NCBI GenBank assembly: GCA_024137785.1
Contig: JAHRHZ010000075.1
Coordinates: forward strand, 1,029,210-1,093,209
DNA length: 64,000 nt
Direction: 5' to 3'
Source: Ginglymostoma cirratum
Taxonomy: Eukaryota
Positions within the stretch are counted from its first letter, which is position 1. Each line of letters opens with the position of its first letter. Under the pieces are notes generated by a model. That model saw only the letters and a program-made list of their open reading frames with translations. It was not told the DNA's origin and ran no database searches. The position numbers and the translations under genes were made by a program. Positions 1-64,000 of this stretch are shown in pieces.

Positions 1-120
1 TCCATCTAACCTGTACAGCTTTGCGCTGCGAGAAGAAACCCACAAAGACATAACCCCCAAGGCTGGGCTCGAACGCGGGTCCCTAGGGCTGATGAGGCAG
101 TAGCACTAACCACTGAACCC
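1..120 (-). mobile_element. tRNA-derived SINE (HE1-like), 5' part
   Basis: Minus strand reads ggttcagtggttagtgctactgcctc...gggacccgcgttcgagcccagcc (pol III A and B boxes), followed by a gtgggtttc...ggttagatgga body. Confidence 0.75.
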
Positions 121-975
121 TTAAAGTGCCTTTTTGGGCATAGAAGCACTACAGGCTAAGCCAGTAAGCTGCACTCAAGAGGCTGATAATCAAATACAGA
201 TTGAATAAAATACAACTACGAAGCTGGAATAAAAGAAGCCAAAAATAGGTAGGTCCTGGGCAGTCGGGAAAGAAAGCCCTTTTTCCCCCAAAGTGCTTCC
301 AGACATTGAAGATGCTAATTAGTTAACATGATTGGAGTTCGTCTCGTTATGAACATTTTACAAAGCCGTGCGTTCACGCCTGAGTGTTTGCAATGGGTCT
401 TTCTGTACCATTCGTATACCGTTCGCTGTTACGGTGATAGTGCAATGCTGAATGTGTACCTGTATAATAAAGAGATGATTTGAGAGTTTTGATAGTTGAC
501 AGCTCGTTATGTAGGGAGCAGAGCTCTTTATTGAGATCTTAAAGTTCCGGTTTTATCGCACTCTTACCCTGGAAGTTCTCCTATTTTGAAATGAACTCAA
601 TTCAAACAGCTCCTCAAATATAACTGACAATGGTATTCTCGACTTCCTCTTCAAAATGTGCATTTATTGCACTGACCTTGACAGGCCGTTGCCCTGGCCA
701 TTTTATCCTTATATTCACTATTAGACTGGTAGCATTATCCATTTCTGTTTCAACCCTGTCAAACATCTCCTCATACTTTTAAATGAAGAATATTTATAAT
801 TGATTATTATTATCTGAGGGTTAAAGACCGCCTCGGGTTAATTGACCTTTTTTGTCTATCTAATCGATGTGCCAACTTTCTACAGTCAATTTGTAGCTGA
901 ACTTTAGGTGGTCAGAGACAGGGAGATGGAAAAGTGATTGTAGCGAGATTGCTAACAGAACTGCTCCTGCTGTAT

Positions 976-1113
976 AAAAACCGAAAGAACCGCAGGTGCC
1001 GTAAATCAGAAACAAAAATAGAAATTGTTGGGAAAGCTCAGCGGGTCTGGCAGCATCTGGCAGGAGAGAAATCAGAATTAACGTTTCGAGTCCAGGGACC
1101 CTTCTTCAGAGCT
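976..1113 (-). mobile_element. Short Penelope-derived non-autonomous repeat, subfamily A
   Basis: Shares the core aaacagaaatt..gg.aaagctcagc.ggtctggcagcatctg with copies at 1548, 8783, 11235, 23175, 44084, 44233 and 49229. Possible imperfect TSD ctgctcctg (961-969) / cttctcctg (1112-1120). Confidence 0.75.
1076..1113 (-). ncRNA. Minimal hammerhead-ribozyme-like motif
   Basis: Minus strand: AGCU CUGAAGA A GGGUC CCUG GACUC GAAAC GUU AAUU. Conserved core boxes and stem II are present; stem I is imperfect. Confidence 0.5.
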
Positions 1114-1547
1114 TCTCCTGTACATTGGGCGAAAACCAGTGGACAAACTCCAATATTTTTGTAATGTGAAGAGGGGATATCAGAGGGAAAAGGGGGTGCT
1201 GGGGGTGATAAGAGAGACAGAGCGGTTCAAATTATAGCATTTGCTTAATCCGTGAGCAACACACAGGCTGGGGGTTGGGTATCGGTTATAACTTCAAAAT
1301 TTATGAATGAGAAAACGACGCTGCAGCGCCATTCGAGTAGGTTTTCCTTGGTGTATTAATCATCAGTAGGGAAGGCGGGGAGGCTGAGAGAGGCTCCGAT
1401 TGATACCCAGCCCTTTCTAATGAAGAACAGAAACAATGTTGAGTCCCGATTCTTTCCGAGGCGCAACAGAGGTCGAGTGCGATGTAACACCTTTCTCCTT
1501 GTGTTAACTATTCTGTTCGCGGAGAATTCATACTCATTTCTCCCCCA

Positions 1548-1730
1548 AATAAAAACAAAGAATTGAGGGTGCTGAAATCTGAAACAAAAACAGAAATCTG
1601 GCAGCATCGGTGCAGCGAGAAACGGAGTTAGCGTTTCGAGTCCAGTGACCCTCCTGAAAATGTCTCTCTCCACAGATGCTGCCAGAGCTGCTGAGGTTCC
1701 CTACATATTGCTACCTGTTTTTGTTTCTCA
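1548..1730. mobile_element. Penelope-derived repeat, fold-back (inverted) form, subfamily A
   Basis: Left arm ...ctggcagcatcggtgcagcgagaaacggagttagcgtttcgagtccagtgaccc; right arm ctctccacagatgctgccaga...ctgtttttgtttc is its reverse complement. Confidence 0.7.
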
Positions 1731-1732
1731 CT

Positions 1733-1995
1733 CATAGAGTCACAGAACACAGAAACAGACTCTTTGGTCCAACCAGTCCATGCCGAACATAATTCCAAAT
1801 TAAATTAATCCTATCTGCCTGCTCCTGGCCCATATCCTTCCAAACCTTTGCTAGTCATGTACTTAGCTAAGTCTTTTTAAAGTTGTAACTGTGCCCCACC
1901 TCTTCATCGGAAAGTTCATCCCACACGGGAACCACGTTTCTTTTTTTAAAATTTCACTCCTGTCACCTTAAAAATATTTCCCCACGTCTTTAACC
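1733..1995 (-). mobile_element. CR1 LINE 3' end fragment
   Basis: Tail catagagtcacagaacacagaaacagactctttggtccaaccagtcc; same family as 36093-36300. Confidence 0.75.
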
Positions 1996-2799
1996 CTCGC
2001 CCCATCTTTCATGTTGAAACCAGATTAAATGCTCTCCTGTGGCACACGTGTTCACCTCCTTTGCAGCAAATGTATGTTGCAAAATCGTCAGTGAATGTGG
2101 CTAATGAAGAAAATTGGCATCCTAACAATGTCACTGTAGAGCTACCGTCTGTACTGTCCTGAAAAAGAGAACGGGCAACCCCCCCCCGTCAGCAGAACAA
2201 TGGCCGGTGCCAATGTTACTTCACAAACTCTGAAATATTTCGGGCTGAAGAATTCAAGGGTGATTTACTCCTTTGGTTTGTTAAACTGCATCAAATGTGG
2301 TGCTGTCCGTTTCACGGCGTGATGACTAGTTTTATTTTTATTGGCAGTGATCCAGGTCTCCTTGGTGAATGTTGTGCTGCTATTCCTACATGAGATGTCA
2401 GGGCATCGGCGAAATGTGCGCTCTGTAAGCAGCCGAAAAGGAGCGGTTCCACATGGTGGTGCTGAAAGGTCCTGGACAGATTGGACAGGGCACACGCGGG
2501 AATGCTGCAAGTGACTATTTTCCTTGGAGCTAGAGAGAAAGTGTGAATACCCGCGGGAAAATTCGAATTAATAACTAAGGGCACGCAGACTCCACATTTC
2601 AGGCCCAGCCTAGATACATATTTACGGACTCGTTTTCGTTTCTGTTACGATCACTTTGGTTCGTTCTTTGGCCAGAATTGTCGCAAATTTACGAGTTCCA
2701 GTGCTGCGCAAGTTACGTGCAGAATGTGTTGATCTGATAGACATCTATTCCATCTTCTCTCTACTTTCCTTCCGCCCCCCGCCCCCCTTTTTATCTAAA

Positions 2800-4245
2800 A
2801 TAGGAGCATAGGAGGTGGTCCAGAGAAGGTTCACTAGGCTGATACCAGGCATGGAGGTTTTATGAGGAGAGTTGGAGTAGGAACAAAGAACAAAGAACAA
2901 AGAACAGAGAAAATTACAGCACAGGAACAGGCCCTTCGGCCCTCCAAGCCTGTGCCCATCCAGATCCTCTATCTAAACCTGTTGCCTATTTTCCAAGGAA
3001 ATGTATTCCTCTGCTCCCTGCCCGTTCATGTATCTGTCTGGATACATCTTAAATGACGCTATTGTGCCTGCCTCTACCACCTCCGCTGGCAACACATTCC
3101 TGGCACCACCACCCTCTGTGTAAAGAACTTTCCATGCATATCTCCCTTAAACTTTTCCCCTTTCACCTTGAAATCATGACCCCTAGTAATTGAACCCCCC
3201 ACTCTGGGAAAAAGCTTCTTGCTATCCACCCTGTCTATACCTCTCATGATTATGTAGACATCAATCAGGTCCCCCCCTCAACCTTCGCCTTTCTAATGTA
3301 AATAATCCTAATCTACTCAACATCTCTTCATAGCTAGCGCCCTCCATACCAGGGAACATCCTGGTGAACCTCCTCTGCACCATCTCCAAAGCATCCACAT
3401 CCTTTTGGTAATGTGGCGACCAGAACTGTATGCAGTATTCCAAATGTGGTCGAACCAAAGTCCTGTACAACTGTAACATGAGCTGCCAACTCTTGTACTC
3501 AATACCCCATCCGATGAGTGAAAGCGTGCCGTATGCTTTCTTGACCACTCTATCCACCTGCGTTGCCACCTTCAGGGTACAATGGACCTGACCACCCAGA
3601 TCTCTCTGTGCATCAGTTTTCCCCAGGGCTTTTCCATTTACTGTATAGTTTGCTCTTGAATTGGATCTTCCAAAATGCATCACCTCGCATTTGCCTGGAT
3701 TGAACTCCGTCTGCCGTTTCTCCACCCAACTCTCCAATCTATCTATATTCTGCTGCATTCTCCAACAGTCCCCTTCACTATCTGCTACTCCACCAATCTT
3801 AGTGTCATCTGCAAACTTGCTAATCAGTAGTTTGGGCCTGTACTAAGGTTATAGACAAACAAGAAGCAACCTTAATGAAAAATCTAAGTTTCTTGGGGAA
3901 CATGACATGTTAGATGCTGAAAGTTTGTTTTTCCTTCTGGATGAGTCTATGACCAGAGGGTATAATCTCAGAATAAGGGGTCACTCATTTAAGACAGAGA
4001 TGAGGGGGAATGTCTTCTTTCAGAGTAGAATTGTTTGTTCCAGAGAGCTGTTAAGGATGGGTCATTAAGTATGTTCAAGACTGAGATAGTAAGATTGTTA
4101 ATCAGTGAGGAAACAAATGGTTAGGGGAAAAGGCGGGAAAGTGGAATTGATGAGTATTAGATCAGCCATGATCCCATTCACTGGTGAAGAAGACTCAATG
4201 AGAGGAATGGCCTACTTCTGCTCCAAAATCTTATGGTCTTTATGA
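2800..4245 (+). mobile_element. CR1 LINE 3' fragment split by a younger antisense CR1 (host parts 2800-2880 and 3826-4245)
   Basis: VQRRFTRLIPGM-encoding sequence at 2817-2853 resumes at 3826 (agtagtttgggcctgtac) and ends in a tatggtct tail near 4240. Confidence 0.8.
2881..3825 (-). mobile_element. Relatively young 5'-truncated CR1 LINE (RT C-terminus and 3' tail)
   Basis: ORF 3261..3758 (FNPGKCEVMHFGRSN...LYRTLVRPHLEYCIQFWSP...VQRRFTRMFPGM) is CR1 ORF2. (GAACAAA)3 tail at 2881. Flanked by AGTAG at 2876-2880 and 3826-3830. Confidence 0.92.
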
Positions 4246-6094
4246 TCACATCTGGAAGTCTGGAGCTACTGTTGTTTCAACATCCAGCAAGGCTGCGCTG
4301 GTGGATTAGTAAGCTCCTTCATTTGAGATAGGTATCCACATTCACAACACTCTCAGCTATCTGGGTATATTACTCCTATGTCCTATTAGGGAACATAATC
4401 CAGACTTTTGTGTCCAATGTAGCTGTATTAGAGGCGCTGTTCATAAAATCTTGATAAACACAGGCATTCAGAGAATACAAGCCAAGTCCAGTACCAACAG
4501 TATCATTCCAGGTGTTAGGGGCTTTGTGTTGCAGTGATAGCTATTTCTCGGTCAGGAGGCTTGGGCTCAAGTCCCACCTACTCCAAAAGTGTGCAACAAC
4601 ATCATTGAACAGGTCGATTGGGAAACAGTCTCCAGGTGTTACGATAGGATGTTATGACCTGACCTAAAGCTTCCATTATATCCTCACTTCTCTTAGCATA
4701 TGCAAATTCAAGCCAAATGAAACAGGCCTGACCGACAGCCAAATGAGCTGCTGCCTGAAGGCCCACTGTTACTCTGCAGTGAGTGTGTCTGAATGTGATC
4801 TCCCAGGCCGTCTGCCTGTGGTTGTACAGTCTTCTGCATTCAACTTTGAGTTTAAACATTTTAGATCATAAATTTTGCCTCCATTTTGTTTCTTTTTTTG
4901 CTGGTTTGTTGTTTACTTGATTCTTCCTTTATATCACATTTGGAAAGTTACTATTCAGTCAGCCATATTTCATGTAGATACATCGTTTGTTTCTTTGCCA
5001 TTACCATTCCCTTTGGCTTATGTACCACAACATTGCACATCCATTTCATTGGGATTGTTCTCGTCTGGTTGAACTCTTGTCTTCAAGTGAGGCACAATGC
5101 TTCTAGCAATTTTTTTTTCTGTCACCAACAACCACACAGTCTCACCTGAGGAGGTGCTAGCAGAATTACATTGTTAATCTGTGTTTACATGACTTTCCAT
5201 GTGACATCATCCCTAAACATGAGGATGACTTCTAGAAAAGATGTGAATGTCATTCAGCTTAGCCACTCGGTTCCACATCTCAAGCTCACTTGCCTCCCTC
5301 CTCCACCCCCCACCCCACCATTGCCCAGCACTGCTTCTGTGCTGTTAGACTGCTTGACCAATAGCCAGTCTAACTACACTGCCATTTCCTCCAATTAATT
5401 ACCACAAAAACCAAAACTATCATAAGTGGTTCCAACTGTATAGTATGATTTCATGCCACTGACCTCACTGGCTCCTGATAACTGTAACATGCTCACCTTT
5501 GGCCCTTTCTAAATCTGCTCTCATTTCCATATTCCATTTAATATAGAAAGAAAACATATTCAGAGATTCACTGGAATATAATACTTAAATATCTAAGGTA
5601 GGCTGTCATTCTCCATCCTGTCTAAATGTCAGCTCTGCTCAAGTATCCTATGTGACAATTAGTCCTTCTCATCTATTTCCCTCATTCATTATGAGTTCCT
5701 TGTTCCTCTGATAGCTTGAATTTTGATTTCTTATCCTCATAATTAAATCTATCTGTGACCTTTCCATCACTTTGTCCCTGTAACCTCTGACAGCATTAAA
5801 AATATGTTATCTATTCCTTTGTGCTTTGCTTCTTCTTTTTTCTAACATCTGTGATAGTGTCAAATGCATATCTATAAGCCGTTAATAAGGGCTCTTATTT
5901 CCAACCTTGTAAAATTGCCTCACTACACCTTGCCTCAGCTCATCTGCTGCTGAAAGCCTCAGCCATGCCTTTGCTCCTTCTAAATTTGACGATTCTAACA
6001 CATAACTAGTTGGCCTTCTACATTCTACCTTGTATAAACTTAATATTTTCAAGTAGTGGAGATATCAGAGCTGATGGATAGGATGAAAATTGGT

Positions 6095-7685
6095 AGGCAG
6101 AATACACTGCAAGGGCTGTCTGTGCTTAAAGTGGATGAACTGCCAGGTCCATTTGGCTTGAATTTAAATATGCTAAGACAAGTGAGGATATACTGGAAGT
6201 ACCCACCATAACCTCTCATACCTCTTTAGATATCTTTCTAAAGATGATGCAAGTGGCAAATTTGACACACTATTTCAAGAAATGGTGTAGGGACTTTCCT
6301 TGTAACTCTGCACCAGTCAGTTTAACCTCAGTGGCAGGTAAGGTTTTAGAAACTATGTTGGGGTAAAAAGTAAACTTGGAGAGGTTTGAATTAATTAAGG
6401 TGTGCCAGCATGGATTCTAAAAGGCAGCTTCTGTTTCATAATGAAAGGAAGGCAGATGTTGCCTTTAGGATTTTAAAAATATGTTTGACTAAGAACCACA
6501 TAAAAGGTTTGATAACAAATTGAGGGTTATGTGTTAGTGTCAGCTTTGATTATACAAAAAAAAAGGATTTAGGTTGAAAAATAAGCATTTGGCATGAGTG
6601 AAGACAGTAATGTTCCCCAAAGGCCAGCACTAGGTCCACTGGTTTCTTTATATATAAATGACTTGGATATTTGATTGTGGAATAACATTTCAAAGATTAT
6701 CAATGATACCAACTTGGAAGCATGGCAAGTGTTGAAATGATGCTAATTGATTGAAGCAAGGCACATATAGGCTAACATATATGTTTGATGGAAGTCAATG
6801 CAGAGGAGTATGAGGTTTGATAGAAGGGAAAGGAAGAGATGCGGTTTTAAATAGTGTGAAGGGACAGAGAAATATGGGCATCAAATTGCATAGTTGGTTG
6901 ATGGTGGCAGGTCTTCTTGAAATGTTAGCGAAATATATGTATCTTGGGCTTCAAAAATAGATGTATTGAGTACAGGATGATTTTGCTGGATCTCTATGAA
7001 ATTTTGTTTAGGCCACAACTACTTGGATTATTGCAGCCAGTTCTAGTCACCACACTTTAGGAAGGAAGTGAAGACCATTAGGAAGGTAAAGATGAGATTT
7101 ACCAGAACAGTTCCAGGGATTTTGGAGCATTGTTAACTATGCTGGAAAATCTGGAGACATTCCCTTGAAGGTTAGGGATTAGGGAGAAGTGATAAGAGAG
7201 TTACGCCATATAAGATCATAAGACCATCAGATACAGGAGCAGAATTAGGCTATTCAGCCTATTGACTCTGCTCTGCCATTCAATCTTGGCTGATATGTTT
7301 ATCAACCCATTCTCCTGCCCTTTCCCCCAACCTTTGACTGCTTTACTAATCAAGAAGCTATCTATCTCTGTTTAAATACATAGCAGGTTTGTAGAAGATA
7401 ATCTGTTTTCATTGGTTTATGGTGCAAGAGAATGGATAGAGATTTAAGGTTTTGGGGAAGAGATGTAGTGTGGATTTGAGGAAAATGTATGTGCCTAGAG
7501 ATTGGTAATGACCTTGAACTTGCTGCAAATAAAATTTGTGGAAGCAGACATCAATGATTTCAATGAAAATTAGATAGGGACTTGAGTGAAATAAATTTGT
7601 GGGATTGCAGGGAAATGAGTTTGTACAAAGTGCCAGATTTGATTGACCTCCTACTCTGCCATTATGATTCCATGACTCTATATAA
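6095..7685 (+). mobile_element. Old, degraded CR1 LINE ORF2 remnant with a nested antisense CR1 tail (~7208-7380)
   Basis: Decayed CR1 motifs: ccagtcagtttaacctcagtggcaggtaagg (PVSLTSVxGK), cagcatggatt (QHG), ttaggccacaact (RPQL). Nested cataagatcataagacc tail. Confidence 0.75.
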
Positions 7686-7811
7686 TGCTTCCCATCTCCT
7701 AACGTACAATAAATGCCATTCACCCATGATTTCTGTTCTCATTGACCCATGCTGGCTCCCAGTAATGAACTAATCTCATGATCAGTACAAAATGCTATAC
7801 TGATGTTGATT

Positions 7812-8036
7812 ATCATAGAATCATAAAATCCCTACGGTGCGGAAAAAGGCCCTTTGGCCCAACAAGTCCACACTGACCCTTGGAGCATCCCACCCACACC
7901 CATCCCCTTATAACCCACCTAAGCTACACTTCCCTGAACACCACGGGAAATTTAGCATGGCCAATCCAGCTAACCTGCACATCTTGGGACTTTGGGAGGA
8001 AACCCACACAGACACGTGGAGAATGTGCAAACTCCA
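7812..8036 (-). mobile_element. HE1-like SINE (V-domain and CR1-like tail)
   Basis: atcatagaatc tail, tttagcatggccaatcca.ctaacctgcacatc, and gagaatgtgcaaactcc core. Confidence 0.8.
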
Positions 8037-8089
8037 TTATACTGAAATAAGAAAACTCTTGCATTTATTGTGTGCTTTTCTTATCCCAA

Positions 8090-8420
8090 GGCTGTTTCAA
8101 TGTTTTTCACAGCTACTGAATTTCTTTTGAAGTGCAGTCATTTTTTTTTGTCTCAAACATGATGGCTGATTTACACATGGCAATGTCATTTGAATCGTAA
8201 AAATTAAACTGTCTAGTAAATATCTTTTGTTGGTATTGGCTGAATGATGAAAGTTTGGAAGCCATCTTCTTGTTTTTCCTCAGAAATGTCATGGTATCCT
8301 TTGTATCCACCCAAACAAATAATCAGAACTGCAGCTTAACGTGTCATCTGAAAATAACACATCTGGCAATGGAACAGTTTGTAAGTATTACACACACATC
8401 AGCTGAAATGACCGTCTTAT
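8090..8420 (-). mobile_element. Ancient Deu-domain SINE remnant (SacSINE1/AmnSINE1-like)
   Basis: cttttgaagtgcagtca...gtcatggtatcctttgtatccacc...cttaacgtgtcatctgaaa resembles the Deu central domain as recalled; not aligned. Confidence 0.5.
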
Positions 8421-8782
8421 GCCTTACATAGAAATGAACTCCCAAATGAACAAATAAGAGAGCTATCATCCTTGAAAGGAAAAACTTATTCTTTTCTTTC
8501 TGATTAAGCCAACATTGTGCTAATCCTGTGCTGATGTAATATCATAGATAACGGAATTGTTGTGTATTCTCTTACTGTAATCTTATTATCTTTAGAGTAC
8601 CACATGTTACCATCAGACCTGAAATGTAATGGCAGGTTTATGTCACACTACGTACAGGGGTGAAAGAGCCCTACTCACTGACTCTTTAAAATTGAATATT
8701 TAAATAGAGTCAATAGAAATAGAACTTTTAAAATAATTATAAAGATGCGAGAAGGGAGTTTTTTCACAAGATTGATTGTAGT

Positions 8783-8990
8783 AAAATAAAACAAAATATT
8801 GTAGATGCTGGAGATCTGAAATAAAAACAGAAATTGCTGGAGAAAATAAGTAAGTCTGGCAGCAGCAGATGTGTTGATGTCTTTAGTCCAAAGAAGCTCC
8901 AAAGAGTTACCAGACTGAAATTGTTAACTTTTTTTGTCCTCTCTTTCCACAGATTCCACCAGATCTGCTTTTTTGTTTTTGTTTTTTGTT
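8783..8990. mobile_element. Penelope-derived repeat, fold-back form
   Basis: gatgctggagatctgaaataaaaacagaaattgctggag...ctggcagcagc, followed by gaaattgttaac...ccacagattccaccagatctgc. Confidence 0.7.
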
Positions 8991-10744
8991 TTTGCAGAGT
9001 ATTATAAACTCAGTCTAAGATATGGTTTCACAACTCTTGGAATTAGTACTTTCTGTAATTGGAAGATGAAACTGTTCCCTAAGTTCTAATACTGCTTTTG
9101 TCTCAATTCACTTCAAAAAGAGTTTAATTTGCTGCAAAGTACATTGGGACATCCTGAGGTCATGCAGGCAGAATATAAATTCACGTCTTTCATTCTTCCA
9201 ATCATTTTCAATAAATTTGTGTAACAATTTAGTCCAATACCTTAGTTGAGAAATGTTATTGCATGACTTAATTTATCTTTAGCTGCCATCTATATGGAAT
9301 TCTAATATACTCTAAAAGTTAACTTGGGACTAATTTTAGAAAATAATAGCTTGACATTTTGGCAGTGGAATGGAGTTCCACTCTCGGGAAGGAGCAAATG
9401 CATTCATTGCTGTGTTTCTTTCAATTGATACAATGTTCCCCACTGATTCAGTGTAATCTCCATTCCACCTTAACAAGAATGAACTAGCATTACAAAAGGA
9501 AAGGATTTACCAGAATTCCCATTATTTTTGAAAGATTCATGAGTCTTTACTTTCTCAAGAAGAGGGTCAATTACCTAATGTCAAACAGAAAGTCAACAAA
9601 TGTATTCATCTGTGTTTCAGAGACTGGTATTGTGTTATAAATAAGTCAATAAGGATGAATTGTTGTATATCACTGCAAATCTGCTGAGTATGACTAATGA
9701 ATTCAACTGTATGATACTGTCCAGGCCTAGTTAATTCTGCATTCTGACTGAATTGTATTTTACTGGGGTCAAGATTCTAGTCTTTGCCAATTTTATTTAA
9801 AACATAGCATGGCTGCGTAGGCATAAAACAATAATGGACATTCATATATCGTTAGCATTTCTAAGACCATTCCTATCTTTTCAAAATTGGCAAAACGTTT
9901 TGTCAGAAGTTTCAATTTCACACCTTAGCTTAGTTAAGATGATAATTGAGGATACCGTGCAGAACTCTGCAGCATGATAGTCAAATTAGAAAGTGACAAT
10001 CTTACTATGACTAACATGTCATTAATGAACCTATTGAAGGAAAATGTCTTGAGCATCAAGCAGACATTTATAGAAGTATAGAGGTGCAGGATAAATGTAT
10101 CCTGTGAGATAGAAATGAAATATAATCTTTACTGGGAGGCAAGAGTAAAAGAAACATATAAAATGATCACGCTAACTACAAAATCATGGACTGTGTCAAT
10201 TTACTTTAAAAGCAATATGTTTCACTATGAGTTAGTTAAACACAATTGATCCACCTCCAGATATAAGGCATTTTATTGCTGATCAATGAATTAGCTCCAA
10301 GGTTTAATCAAAACTCCCAAAGTGTGAAATGCTATTTATAATGAAGTTCAGAGTGATCTTAAGAAACTCAACTTACATGAATTCTGATAGCAATTTTATT
10401 ATTTCTATTTCAGCAGTCATAATTGAAAGCAAATTCAATTGCTTGATTCAGAAATAAACTAACTTCTGCCTCTAGTACGGCGAAGTTTTGAATTAAGTCC
10501 CATAAAATATAATTGCACGTAATTTGGGGTTGAATTGCATTGTTGCAGTAATAGAGAGATATGAAGACATAAACCTCTCAGTACAAGATTCCTATCCCTG
10601 TCTGTGGAAAGTGCAATTTTAAAAAGCATTTGCAGTCTGTAACTCTAGTCCTCCACTTGTGAGCTTCCTTTCATTAATATTGTGCATATTATAGTTGATA
10701 GTTGGAGGAAGAAACCTGACTCAATTGTATTTCTAGGTCGATCC

Positions 10745-11645
10745 TGCAAAATGCTGAAAATAAACAACAGATTCAGCAGCATCTGAGAAGAAAAAGACAA
10801 GTTTTAACATTTTAATAGAGAGTATTTCTTATACTGAAAGATGAAGTCAAACCATATTAAATGGCTGATAAAGACGAAGGGGATAAGTGAATGACTGATA
10901 AAGGCTGCAGATCACATTTGCTGAAGTTACTTCAAAGAATCACCTAATGAGGTTAATAACCTGCGAACAGATTCCTTCCACAACACTCTTGTTCAGTTTT
11001 CTTTCACTCCTACTACCTCCACTACTCTTCTTCACAGGCACTTTCTCATCAAATTATTGCAGCTGCAACACCTGTCCATTCATTTCTGGCCAGACGAATG
11101 TTCAATGCCCAGATAATTTCTGTATGAGGTGATGATTAACAATTATTTCTTCTAATATAATATATTGCTCACAATGCAATACTTCATGCATCAGGAAGTC
11201 CAAGTGCAGACTGGGAAATAGCTTTACACTCATAACAAAACAAAGAAGTGTGGTTACTGGAAATCTGGAACAAAACAGGAAGTGCCGGAGAAACTTAGCA
11301 GGTCTGGCAGCATCTGTGGAGAGAAAGCAAAGTTGACATTTTGAGTCCAGTGAAGAAAGGCCCCTCTGCCTTCTCTCCACAGATGTTGCCAGACCTACTT
11401 AGTTTCTCTAGCAATTTTTGTTTTAGTTTCAACTGTGTATTCAAATACATTTTGTCTGTTAGGGTAGCTTCTCAATTCTTTATCATTTCATGTAAGCATT
11501 ACATTCCCATTTGAAAATTTCCTTCTTTAACCTGCTACATTAACCAAACCAAGCTCAGTGTAAATGCACAAGCAGCCTTCTATCCTTTTGCCTTGGTAGT
11601 CTGAAGTTGCCTAGCTTTACCACTGACTTTAATTGCTTCAGATCT
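10745..11645 (+). mobile_element. Degenerate Penelope-like retroelement: GIY-YIG endonuclease remnant with inverted 5' terminal repeat
   Basis: Conceptual translation across frameshifts gives CNTCPFI (11065), SSNIIYC..C, KCRLGNSF (~11200) and LSFCLGSL...TDFNCFR (~11580-11642), matching the Penelope GIY-YIG region. An inverted terminal-type repeat lies at 10745-10815. Confidence 0.7.
11235..11430. mobile_element. Penelope-derived fold-back repeat nested in the older Penelope remnant
   Basis: agcaggtctggcagcatctgtggagagaaag ... cttctctccacagatgttgccagacctact are inverted arms. Confidence 0.8.
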
Positions 11646-13586
11646 CTGCTGTCTTGGCCAATTTTTGAACTGATTTCTCTTTTTCACATTCTACTTCACT
11701 ACCTCCTGTTTTAATTATACTGTATTTTACTTCCCCAGTATCTTTCTAATACTTTTTGCTTCTTATTTCTATGTTAATTAAGAATTATGCAGATAATATG
11801 TATGTTGGATATTTGGTAACTATGATAACAGCATTGATATTGTGATGATTTGGCCACTACCCTAAAAGACAAAATCTTTTGTTTATTTAAATAAAGGGTA
11901 CATTAGTTTATTTATGGTATTCAGCACACTCAGTTGTACTGTTTAGTTTTTGCAGTGCATTCAACATCAAATAATTATAGCATTGAGTCTAAAAGCTAGT
12001 TCAGAAATATGGAAGGAACGTACAAATTGTGCAAATATCTGGCATTAAATCCAAGCAGCATTCCCATTCACATTATTTTTAGACAATTGGAGTTGGCCAG
12101 TTGCTGGAAATCTGATTGCCACTTTATTGCATTGTGTTCACAAGTAATAGAAGTAATAGAACTGTAGGTGAATAAATTAAGTAGCCACAATAAAACCTAT
12201 TGATGTAACTAGTAGGACAACAAGAAATGATTGATGCACTTTACACCTAATACTTGATTTTGTTTCATACTTCTATGTTCCTGACACATAAAAACAAAAC
12301 AAGAATCCAAAATCAAATACATCGCAATGAATCAAAATGTTTAATTATTTCGTGATTCCAAATCTCTTTCCAGTGTCAAAATGATTGTCTTTATCTATTC
12401 TCACTTGGAAAGTAAGCACTGTCACCGCTTAGCTTGAATATATGCAATGCCTTGACAATGTTCTCAGTTGTTATTCAACTATTTTATTCTATATTTGCAT
12501 ACCCTAAAACAACATGGGTAAAATATCGGACAGATTAAAGAATTATTATTGCTAATATACCATGATCGATTGCTTTTCGCATCGCAACAGAACTTGAATA
12601 CAAAAACAGAATTTCCTGCTATGTATTTACCGGTTTTAATTTTGACGAAGGAACAAACAATTATGTTCTCCCTAAAAGGATTTTGGGAAACAATGGCTGT
12701 ATTTTCCTCAATACCACCACTAATACCATTAGTCCTTTCTTTACAAATGCAGCCTGGCCGCTGGAGTATTTTCACCACCTCCAATATTTATTCTATATTT
12801 TTCTTCGTTTCCTGATTTTCGTGGATAGGTAGATGTCAATTACATTGTTTGTTTACACCAAAATGAGTGAATGGTCAAATATGCAACCTATTCCCGATAA
12901 TTTAAGTCATTTCGCTCGAAAATAATTGAATTAATTGGTATTTTCCTTCAAACAACACAAGAGCAAAATGGTAATTTAATATGAAAAGGTAAAACATTAG
13001 CTGATACGAAGTAAAAAGAACCTGTAGTTGTAAGACGTCCTTGCTAAATAGTCCACGATAGTTATATATATGGTTATTTCTGAAATAAAAAATGAATATC
13101 GTGTTTACGGATGCGTTGTATCAATTTGCACCGTTACGTTGACTAATATGAAGCATCAATAGAAATTAGCTAAATCAAACACAATTGTACAAAATAAATT
13201 GATTCGCCATTATTTTCAGTGTTAAATCAGTGGAATATGATATTAAATCAACATCAGTGTCGAATAATAAGTGCAGGAACGGGCTACGGCATACCAAAGT
13301 TACGAAATATTTGATGCACTACTGCTTAGCACTGCCGCCAGATGGAGGAATCGTTTAATGTTTTAGACGTTGTCAACTTTGCCTCTGCTCGCAACAGCCC
13401 ATAGCACTTTGAACGCACAATGGTCAGCTGGTCAGTGTTACAGGAAACATAAATGTGATATTAATGAATTATCTAGTGTGCGAACCTGTCTACCGTAGTA
13501 TAAAACTGTTGCTTTATCTTCGTAATTTACATTTGTACCAAAGTTTTTCAGAAACTTCCTAGAACAATGAAATAAATATCAGTGAA

Positions 13587-13760
13587 TATCAGCAGCATCA
13601 GAGGAGCAGGAAAGCTGCTGAAATCAGAGGAGCAGGAAAGCTGCTGATATTTATTTCAGCAGCTTTCCTGCTCCTCTGATGCTGCTTGGCCTGCTGTGTT
13701 CATCCAGCTCAACGCCTTATTATCTCAGATTCTCCAGCATCGGCAGCTCCTACTATCCCC
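13587..13760 (+). mobile_element. Penelope-derived repeat, subfamily B, with duplicated inverted 5' arm
   Basis: 13-bp TSD AAATATCAGTGAA at 13574-13586 and 13761-13773. Body agctttcctgctcctctgatgctgcttggcctgctgtgttcatccagctc. Confidence 0.85.
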
Positions 13761-14559
13761 AAATATCAGTGAAGTCAGCTTAAGTATAAAAGAGAAAGCG
13801 TTTGAAGTGTTTTAACAGCTCATTTAAATAAGATATCAGTGACTGCAAATTAATACTTCATTTCGCTAAATACACGTGCTCCTCAAAAAGACTGCATCTA
13901 GATTTGTTTTTCTAGGACAATTGTATTTATTCAACACATGGAATATTCTTGCACTGATGGGACGCTCGAGTTATTTTGACATACTCCTTAAACTTGAATT
14001 CCGTATATCATGTCGAAGCAATTCACCTCTATATAATATCAATGCCGTATAATTTTATATATGCACTAGAGGGACCATCTCTGGTGATGAACACCATTCA
14101 TTGAAATAGGTGATCACGGTTCCAGTGTATCTCTTACCGATCTCGTCATGTTTGTTGGCTTGTAAAATATAGTAAATGCATGTTCCACATCATTTTAAAA
14201 AAATGTTGCGTGAAAAGTTGGATGCAAAATTCGTAATTTCAACTTTTAACTTCCGCGCTTTACGTGCAAGCATGCTTCGAAACGGTCTGACTGATGCATA
14301 ATACACACCCCTCCCGCAAAACAAAACAAAACTACATGTCCTGGGAGTTAGGAACTGAATGAACGGTGGAAGGATCTCCTTGGACGAACGGACAAAGTCT
14401 GGTGTAAATTTGGAGTCTGGAGTGGATTGAAAGCGTGTGTTGTTTGGGAAGTGGGCTTGAGGGAAACTGAATAGATCAGGGGCTCCAGGTCAACACTCAT
14501 TCACACCCCTCCCCTCCCAATCCGCCTCAGAGGTAGGTGTTGGAGTTGAGGGTGAGAAG

Positions 14560-15007
14560 TGTAAGGGGGGTAGGGGGGTGGGGAGACGGTTTTTTCCCCG
14601 CCCCCTGGTTGCGGGGGCTGGGTAGAGCGCTGGGCTTGGCCAATGAGGGAGCGATGAGGGCTGGGCGGCGCGCCGAGTAGGCGGGTACCTGGGCGGGGCT
14701 CGGCTCCGTGTGAGTGAGGGCGGGAGGAGTGTAGTGTGTCTAATGGGGGTGGGGGGGGGGAGGCTGGAGCGCTGCTCTCGGGCAGACTGAGCGCTGCTGC
14801 TGAGGAACGACTGAGTGGCTTTTCCTTTTTTTAACCCTCCCCCCACCCTTCCTTCACATTTTTTTTCAAAATTTCACACACTCCCACCTCCGTCCACCCC
14901 CCCTCCCCTCCCCACTCTTTCCTCTCTCTATCTCCAAATTCAAACCCAGTCGAAAGGACACGGGCGCCTGAAGCGGCAGCGGTTTGTCAAATTGCACAGC
15001 GGGCGGG
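14560..15007 (+). promoter_or_regulatory. GC-rich promoter / 5'UTR of GDF6 (CpG island core)
   Basis: GC boxes at 14596-14605 (ccccgccccc) and 14691-14700 (gggcggggct), CCAAT at 14640-14644, high CpG and G-runs. No clear TATA. The TSS is not determinable from sequence. Confidence 0.7.
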
Positions 15008-15383
15008 ATGGAGGCGCTCCGAGCCGCTGCTCTGCTCCTCTGCTCGGTCACCTGTTGCTGCTGGTGGGATTTACAGGGCGTGGAGCCTGCAGCGCTGTCC
15101 CCGGCTCCCAGATCCTCCTCCCCGGGGACCGGGCTCAGCGGCGGCGGCCCGGGGCCCCACACGGATGCCAGGGCGAGGAAACTGCTACTGATGAAGGAGA
15201 GCGGTCCGCCCTCTGCCCGGGGCCGCCGCCGCCGCCGAGCTCACAGCGTGGTCCCTCACCACTTCATGATGTCCATCTACACGGCTCACTCGGCAGCCGA
15301 GAGACTCGGAATCAACGCCAGCCTCCTCCGAGCCGCTAGGTCTGCAGCTAACACCATCACCGGCTTCGTGGATAGAGCCGAAG
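15008..15383 (+). CDS. GDF6: Growth/differentiation factor 6 (BMP13), coding exon 1: signal peptide and N-terminal prodomain
   Basis: ATG at 15008 in strong Kozak context (gggATGG). Translation MEALRAAALLLCSVTCCCWWDL...VVPHHFMMSIY...AERLGINAS...ANTITGFVDRAE matches GDF6 prodomain landmarks (WDL, VVPH, LGINAS, ANTITxFVDR). The exon ends GAA G|gttggt, a phase-1 donor at 15384. Confidence 0.93.
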
Positions 15384-15622
15384 GTTGGTCCAACCGTTCC
15401 ACCCCCCCCAACCCCGCCTCAGCCGTCTCTTTACCGGGTCGTGCGTCCGTTTGCTTTCCTTCGCCTCGACCCTCGTTTATATCCTTCAGGCTGAAAATTC
15501 ATGTCTTTTTATCACGCGTATTGTTTGTTTTCAAGTTGGCCGGACGGTACGTTGTGTCCGCAGTAAACCACTTTGTAGAAACGGCTTATGCGCATCTGGC
15601 ATCCAGTAGTGCGTTACTGATC

Positions 15623-15639
15623 AGAGAGAGAGAGAGAGA
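15623..15639. repeat. (AG)n microsatellite
   Basis: Direct reading. Confidence 0.95.
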
Positions 15640-18600
15640 ACGACTGCTAGCAATTTCTTGCGCATTTTACCTTCGCAAAATTAAATCAGAGGGAGGGATG
15701 GTATAAAATTGTAGGGGTGACTTAAGACACAATAGAAGACACTTAATTACGTACGTTGTTGAGGAAACGAAGAACATTTTTTATAACTCCCTCCCCTCCA
15801 GAAAGATCCTACGGTCTTTGATTTTATGTCATGCGGGACCTATCGTCGTGTCCTGATTTTAAAACAGTTGGAAAAACACTTTAAAATTCAGCCTTAAAAC
15901 CAACAGGCTTCAAAGCAGCGCAACGTAAAGATTGATTGGAGCTTTATCATTGAAGTTGCGATATGAGGATTACCTGTACTGCTATCCACACGCATTGTGG
16001 GAGTTAATGTACTTTTATTTTCCTCGGCACGCACTGCTCCATTCTCTAAACACTTGGCAAAATAGTCAAACTAGTTGCAAGCCCTCAGAATTAATCTCAA
16101 AACGGGAAGCAGAAAGATCGGTTCGACCATAGCTTTAGTTCAAGCTAAAACCTGTGCGTTTGATTTGTTCACAAGAGGGGACAGTGGAAGCAGGAGCTCG
16201 AGATCATTGGGCAGGTATTAAGCTGGCGGTGTGACAGGGGCTGCAAATCGATTAATATTTCATAAAGCTGATTACTGTCTGTGAACTGTGAAAAAGCTGC
16301 AGATTCTGAGCAGGTTGATAATCGGTTTACAGTTAACGGCACATTTCTCAATGTGTCAAAACTACACCTTCCGTACAGTCCAGGCAAGTTTGTTTCCCCC
16401 CAAGAACTAGTTCAATGAGGAAATGTTTTTGGAGCCGAAGTTGACGTTTACTTGTGACTAATAACATGCTAATTGATGTTAGGTTTTATTGACTGTTGTA
16501 AATGCTGTCCTTGCCCTGTTATCCATGACATAGACCCTCCTTTAGCATTACCTGTCTGATGTTCAGTGTAGAACGGGAACACTGTTCACCCATCCCCCCC
16601 TCCCCTTGCAGCTTTCGTTGAAATCAGCGGCATTGATTGGCCAGTGAAAAGGGAACGGTGTAAATCACCTTAATTTATTTCATGGTGATCTTTAATTTTG
16701 CCTCGCTTGTCTTGAGCCCGGACACCAGACACATGGCCCTTCAGATGTTGAGTGTGGCTTCGCCTGCGGCTTCATTCTGGAGTTAGCTGAGTTCGCTGGC
16801 GCAGAGCCTACCTGTGCGGTCGGGTTATTACTCGCCGTGTTTCCCAATGAGGATACCAAAAATAGGATGGTGGCCTGGAGTACTGGCAAACACCCAGGGA
16901 TAACACAGGATTGGAGTTGAAGAATCTGCTAATCTCTCCGCGCACCTGAACAAAGGTCTGAAATTACCTTCAGAGACTCACCGATATTTCAGAAGGTTTG
17001 AAAAGACGGGTTTTAGGGGAATTCGGGAGCATCCCTCTTAAACAGCCCCAAGCAATTCAAGTAAACCGCGTCTTTATCTTTCGAACCCACGCTCTCTGTC
17101 CGCCTTGTGTGATTACGAAAGTGGTGAGAGCGACAAAATCTAAATTATTTGCAACTCTTCACAAAGAGACGGGGAATGTTCAGGACATTGCGGCGAGGGT
17201 GGGGTGGGGTGGGGGGGGGTTGAAGGGAGCAGAGTGAAATCCACAGCCAATCGAAAAGGATGCCAAAGATATGTACAGAACGACATTTGGGCTGTTAGCG
17301 GCAAAGCACGACTGAAAGCTAATCGATTTCTTGATTTTTGGGAGAAATCAGAAAGCAAGTCTCCAGATTGCAATGTGTAAACCCCGGAAAGAATTGTGTG
17401 AACCAGTGGGTCTGTTAAAACATTGTTCCCATTTATCTCGGCGGTTGGGTTCTCTATTCATTGCGAGACCGTCAACTTCGGGTCAAAACAAAACCTTCCT
17501 CGATTGAACTAGTTCTGAGGGAAATTTTTCTGCGGCTGTCTGGACTGTACGGGACATGTTGGGAAATGCGCTGTTAACTGGAAACTGATTACAAACCTGT
17601 TCGGGGTCGAAACATTGTCACAGTCATCTCCATGAAATAATAGGTTTTATTTTTAAGCGAAGTTCCTTTAGCATCATAAATGGAATGCCTCGTTCAAACG
17701 CGGGAAGCAAGTTTTTCATTCGAGAACCGACTGGGGTGTAACTTGATGACAGTTTCTCGGTTTGGGCCTGCTTGTTGTGAACAAGCTCGAGAAAACTAGT
17801 GGCTGGAGTGAGAGCCTCAGTCGTCTCGCTGATGTGATTTAATGTGTCACCGCTGTGACCTTGCACTGGACCTTCTGAGGGTTGCTTAGCATAAAGACAG
17901 TGATTTGAGTATTTGAACTCAATGATCTAATTGAGTGTTCATGTCACAACATATCAAACATTGCCTGTTCTCCTATAATGACCTGGTCCAGCCAATCGCA
18001 AATCCCCAAAACTCAACAGCACTTCCGTTCCTCTTGAAGTGGTTATTTCTTTTACTACCCACCACCCTCCGTGATCGCTACTTTGCAAGGCATTAATTGC
18101 TGGATCTGAATTCCGCTGCTCGCTAGAACTGAACAGACGTTTTAGCAACGAAGCCATTTCTTCAACAACAAAAAAGTCCTTTCAGAACCAGCTTCTAACC
18201 GGCTGCATCTGTTCCAACTGAGCACTCCTGGTGTTAGATCAGTTTTAGAAATAAGTTGATACTTTAAAACAAAAAAAAACGCACACACATGCACAAATAA
18301 TAAAGTAGGGCTGGAGAAATATGCGAGTTTCATCGTTCGTTACGGTCGCAAGATCAGACAAGAGCTAGTTGAATGTAGCAAAATTACTCTTGGCACATGA
18401 AGTAACTCATTAAAACGCAGATGGTAAGCGCTGGCCCCGGCAACTCCAGCAATAGAACTTGCAGGGTAAAACCCGACAATTAGGGGGAAGGAATTCAAGA
18501 AAATACGTCGGGATTACCAGCAACATCTAGCAAATTAAAAGACCATTTTCTCCAGTCTCATCAACAGCGCTGGTGATAACGATTCTGTCTAACCGTGCGT

Positions 18601-21600
18601 CACTGTGTCTGTAATGAAGTACACAATCGAATCTGCGATTGCATTTTCCAAGTCGGGATAATGGTTTCTGTTCGAGAGTTGCATCTGTCTGCTTGAGGTT
18701 AAATACATCATTAGTTGGATTTGAAATCCATCATGTGCTCCAGGTTTCGTTTGCAGTGTGATACAGCCGTGTTTAACACAAGCGACAAGAGCCTGAAAAA
18801 TCAGCTAGTTTTTCAGAATCTGTGACGTTGTATTTTAACCAGAAGAACGAACCTCTCGATATCTTAAGCTAATTCAGGACTGAATAGAATTGAACGCAAA
18901 AACTGTTGTCTTTACAAACTTTTAAGACGTTAGGGAAATGAAATATAAGTAGAGAAGTATTTTAATGGATGAAGAGGGAATTGGAAACTGTTAATTATTT
19001 GGTGACCTTGTATTCGATTTGTTTGAGGGCCATATAAAAAAAAGCACTAATGTGGAACAGACGCTTAAAGTAACTGCCCAAACAGAAGGTTCCAATCTAA
19101 GTTTAATATCACACAGTGCTCAGAGAAAGTGAAGGGAGAAGGGATATCCAAACGATTAGTGGCATCAGCCGACCAAGTCGAAACGTGAACCATCGGTAAG
19201 CAAAGTCCTTGCCGTACATTGTAGAAATATTTAAGATGTGTGTTTTATGGAAACGCCGCTGCTACATAATTCAGTTAAACTGAAGAAACTGGACGAAAGA
19301 TTAATAAATGACTCTTTTCGAAGTCGCTTTCCTTTCAATCTCACATTTACTGGGTATAATTTTAACTGCATTTAGTTTACGATTTCTATCAGGTGGAAAT
19401 ATTGAAACAATTCCCGGCGTTTAAGGGGGTAATCTGACAGTATTAAATGTAATCGTTCCAAACCAGAGCTTCACAGAACTCCTTCCCTGTTAACGCACGT
19501 TAACGGCATGCACCATTTTGTTTAAAATAAGATGTGTTGGGACTCAAAGCTTTGCTTATTCCGTGGTGTTTCTTAACACCATACAACACTTTGACGCTCC
19601 GGGAGTAGAATCGATGTTGGCACAATGCAAATTGGTTTGTGGTTTAAATTAGTCCGCTCCCGTGCTGGATGGGGAATTATGGAGGTCAGAGCCGATCTCA
19701 AGAAGGGAAACCATTTCAGCGTTCTGTGCTGTTTAATGGCAGTTCCGTGTGTTTACAATGAAGCCTGTTGCCGACTTGGGGGATGCATAGATCAGGAAAA
19801 CAGATTAGGAGATGGCAGACTTCTAGAAAGAGCAGATGATAAGTATAGACGCAGAACGAATCAAGTACAGTAGACAGAACTACAAGTAAGAGCAGCTCAT
19901 TTTTAGTAGCGCCGTTAATTTACCTGCAACAAAACAAAACTAAACGTTTTCAGACTGTCGTCTGCGCTTCAGGTTTGGAAAGTAAACTTAATTATTAAAC
20001 CCAATCCTGATTTAGCAACTGAACTCAACCAAGGCAAGTGCTGTCTTCATGTCTGAGTGGAAAACACTCATTTAGGATTTTAATTCAGTGTCTTTTTTCC
20101 ACTTCAAAACATGACAATAGAAGGCCGGATAAGCTCACAGACCGGAATGTGGAGCACTCGTCTCCGCCGCGTTGTCTCTTTTTGAGAGGTTTTGTGGAGC
20201 GGTCGATGTGGGGAGAAGGTAGCAGCAGCTCCCTGGAGCCAGTCTTCCATGACATAGCAACCTGGCACGTCTGACATTAGTCGTTTGGCTGGATCTACCT
20301 GTTCCATCCTTTAATTATACATCTGTAAGGTGTAAACAATTTACAAACATATGTGCGGAATCCTGCTTGAAGCTTCCATATTTCCCGTGGGTTTTTGCGA
20401 ATTCAACTTGTGTCCTGAGTTGCAGAAATAACTGTGAAAAGCATAATTTTCATATTTGGGAATAATAAAGTAACTATCATTAGTCTGCTTACTTTCTGAT
20501 AGCTTGTCAGGTTTATTTTATATTGGTAAATCTAAATACTTTCTGCTATTGGTAAATTAAACTGTAAAACAGTTACGGTTCACTATATGCAACATCCAGG
20601 AATTCACCGCAACAACACAGTCATGTTTACACCCTGATCGTGTCCGTCCCTAACTGAGCTTCAGCCCCACCTACTCCCCTCCATTCAAAGGAAGTTGAAA
20701 CGAATTCAGGGGAGGACAATGCAGCACTCTATGAAGAAACTCTGCTTTAGAGTGAGCGGAGTGCTCCACAGAGGCCAGGTGGAGGTTTCTTTGTGAATAC
20801 CCATCTCAGACACTGGCTTTCTGTAAATTTACACAAAAAAAACTTAAAAATCCACACGGGAAATGTAATCCATTGCCCATGTGGAGCATACCGTCTGGAA
20901 TCTCCTCTGCAGTCTGCATGGTACTTTATCGGCGTGAATGTGAACTGTCTATAGCTCTAGAATTCCAGAAAGGGATTATTCTCTTCATCTTTGTTATAAG
21001 TGAAACTTTATTTCCGTTCTGTGACAGAACTGATGTAATGTAGGGATGCATCGGGTTCACAAAGCTTGACCAGTCTTTCTGCCTGATGTATGCACAATCG
21101 CGGTTTGTCGCACAGTCTGGTCCACACGTCAACCAGCACAACCTAATCATTAAAGGAAGACTTCATGAGGCAGAGTGACCACGGCACTCAGAGCAGGAGA
21201 AGGAGGATGGGGAGAACAGTGTATTGGGAATCAGTCTTAACAGTACAGTTATTCAGGAATTGTAATATTAAAGGCTGGTGCTATTTGCCTGCTAAATGTA
21301 TTGTACACTGTGTATGTAATAATTGAGTTTTGAGTTTAAAAAGTCCCGATAAAACGAAAAGTTGAATTTGGAAAAGTCAAACAATACATTTACAATAGGT
21401 TGGTGTTCTTTAATTTGGAAGGCAGTGTCAGAATGGCGAACGACTACACGGGCAGGCACCGGTCATGAATGAAGAGACGTTAAGTGCTCTCCTAATTAAA
21501 GGTGGATGCATTAGAGACAAGAACATGGAATTATTCATCCGGTTCAAATCTGTTAAAATTGGCACAGCTCAGTCTGTGTGGCAAAGTTTGGTTCTTCTCT

Positions 21601-22211
21601 GGAAAGGAAGGCTCACAGGCAGTTCCCCAACATGACGTACAAGTGCCGCATGTCAATGGTAATGGTCTCGGTTTTATGCATTTCATTACGAATGCCTGTG
21701 GCCCGAACGAACCAAGAGGTACCAGCTAGGGGTCAGTGGTGGGACACTGGGTTGGTTAAAAGACTGAATCATTTGAGCATGCAGATATCTTAATCCTTCA
21801 CTTCTCAAAATTGCAGCAAAGATACACAACAAATTATGAATTCGGCAATGAAAATTTATACATAAAACATTGTAGTCTTAATCTGGGGAGAAAAAACACA
21901 TCGGTGTAACTATCTCGCTGTTGTGTGATAACCACTGAGCGAACAGTGCAGCTTCCCCACCTCCTTCATTGGTATCTGCACACCAAGCAGATACTGAGGT
22001 GGCAAGAGACCTCAGTCATGGACGGTAACTGGATGTTCTTGTAATTGGGAAAAAAAACTCCACGGAGTTTCAAATGTAATGCAAAACTGAGATGTTGGAT
22101 TTTTTAAATTCAAGACTTTGATTTTCATCACACCAGGCTGAACACCTTCTGAATCTAACCTGGAGTGAATGACATACTGCCTTCCCACCCCCCAGCCCCC
22201 GCCAAGCAAAC

Positions 22212-22330
22212 AATTTCTGAAACAAATGCAGTAAATACTGCAGATGCTGGAAATCTTAAATTAAAACAAGGTTCTCGAGAAACTCTTCTGTGAAAAGAAG
22301 AAAGTTTACGTTTCCAGTCCAGTGTGATTT
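22212..22330 (-). mobile_element. Degenerate Penelope-derived repeat in GDF6 intron
   Basis: aaatactgcagatgctggaaatct...tttacgtttccagtccagtg. Confidence 0.6.
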
Positions 22331-22524
22331 CTTGTAAAATAGACTTAGCACTACTACTCATTGATACTTCTTGTAGGTCCAACATTTTGGTGGTTGTATG
22401 CCGATTAACTGGATCATCCCACATGCAGGCGGCTGAACGATGATTGATTATTTCCGACTACAAGGGGTTGTGCAGTGATTTCTTTGGAGTGGTAGTTGTA
22501 GGTGGGGGCCGGTGTGTGTGTGTG

Positions 22525-22624
22525 NNNNNNNNNNNNNNNNNNNNNNNNNNNNNNNNNNNNNNNNNNNNNNNNNNNNNNNNNNNNNNNNNNNNNNNNNNNN
22601 NNNNNNNNNNNNNNNNNNNNNNNN
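22525..22624. other. Assembly gap (100 N) flanked by (GT)n and poly-G
   Basis: Direct reading; the true length is unknown. Confidence 0.99.
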
Positions 22625-23174
22625 GGGGGGGGGGAGGCGTGGGGGCGGGAGGGGAGTGGTGAGGTGAGGAAGTGCCTGTTTAAAATGCACATCTGCAACC
22701 CATATTAAACACTTCTTAGACTGTTGTTATAATATGCATAAGAGATTGCACTGTGGCTAAGAAGTGGAAGTTTACACACCGGCGGTTTCTTCATTCGTAT
22801 ATATAGGATCTAGTTTGGTAATTCGCTGCTTGGGATTGCAAGACCTTTTAAAGCGTCAGCTGAGCTCCTCTTAGCAATGTCGAACATTCAAAATGTTCGT
22901 ATCTGGGAGGCAAAGACAATTGAGCCCTTTTAATAATTACCTCGGCAGATTATTTGGATAAGGATTGGCTGCTATTTCTGAGGGAAATTCCCAAATCAGC
23001 GTCCTTTCTTTATGGCCCATTCAACAAAACGCTCTCAGACTCCAGAGTTTCAACCGCAATGGCACAGACAAACGACACATATGAAATATAGAGCACCACA
23101 ACTTGCAGACGGACTGGGCACGAAAAGTTAAACATGCTGGGCCGGTCCATTTCTGTTCAAGAAGCTGCAATGTT

Positions 23175-23327
23175 AAACCAACAGAACCGCGGATGCTGGA
23201 AATCAGAAACTAAAACAGAAATAGCTGAAGAGCTCAGCAGGTTTGGCAGCATCAGTGCGAGAGAAATCAGAGTTAATATTTCGGGCCCAGTGACCCTTCC
23301 ACTTCTTACCCCGCAATTTCTGTTTCT
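23175..23327 (-). mobile_element. Penelope-derived repeat, subfamily A, in GDF6 intron
   Basis: gcggatgctggaaatcagaaac...gagctcagcaggtttggcagcatc...cgggcccagtgacccttcc. Imperfect TSD gaagctgcaatgtt (23161-23174) / gaagctgaaatatt (23328-23341). Confidence 0.8.
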
Positions 23328-24158
23328 GAAGCTGAAATATTGGCTGGCAATAGTAACCTGGTAACGGCTCCAATAACAATTCACAAAGAGTTCGCGCGAA
23401 AACTTAACCCTGCAACTATGGAAACATGAAATCCAAGTTATCTTTAAGTTCCAGTTTCATAACCGTTTGCCGTATCCAAGTTTTATTGCGAGTTTGGGAA
23501 AAATCCCGGGGAAGCTATTTTGGGTTCAACCTATCTCGCCGTGCTTCCTCATAATTTATATGTAATTCAGCCATTTGAAAAGAAATGCACAATAGAACCC
23601 GAATATTAAATGGCAATGTGTTTATTACATGAACCATGTATCCATCGTGAACGTATTACTCTAGAAATGACGGACCCAGGCAGACTCGAGCTAGTAAAAA
23701 TATGCAGCTTCTGTTGAAAGTAGCTTTAAATCTTATTTGCTTGTAGCGATGTTAGGTTAAAAGCTTGTTTTAGTGTCAGCGATTCCTATCTGTCTAATTA
23801 GCACCAGAAGCACTGTGTTTTCCACATCTTGAAGCGGACTTTCCTTGAACTCATTGGGGCAACAGGGCGGTAGGCAACTCGACGCTTGTCTTCTGAATAT
23901 AAATCAGCGTTCCTTTTTTTTATTGGTAACTTGAGGTATTAACCTACTTGAGGTATTAACCTTTCTTCAAAAAATTAAAAGGGTTGTTCGTTTTCAATTC
24001 AGTGGGCTGGGGCTGCCAGTGGTGGAGCCTGTGATAAGATTCGTAAGTGAAAATTTCACCTTACTCATTGAGAGAAATCCCTTTGATTGCCAAATAATGA
24101 CTCCAGTTTATATCCAGCCTTTTAATGTCCGACTTGTGCTTTTTTTCTCTTTTTACAG

Positions 24159-25051
24159 ACGATGTTTTGCATTCACATTTAAGGCGGCAAAAATACTTGT
24201 TCGATGTCGCAGCGTTGTCGAGCAGAGAGGAGTTAGTCGGGGCCGAATTGAGGTTACTGAGAAAAACGCCGGAGCAATTTCGACAGACACTGTCTGGTCT
24301 CTACGACTTCAAACTATACTCCTGCCTCAGCGAGGGACAACCGTCCAAATTACTGCAGTCCCGCACGCTTCACATTCACCAGTCCAATACACAAGGATGG
24401 GAGGTGTTTGATGTCTGGGAAATATTTCAGTTTTTCCACTCTGCCCAGTTATGTTTTGAATTGAAGGTGACATCCAGCCAGAGCGAACGGGATATTGACC
24501 TGAGACAAATCGGGTTCGGACGGAAGGGGAGAACGCCCCAAGAAAGAGCTCTGCTGGTGGTTTTCACTCGAACTCGGAAAAGAGAGAACCTCTTCAGCGA
24601 GATGAAAGAGAAAATCAAATCCTCAGAGGGCTCCGCCGACGAGGAAGGCGAACGCCAGTTCAAAGCCAGGAGGAGGAGGAGGAGACGAACCGCCTTTACA
24701 AACCGCCATGGGAAGAGGCACGGCAAGAAGGCCAAGTCCCGATGTAGTAAAAAACCTCTCCATGTGAACTTCAAAGAGTTGGGTTGGGATGACTGGATAA
24801 TAGCTCCTTTGGACTATGAAGCTTATCACTGCGAGGGAGTGTGTGACTTCCCGCTCAGATCCCACCTCGAACCCACCAACCATGCGATTATCCAAACGCT
24901 CATGAACTCTATGGACCCGAACTCCACGCCTCCGAGTTGCTGTGTCCCCACTAAACTGAGCCCCATCAGCATCCTGTACATCGATGCGGGCAATAATGTT
25001 GTCTATAAGCAGTATGAGGACATGGTTGTAGAGTCATGCGGCTGCAGGTAG
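24159..25051 (+). CDS. GDF6: GDF6 coding exon 2: rest of prodomain, polybasic furin site and 120-aa mature TGF-beta cystine-knot domain
   Basis: Polypyrimidine tract plus acceptor ttttacag at 24158. G+AC restores the frame to [18 protein letters not shown]7 at 24668-24688 is followed by [41 protein letters not shown]...[37 protein letters not shown], with seven conserved cysteines. RHGKRHGKK points to GDF6 rather than GDF5 or GDF7. Spliced CDS is 1269 nt. Confidence 0.97.
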
Positions 25052-26012
25052 CAGAGTGGCCATGGTTTCGGGAGGAGCGAGCCTCCCGGGTGTAGTATTT
25101 GAGGAGAGCGCGGAGCTGGTCGCTTGGTGGAGCATAGCCGCTATTTAAAATGTTCTCAGATAGCTGTGGCTCCGCTACCAGTGCTCGCAAATAAAACATC
25201 AGGGGAAGAGAGAGAGAGAGAAAGAGAAGGCGAGAGGGGAAAAACAGTCTAGAATGTTCTCTGTAATTTATTCCTATACCGTCATTTAGTGGATATGAGA
25301 CCGATATTTTAATTCACTACCTGCAATTTACCTGTAAGGAGATATCTAACCCCTCTGCACCAAGATATTATCACACACTATAAGGTATATTACCTGCAAG
25401 AATAGGGGCTACATTACTGGCAGAGACGGAGGACGGGTTGGCAGAAACGTCCTTCAAATCTGTGCAAACCAGTTAGTGCCGGTCGCAGCAATTGCAGCGG
25501 CGATTATCATTAGTCCTTCCACACGTATTTCTATCCAGTCCACTGGAATTGTGATGGCCTGGCGCATTTCCCAGTTAGTTCTCCCCAACTTTTATTGAAT
25601 AATGTCAGTGCAAGTTGGTGAAGGGTCATTCAGTACGATTGGAGTTTGGGGACGATGGGGAGCGGTGGAAGAGGACACATGCGCCCACCCCCATCCCCAC
25701 TAACCCCCTCTGGATGTTGCCCGTCATATGTGGATGGAGGAGAGCTAGAAGGAGGATATGCTTGCTCAATCCCCAATCGCGTTTTAAGCGAGGTGGTCCC
25801 TGCTGAAAAACGGGTGAGGGGTAGGGGGGTGTGTGGGGGTGGTGGTGCAGGGAGATGGGGAACACATTGAGACTAATTCCTTTCCTGGGCTGGCATGCGG
25901 ATAGTAATGCGACCTGCCAGCACCAGGCAAAACTGGAAGAAACTTTCTGTTCCCTTTTCGCCCCGATTATCTGCTGATCTTGATCGCCTTTTGAAAGGTG
26001 AGGGTAATTTAC

Positions 26013-26048
<36 letters not shown>

Positions 26049-26900
26049 GTTGAAGGTAATGAAAGGAGAGAATGGCTCCGCTCCTCCAGGTTTCTTGCTA
26101 AAGAAGGTTTTTCCCTCCTTCTGACATTCCGACGAGATTACCAGCCAGAAAGAGCCGTCGGCCAAAAAGGAATTGTTGCAGATTGTAATTCCATCTACGG
26201 TGGAATCTAAACTGCCTGGTGTGATTAAAAACTGCAAAAAAAGTTGTAGTGGGGGTTGGGTTTCGGGTTGGGGTGGAGGACAAATTCTGGAAATGACCAA
26301 AATGCATTTGCTGTCCTTGATAAAGCAACAGCTAAAAAAAAACAATGGGCTCGGTGGGCATTTCACCAGCTATAGACAATACAGTATTTACAAATTTAAC
26401 CTGGGAACAAGCAAACACTTGTACAAATAGTTACCTTCCGCCGGCGACCGCAATGGGAAAACATTCGGAGAGCCTTGCTTTGCTTGAATTAGGATTAAAA
26501 AAAACACAAGTGCACTTCTGTCCATTAGTAAGGTTTTGCTCAGTTGAATCACCACTTGCTTGGTAACCTCCCCCACCCGTTGCAAACTGGAAATTGGCCG
26601 GATTGCACGATTCCGCAACTAGGAGGTGGGGAAAATAATTGACCCCAGGACCGTATGTATAAAAAAATGCACATTAGCTTTAATGCACTGTTGTTCATAT
26701 GTTGTGTTGTACATATTTGTGTATTTAAACGAGACTTTAATGTGCAAAATGGAGAAGTTAACAATTACATTAAGTCTAAAAAAAGTATAGATCTTTGTAT
26801 GCACTCTGAATTTTGTGATATTTCTAATATTTTTAAAGTAATAATATTTGAGCTGTACAGGGTTTTAAACGCCAATCAAACATTTGCCTGACATCCCGAA
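25052..26900 (+). other. GDF6: Probable GDF6 3'UTR (end uncertain)
   Basis: Follows the stop codon. AATAAA at 25190-25195. A distal AU-rich block at ~26370-26900 has TGTACATA (26708-26715), TGCACTG (26684-26690) and CAGTATT (26382-26388). Confidence 0.5.
26016..26046. repeat. (AC)n microsatellite in the 3' region of GDF6
   Basis: Direct reading. Confidence 0.97.
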
Positions 26901-29511
26901 GTCTAAAAATCATAAATAATGATGTTTAATTCTTGTTGTGCCCAAGATAGAGAGACGTCTTTCATTGTCTACCTCAGATTATGTTACAATGTTTTGAATT
27001 TGATAGAAATTTGGCAAATTCACAAATCTTTTCCGATAATCTGGCGTAAATAGATTTTATTCTTACTGTTATATTCTCACTATTGCTGTATCATTAAATT
27101 TTAATTTGATCGATTTGTTTGTCATTTTTGGGTTCATTTCTAAAAAAAGAGTCTAGATAGAAACAAGGAATATGGAAGCTAACATATGAGAGAGGCTAAA
27201 CGACCAACTGGTTTGTCCGCACACCTTTAAATTGATAGATATAGCCTTGCTTTTAAGGGAAAGAGACTCATACGGCAATTGTCAGCAGGGTGTTGTAAAA
27301 TTGTCACTTTTTCAGATGTTTTCTTTATTTCGACACGTAATTTAGGTGTGAGGCTGGTAGCAGAGTGCATTTTCAATTATATTGGTGCAAGATAAATTCG
27401 TTGCCATTTGTATTTTAATCTTCAAAAACATATCAGAAAAAAATACAGTGACTACATTAGTCCTCCCCCGCCACCCCATTACTTTTCTATGTTTACTTGA
27501 AAGGTGTGTTATCATCAATCGAAACAGACAAGGGTGCATTTATATTGCAGCTATCCGCCTGGGAATGGGCCACAGTTTATATCAGTTTTGGTTTCGGCCA
27601 GATAGAACACCAGATCACTGTTTGGTTCCTACCTGACTAGAAGTATATTGTTCAAATCGAATTTTTGTCTTTGCTGGACATATTCGCAGGTTTAAATAAT
27701 GTCAGGTAGTTTCACAAAATGTTCAGGTGATTCAACATGATCGTTGAAGCACATTGCAACCCAGCTTGGACATGATAATGGAGCTAGGCTTCATCTAGTA
27801 TTGGATTAAACTTAACCCAAGCTGTTCAACACAGTTTAGCTTTGGTATCAGGGCAAGCCCTGACTTTGGGTTTGCGAGGACAACTGTGTGTGTGTGAAAA
27901 ATCACTGTATCAATAGTTAGCTTGTATTACAAATGCAACTGAATGTCATTTTCATTCAAACCATTCTGTGGCACAGAAAAACATTTAATCTTCCAATACC
28001 TACCCTCCCAATAATTAAATCAAAACGTACTTAGCTAAAATGATTTAGAAGTAATAAAACTAATAATGATAAACAAACCTAAAATAGTTAATACAACTAG
28101 GAGTCTAAAAGAGGATATCATATGTTTAGATCCCCTGTTTGTAAATTTAAACTTACATCATAAATTATCTAGGTACATTAATGGATGGGGGCACAATATG
28201 CATAAAGAATGGGCTCCAGGTACAGGCTGACTGATCAGACTTAGCTTTCACCTCTGGGTTCAAATCTAGAATGAGTGGATGAAGGACTTCTCTGTTTGTT
28301 GCATGTTAATGGGCCTTTGTAGCGTTGTTAATTTTTGTTGAAAGTATTCATTGAGGTTTGGTCATACAACATTTGATCATGGGGCAGTGTTTGAATTTAC
28401 ACATAGGGTACAGCTATGGCAGGGTAGCTGAAAATTGCAGAGCTATACCTCAGTGACAGTCAGTTCCAGAGAAACCACAGCCTAGTAAAATTCAGAACCA
28501 TCGTACTGTGATGAGAATTACTTCCAAAGATAGAGGAAGGATCAGTGCCCAGCAGCACAATGAGAGCACCAGGATAATTGTACCCTTATAGTAGGAGAAC
28601 TGTACTCAGTGAGAGTCCATGCTAGCAGAACTATGGCCTATTAAGAGTTAATACTTTCATGCAAGGAGGGATCAAATTGGGAACATGAACAGAAAAATTA
28701 AAAAAAAATCTTGGAAAGAAAGATTACTATATTGGGAGAAGCAACTTTCATACGGTATATAATTTCCTTTCATGAGGCTGTGCTGCTAACTTCTCTGATG
28801 TATGTTCCAAAGCATTTGTATTGTTTTCCAGGGGCTGACTCATATTATTTCTTTCTTTACATAAATTGGGTAGTTTCTTTATAAAAATGATTGTTATGGC
28901 AACCCAGGAGTTTTCTGTAGTCCCCAAACTACATGGAACACTGCATTGGTGATTCAGAAGTGGCCTGTTGAATCACAGTTACAATGGCAAGTCATGTAAT
29001 AGTGGTATGTCCTTTATTAGCCTGCAGGATGGCCACAGTTTACAGTTTCTTTTGGCCAAGTTGCAGACAGCCAGAGAAGTGGAAGAATGCAGGTGAATAA
29101 TACGAGTGTCATGTTATACTAGTTTCTCCTTGTTTCTAACAGTATTGTTTAGGCGATCCACTACCAATTCCTGGAGGACTGGCAATCCAAAGTGAAAAAA
29201 AGTTTCATAATTCTCAAAAATACTAGCAATCTTTATTTATATGGCATTTCTAACATAATAAAACATCCCAAAGGCATTTATTGGGAGTGCCATAAAGCAA
29301 ATTGTGACACTGTGCCACATAGGGAGGTATAACAATGGCTGGCCAAAAATGTTGATATTAAAGAGCCTCTTAAAGGAGGAAAAATTGGATGAGAAATGGA
29401 AAAGTTCGGAGAAAAAATTCCAGGGCATTGTGCCTTAACAGCCGAATGCATGGTTACTGATGGTGAAAAGATTAAAATAAAAATGCACAAAGAAAATAGA
29501 ATTGGAGTGAA

Positions 29512-29716
29512 AGATCACACAGTGTGGAACTGGAGGAACACGACAGGCCAGGCAGCATCAGAGGAGCAGGAAAGTTGACGTTTCAGGTCAGGACCTCCTT
29601 TAGAAATGTTCCGACCCAAAACATCAACTTTCCTGCTCCTCCAATGCTGCCTGGCCTGCTGTGTTCCTCAAGCTCCACACTGTGTTATCTCTGACACGAG
29701 CATCAGCAGTTCTTGA
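29512..29716. mobile_element. Penelope-derived fold-back repeat, subfamily B
   Basis: 12-bp TSD AATTGGAGTGAA at 29500-29511 and 29717-29728. Inverted arms acacagtgtggaactggagg... / ...cctcaagctccacactgtgt. Confidence 0.88.
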
Positions 29717-29756
29717 AATTGGAGTGAAGATATCTTAGTAGATTGTGAGGTTAGGA

Positions 29757-30050
29757 AACGTAGAAACATTAAAAATGGGAGCACAAGTATGTCAGACAGC
29801 CTTTTGAGCCTGCTCTGCCATTCAGTATCATTGTGACAGTTCATCCAACTCAGTTCCCTGGTCTTGCTTTCTCCCTTATCCTTTGCTCCCTTTAGCCCTA
29901 TGAACTCTATCTAATCCCTTCTTGAAAACTTCCAATGTTTTTGTCCCAACATCTTTCTGTAGCAGAGAATTCCACAGGTTCACCACTCTTTGGGTGAAGA
30001 AATTTCTCTTCATCTCAGACCTAAATGGCCTACCCTGTTTCCTTAAACTT
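29757..30050 (-). mobile_element. CR1 LINE 3' fragment
   Basis: ORF 29876..30076 RNFFTQRVVNLWNSL is the CR1 ORF2 C-terminal motif. Confidence 0.88.
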
Positions 30051-30504
30051 AAAGAGATAAGGAGGGGTGATTCCATGTAAGCAGTTGAAAGTAAGGATAA
30101 GAATTTTAAAATAAAAGCATTATTTAATTGGGAGCCAATGTCATTCAGTAAATATAGAAATCATGAATGTCCAGAACTTGATATGAGGTAGGACACAGGC
30201 AGCAGAATTTTGATGAAGTTAAGCTTAGGTAGGGTAGAATCTGGGAGATTGAACAGCAATAATTTAGATTAGCCAAGTCTAAAAGTAACTAAGGAATAGA
30301 TGTGAAGCTGTTGTGAAAGAGCTGTGTAATGTTATGGAGGTGGGAATATGCAGCCTCCGTAATGAAGCAGACATGAGGCCAAAAGCTCATCTCAAAGCCA
30401 AAAATAGCCAATGTCTTGTTGGCTTGACCAGTGCCTGAAAAGTAATTTGGCATTAAATGGCAATTTCATTCAGACAGCTGACAGTATGAGTGATGCTACA
30501 CTAA

Positions 30505-30521
30505 TGCAGTAGGGGGCGCTG
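30505..30521 (+). promoter_or_regulatory. Candidate CTCF site
   Basis: TGCAGTAGGGGGCGCTG is a close match to the CTCF core (CCAS YAG RKGGCRS) and keeps its CpG in a CpG-poor neighbourhood. Confidence 0.5.
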
Positions 30522-32684
30522 TTCCGAAATGGTGGCCAAGCTATATTGTTGGGCCAGACAGGCACTTTTATTTTGCATCTGCATCTGATCTGCCTGATCT
30601 GATCCGATCTTTTGCATTTGAATTGTACTTTAGGTGTCCTGAAGTGGGAAGCATTCCTTCCTTCACTTTAAGATTGCTCAGCTTGAGCACAAATACATGT
30701 TGAGAAAAATTGTGCTAATATATGCTGAGTTTTATGATGATCACAGATAAAGCTTCTCAGCTTCTTTCCGAGATAGATCATCTCCATATATTCCTTGAAG
30801 ATAGTGATTCAACTGACCATGGCTCCACAGGTGAAAGTAGCTTTAATCAGCTCTGGCAAATTGCCATTTTTCATGTAAGTCTGGAGAGTGATGTCCCACA
30901 ATGAGAAATGTTGGCAATCGAACAGAAATTCTGCTGCTGCATTCCAATAACATTGACGAAAATTATATAAATCCAACGCTGCCTTGGATAAATGTGTGAC
31001 TAGTCCATCAACATTTGTTTTATATGAATTATGTATTACCTAATACTAGTTACATTCCAATAATTGCTTTCTTCTTATGGAGTTTTGTAAGATAATTATT
31101 ATCCATTAAGACATATTGAATTTTTTCTAAAGTAAAATTTGTAGTGTTTTGAAATATGTTTCCAGTCAATAATTAGTTACTTAAATACAGTTCTCATAAG
31201 ATCATTTCACCCATTAGAATAAAGTGGATGTATTTTTGAATTGGTAACTTGCACAATGTTGTGAAACCATTCTCTGTTTTCTTATATTAAGGTTAAGTAA
31301 ATTGTAATGTTGAAAACAGTCAAATTACGGAGTGTCATATGAAAGAAAAATACTTTGGTGCTTCTAAGAAGAACTTGGTGTAAATTCACTGAGCCATCTC
31401 CCAGGATATTTGGACTATATCTCATTCCATGTAGCATCTGCCTTTATACAAGCACAGAAAAAAATATAAAATTGCATTGATAAAATATTGGCTGATAAAA
31501 TTTCATGTTGAAATTCATTAATTTAGATTTAGAAGTATCGCAAAATATCATTATGTTTTCCTAGTTTCAGATTCATTCACAGTGCTGGATTCATAATTTT
31601 TTTACAGTATTCAAGTTAAAACATAACATAAATAATTAGATATTGTACAATCCAATTGTGAATTACCTCAGACAGAAAACGCTGCTGTAGGGGACTTGGA
31701 GGGTTGGGGGGGTTCGCGGGGGGCCGGTGGGGGGAGCAAGCGGATGTCATGACAGGGCTTCATGTTGTGGCATGAGAGTTTTTGGAATAGAGTCAGGTAC
31801 TAAAATGAAAATCTGTTTCTCTCTCCAGGATTTCTCTGATCACATATCAACATTTTCTGCAAATTTGCATGTTTGTTTTCAATGATTTTAATCTTGATAC
31901 CAATGCATTTTTTGATAAAAATGTTGCACATTTAAATTTTGGCACGTGAAAAGCATCAGCATTCTAAAGTTTGAAAGCACTGCACAGAAATTATTTATTT
32001 GCACTTACTATCCATTTTTTTTTGTTTATTCAGTAAAATGACATTCTTTGCTAGATACCAGACTATCATTAATGGATTCTTGTCTTCCTGCCAATGACTC
32101 TAGTGGTTTTATTGCATCTTTGATGAATGAGTAAGATCTTTTGAACTATATAGCACTTTATTTGTTATCAGGAAATGGCTTAATTACAGAAATTAGTGTA
32201 TTTAACAACATCAATATAAATTCAGATACTTGTTACAAATTTTTAGTACTTAATTCAAGCATCCTGAGTGCATTCAAATACTCAATAACTATATGCCTAT
32301 AGTCTATATTGCAGAAGATATAATTTGCTTTCAAAACAAAGCAGGTTGTAATACACTTTTGTCCATTACACTTTGGTAATGGACAGAATAAAGTGAATTG
32401 AACCTGTTGATTAAATGAGCCATAATATTTGCATCTATTTTATGGATTCTATAAATTTAAATGCCAGAGGGGTGAAGCAAACATACCCTATCAATTAGCT
32501 ACAGTCCTTTATTAACACAGCTAAATTCTATACATAATAAAAATCAAAAGTAAGATAGCTGAGAAATTATTCCCAACTCACATATTGACATCTGCAATCA
32601 GACTTGAAATGATCAGTTGCAGCAAATGTTGGAGGGCATTTGAGATCTTGTCTTGATTCATTGCTTTAGATTTTTTTTGTTTTT

Positions 32685-33125
32685 TTTGGGCTGTGAGCAC
32701 ATTTATTGTCTGCCCCTAATTTGCTCGAGAAAGTGGTGGTGAGCCACTTTCTCAAAATACTGCAATCCATGTTATGTAAATGCACGCACTGAGCTTTTGG
32801 GGAATTCCAGATATTTGACACAATGTCAATGAAGAAATTACAATATAGTTCCAAGTCAGGATGGTGTATGGTCTAGAGGGGATGTTGTAGATCATAGTGT
32901 TTCCATGCATCAACTGCCTTTGCTTCTAGGTGATAGAAGTTGTGGGAATGAAGATGCTGTTGAAGGAGCCTTGGTGAATTATTGCAGTGCATCCTTGTTG
33001 AGCTTCTCAAGTGTTTCTGGAGCTGCAGTCTTGCAGGCTAGTGGAAAGTATCTCATTACTCATGGCTTAAGTCTCATAAATAGTGGACAGGCTTCGGAAG
33101 ATCAGGATATGAGTTATTGTAATGT
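32685..33125 (-). mobile_element. LINE 3' remnant (CR1/L2-group family sharing its tail with the SINE at 41328)
   Basis: catttattgtctgcccctaa...gtggtggtgagccac is the reverse complement of the gcagctcaccaccac...ggacaataaatgc tail seen at 54866-54915, 62687-62735 and partly at 41610. Confidence 0.65.
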
Positions 33126-34632
33126 ACATCCAGAACTCGATAGTTTCCAAAGGCATATATGTATTTTAAGCAATGGTGGTGTGATTATGGCTATGGCAGA
33201 ATAAACTGACCTAGTATTCTAGTAACTATAATTTTACAGTGATAGCTCCTTAACAAAAGGCAGGGCCACTAGCTGGTTAGCAATGCATTGCAAACCGCAA
33301 TGGATTTTGCTGTGGCTCATTAACAGAGCATGACATTAACATATGCTTTCAGGTCCCTAAGAGGGCAAACAGGATGAGGAATTAGACCTGTCAAAGAAAG
33401 GATTTCTATTTAAAGCATCTTTGGTTACAATAATGTGACTGCACATAGATCTTTTTGAGACTGAAGCAACATCTGAAAGGACGTGAAGGAAACAAAATAG
33501 ACTCCAAGGGAAAAGAAGAGTAGGGAATACAGGGCAGATCAACTTCCAACTTTTAAGAAATAGAACCAAGACAGTAAACTTGTAGAAATGTATCTTGCTT
33601 GCTTTCAATGTGGCAAACCAGGCCCCAACAGAGGGAGAATTGATTTAGCAAGATACCAATGGTAAGGCTTTGCAGTCAGAACTGTTTCCATATTTTGAAA
33701 TGACCAAGCCCGGACTCAGTGTTGGGAGTGGGTCCAAATTTCTGCTGAGGCTTTTTCTAAAAACAGAGAGCGACTCCTTTTGCATCCTACGCTCCCAGAT
33801 ATGGAATAGATATTTTTTGAGATAAAGGGTGTTTTCAAATACTGCTTGCGGCAGAGATTGCTGATTGGCATGCCAAAGCAGGATGAATACTCAGGAAATA
33901 TTGGGAATATTGGTGTATAAAGGTTCCCCTTATAAGAATTCGCCTACACAATAAGCGTATCATGGGGCAATACCTTTCAGGGTTGTTCTGAACTTATCTA
34001 TAGCAGAAATGGTCGCGTTGTTGGAAAATGACTTAATGGAAAACCAGGTATTACACCTACAGGGTCAAATATAGTCTACAGGACAGAGGAAACTGGAAAG
34101 AACCAAAAAAAAATGCTATTCAACTCCAGCTGAAGATAACCTTAACATCCTACAGGATTGATAGAACCAATAGGATTAGGGAAATAGAAGGAAAGTCAGA
34201 GACTCTTCTGGAGGCTAACATTAATTAGTCCTTTCTCATTCCATTACCCTGGATAGAAAAGAGTCTGTTCTCAGTTTGTTCTTCAACGTACTGCTCTATA
34301 AAACCACCTCAAGTTCATTCCAATAATTTACCCACCATAGCATTTGTGCTCATTGTATTTGCAAGTAGATTGAAGTTACCCTTGTTACATGCATCTCTAA
34401 TTTCCTGATTTATACCACACCTTACGCTACAACCAGTGTTTATGGTCAACCACAAACTCCTACAAATGTTTGCTGCTCCTTAGCTCCACCCACGCAGATT
34501 TTGTACCTTATTTTAACAATCTAAGATGCTCTCTCATTAATGTACAGATTCCATCCCTTATTATCAATACTTCACCACTACCGTTCCTTTTTATCTGCAT
34601 GTCAAACAGAGCCTATAATCATAGAATCCCTG

Positions 34633-34728
34633 ATATAACAAGGTGTAGCGCTGGATGAACACAGCAGGCCAAGCAGCATCAGAGAAGCAGGAAAGCTGAC
34701 GTTTCGGGTCTAGACCCTTCTTCAGAAA
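34633..34728 (-). mobile_element. Penelope-derived repeat, subfamily B
   Basis: 10-bp TSD AGAATCCCTG at 34623-34632 and 34729-34738. Confidence 0.88.
34694..34728 (-). ncRNA. Minimal hammerhead-ribozyme-like motif (best-preserved core)
   Basis: Minus strand: UUU CUGAAGA A GGGUC UA GACCC GAAAC GUC AGCU. It has CUGANGA and GAAA boxes, a perfect stem II, a palindromic ACGU stem III and a GUC triplet. Stem I is weak. Confidence 0.55.
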
Positions 34729-36092
34729 AGAATCCCTGCAGTGCATTCAGCCCATCGAGCCTGCACTGACCCTCTGAAGAGCATCCCCCCAGTTCCAGCA
34801 GCCCCTCCCTCCCCCCACCTTAACTCCATAACCCCATATTTACCATGGTTAGTCCACATAGCCTGCACATCCCTGGTCACTACAGGCAATTTAGCATGGT
34901 CAATTCACCTAACCTGGGGGAGGTTTCGCTATTTATTACACTTCCAATTGGGACAGCCAAGATTGTCAATCTCCTATGCAGGTAGGGACAAACTGGGTCC
35001 CTTCTATTATTCATCCACCTTTTTGTTCATCTCAAAGATGAACCCCCCGCCACCTTGTGGACATCTTTTAACCAGACCAAACAAATTTATGTTTTAAGAG
35101 GAATCAATTTAATTAGGTTTTCTTGAGTTTACAAATAAGTGAGTATTAGTTACTAAAGGCAAGAAAAAGTAATAATGCAATATATATACACACAGGTGTA
35201 TGAGTCAATACCTGGATCTTTCACAAAGAGTGGGTAATAGAACGTTGATAACTGAACATTCAATTTCAGGATTTTTCACTATGCAGGTTAGCTGAAATTA
35301 TGTTGTCATGTTTCCTTTGATGCTGGCTGGCTGATGGCACTCACAGGGAGTTCTTCTCTTGTTCTGTTCCCTTTTGAGTGGCTTGCTTGCTTCAAGCACT
35401 CAGAGTGATCTAAGCTCTGCAGTCCAGTCATGAATAGTGGTCGACACCAGATTTCCAGCCTCTGAACTGCTTTTATCGTCACATTATTTATCTAGCATCT
35501 GATGTTGTCTTTGTGAAATAAAAATGCAGGAAAAAGAAGCAACCAATTTGTATGTGGCAAGGTCCCACAGACAACAATTGGATACACAAATAGATAATTG
35601 GTGTAATTTAATCAGTGGAATTTTGTTCGCGATGACAGAACCACATGTGGTCACCACTTACTTTTTAGTTTTTAGGAGCTGGCACCCATATCCTGGAGGG
35701 TCTTTGACTGTACTTACCTGGGCAAGTAGAGAATGTTCTATCACACACCTGACTTATGCCCTGTAGACAGTGGTGCAAATTTGCAGGGTGGATGTAAGTC
35801 ACTTGCTTCCATGCACCAGCCTCTAAACCTCTCCTGCATTCAGAGTATTTAACTGATTAAGCTAGTTAAAATTTTTGCTTAATGATACCTCCTAGGTTGT
35901 TGCCTGTGAGGGATTTGACAAAAGAAAAGCCATTGACTGTCGAGAAGAAATGGCTAGAGTGTCTCCTGTGGAGATTGGTCAATACCTGGCACTTGTGTGG
36001 AGCAAATGTTATTTGCCACTTTCCATCATTGATCATAAATTCTAGGTAGAAGATGGGAGAGTAATAGTTTTGGTAACTAGAATACATATATA

Positions 36093-36300
36093 GAGTCATA
36101 GAATCATACAGCACGGAAGCAGACCCTTTGGTCCAACCAGTCCAAGCCAACCATAAGCCCAAGCTAAACTCGTCCCACCTGCCTGCTTCTGGCTCATATC
36201 CCTTAAAACCTTTCTCATCCATGAACTTATCCAAATGTCTTTTAAACATTGTAATTGTGCCCACATCCACCAGTTTCTCAGGAAGTTCATTTCAAATGTG
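36093..36300 (-). mobile_element. CR1 LINE 3' end fragment
   Basis: ORF 35866..36270 begins with CR1-like TITMFKRHLDKFM; ctatgactc tail. Confidence 0.82.
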
Positions 36301-37564
36301 AATAATCAAACTCTGAATACAGGTCAAAATAGAAAGATTTGGAGCTGGGCATAGGAATACAGATATAAAACAAAATTAATATTGATAAAAACAGATCGCA
36401 GCTTGCATTGTGTTTATGACCTGCGGGTTAAATGGTGAGCAATGTCAAATATTTAAAATAATTTTTAAGATTATATAAGGGCAGATCATGGCTTGCATTA
36501 AAGGCAAGTGTCTCTTATATAAGGGATTACAGTAACTTGTTTTACAACATCAAAGCATCAAAAGCAGCTAGTCCTCCTTATATACCTTGGAAGTCAAATT
36601 TTATAAAAATCTGTAATAGATAATTGATTTACCACTCAGTTTCTTTTTCATTGTTCATCTCAGCTCTTAAAAGTATATGTAAATTTGTTCATTGTTTGTC
36701 TTAGTTCTCAGGAATACATGTAATTTTATTCCTTGTTTTTATCTCCTTTCACTCCCAATTTAATGTTATTCCATTTAAGCCTGGAGGCTGGGATCCAGGT
36801 TGACATTTTTTTTACAACTCCCTTCATTAGAATTCAGTATCAGATTATGGTGAAACAAGCTTTGAGGAGTGGAATGGATTTTCTTTGGTTTTCCATTTTA
36901 TGCAGAAGCTGAAATCTGACTCGTCTATACTCCGTGGAGAAACCTAGCTAAAAATGAATTGCATTTAACTGTTCTCAGAACAGTTTTTTAAATACACCAC
37001 AATTTTAGAATGTTCACTCATTTGAAGTGTTCTTAGTTTAGGTCATTTAAAATACACATTTCCTCAATGCCCTTCAGTCATCCTGTAACATATCTAATCC
37101 ATTCAGCTAAAGGGTTAGCAAGAATATCTGTTTTAAGACTTATGTCTCAGGTGTGCTTTACAGGAATTTAGAAATTGAAACTTGGATGCTCTCACATTGA
37201 ACTTATTGAAGAGCTTTGTGAATCCCTGTTAAGGTTAAAATGTTATTTTTGTTTTATAGGCTGTTGTTATAACTCATACTGGTTCTTGGGTCACAGTTTC
37301 CTCTACTATTGAATCTTTTCATTGATTGTGACCCATCGACAGCCCAAAATCTGTTTTGCATTTCTGTGCCCATTTGTGCAGTTCATCTACATTTGTTATC
37401 AATTGAATTACAGGTCAGGTGAGCTCTTCTCAGTGTTAAATTAACAGAAAACCCTTGCTGATTAAAGTAATCTCTTGTTGGCAGTGCTTCTATTGAGTAG
37501 GCATATTTAGTGCAAATTGGGCATAAGGCGACCTCCTATGCTCTTCCGTCCGGTTTGGGAGAGT

Positions 37565-37688
37565 GAGTGATCTAGACTCAAAACGTTAGCTTGCCCTCTC
37601 TCCATGGATGCTGTCTGATCCACTGTGATCTCCAGCATTTGTTGTTTTCTGAGCAGATTCCAGTATCTGCACTAATTTGCTCCTTTAT
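37565..37688 (+). mobile_element. Penelope-derived repeat, divergent subfamily
   Basis: ctagactcaaaacgttagcttgccctctctccatggatgctg...ctccagcattt...ttccagtatctgca. Confidence 0.65.
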
Positions 37689-37939
37689 TAATAGTGGCAG
37701 TCAGTTTTTAATTCTTTGTTTCCTTTCCCACTGAAAACAGCAGTCATGATATATCTGACCAACTTGAATGCACTGCTGAATTTCCCAATGTATAGATCAT
37801 TGACATCACCTATTTAGGAAACCAAGGGCTAATTTTTTCCAAAAATAGGTTAAGTGTTAATTTAAGGAAGTTTCATGAAAGTTTCTCTCTGTGAGCTCTA
37901 CAGAGTGGTCTCATGCAATTCTTTGCTGCTTACTTCATT

Positions 37940-38050
37940 TTGGGCCAAATGCTGGTAAATGGGACTAGATTAATTCAGGATATCTGGTCGGCATGGGCCA
38001 GTTGGACCGAAGGGTCTGTTTCCATGCTGTACAGCTCTATGACTCGATGA
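37940..38050 (+). mobile_element. CR1 3' UTR tail
   Basis: gggccaaatgctggtaaatgggactag...ttggaccgaagggtctgtttccatgctgtacagctctatgactc. Confidence 0.8.
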
Positions 38051-38749
38051 TATGCACCAGTTCCCTATTGCGCCATGTTTGCTCTTTTTTGTACGCAGTG
38101 GCGGTGGAAATATTCAGCATTGCTGAGATCTTACAGGAATTCTGCTGTTGGTGCCAAATTTAAAGTCTAGCTGCGCACCCAGTCAATTCCTGCCAGCCAT
38201 AATTATCATTTTGGCAGCACACATGGTGGAAGAAAAATGCACAGTGACAGCTTCTGAAAGCATAAAATATTGGAAATTGAAGCTCACATTTGTTAATGTA
38301 TCGCTACTTTTTATCACATGTCTGATTGACCGTCATTGTAACTGCAGCTACAAAGATGAAGCTACATAGGCTACTGGCCATCAGTACCATACAATGTTAG
38401 AATTGTCTCTAAGGGAGCACTACTCTTTCCCTAACACTCAATGTAGCATAACATCTGGTGATTATTCAATGTGGGAACACCACATGTTGGAAAGCCTTCA
38501 AACAACTGAAAACATTAATATTTATTGAAAAACAGGAAATGTGAAGAAAAACACAAACAAGCCAGCATATTTCAAATCAAGTTAAAAGGCCATCAAGATT
38601 ATCAACTGTTGGAACAGAGGGTCTTAAAGTTACAATGACATCCCAATTCAAGGTTTTTTGTCTCCTACAAGTCACATTTGCTTCTGGAATAAACAAGGGA
38701 TGCTTGCCTTTCAAGCAAGGACAAATTTGCAGCCAATAGGTTACCCAAC

Positions 38750-39750
38750 TTGGATCTGTTGGAAGTGGGTGTCAATTATATCCTGTCCGGCTTGTTCTGC
38801 CCAACTTTGCACCACTGTATCATGATGCAGGTGGTACTTCTCCTGCTCAATGTCCTCATTTTCCTCGTCTGAAGATCTCTGCTGCTCTCCTAGCTCTTCA
38901 ACATCCATCACCCTCATTGCGTACTTGTGTTGTGTAGACCACAGCATATAAGAATTATATGACATATTCTGTCTAGAGTGTACTGCAGACCAATCCAAAT
39001 ATCAGAACCTCATATTCAGGAGGTATTCTATCTGCTCCACAATGACCTTGGTGGAAAAAGGGGCTGATCTGTATCTAGGGTCATCCTCACAAATAGAGAT
39101 GTACAATGACGTCATCAACCATGGTTGAAGAGGGTAGCCCTTATATCCCAGTAACTACCATTGTAAGGCATCTGGCCCTTGATATGTAGCAGAAAAATGA
39201 GAATTTTCATGGATATAGGCATCATGGCAGCTCCCAGGACAAGTGGCACAGACTTTTAAGGTGTCGTAGTGTTGATCACAGATCATTTGTACATTAACAG
39301 AATGAAGTCCTTTCTGTTGCTGGAATCATCCATGTGATATGACACTCTCCATGCAGGCTGTAGTGTCGTGCCCCTGGAGGAAGCCTAGTCTATTGTTAGA
39401 GTACATTGGCTGGTCCGTAGCGCTGACCCCAAGACAGGAGAATGAAATGAAACTGTGAGATCTGACACAAATGGCATTGATACCAACCTTGATACATTTG
39501 TGGGTTGAGGGTCCACAGTGAATCCTTGGAAACAGACAGTTGTATCAAAATCTAGCACAGATGACACCATGTGTTGGCTGCTCACCCTTTCAGTTTTCAG
39601 GTTCTACTTGATCAAACAATGCAGTTCTGGATGGTGTCCTGGTACACCCTCAGTCTGGGCAGCGATGTGCTTCTCTCTTCTGGACAAAAAGGCAAGGAGG
39701 ACCATAGATTCTTAGTTTTCTGTATCTCCTCTGTATCCTGAGAGGAACCT
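38750..39750 (-). mobile_element. Fossil PIF/Harbinger (HARBI1-like, DDE_Tnp_4) transposase pseudogene
   Basis: Minus-strand motifs in the correct order, across frameshifts: VLDFDTTVCFQG (ORF 39385..39585), NRKG/HSVNVQMICDQH (~39319-39270), PGSCHDAYI (39238-39212), LLGYKGYPLQPWLMTS (39154-39107), VIVEQ..LLNMRF*YLDWS, CCGLHN, then an acidic tail SSDEENEDIE. Confidence 0.85.
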
Positions 39751-41327
39751 TACCTGTGAGTCCCTCACAAGGAGACTGTCAGGCACTGGAGGTTGCTTCA
39801 GACTTAGGTTTGCTGACACATCTGTTCCTCTTCTACTTCTCTGCACCTTCTTAGTGCTGCGACAACAATGATCCCTGCTCTGGCTGGATCCATTACTCAC
39901 GGTTCCAATGAACATGTGTGGGAAAATATCAGAACCAAAACAAGTTCTTAGTGACCTGAGCAGTCAGCATTTGAATGATTTACAAGTGAAGGTTTAGTAT
40001 AATCCTTGCTAAAGTGCTAGAAGAAGGATTCTGACAGGAGGACTATAGAATGGCTATAAATAGACTTTAACATCAGAGATCTTAAATCAGTGTATGTGGT
40101 CCAAGCTGTGCCGGGTAAATAAAGTAGAGGATTGTAAGTGCAGTAGAATTACTAATATTTTGCTTCCCACAACTCCCAGATCATCCAAAAAAAACCAATA
40201 TTGCAAACAAGAACATGTCGGCAAATATTTACAGTTCAAAGTGAGAGGAAATCAGCTCCATGCCCTTGTGTAGCCCATGAGACCTTGGATTGTCTTTGTG
40301 AATTGTGGCCCATGGTTGATAGTTTAAAGTTCACCTGCCATTACTTCTGCTTCGCAGAGTTGACTACAATCTATTTGGAATGAACAATGACATGGCCATG
40401 ATTGCTTCTGCCCATGAATTGTATTTCATACAGTTGGTAACTGCATATATTTCACATGCAAGGTTCTATGATTACAGATGTCTTCAGCCTATGTAAGTGT
40501 CTGATTAATATATTTTCTCCTTGAAGAACCACACACCACTCACAACTAGACCTCATGGTCTCGGATATAAAACAAAAACACTTGCTCTGTCTACTCTAGC
40601 TATGATGATAGCTATTTTTCATGTGCATTGTACATTTGTGATTTGGCTGAGGATGGAATGTGACACAGGTTTTGGTTTGCAAACCGTGTTGCCAAGTTTA
40701 GCCTGGCAATGTAAGTGATACTCAACCTTTCATGTTCCTTTCTTCCTTGCACCCCCTGGTGACTCCATTAGTTCTGAGCTTCCACATGTTCCCACCCAAC
40801 TTTTTCATTTAAGTCTTCATTTCTCAGCATTACCCCTGAGACTTGGCCCTACAGTTTAGCTATGCCAACCGTCATTGTGCTGTTAGCTCATCAAAGCCAA
40901 GCTGGTGCTAATCATCTGTGACCACAGTTCCTCAGAAAACCGTGTCCTTGAAAGCATTACTATCTCCCACTTTTAAATGACAAGCTGCCTGGCTTTGAGT
41001 CAAGCCTAAATAGAAAGGAAAGACAGAAGTACTATAAGCCTGTAATTCTGAATGAGGCAGGAAGCATAAAAAAACCACAGCAAATCAGGGATGGGGAGAA
41101 CATGGTTTATTGTAGGTGGTAACTGCCCATGGAGCGTAGACTGAGATGCTGGGGCCTGCTGTCAAAAGTGGAGGCTGAAGGACCATGCAGTGAGTTGGAG
41201 TGGACATTTATCTGCTCCAATTTTCCTGTTGGGAATTGTTGCTGTCTCGTTTCTAAGAGCAGAGTGGGAGAATGGCAAATTGCATCTAAATGAAGTGAGA
41301 ATAAGTAAGAATGAGATGTAACTGCGA

Positions 41328-41665
41328 CTTATCACTGGACTGTTAATCCAGAGACCCAGACAATGTTCTGGGGACCCGGGTTTGAATCCCGCTATGGCAG
41401 ATGGTGGAATTTGAGTTCAATAATTATCTGGAATTAAGAGTCTACTGATAATCATAAATCCATTGCCGATTGTTGGGAAAAACTCGTCTGGTTCCCTAAT
41501 GTCCTTTAGGGAAGGAAACTACCATCCTTACCAGGTCTGGCCTACATGTGACTCCAGACCCACAGCAATGAGGTTGACTCTTAATTAACTGCCCTCTGGG
41601 CAGTTAGTGATGGACAATAAATGCTGCCTGGCGGTGATGCCCACATCCTGTGAACAAATAAAGAA
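41328..41665 (+). mobile_element. tRNA-derived SINE, near full length
   Basis: B-box-like gggtttgaatccc (41378-41390), core ccttaccaggtctggcctacatgtgactccagacc, LINE-shared tail gatggacaataaatgctg...gatgcccacatcc, A-rich end. Confidence 0.8.
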
Positions 41666-42179
41666 AGAAAACAAATAAAAAGACATCTCACTACTCTTCG
41701 TGAAATTCTCACCTTATCATTAAAACTTTGGGTAAAAATTTGGACATTTTTTCTTGACATCAGTCATCTTAATTTTTTGAATTGCCATATTCTCCCAATT
41801 GACTTGCCATTGCCCTTGTTATTCAAGCACTGGGAAAATTTAGCTGTTTAAAGTTTCTGCTCTTCCTATTAGCATCACCACTTGCAGCTGCTCAGCTGAG
41901 TATTGTGAGCTACGCAGGGCAACCTTTTCAATCTCACTGTCTGCAGCATTTGGTATATATAGTCATTCATGTGAATGACACAGATGCTGTTAATTTGCTC
42001 TAAGCAATAAGTAATATACATGAGACTGCTCTTGCATGCCTGCATTAATAGAAAAAAAGTATTTTCCTTAGGAAGTTCTTGGGGATCAAGGATTTGCTCT
42101 GAGATGGTTGGGCTGTCCAGTGCATGATCTACAGACTCTGTTGCATTGGGGCAAGTAGCGCTTGAAGCATTGAGAGGGT

Positions 42180-43200
42180 TGGTCGCTTGGAGATTCACTG
42201 CTCCCTCTGATGCTTTGACTTCTTTTCTGTGAATTCCCAACAAAGTCTCTTGATGTGTTTTGCGCTTTCCTGGATGAACCTTCTTCATGTTGCTTTGTCA
42301 CAAACTGGACCCCTGTGAATCAACAGCAATGTTTGACTTCTTCAGGGATGTTTTGAGGGCATCTCAGATGTGCTTGAGCTCCATGTGCTTTAATATTTTT
42401 GTGTCAAGCACACATGGCCCTGCCCAGTGGAGCTAGTTTTGATTGATTATCACCTTGGTGCCGGGGATCTTGGCTTGGAAGAAGGTACTGTTGTTAGATC
42501 ACTTTTCTTTGCCATTGGGTTTGGAAGATTTTGTAAAGGCACTGCTGGTAGCATTTCTTGAGGTCTTTGAAGTGAATACAATAGATTGTCCACATCTCTG
42601 AAATATTTAGGGATGTAGAGATAGTCCCTGCCTGGAGATCACTAACTAAGTAGATATACACAGAGGGACCATTGGCATACTGAATGCCTATGACTGAGGT
42701 TGGAATGGCTTCTGTCTTTCATTTAAGGTGGTTCAGGGTGAATAGTTTCCTGTCTATTCTGTAAGTTATCTGTATGCCTGTGGGCAAGTTGCTAGAGGCA
42801 AATGGCAGTATTGCGGAAGTAAATGGAGGAATGAGTTGGTCCAATGATATATCCTTGTTTCACCATCGTCTTCATTGATATAAGGGTTGCTGTGATCGTT
42901 TCATTGGTGAGGATCACAGTTTGCACATCGTCATGAAATAACTGGGGTGACAAATTTCTGAGGGCAGCCCAAGTTTGAGGAGGATACTCCACATGTCTGG
43001 ATGGTTGACAAAGTCAAAGGCTTTCAGGAGGTCGAAAGGTCATCTACAGGAGCTGGTAGTGGTTCTTGCTCTCGTCTTGGATTTTCCACACAGTGAAGAT
43101 GTTTGTAGTGCCTCTTTAATTGGTGAAAATGTATTATGACTCTGGAAGGAGATCTTCATCCAGTGGAAGGAAGCGGTTGAAAAGGATCTTTGTAATAAGC
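42180..43200 (-). mobile_element. RTE-clade LINE reverse transcriptase remnant
   Basis: Minus strand: FDLLKAFDFVNH (~43036-43001), VKQGYIIGPTHSSIY (ORF 42792..42992) and YQQCLYKIFQTQW, resembling RTE motifs DLxKAFD, GVKQGC and HQRCLRKILxIxW. Confidence 0.75.
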
Positions 43201-43980
43201 TCCCCTGTGACAAATGGTTAGTCCTGTAGTTGAACTTAAAGGAGAAGTAACAAACCAGTGGTCTACCACAGGGCTTAGGGTTAGGCCCCTTGCTGTTTAT
43301 GGTATATGTTAATGATTTGGACTTAAATATGGGAGGCATGTTTGGGAAATTTGAACATAAAACAATGTTGGCTGGGTAGTTGAAAGTGAAGAGGACAGCT
43401 GTTGGCTGCAGGATAATATCTATGGTTTGGCTGATGGACAAAAAAAGTGGTAAGTGGAACTCAATCTGGAGAAGTGTGAGGAAATGCACTAGGGAGGGCA
43501 AAGAAAAATGGGAAGTCAATAATAAACAGGAGGATATCGATTTCAGTAGAGGAAATGAGAGACCTGGAGTGCATGTCCACAGGTCCTTGAACATGTCAGA
43601 ACAGGGAGAGAAAGTTGTAAAGAAAGCTAATGGAATGCTTTCACTTCTTGAATATGGTATAGATTACAAAAACAGAGATCTGATGCTGGTATTGTCTAAG
43701 ATGCTGGTTTGGCCACAGCTGGAATTTTGTACGCAGTTCTGGTTACCACACTACAGGAAGGACTTAATTGCTCTGGAGAGAGTACAGAGGATAATGTCGC
43801 CAGGGCTTGAAACTTACAGCAATGAGGAAAGCTTGAATAGGCTAGTGTTGTTTTTCTGAGAAGAGAGAGGACTAAAGGATTGAGGTGAATGAAATTATGA
43901 GGGATCTAGATAGATCAGACTGGAAAAACTCCTTTTCCCCTAATGGAAGGATCACTTACAATGAGGTACAGATTTAAAGT

Positions 43981-44220
43981 GTTAACATTTTGGGTCAAGT
44001 AACTCTTCCTCAGAACTCTAATCCCAGTCTGCGACCCTTCATCCATAGTATTATGCATAACAGCATTTCAAACATTCATCCCCAGTTATGAGGAAGGGTC
44101 ACTCGACCTGAAACATTAACTCTGACTTCTGTCCAAAGATGCTGCCATATCTGCTGAGTTTTTCCAGCAATTTCTGTCTTTGTTTCTGATTTACAACATC
44201 TGCAGTTCTGTTGGATTTTG
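43981..44220. mobile_element. Penelope-derived insertion 1: inverted motif, captured CR1-like fragment, then sense copy
   Basis: Bounded by CAGATTTAAAGT (43969-43980) and CAGATTTAAGGT (44221-44232). Confidence 0.8.
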
Positions 44221-44232
44221 CAGATTTAAGGT

Positions 44233-44361
44233 CTCTGATGAAGAGTCACTGGACTTGAAACGTTAACTTTGCTTTCTTTCCACAGATGCTGCCGAACCTG
44301 CTGAGTTTCTCCAGCAATTTCTGTTTTTGTTTCTCCAGTATCCACCGTTATTTTGTTATGA
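44233..44361 (+). mobile_element. Penelope-derived insertion 2 with hammerhead-like 5' end
   Basis: CUGAUGA A GAGUC ACUG GACUU GAAAC GUU AACU at 44235-44268. Bounded by CAGATTTAAGGT and CAAATTTAGGT (44362-44372). Confidence 0.8.
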
Positions 44362-44592
44362 CAAATTTAGGTGATTGGTGGAAAGATTAAAGGGCACATC
44401 AGGAATAACTTTATCCCAGAGGGATTAGAATAGTTAGATAGTTATTTTTGATCAGTGCAGACTCAATGGGCCGAAGGGCCTTTTTCTGTTTTGTAAACCT
44501 TTATAACTCCAGTGTGGTAGATGTCTGGTATTTGCTTAACAACAATGGGAATATGGCAGTATAAACTCTAAGTTCACTAGCTCAAGTACTTT

Positions 44593-46810
44593 TAGTCATA
44601 GAATCATATAAAACAGGAAGAAGCTATTCACCCTACTGTGGCCAAGCTGGTCATCATAACAACCATTTACTCTAATCCCAGTCTCCAACCCTTGGTCCAT
44701 GGTATTTTATGCTATAGCACTTGAAGCATTGATCCAAAACTTCTTAAAGGTATTGAGGCTTCCTGCCTTTACCACTCTCTCAGGAAGTGAGTTTCAGACA
44801 AACCTTTTCTTTGGCTGAAAATTGTTTTCCTCAAATACCTTCTGAGTCTCCTACCACTTAACTTAAAGATATGCTCTCTGCTTATCAACCCTCCTACTGA
44901 ATTATTCGATCTTTGCTCATCAATTTTGTACACTATATTTAGGTCATCCCTCTGCCTTCTCTGCTCTAAGGTAAACAACACCAGCCTATCTAGTCTCGCT
45001 TTATGGCAGAACCTCTCCAGTCCAGGCAATATCCTGGTGAATTTCCTCTACATCCTCTCTAGTACAATCTCATCCATCCTACAGTGTTGTATCTGCAACT
45101 GCACACAGGACTCCAGCTGTGGCTTAACTATTATTATATACAGCTCCTTCATATCAGCCCTGCTGTTATAATCAATGCCTCAACTAATAAAGGCAATTAT
45201 TACATGTACATTCTTAACCACCTTATGCAATTGTCCTGCTGTCTTCAAAAATCTGTGGACAGGCACATAAAGGTCCATCTGTTCCTCTGTATTTCCTTGG
45301 GGCTTACCATTCATTGTGAACCCCCTTGCTTTCTTAGTCTCCTGGAAATACGTCACTTCACACTTTTCAGGATTAACTTCCATTTGTCACTGTTCAGCCC
45401 ATCTGATCAACAAGTCTTTATCCTTCGGTAATTAAAGGCTTTCCTCCTCAGTATTCACCACACCACCAATTTTCATGACATCTGCAAACGTACAAATTAT
45501 AATCCTACATTAATCTCCAGATCATTAATGTGCACCTTAATGGACAGAGTATCAAATCCCACAGTATGCTACTGGACACAGTCACAAAAATAGCCTTTCA
45601 TTGTCATCTGTTGCTTCTTTCACTAAGCTAATTTTGGATCCAATTTGCCAATTGGTCTGGATCCCATTGTCTTTTTCCCACTTGACCAGTCTCCCACGCA
45701 AGACCTTGTCAAAAGCCTTACTAAAGTCCACACAGATGACGCTTCCCTCCTTTACACATCTCTTCAAATTTAATCAAATTTGTTAACACCATCTCCCTTG
45801 AGAAAGACATGCTGATTACCCTTAATTAATTCTTGACTATCCAGATAGAGATTAATTCTGTCCCTCAGAATTCTACTGGATTTCCTAATATTGATTTAGA
45901 CTCACTAGCCTGAAATTTACTGGTTTATCCCTACCTCCTTCTTGAATAATGGTACCAAATTAGCTGTCCTCCAGTTGTCTGCCACCACTCCTGTGGCCAG
46001 AGAGGATTTGAAAATGATTGTCAGAGACCTGTAATCTCTTCCCTTGTCTACCACTTATAGCCTGGGATTCTTCTCATCCATGCTCAGAAATTTAGCCACT
46101 TTTAAATCTACTAAAACCATTAGTACCTCCTCCATCTCAAAACTAATTTCTTCAAGTCTCACCAACTCCAGAAGTATATAACAGAATCTCTGAATAAATT
46201 GAAAATAATATAATAGTTTCCCCTCCCTGAATTCTAGACCTATATCAACCTTTCTTATTCTGAATACAGATGTAAAGTACTTATTTAAGACCTCACTTCC
46301 ATCTTCCAGCTTCACACACAGGTTGCCATTTTGGTCCCTCTTTCCCTGGTTATCCACTTGCCCCTAACATATTCATAAAATGCCTTTGGATTTTCCTTTG
46401 TTTTACCCGCAGTTTTTTTTATGCCCCCTCTCCAATCTTCTACATTTTCATCCTTCTTTTTCTCCATGACTATTTGGGAGGCCATAGTACATTCCCAGAG
46501 ATGTTATTGCTCGCTTTGTCTAAGATTCTGTCCATACGGTCTCAACCGAGGAACTTTCCAAGGTTCTCCTTATTATTCCTCCTTATTGCAGGGATTGACT
46601 TCTTGATCAATATTGTGGCACAACCTCCTCCACTCCATCTCACCTGAAGGTTCTATAGGTTGAAGTATTGAGTGGACAGTGCTGTCCATCCTCAAACATT
46701 TCTCTGTGAAAACAATGGTATCACATCCCTATATGTTAATCAGCACCCTGAACTCATCTGCCTTACATATAAGATGCCTTGCATTAAGTAAATGCTGTCC
46801 AGCCTTGCCA
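44593..46810 (-). mobile_element. Degraded CR1 LINE ORF2 with internal deletions
   Basis: ORF fragments VDFSKAFDKV (45582..45767), NPEKCEVTYF (45180..45383), SEVLNKYFTSVF (46055..46357) and RLVLFTLEQRR (44769..45029); tagtcatagaatcata tail. Confidence 0.9.
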
Positions 46811-49149
46811 TACTTCCTTGTGCCTTAACTTGTCAGTCTTCCTTCTAGACTGACTTGTTTTCTTTCTAAACTTGCTCTTTCGTCTCAATTTCCTAAATAC
46901 ATTTTACTGAGGCATGTTGTTTTTGAAGAGAAAATCCTCTAAAACCCTAAGCTTATTTTCGACTAATCCATTTCAATTACATTTGAGATGTATGATATCA
47001 TGTTCAAAATACAAATCAAATTCAAAAATGTTTTCAAACATGCTGTACCAATGATTAGATGATTTGCACTGATTGCTAATGCTGTCTTTGTTACACCATC
47101 AAAACAACTGATTGACCAAACATACACGTAGGCTAAGACTTATACATTTCTTGAGTGAACGCTATGCTTACGCGCAGAAGTAAAAGGTAAACCACATGCT
47201 TTTATTAAAGAAATACCTTGGTAAAGGAATCAGGAAATAAAACAATGCATGGTACTGTTGAGTGAGACTGCTGAAGAGCATCCTGTCACTTCAAGCACCA
47301 CTTCAGTTCCTTCCTGCTCTCAAAGATAAACCATCAGTGAAGATTTTACTCAGTCCTATTCTACTCTGACTCTTCAATCTATCTTGAGATTATCCTCTCT
47401 CAGGGAAAGGTATCCCTCTGAGACATTGGGTATCTACTATTTGACCTCTATTTTCTACAAAGTTATTTTTCAGACATATTGATGTGTTCTCACTTGTTGG
47501 GAATACAGAGAAAATTTGAATATGCACCTTATAAAACATATTTTAACGAAATAAATCATACTATCAAAAAAACTAAACAAATCTGCTGAACAGTTTCAGA
47601 GTGCAGCTAGGTTCATCCATGGTTTAAAACCCTGCCAAGAAGTCATAAACCAAACCTCCTGCAATCATTGGCCTGACTATACAAAATTGTGTGATGGCTC
47701 AAATGTGCTCCCCTGCAATGGAATGACATGGTTGCAGTCTTATACATGCACACTTATCTTGCAGTAGCCCAGATTGCCAGAGACATGAATGAGGGGCAGG
47801 AATCCTGGAGTGTCTAACATTATTGATTCTTTGAGCTACTTCCTCCTCCATCCCTAGCCTTATAGATGAGCCACCTTAAAGCTGGGAATTTGAATTGGGC
47901 TGTATTACTGGTGAAGGCTGTCTGAGTATGGTCACAGCTATTTCCCATTTTCCTTTATGATTTAGATAAGGATGGAAGAAAATGCAGGGGGCTCTTGGGA
48001 GAGTTAATTGCAGGCTCAGACTGATAAATCAGGGAAACTGAGCCCCAGTGTTCTTTTCTTTTATACGCTCCCCGGTGACCAGATCAGTTTTGAGCTTCCA
48101 CACATTTGTGTCATACTGTTTCATTTATGTATTCATCTCCCAACATTACCCCCTGAGATCTAGCCAAAACAACTATCATGCTGCACTGTCTGTTACTCCA
48201 TCAAAGTCAGAGTAGTGGTGACCATCAATAACCACCCATCCCTTAGTAATCCATGTTCTCCAATTCACTATCTCCTAACCTTATATGTTGAGTTCCTCCA
48301 CTCCCTCTTCACAATTATTGTCCCTTGGCATCCCAGCACTCTACCTCTAATTCCCAGAATTGACTTCTACAACTTTTCTACCACATCAGTGGCCCCTGAT
48401 TACCCCTTGACATTCATTGAACAGATCTCCTGGACTGACCATTGTCTATCTCCTTGACCGACTTTGAAGGCTAACCCTGACTGATGGGTGACCACATCCT
48501 AGCTGATCTCTGACTGATTTACCACCAATACCTGAACTGATGACACCGGACCTGCAGCACTGACAGTGGTTCACTCCCTAGACTGCAGTGATACGGATCC
48601 CCTGATTCTGACCATTCCAAGGAGCCGAGTGAGATTGGACGCTGCCTTTGACTGAATGTGGTGATATCCCCTGACTGCCAACAGTCCTCTTTGACTTGAC
48701 AGAGGACTATTTCCCTTAGACTTTGAAACATAGCCATTTGACTGAAGCACGTGCCGTGTGCTTGCTGTGTATGCGATTGTTGACATGTGCTGTAGGTGTG
48801 ACATTGGTGTAGCTCAATGACATACAGCAACATGTCCACCTCTTTGACGGCTTGCTGCTTGTGAACATGATCAGATCCCTGGCTTTGTGCCTGCACTAAA
48901 TAGTAAGACAAGACAGAAGTGCTATGAGACTTTAAGCTCTGCATGAGTTGGTAATGCATAAAAAGGAAAGGCAACACAATGATGCAGTGAGCATCCAAAT
49001 AAACACAAAGTGAGAAAAAGAAGTCAAGGTCTCAGGATGTGTGGTGTGCTATTCTAGACTGCTATGAAGAGAATTTTTTTTCATGAACCATCTTAAATTT
49101 GGTCAGGTATCAGGGACGGGGTGGGGGGTGGGGGCTGATTACCAGCTAG

Positions 49150-52100
49150 GCAGGTAAGAGGTAAACAGAGGGCAGTGATGAAGGAGCCTGAACCCTTGAG
49201 CTTGTCTAACAGGTTTGAGATTTTTGCTGTTCTGAGGAAGAGTCACTGGACATGAAACATTAACTGATTTTTTTCTTCACAGATGCTGCCAGACTTGCTG
49301 AGCTTTTCCAGCAACTTCTGTTTTTGTTCCTGATTTACAGCATCTGCAGTTCTTCCAGTTGAGATTTTTGCTCCCATGTGGATAAGAGTGGGGGCTGGAG
49401 GGAGGGTGAGCAAACTGCTCATGGCACCATGGTACAAGGAGCCAGTAAAGATGGGGGAAAAATAGAAATGTAGTCATAATTAGGCATAGTATAGTCGGGG
49501 AAATAGACATGGACCAAGAGTCCAGGACGCTGCATTACCTGCCTGGTGCCTGGGTTCAGATGTCTCATCTGGGCTCCAGAGGAACTTGGAATGGGAGCAG
49601 AAGAGCCCAGTTGTTGTGGTCCACATGGATACTAATGATATAGTTAGAAAAGGATAGAGATTCTGCTAAAGGAATATGAGCAGGTAGGGGCCAAATTAAA
49701 AAGCAGATTGAAAAACAATAATCTCTGGATCACAACTGAGCCACGAGCAAATTGACGCAGGATCAACAAGATTGAAGAGGTAAATGCATGGCTTGTTGAT
49801 TGGTGTAACAGAAATGGGCTCAAGTTCATGGACATTGGCAACTAGTTCTGGGGAAGGAGGGAAATGTTCTGATGGGATGTGCTCCATTTGAATCGTGCTG
49901 GAACCAGAGACCTTATAAATTGCGGAACTAGGGCTGTGGGTTCAGCTACATGGAAAACTATGGAAAATGTTAAAAGTGTGGGGTTGGGATTAGCAGAGGC
50001 TATTAACGTTTCCTGAGCCAGTACTAGAACCAAACTGTGGAAGGTGTCAGGAATCAATTTTGGGTTAGTTTTTAGGGGAACAACCATGAGAAAGGGAACA
50101 GTCAATGCAGGACTGTGTAGGGCGTTGTACTTAAATACATCCAGTACATGAAACAAGGCAAATGAGTTTGTAGCACAGACTGAAATTGGCAGGTTCCATG
50201 TTGTGGTATCACAGAGATATGGCTGCAGGAGGACCAGGACTGGGAACTAAATATCCAAGGATACACACTCTATTGAAAGGACAGGTAGATGGGCAGAGAG
50301 GTAGAGTTGCCTTGTTAGTAAGGAATGAAATTAACTCGATGTCAAGAAGTAATATAAAGTTGAAATGTGTGTGGGTACAGATGAGAAACTGCAAAGGAAA
50401 ATCATCCCTGATGGAGTTGCATACAGGCCTCCCAGCAGTAGTTAGGACATGGGGAAGAAAATAAATCAGAAGATAGAAAACACATGTGAGAAGGGCACTA
50501 TTGCAATAATCACAGGGGACTTCAATATGCAGGTGGACTGGGAAAATCAGGTTGTTAGCAGATCCCAAGAAAAAGAACTCATGCAATGTGTATGAGATTT
50601 CTTTTTGAATATTTTGTGGTAGAGCCCACCAGAGAACAGGCTATTCTTGATTTGCTGATGTGTAATGTTGCAGACTTGATTAGGGAGCTTAAGGTGAAGG
50701 AACTCCTAAGGAAGCAGTGACCATAATATGTTAGAAATCACCCTGCAGTTTGAGAGGAAGAAGCTGGAATCAGATGTAGTGCTATTACGATTGAGAAAAG
50801 GTAACAATAAAGATATGAGGGAGGAGCTGGCCACAGTTGATTGAAAGGGGAGACTGGGAAGATGGTAGAACAGCAATGGCAGGAGTTTTGGGGGGAGTGT
50901 GGTAATTAGAGACACTGCAGAAATTCATTTCAAGGAAGAAGGAACATACTAAGGGGAGGACAGCGTAGCCATGGCTGACGAGGTAAGTCTGGGACAGCAT
51001 AAAAGCGAAAGACAAAGGATACAAAGTAGTCAAGATAAATGGAAAGCTAGAGGATTAGAAAGCCTGTAAAAACTAGCAGGGGATAACTAAAACAGCAATA
51101 CGTGGGGAGAAGATGAAATGTGAGAGTAAGCTAGCTAGTAGTATCAAATAAGATTGCGAGATTTTCTTTAGATTATATAAAAGGTAAGATGGAGACAAGT
51201 ATGGACATTGGGCCATTGGAAAATGAGGTTGGAGAAGTAGTAATAGGGAACAGAGAAACGGCAGAGGAACTGAATAAGTACTTTGCATCAGTCTTTGTGG
51301 TGGAAGACACCAGCAGCATACAAGAACTCCAAGGGGGTCGGGGCTGAGGTGAATGTCGTGGCCATCACTAAGGAGAAGCTGTTGAGGAAGCTGAAGGGTC
51401 TGAAGGTGTATAGATCACCTTAACCGGACAAATTAAACCTAAGAGTTCTGCAGGAGATTTTTGAGGGGTTTAGAGAGACATTGGTCGTTATCTTTCAGGA
51501 ATCACCGGAGTCGAGGAATATTCCAGAGGACTGGAAAATAGTCAATGTACCACCCCTGTTTAAGAAGGGAAGGAGGTAGAAAATGGAAAAGTACATGCTG
51601 GTTAGCCTGACCTCAGTCACTGGTACGATTTTAGAGTTCATTACTAAGAATGAGATTTGGTGAATACTTGGAAGTGCATGATAAAATACTATTGAGTCAA
51701 CACAGCTTTGCTGGGGGGATGTCATGCCTGACAAAGCTGTTAGAATTCTTTGAGGAGGTAATGAGCAAGAGCCAGTGAATGTGATCAATTTGGATTTCCA
51801 GAAGACTTTGACAAGGAGGCACACTGGAGGCTGCTAAATAAGGTAAGAGCACGTGTGTTAGGGGTAGTGTGCTGGCATGGAGAGATGAGTGGCTGAATGG
51901 CAGAAGGCAGAGAGTGGAGCTAAAGGGAATCTTTTTCAGGATGACAGCTGGTGACTCATGGAGCTCTGCAGTGATCCACATTGGGACCACAACTCTTTAT
52001 GTTATACATTGACGATCTGGAGGAAAGAACTGAGGGCATGATTACTAACTTTGCAGATGACACAGGATTAGGTGGAGGGTCAGGTAGTTTTGAAGAGGTG

Positions 52101-52965
52101 GGGCAGCTGCAGAAGTACTTGGACAGAGTGGGCAAAGAAATGGCATATGTAATATAATGCAGGAAAGTGTGAGGTTCTGCACTTTGGTAGGGAGAACAGA
52201 GACAGGCTATGTTCTAAACAGGGAAAGGATTCAGAAATCTGAAGTACAAAGGGACTTGAGAGTTCTAGTTCAGGATTCTTTTCAGTTTAACATTCAGATT
52301 CAGTTGGCAGTTAGGAAAGCAAATGCTTTGTTAGCATTCAATTCAAGAGGACTAGAATGCAAAAGTAGAGATGCATTGCTGAGCTTGTATAGGAACTCTG
52401 GTCAGAATACACTTGGAATATTATGAGAAGTTTTGGGCCATATATCTAAGGAAGGATGTGTTAGTGTTAAGGGCCAGTCCAGAGGAGATTTACAAGAATG
52501 ATCCCAGGGATGAAGGGCTTGTCATATGAGGCACAGTTGATGACTCTGGGTCTGTACTCCATGGAGTTTAGAAGAATGAGGGGAAATCTGATTGAAACTT
52601 ACAGAACACTGAGACACCTGGATAGAGTAGACGTGAAGAAGATGTTCCCACTAATAGGAGAGACTAGAGTCTGGGGGCACAACCTCAGAATGACGGGACG
52701 ATCCTTTAGAGCTGAGATGAGGAGGAATTTCTTCAACCAGAGGGTAGTTAATCTGTGGAACTCATTGCCACAGAAGGTTGGGTGGCCAAGTCATTCAGTG
52801 TATTTAAGACAGAGATGGGTAAGTTCTTGGTTGATAAAGCTATCAAGTGTTACAGCGAGAAGGCAGGAGGATGGGGAAGTATATCAGCTATGATTGAATG
52901 GCAGAGCAGACTCAGTGGGCCCAGTGGCCTAATTCTGCTCCAATATCATATGGTCTTATGGTCTT
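49150..52965 (+). mobile_element. Long decayed CR1 LINE: ORF1 SGNH/esterase part plus ORF2 APE endonuclease and RT
   Basis: ORF1-type LSNRFE, LPGA and VVVHMDTNDI. ORF2-type ALYLNT, GDFNMQVDW, GSSDHNM, YFASVF, FADDT and RNFFNQRVVNLWNSLPQ. Many stops and frameshifts. (TATGGTCT)n tail near 52950. Confidence 0.93.
49229..49358 (+). mobile_element. Penelope-derived repeat, subfamily A, inserted in CR1 ORF1
   Basis: 14-bp TSD TTGAGATTTTTGCT at 49215-49228 and 49359-49372. Starts GTT CTGAGGA AGAGTC ACTG GACAT GAAAC ATT AACT. Confidence 0.9.
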
Positions 52966-52969
52966 ACGG

Positions 52970-53215
52970 TCACTCAGAGGTTTGTGAACTTTTGGAAATC
53001 TAATGGAATTCTCTACCATAGAAAGCTGTTAAGGCCAAGTCACTGGATATATTTAAGAAAGAATTTGATAGATATCTAAAGGCTAAAAGTGTCAAAGAAC
53101 ATGGTGTGAGCGTAGGACTCTGGCATTGAGATTGATGCTCAGCTGTGATCATCTTGAATAGTGGATCGAACCTGATAGGCCAAATGGTAACTTTTGCTCC
53201 TAATTTTCATTTTTC
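52970..53215 (+). mobile_element. Second CR1 3' end fragment
   Basis: tggaattctctacca...atttaagaaagaatttgataga...ggccaaatgg...tgctcct. Confidence 0.7.
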
Positions 53216-54094
53216 TATCACTTCTCTCTTTCTTGAAGGGTGCTTTTGCAATTCTTCGGCCTTTGGGCATTATGCCTATTTTCAATGAGCATTGAAATGT
53301 TGTATCCAAAGACTCAAATTTATAATCTTGCTTTCATCAGCAACTTAACAAGGTTATATTCTTGGCTGAAGAGTTATACCAACTTTCAGGCTACCTTTCA
53401 CATTATGTCTATATTTTGTCTTATTTTACTGTAAACATCACATCATCCATTTCATTTGAGAAGGCAGATGCAAAGGATTTATTTATTACTTTAGCCACAT
53501 TCCCTGTCTTCACATTTGGACATGGGAACTTCTAATGAAAATATTAAGAAAACAGGTAAAATGTATAATTTTATGAACAGTACTGTTTTACAATTGTGGA
53601 GCGTGCACCCTGGCCTCTAACTTTGCTTCATGGGAAGACTACAATTGATATTACTTCCATGCATGCAATGCCAAAGAAGATCAGTGGACAGGTATATAAA
53701 GGGAAAACAAAATGTGTTTCAGAACAGAAACTTGCAGCACACTGTTACCATCAATGAAGCATCAACTCACCATCCACTGTCCTTTGCTTTCTGTTACCTG
53801 GCCCACACACTGTTCCTTTTAATATCACATGCCTTAATTATCGATGAAGACATCTTTAAAGAAGGACAATTTTAAACAGCATAAGAAAGAAGGTAAAATA
53901 AATTAAGAAGTAGTAGCTGGACACTGCCTAGTTTAGATTTTAGAAGTGTCAGGATCAAGAAGAGAAGAAGTTAAGAAATTATACAATTTTAAAGCACTAA
54001 GAAACGAGAAGTCAGAAAAGAAGGTTCTGCAAATATTCCAAGTAGACAGTGCTGGAAGAGTTTGTCAGGGTGATGCATTGGCACCTTACCTTCA

Positions 54095-54955
54095 ACTACT
54101 CCATCATTGACTCTCCCACCAGTAGAAGGCCAGATATAGTCTATGTCTCCATGTAATAAGACCTGAACAACATTCAGGCTTGCATGACAAGTGACAAGGG
54201 CCAGTTGTGCCGCATAAGTGTCAAGCTTTTCCAACAAGCCAGAATCTGTACATGTGCATTTGATGTTCATCATTATCACCTGAACCTCCCACTGTCAACA
54301 ACCTGAGGGTTATCATTGATTAGAAATCTAACTGTACCAGCCATATAAATACTATGGCTACAAGAACAGGTCAGAGGGGGAAAATCCTGCAGCCAGTAAT
54401 TCACCTGCTGACTCCCAAAAATCTGTCCACCATCTAAAAGGCAGAAGTGAGGAGTGTGACGGAGCACTCTCTACTCACTTAGTAAGTACAGGTCTAACAA
54501 CACTCAAGAAAACCATCCTGGACAAAGCAGCTTGCTTGATCAGCACCTCATTCACCACAATAAATATTCAGTTTCTTCATCACTGGTGCATAGTGGCAGC
54601 TTTGCGTACCAAATAAATGATGCACTGCAGCAACTTTTCAAGAAGCCCTCTCAGATCTTTCCATTCCTAGGAACTCTTCCAGCTAAAAGGATAAGGTTGA
54701 TATACGCATCAGAATATCATTAACTACAAGTTCTGTTTTGCACTCCATTCTGGGACTATATTGCCATCTCTTTACTATGGTGGGTCAAAATCCTGGAAGT
54801 TTCCCCCTAACTGTACTGGGGATGGGATGTTCTCACACCACATGGACTGCAGTGATTCAGGAAGGCAGCTTATCACCACCTTCATCAGGAAAAATAGGAA
54901 TGGACAATAAATGCTGACTTTGACAGTAGTTCTCGTAGCTTGTAACCAAACGAAA
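54095..54955 (+). mobile_element. LINE 3' remnant (same family as 32685 and ~62380-62765)
   Basis: tggctacaagaacaggtcagagg...cacctgctgactcccaaa...caggaaggcagcttatcaccacc...ggacaataaatgctg. Confidence 0.7.
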
Positions 54956-57900
54956 GAAACGTTCTCAGGTTTGTATAGCTCATTAACACATCAGTAAAAT
55001 ATTTATGTATTACGCCATCAGGGTATTCTAAAGCCATTTTCTATCAATGGGCTTTGCATCTGTACTATCTGTGGTGTATAAGTGACTTCAACATCCTCGG
55101 ACAACCAGTAACCTCTGTCAATTTCCTTTAGCTCCCTCATTTAATGACAGCCATTCCAATGTGCAATATCATCAATAATTCCAGTTTCACGAAGATAGCG
55201 AGGTAAGTAAATTTCAAATAATTTAATGAATAGTTTCAATTTTAATCCTTGCCAACGACAAGAATATGTTATGCAATGATTATAACAGAATCAGTGTGAC
55301 ATTCACCAGAACAATGCTGCAAATGAGTCTTGTACCATTTTCATAGGTTGGACAGAACATGTGGCGTCCATTTCAGGCAGGTGAAGGCCACGTTGAGGTT
55401 CAACATTTGGATCCTAGTTAATCATTCAGCCAGTAATGTTTTTATGAATTCATATTGCAAGGTCAGTGCCTCACCAAAAAAAAATCCTCCAACTGTGTGG
55501 AACATGCTCAGTTGGTCAGGAAATAACTTTTATTTTACTAAAGTTCCTTGTCAGTTCAAAGGAAAGGGATTGTCCCTATGCCCCATGAGGAAACATTGAG
55601 TCTCTGTTGTTGCCTTTCCTCTAAGTCTCCCATAGTGATTCCTACTGGTACCACTTTAATAGCCCCGATCCATTTATTCAGAGATTGTTGTCGTGGGACA
55701 AAGTGCTGTGGCTTCCCACTAAATTCACCTGATGTTTGCTTGCTAGCAGATTTTGAGTGGGAATCAGCTTTATTGTGTTGAAATGGACTTAAGTTAAAAA
55801 ATACATTTAAACCACATGTCAGTAAGCCACGTGAGCTTGGTTTTGACTCTCCTGCTCACACGTACCATGTTAAAATTGTGGTTAATAACTAGTTTTTATA
55901 TAACTTTATATAAAGGTGTGTATTTTTCAAGGCTGACAATTCCAATGAAATAAGAAATACCAGGAAACAAATTAAAAATGCAAAGTAAACAAAGCAGGTT
56001 AAGAATAGTAAATACTGGTGACACAACCAGTTAATATGCCATAGACCAGTTGAGCTTTACTAAATGTCATGTTACTAACCACAGCCAGAGTTGTCTGTGA
56101 AACCTGCATGGAAACCAGGAAGGGAAAATCAATATATGTTTACATCCATTCTAGTCACTGATGTGACATTATTGTGACATGTTGCCTTGTCCATACTGTA
56201 CTTTGGTTAATGGTGGGAGTATTGTTTCAGGATTTTACTCAGGGAAATGCTTGAAAAAAAGGCAAAAAAAAATTGCTGGAATTTTGGCAATGCTGTATTT
56301 CTGTATCAGGTTAAGGCTATGTAAACATTTGGCTCAAATTCATTTTTGAGTCAGTGCCAAAGAATGCATCATGTACATTGCTTTCATTATTAATGTGAGC
56401 TAGATATGTTTTGACTGAATTAACTTGTCTTTGTGTGAATGCAGTTAATGTCGATATCGGAGATTTGAAGTAATTCAAGTTTGCTGTTCTATAGGGAACA
56501 TCAACAATGATTAATGTAGAACTGAGCCAGATAGTCTAGAAATTCCAAGTCAAATCTGATCTGGGTTGAGCTAGCTAGCTGATCTCGGCTGACGTAGTGG
56601 TAGGGGTGCTGCAGAAATTCAAACATCAGATAGGATTTCCACTCCTTACTGTTATCCGGTGACTCTTGCTCTTGTTGGTGTTGGACAAGGAAAGGGTTTC
56701 ATTTGGATTTGGTGTTCCCATGTTTCAACGGTTAGCTATCAGTTGCTGTCCAAGTTTACACATAGGAAATGCTATTTAGATGAGGTAAGAGCAGTCTACT
56801 GAGGTATTAGCAAGCTACTGATAGTTGTGCTACTGCAAAATAAAGTTCAAATGGAGATAACTGTAGTACGCTAGATGAGGGATTTCACAAGATTGATGAA
56901 AGTAATTCCTAAAAACAGTAAAAAAAAAGCTGTAGAAATTGTGCTGCAGCACTGTTGGACAAGTTCCAGAATTCCTACCCATCTGAAGTGTGCTGCCTTT
57001 ATTGTTGTCCAGCTGATGAGCTGTGATCAATGGCAAAATGACTGTTGGATTGCTCCAGACAGATTGACCCAGATCTCAGATTGAATAGATTCAGCATTCA
57101 AGACCTTTCCATTCACCAGACAGTGCATTTGATGACCTCGGACAAGATATCAAAAGTATGTGGAATCCTTGACAACTGATACCTGCCTCAAAGTCTGTCA
57201 TGCTTCCTGCTGAATCTACCAAAGGGACGCTCTGTTGAGTTGAGTGAATTGGTGGATTTGGGGACGATCGGAGTTTGAACAAGACACCTAATGCACTTTA
57301 TACAGCTTAGATGTTTTACTTATTCACAGAATACAAAGCTGACACTTACAACTACCACAGTTTCACAAGCTTAATATAGTTCTGGGCTGATTCAGGAGGC
57401 AAGTTGAACTATTCTGGATGAAAGAGTCTGATTAGCTTTCTGTGTGGGAGTGGAAGTCGACACGGCAATGATGCTGTGTTGTGGTTTCCATGTCATTACA
57501 TTTTTTGCTTGCAGGTAAGAAAATAGCCTTTTTAAAGCAGTTGGTCAGTTGATTGAAGGACATGATATTTAGCAGTGGATGACCTGTATTTGAACTTCAG
57601 CTCAGTGAAAGGCACTCTCAGCTGTGGAAATCAAGCAGCACGAGCGAAATGTCTTTCAGCTCAGTACAAAAGCTAAATAAGGACTGCATGGAAGAGTGAA
57701 AAGAAAAAATCACCGCTCTTTGTGATGGATCCATTCTGTTAGTTTGGTGTGTCTCACAGCAGAAGAGGGCATGTAAGCGAGGGAGATGGAGTCTGTCACG
57801 GATGATTGGTGTCAGTAAACAAAATTCTCCTCAGTTGTTCACTAGAATTGCTTGGTTTCTTTGCATGTCTCACTGAATTGGTTTCTGTTATTTGCTGCTT

Positions 57901-59160
57901 GACTGGTTGACTCTTACCAGACCGAAGGATAAGACCAAAAGCCAACCTTTCCGAGCCCACCGTACAAACTGGATAGCTGACCCTTGACTCCCACCCATTA
58001 GCCCAGGTGCTGGTGATTTTTAGCCTTTTAATCCTCCATATTCTTGCTGATACAGTCTTCTGTCTAATTAACTCAGCCTGCTCTACAATCTTCAATGTTT
58101 ACTGTACTTCAAACCTACTATTTTGAAGTACTATACCTAAGCATTAGAGGCACTAATTAAAAATGGTGCTCATACCTAAATTTGACCCCTGGATATTGTT
58201 GGCAGGTAACACATGCCAGTACGCTTTTTAAGAGTTCGACAATAACAAATCTTTCACATGATGAATTGATGGTGGTTCTTTGTACAAATGATGCAAATGA
58301 ATAGATTGTTATTATTTGAATGATGTGAGGTTATTAAAAAAAAGAAAGTGGAAGACCTAAGTGGAAAATAAGCAAAAATTGTCGATTTAGTTGGAAATTG
58401 TTTCAGCATAATCTTGATTGTTCATGTTCATTTAAATAATCTTCCTGAATATAATATTTAAATGTGAAATTGTTATTTAACTTAGAGGTATATTCCTTTG
58501 ATGAAGAAAAACATTCAATCTACTGGCCTGAACAATCCACAACAGTCTTTATATATGCTGTAAGTTATAAATAAGTCGAGGCAAGTCTATGTTTCTCCCA
58601 ACATGTCGAAACATAACCTTAACTACCCTTGTGGTAATTACAGGCTCACTGCTGTCCAGAGTTTGCTTAAAATTCAATATGCTCATTTCAAAATACATTT
58701 TTCATTCACATTAACATGAAAAAGCCTTGCTTACATGATATAGATATTTTTAACTCCGTTCTTTTTTATTTCATTTATTCCACTGAACTGTTCCAGTTTT
58801 TTTTATCAGATCAAAATGATAAAAATGATAAAGAGCTTGAGGTGAAACTATTTGATTTAGTCCTTTATCAGGCACAGAGATTTCCACGCAGGACAGTTAA
58901 CCCAAAGCAGGTCCCATTGAGGCAGGTAGTATACAAACCTCATGCTACAAGGTACTGCTAATTGGCTACATGTTTGCAGGATACCTTGCTCTCTGCACAG
59001 TAAGCACAGCACTCAGCTAGCTTGTACTTCTTAAACAGCAGCCTGCTCCTCATAAAGAAGAGGAGCATTCAGACTCCAGCTATCTGTAGAATATTCTCAG
59101 GAAAGCTTTGTTAGAAAGTAGAAGACTGCCAGTGGAGCAACAGGTCTTTCTACAAAATGG

Positions 59161-59670
59161 GTTCCCAGGTCCTCAGATGAAGAGCTGGAGGCATCAGTAC
59201 AAGATGTTGAGTGTGGACAGAGGCACAACACTTTCAAGATACACCCTGTATACAGATGGAAATTAGTGGCCTTGGAGGTCAACTCCTGGAGTGTGGCCCA
59301 AGGATCTGGATGCAGCGCTGACAACTAGGTTCAATGACGCCATGCAAATAGTCATGGTTTGTGAATGCGCTTTTGAATGGTAACCAACACATCACCAATC
59401 TCACACACTGGCCAATGAACTAATGCCCCTTAATGTATCCATCAGCAATTAGGATCCATGTCTAACAGTCAGATGCACTTCTTCACTCTCACACACTTAT
59501 GAGAGCAGTAAGCCTCACATCAACATCTTGCAGCTTTCACATTCATCCAACTATTCAGCTATGGTGGGCACATTTTCCCCTTAAATTGCAACACAGTCAT
59601 TGATGCTCTTTCTTTGTCTTGCAGAGCAAAGATTTATATAATCACAACAAGAAACAGAGAACAAGCCTTT
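59161..59670 (+). pseudogene. Harbinger Myb/SANT-like DNA-binding gene remnant
   Basis: VPRSSDEELEASVQDVE...RWKLVALEVNSWSVA/PRIWMQR*/RFNDAMQIV resembles the Myb_DNA-bind_5 pattern PRFS..ELE.LV..V/W..VA..VN....R.W.QC.KRFND. Intron-like gt at 59357 and acceptor tcttgcag at 59624. Confidence 0.7.
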
Positions 59671-61499
59671 TGGCCGAAATGATGTTTTGCGTCATGGAAC
59701 TGATGCCATTTGCATCTGATGGCATTGACAATATCCAGGGTGATGCACCATCTCAAATCCTACTAATGCTTTCCATTTCATTCCATTTTCCTCACCACAG
59801 TCTCTACTTATGTATTTTTGCTGTCAGATGCCTGAAAATTGCCTCCAGGCCATGCATTGTAGTCTCACCATAAAGAATGTGAGCAATAGTAGACCTCTGC
59901 TGAAGCAGCATTATAACTTGATCTAGCACTCATAGCTATCTGCTCCACATACATTACAGCTGTATAGGTTCAGGATTGACATATGATATGTCACTGGCCA
60001 CAAGTAGGCTGTACCCAGCCTGGAAGAAAGGTCACTGTGTGTGCCAAATCACCAAAGGAAGAATCTGCCCTTGAGTTCCACTGCAGAGGACGTAGATGAG
60101 GACTTCAGTGCAATGATGTACATAGATACTAATGGTCATGCACACTAGAATGCCTGGTACTGTCAAAAAGGCCTGTCAAAAAGCTGGTAGTATTTTTTAA
60201 AAGTTCCATATTCAACCTGGTACAGTGTTTTGTGCCGAGTTTGGAATCTATCCTTTCCCGGGAAGACATGTTGTCTCCATGCCAACGCTAGCAGATGCAG
60301 TGGTTGATGTTAAAGCTTCCATTCCAGCACAAACAGAAATCTTTGGTGTAATGCCTGGGTGATATAGCAGAAGCTTTGCCTGAGGTCATGAATTCTATGC
60401 TTGCTCCCATACAAGCTCTGACAGATGTCATCATAGATGCAAATGTCAGTACCCAAAGGGCTATGGGCACTCTCCTAACAGTTCAACAATGGATAATGAG
60501 GCATGCTGAGGTGCTGCCTGAGAACAGTGGCAGCAGCTTTGTGCCATCTGTCCTCTGCCAGGAAGAAACCTATGATCCCACGACTACCACTCTACAAATG
60601 TCTTTCTGTTGCATCCCAGCCTGTTAGACCAGTCAGCTGCCAGCCATTCTAAGGTGGTGCTGTCTGAAATCAGGAATTTAAGAGCAAGACCTACTAGAAA
60701 GCATTCTCTGAAGCCATTTTCGGTCTCTCCCAATAATCAGCCAGCCATGCTGCAGCCATTGGAGCACTAAACCAGGCGAGATAATGCACATGACAGGCAG
60801 TAAGAGATGCAAGAAAGGTCAAAATTCAGTTTGGCATGTGCTTTTAGAGATGATGCTGAATAAAGTTGCTGTGAAATGTATTTTGGAGATGGCTTCCATT
60901 TTGAAATTTTGGGTGTGAGGGGGTTGCAATTGCCCATAGCTGAGGGTTTGGAACATGAGGAATTGTTGAGTAACTGTGATGTAGTGATCCTGGGGAACTG
61001 TGGATTGAGTAACTCCTCATGGACAGCACATCCAGAGCAAAGCACTTTCATATGCTTCTTCCCTTGCTCCTCTTTCTTCCTCTCCTCTTCCCCCTTCTAT
61101 GGATGTGCCTTCTGGAGCCTATAAAGGCTGTGCCTGAATGTAAATGAGGTTTGGAGACCTGCTGATCATAGCACTCCCTCTCAGAGAGTGCTTTCAATGC
61201 TGGACAGGTGAGTGCTGACGTCTTGGAAGTCATTTCATCTGTTTTATTCAGCCATACTTCCCTGGTGTAATCCTTCTTTGGGGATGGGAAGAGCTTATTC
61301 CATCAAGGTGGTTCTCACTGGAGAGTTATACCCACTCTCTGCCTCCTTGTGGTCTCTGCCTACCCCTGAAGACATGTTCATTCTTCTCCTGAAAGTATTG
61401 GATGTAGAGATTAACATGACTCATAGCCTGTATGCATAGTAGGGAAGGGCAACATTTTTGGAGATTGTCTGTGAAGCATGGGTGTGAAAAAGTAATAGG

Positions 61500-62200
61500 T
61501 GAGTGTTGTTGACCTTTCTCATGGGCATGTGAGGTACCTGGAGTGAAAGGAATGAGTGAAGCTGTAAAGTATGTTAATTTGAGGAGACCCCTGGTGAAGA
61601 ACAATACAAAAATCTGTATGTGGTCTTAGCACTACAATGTCAATACCACTAACCTCTCCCACCCTCTTGACATCTTGGATCCTCCTGGTGCATTCCTCAT
61701 TTCTGTTTTAAATGAGTGACCCTTTATTTTTCAGTGGTGACCTCTGAATCACCCACAAACAGAAACATTCTTTCCACATCCAGTATGTGAAGCCCCCTCA
61801 GGACTTTATATGAGTCCATACATGGTCAGATGGTGAAGGGGAGTCTTGAGCCTGGTTGACAGTTCCTCAGAGTATCCTAAGATAGTGGAAATGGCTAACT
61901 CATACCAAATTTATATGCCACGGCTGTTGCCTGGAAAGTGTCTACTGCGAGGATGTTCTGTTCATGGTCACTTACTAAGCACACGTTGATGGAATAATAG
62001 CCCTTGTGGTTTCAATACATTTTTTGATTAATTTGCAGCATCTACTGAGCTGTATACGTGCAGTCGATAGCTGTTATGTCATTGAGAATTCCAACAGCCT
62101 GACAAAGTCATGTGCTCACCCCTCCTGCTTCTATCTGGCAAGATAGAAGGCAACGTAAGTCTTACTACCTCTATACAGGGGCTGCCACACCTCTCTGATG
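61500..62200 (-). mobile_element. Second fossil Harbinger transposase, convergent with the Myb-like remnant
   Basis: Minus strand: IREV../LYRGSKTYVAF (~62200-62145), AIDCT (62071-62057), NHKGYYSINVCLVSDHEQNILAVDTF/PGNS (~62011-61921) and RLKTPL. Interrupted by a CR1-like fragment at ~61630-61810. Confidence 0.82.
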
Positions 62201-62779
62201 TAGTGACCTGTAGTTTTATTTCAGATTTCCAGCATCTATAGCATTTTGCTTTTAGGTGATAGACATCACCCTGGTAAAGCTACAACTTGCAACTACTTGC
62301 CTGCTAAGAACTCAAAGCAGTATGTGATAAACAGAGCCAGGCGTTTCCAAAGCAATGGGTTAGATCTAAGTTCTGCAGACTTTCCACATCCAGTCATGAA
62401 TGATTGTTGGCAATTAAGTAGCTGATAGACATATTTCAATTTACAATGATAGGGGTGCCTAGCACATTAGTGCAAAAGACAACGATTCTCAGACAGCATT
62501 GTCTAAACCTGAGACATCAAACACTGGGAAGCACAAGGTTCGCAGATGCATGGCAGTATTTCAACCGAAAAGTTCTTCTCCAAGCTACACACCAACCTGA
62601 CTAGGAACAATATCCCATTCCTTCACTGTTGCTGGATCAGAATCCTGGAACTCACTCCCTAATAGCACTGTAGCAGTTAAAGAAAGCAGCTCACCAGCTC
62701 TTCTCCAGAACAGTTAATGATGGGCAAAACATCCTGGCCTAGCCAGTGATGCCCACATTCCATGAGAGGATTTAAAACA

Positions 62780-63330
62780 TTAATAGGAACATTGGAGCAA
62801 GAATAGGCCATTTAGCATCTTGAGTCAGAGATAGTAGGAACTGCAGATGCTGGACAATCTGAGATAACAAGGTGTAGAGCTGGATGAACACAACAGGCCA
62901 AGCAGCATCAGAGGAGCAGGAAGGCTGACGTTTCGGGCCAAGGGTCTAGGCCTGAAACGTCAGCTTTCCTGCTCCTCTGATGCTGCTTGGCCTGCAGTGT
63001 TCATCCAGTTCTACACCTTGTTATCTTAGCATCTTGAGTCATTTCAGTGAGATCATGGCCGATCTGTGGCCTAGGTGCAGATACCTGCCTTTGTGTCAGA
63101 TCCCTTAATACCTTGGCTGAACAGAGAATTATCTATTTCAGAGTTAAAATTAACAACTTATTGAGGATCCACAGCCATTTGTGGAAGAGAGTTCAAAACA
63201 TCTACCAACCTTTCTGTAGAAGTGCTTCCTAACTTTGATCAGATCACCCTTAACCTTCTAAATTCTAGAGAAAATGGGTCTAATTTGTATAATTTCTCCA
63301 CGTAACTTAACTCTTGAAGTCCAGGCAAGC
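62780..63330 (-). mobile_element. CR1 3' fragment interrupted by a fold-back insertion
   Basis: taggaacattggagcaagaataggccatttagc...gagatcatggccgatctg...agagttcaaaacatctacc. Confidence 0.72.
62828..63025. mobile_element. Penelope-derived near-perfect fold-back repeat, subfamily B
   Basis: 16-bp TSD TTAGCATCTTGAGTCA at 62812-62827 and 63026-63041. Arms 62862-62939 and 62949-63026 around a 9-nt loop. Confidence 0.92.
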
Positions 63331-64000
63331 TTTCTCCTGACAGGTCTTCCTGTCACTCTAACCTCCTTGTCTTTGTTAAGCACCACATCCTTGTCAATCC
63401 AAACACTTTTCCTAACTCCTTCAAGAGTGAAAGATAATAGAAAGTACCATGCCAATAAGTCCCATAGTGAGCACTTTAAATAATTCAAGTGCTGGTGTCT
63501 CCTGGTTGACTGGGTGTGTGTTGAGCTAGGAGTGATTAAAAGATGAAGTTAACAGGATCTTCAAGATTAGAAAATGTTAGTATGTGTGTCAAATCAGTGG
63601 TACTGGGTCTTTGATGTAACAGTCCATGTCCCACTGCATGCTCCTGGTACATACACAACATGTCCACTCCACTGCCTTTACAGTTAGAACCTGCCATTTT
63701 GGTCATCATGAACTTGGGTCAGAAGTGATGATATTTTTGTTGAAGGTTCAGGCCTGCATTGGGCCAGCACGGATGGCTCACTAAAGTCAAATTATCTGTT
63801 CAGACCTATTAAAATTTGCGGTTGTAATTCAGTGAATTTGAAGCCAAATTGGTGAGACTCTATGTCCTCTGGCTAGCCTCACACCACCTGCCTACAATTC
63901 AAATGTACCAACTTTAGTTGAATTATACATTTTGAGTTACCGTGAAACTGAAAGCACTTTGAATTGGTACAAGATGACTTGAGTATTTGCACTGGGAAAG

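Follow-up and report, generated by a model that had tools for sequence, protein, structure and literature searches.

Hammerhead-bearing short repeats in a Ginglymostoma cirratum contig most likely derive from truncated ends of Penelope-like elements

The short repeat at positions 34633-34728 of the DNA analysed here (a 64,000-nt stretch of Ginglymostoma cirratum contig JAHRHZ010000075.1, assembly GCA_024137785.1, referred to below as the window) contains a motif resembling a minimal hammerhead ribozyme, and similar motifs recur nearby. This raises the question of whether such repeats form a dedicated family of tiny non-autonomous retroposons, as the initial annotation proposed, or whether they are what is left of longer elements. 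The repeats are real, and they most likely belong to a known kind, namely the pseudo-LTR (pLTR) ends of Penelope-like elements (PLEs) with minimal hammerheads, truncated and inert.

The window was searched with a minimal-hammerhead descriptor consisting of CUGANGA, an optional extra base, a stem of at least 4 bp, GAAA and NUH. Exactly three core-complete sites were detected (34698-34725 and 1080-1109 on the minus strand, 44235-44264 on the plus strand); these are the very copies that had been called intact, and a re-scan recovered all the other motifs reported earlier at their places. Among 200 dinucleotide shuffles, 186 contained no minimal-type site and 14 contained one, while more than one was never seen. 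All three core-intact copies have the CUGANGA and GAAA boxes, the NUH triplet and an extra A after CUGANGA; helix III is absent, and the self-complementary ACGU (palindromic positions 15.1-16.1) is found in each of them. The motif, including its extra A, equals the consensus of PLE minimal hammerheads, NNN CUGANGAH G..C GAAAN NUH NNN, given with the extra nucleotide in Fig. S3 of Cervera and de la Pena (2014, PMC4209133), and its assignment to the PLE-type minimal type I hammerheads was correct. Shared with the hammerheads of metazoan EN+ PLEs, as far as the accessible text of that study describes them, are CUGANGA with the extra nucleotide, G10.1-C11.1, GAAA-C-G-U-H and palindromic 15.2/16.2.

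Pairing is strongest in helix II, which comprises at least 4 bp: across eight arms of subfamily A (defined below) 92.5% of the stem II cells are paired, compared with 59% of the stem I cells, and the whole structure pairs in 78% of cells, whereas slid controls reach 8-46%. The first stem II pair, scored in ten arms, is G-C in five, G-U in four and A-U in one. The two-nucleotide 'UA' loop suggested for stem II in subfamily B had to be abandoned, because 2 nt are unable to close it, and this stem is taken to consist of 4 bp around a 4-nt loop. Stem I reaches 3 bp at 43981 and 49229 and 4 bp at 44084, and in the core-intact copies it never runs for 3 bp without interruption (2 bp in the B copy at 34694; 1 bp followed by a mismatch in the A copies at 1076 and 44231). 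The proposal that the flanks of subfamily A form stem I therefore holds in full at 44084, the sole copy with a perfect 4-bp stem, but not for the core-intact A copies, and at 44084 itself C3 and the helix III palindrome are gone. No hammerhead family was found among the 30 matches of an Rfam scan (E up to 5); matches to miRNA models, all below the gathering score, include inverted copies. A motif pattern scan of viral contigs gave 0 matches. The 21 pattern matches in metagenome contigs were rejected as chance, the A and B models matching just one of them, marginally (E 0.006) and over the pattern itself.

Folding of the focal copy as a monomer gives a best structure in which the core CUGA pairs with UCAG across the cut site (-7.9 kcal/mol), compared with -1.5 kcal/mol for the hammerhead fold in a program that ignores core contacts. 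The focal copy is expected to be inactive on its own. Published data describe no cleavage for a single schistosome motif and low cleavage for dimers (PMC4209133), dimer cleavage by Lunse et al. (as cited by PMC6765202), and cleavage in one of nine Xenopus dimers (Li, Clavereau and Pollet 2026, bioRxiv 10.64898/2026.07.22.740005). Cofolding of the focal stem II palindrome (34706-34717) predicts an intermolecular 12-bp duplex, which a common variant at 34709 makes imperfect. Folding z-scores of five whole copies and of the adjacent pair lie between -1.59 and +1.96, so that a stable tail structure is unsupported.

Profiles built from the copies themselves extend the catalogue to 16 insertions with 24 arms (Table 1), most of which retain at least a remnant of the motif. 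The copies listed before were all real, but that list was incomplete. Together the insertions occupy 2,392 bp, or 3.7% of the window, at a density of about one per 4 kb. The focal span proved to be, as claimed, an insertion between two 10-nt TSD copies. Describing the whole group as TSD-flanked is appropriate for the seven of 16 insertions with clear TSDs of about 10-16 nt (976, 13591, 29511, 34633, 43981, 49229 and 62830; p ≤0.011 against a null of 1,500 random pairs), but one is borderline (23171, p 0.035) and in eight none is apparent.

Table 1. Positions in the window of the repeat insertions, of the parts of the focal hammerhead motif and of the neighbouring host gene exon.
Feature	Position	Strand	Remarks
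Minimal type I hammerhead motif, focal copy	34694..34728	-	Descriptor, published consensus
Focal motif, core	34719-34725	-	Extra A 34718; G12 34705
Focal motif, stem II	34706-34717	-	12-nt perfect palindrome; stem I just 2 bp
Focal motif, GUC triplet	34698-34700	-	Predicted cut between 34698 and 34697
B insertion, single arm, tail-less (focal copy)	34633..34728	-	Starts 3 nt before C3
TSD of focal copy, 10 nt exact	34623..34632 and 34729..34738		Null p 0.011
A copy, core intact (1080-1109), tailed	976..1113	-	TSD 11/13 match, p 0.011, overlaps stem I
A head-to-head inversion	1547..1729	-	Tail on one arm; core gone; clear TSD absent
A inversion, decayed, short second arm	8783..8970	-
A-type decayed fragment	10750..10813	-	nhmmer E 0.0019
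A inversion, core gone, one-armed tail	11230..11431	-
B insertion, two short inverted arms, coreless	13591..13757	+	13-nt exact TSD (13574 / 13761)
A copy, decayed, GDF intron, antisense	22232..22324	-
A copy, GDF intron, antisense	23171..23301	-	Begins within core; TSD borderline, p 0.035
B inversion, tail on + arm only	29511..29712	+	TSD 29497 / 29714, 13/15 match
Decayed divergent copy	37557..37680	+	A model E 1.6e-12
Composite insertion	43981..44219	+	TSD 43967 / 44219, 12/14 match, p 0.003
Composite part, inverted 38-nt hammerhead arm	43981-44018	-
Composite part, piece of other repeat	44015-44081		67 nt
Composite part, A copy	44084-44219	+
A copy, core intact (44235-44264)	44232..44363	+
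A copy, damaged in stem II and helix III	49229..49360	+	14-nt exact TSD (49215 / 49359)
A fragment, decayed, recognisable by tail only	62155..62252	+
B inversion, tail on - arm only	62830..63029	+	16-nt exact TSD (62812 / 63026)
Last exon, GDF5/6/7-family host gene, open frame	24101..25051	+	TGF-beta propeptide and mature domains

The form of the insertions is as informative as the motif they carry. Seven of the 16 are head-to-head inversions, each with its centre at a different place, and the other nine are single arms. A 3' tail of about 30-40 nt is present on 14 of the 24 arms; by alignment, which gives no tail for arms 8902 and 10750, five further arms end at the tail start and five end earlier, and there are two alternative 3' ends, 30-40 nt apart. 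Four inversions have long arms on both sides (1547, 11230, 29511 and 62830), and in each of them the tail is found on exactly one arm and the other arm stops at the tail start; none of the seven inversions is two-tailed. TSDs, inversions and the one-armed tail are textbook marks of Penelope insertion. An optional tail on one inverted pLTR and TSDs of 8-10 bp have been described for PLEs (Arkhipova 2013, PMC3846280; Craig 2021, PMC8557442), and the tail has been traced to two RT start sites in the RNA downstream of the hammerhead (Frangieh 2024, PMC11167929). With the insertions described in the accessible text of these studies, our repeats share the inversion, the 30-40 nt tail on one arm, the TSD, unrelated sequence captured between arms and insertion beside an earlier copy; they differ in that only the pLTR end is present here. 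In Anolis and Adineta the pLTR and tail include the ORF start, whereas here a 1-nt indel near the tail separates subfamily A from B and no protein match was found.

Insertion beside an earlier copy concerns the pair at 44084 and 44232. A target of about 12 nt occurs three times around it, at 43967, at 44219 and near 44362 (the last by eye, with one gap), pointing to two insertion events at the same site, and the 44232 copy is probably the second insertion at the same target rather than one half of a tandem dimer made in one step. The 67-nt repeat piece enclosed in the composite is 78% like 44669-44735. The pair had also been considered as a ready dimer ribozyme, which was ruled out, the first core being broken.

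At the opposite end of the arms the picture is mixed. About seven arms have their start no more than 5 nt upstream of C3, crowding at -2 to -5, many others start scattered within the motif, and none of the 24 was seen to extend far upstream of the hammerhead.

The claim of two subfamilies, with GUU and GUC triplets, is borne out by separate profiles. Subfamily A is about 135 nt long, mostly with GUU and a 4-nt loop (mean pairwise identity 0.74, eight arms), and subfamily B is about 130 nt long with the tail and has GUC (0.80, six arms). They are homologous, the A model matching the focal B copy at E 7e-10; the two have core, extra A, G10.1-C11.1 and ACGU in common and differ in loop and linker. 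The copy at 37557-37680, in which loop and linker also differ, possibly represents a third subfamily. Within the copies, on the other hand, G12 is lost in four of ten A arms, and non-CpG core cells are off the majority in 3 of 40 cases versus 158 of 891 tail cells (Fisher p 0.13; A arms, with the four decayed arms 37557, 62155, 22232 and 10750 omitted from the conservation figures). Core conservation, one of the checks proposed for this family, is evident between subfamilies but shows no significant excess over the tail within copies, and the companion check, covariation, gave a score of 0.218 that 270 of 500 shuffles matched, with two-sided change in one of nine pairs, in a sample of only eight old A arms. 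With these two outcomes, half of the refutation set out for the family in the initial annotation holds within the window. Core selection within copies is not detectable and their decay appears neutral. A core that is constant between A and B and yet decays in the copies fits selection that would have acted on active parents, followed by neutral decay after insertion.

Contigs of four public sequencing runs were aligned to 34570-34790 at 80% likeness (X1, 95,424 contigs; X5, 3,349; X9, 2,824; X20, 255). Their depth at the focal stretch is not a copy number. X1 also spans unique flank, many X5, X9 and X20 contigs sit on a different neighbouring repeat at 34744-34787, and some X1 differences, joints and loose ends are uncounted. 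Pieces reach the core (34660-34725) in all three DNA-type runs. A variant at 34709, turning U-A into U-G and keeping the pairing, accounts for 74% of the X1 depth, 91% in X9 and 97% in X5, and one at 34696, turning the stem I pair U-G into U-A, for 2% in X1 and 84-93% in the other runs. G12 is changed in 16% of the X1 depth, compared with 17%, 13% and 18% at the CpG neighbours 34706, 34701 and 34700. The neighbouring repeat at 34744-34787 is itself of high copy number and starts just past the TSD; the agreement of 0.5-0.7 among its loose ends (X9, X20 and X5) marks it as a fragment of a longer element.

The loose ends of the hammerhead repeat itself pile up in X1 at 34728 (at least 1,836) and 34729 (at least 1,233). 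Their agreement is only 0.34, hence the upstream sequence is not common to most copies. The majority line at 34728 nevertheless opens with about 11 G-rich letters before passing into A/T background; we estimate that about a tenth of the 34728 contigs would need these letters, and eight of them, in the same register, also precede the A copy at 44084, where five are compatible with the adjacent repeat as well. These letters hint that a minority of copies may continue into a shared upstream sequence. Among the opposite-strand (inversion) joints listed for X1, seven of nine start at 34726-34729. Direct head-to-tail joints from 34729 to 34635, with a 95-nt period, occur in at least 14 X1 contigs, and at least 22 more step back by 76-100 nt with a spacer that is unknown; the joint spacers that are listed are unrelated sequence.

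Taken as a whole, it is probable that the repeats are 5'-truncated 3' ends (pLTR stumps) of longer PLEs, in at least two subfamilies and now probably inert. This reading is supported by the identity of the motif with the PLE consensus, by the TSDs, inversions and optional tail, by the very high abundance and by a decay that does not spare the core. From PLE biology it is assumed that a GIY-YIG endonuclease would nick the target and that the RT would begin at one of two positions within the RNA, both downstream of the hammerhead; which of them is used would decide whether the copy has a tail. The RT would then copy back through the uncleaved hammerhead and, in most cases, stop or change template on reaching the ribozyme's 5' edge or just within it, and the product would be a stump of 100-140 nt, often with an inverted second arm. 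To cut after GUC or GUU, the hammerhead of the parent element would have to be paired with a second one through the ACGU palindrome or be assisted by the PLE protein; no cleavage is predicted for single genomic stumps. In the PLE studied by Frangieh (PMC11167929), the ribozyme is reported to cut only with PLE protein present, hammerhead mutants leave insertion unchanged and it is mostly uncleaved RNA that serves as template in vitro; what the hammerhead does in PLEs is still treated as open (PMC8557442, PMC11167929).

The distribution of ends is read here as the result of a longer parent being steeply truncated from its 5' side, although smooth random truncation does not predict their pile-up at the ribozyme edge. 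Nor was a parent seen nearby. The initial annotation had named a shark Penelope RT/GIY-YIG as the mobilising protein, and no Pfam match to either family was found in 111 open frames, 103 of them frames of at least 48 aa within 2 kb upstream of the arms (eight antisense to the GDF exon omitted) and eight other long frames; only TGF-beta families passed the cut-off. This is a weak test, since LINE-like frames were missed too: those at 3261-3842 (-), 43380-43859 (+), 52471-52893 (+) and 35866-36291 (-), which we take to resemble CR1/L2-type LINE C-termini, have no Pfam match. Comparison of a 41-aa tail frame with longer proteins, likewise a weak test, gave 34 candidates, none at E ≤0.01.

The alternatives differ in what they make of the 5' edge. 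If a PLE protein retroposed, in trans, the transcripts of short master copies consisting only of hammerhead and tail, as in a dedicated non-autonomous family, then the crowding just upstream of C3, the inversion joints at the same edge and a density reached with no coding remnant found would all be natural; pLTRs are reported to be able to act in trans (PMC3846280), and such PLE derivatives are known (PMC8557442; bioRxiv 10.64898/2026.07.22.740005). Against this origin, no determinant of an RNA 5' end was seen, and cleavage would remove the core rather than retain it; many arm starts are scattered inside the motif; and most PLE insertions are described as 5'-truncated with a single terminal repeat (bioRxiv 10.64898/2026.07.22.740005). 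It is the minority of copies seemingly sharing upstream sequence that leads us to favour stumps over a dedicated family, which is the point where we depart from the earlier proposal and which we regard as unlikely, though the most serious of the competitors. A bolder version, and a clearly less credible one, is that B, and perhaps A, is a self-propagating ribozyme retroposon of 95-130 nt, among the smallest, its 5' end fixed at stem I, which would form direct head-to-tail dimers, pair via ACGU and the palindromic helix II, and reach about one per 4 kb through copying by a Penelope RT.

Fixation of the 5' end would follow directly if dimer hammerheads released units of 95-130 nt from tandem transcripts and the PLE RT made one round of copying on the circles formed from them, as in a miniature retrozyme, because closure of the circle sets that end. 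The direct joints in X1 point the same way, as do tandem hammerhead repeats in one chondrichthyan (bioRxiv 10.64898/2026.07.22.740005) and the retrozyme circles demonstrated in axolotl (PMC7229834). Yet the direct joints, at least 14, stand against at least 3,069 loose ends at 34728-34729, and the unrelated spacers are what re-insertion at one site predicts. Moreover, the window contains no tandem array with a complete hammerhead per unit, its only adjacent pair having a TSD-like spacer and one broken core; two 3' ends would require two different circles; the published animal retrozyme monomers are canonical, not minimal (PMC7229834); and the B motif is predicted to misfold. We consider this route very improbable. 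Still further from the evidence is the idea that the repeats are MITE- or tRNA-SINE-type elements whose hammerhead likeness is incidental. Several copies are hairpin-like and match miRNA models below the gathering score, and covariation in eight arms does not exceed shuffles, as such an origin would allow; but the palindrome centre differs from copy to copy, nine of 16 insertions are single arms, TSD length is variable, and every core base, the extra nucleotide, G10.1-C11.1 and ACGU match the PLE consensus in both subfamilies, which makes a chance resemblance extremely unlikely.

Truncated PLE ends also agree with what has been reported elsewhere. Cervera and de la Pena counted about 4,000 minimal hammerhead motifs in coelacanth and about 9,000 in Xenopus, few of them within full PLEs and most of them single elements that are probably truncated PLEs (PMC4209133). 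As in their set, stem I is short, thousands of singles are dispersed and opposite-strand pairs occur (there 100-700 bp apart); helix I there has about 3-5 bp (2 bp in Drosophila), compared with 2 bp in the focal B copy. Unlike that set, as described in the accessible text, B has a fully palindromic stem II, the copy density here looks higher, and no link to an ORF was found here. With non-LTR retrozymes (PMC7229834; bioRxiv 10.64898/2026.07.22.740005), which are said to derive from pLTRs, the repeats share shortness, lack of coding capacity, type I hammerheads, relation to PLE pLTRs and dispersed monomers. Those retrozymes form tandem arrays with a complete hammerhead per unit, to which PMC7229834 adds canonical ribozymes and circular RNAs, whereas the repeats studied here are mostly single or inverted, shorter and minimal. 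Cartilaginous fish do not appear among the minimal motifs in the Fig. S3 text and Table S1 of PMC4209133; the 2026 preprint surveys PLE-pLTR hammerhead repeats across vertebrates, one chondrichthyan among them (mean unit 363 bp), and PLEs are reported to be expanded in whale shark (bioRxiv 10.1101/443036). In the literature covered, to which most subscription papers, Repbase and Dfam do not belong, no paper on this repeat family in a shark was found. The novelty is lower than first supposed, because the motif class with its extra nucleotide was described in 2014 and PLE-pLTR repeats have been surveyed in the preprint.

The focal copy lies about 9.6 kb downstream of the GDF exon, on the opposite strand. 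The best solved relative of the product encoded at 24101-25051 is GDF5 (E 1e-67), and the GDF5/6/7-family gene has two exons (14972-15706 and 24101-25051) with a gap of 100 N in the intron (22525-22624). No link between the hammerhead repeats and this gene was seen. In subfamily A, the linker (44260-44288) and the tail (44320-44340) look by eye like splice acceptors, with a pyrimidine run followed by CAG, one of them right after the hammerhead. Sense-strand intronic A copies could be exonised; both copies in the GDF intron are antisense.

What do these repeats tell us about the elements from which they derive? If they are stumps, as is most likely, they add examples of a cartilaginous-fish type to an RNA class described in 2014, and they show that PLE stumps make up a large share of the DNA analysed here. 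The very many natural insertions offer a further opportunity: their 5' and 3' ends could test the two-start-site model of PLE reverse transcription in vivo, and the same ends would show whether the hammerhead sets the point at which copying stops.
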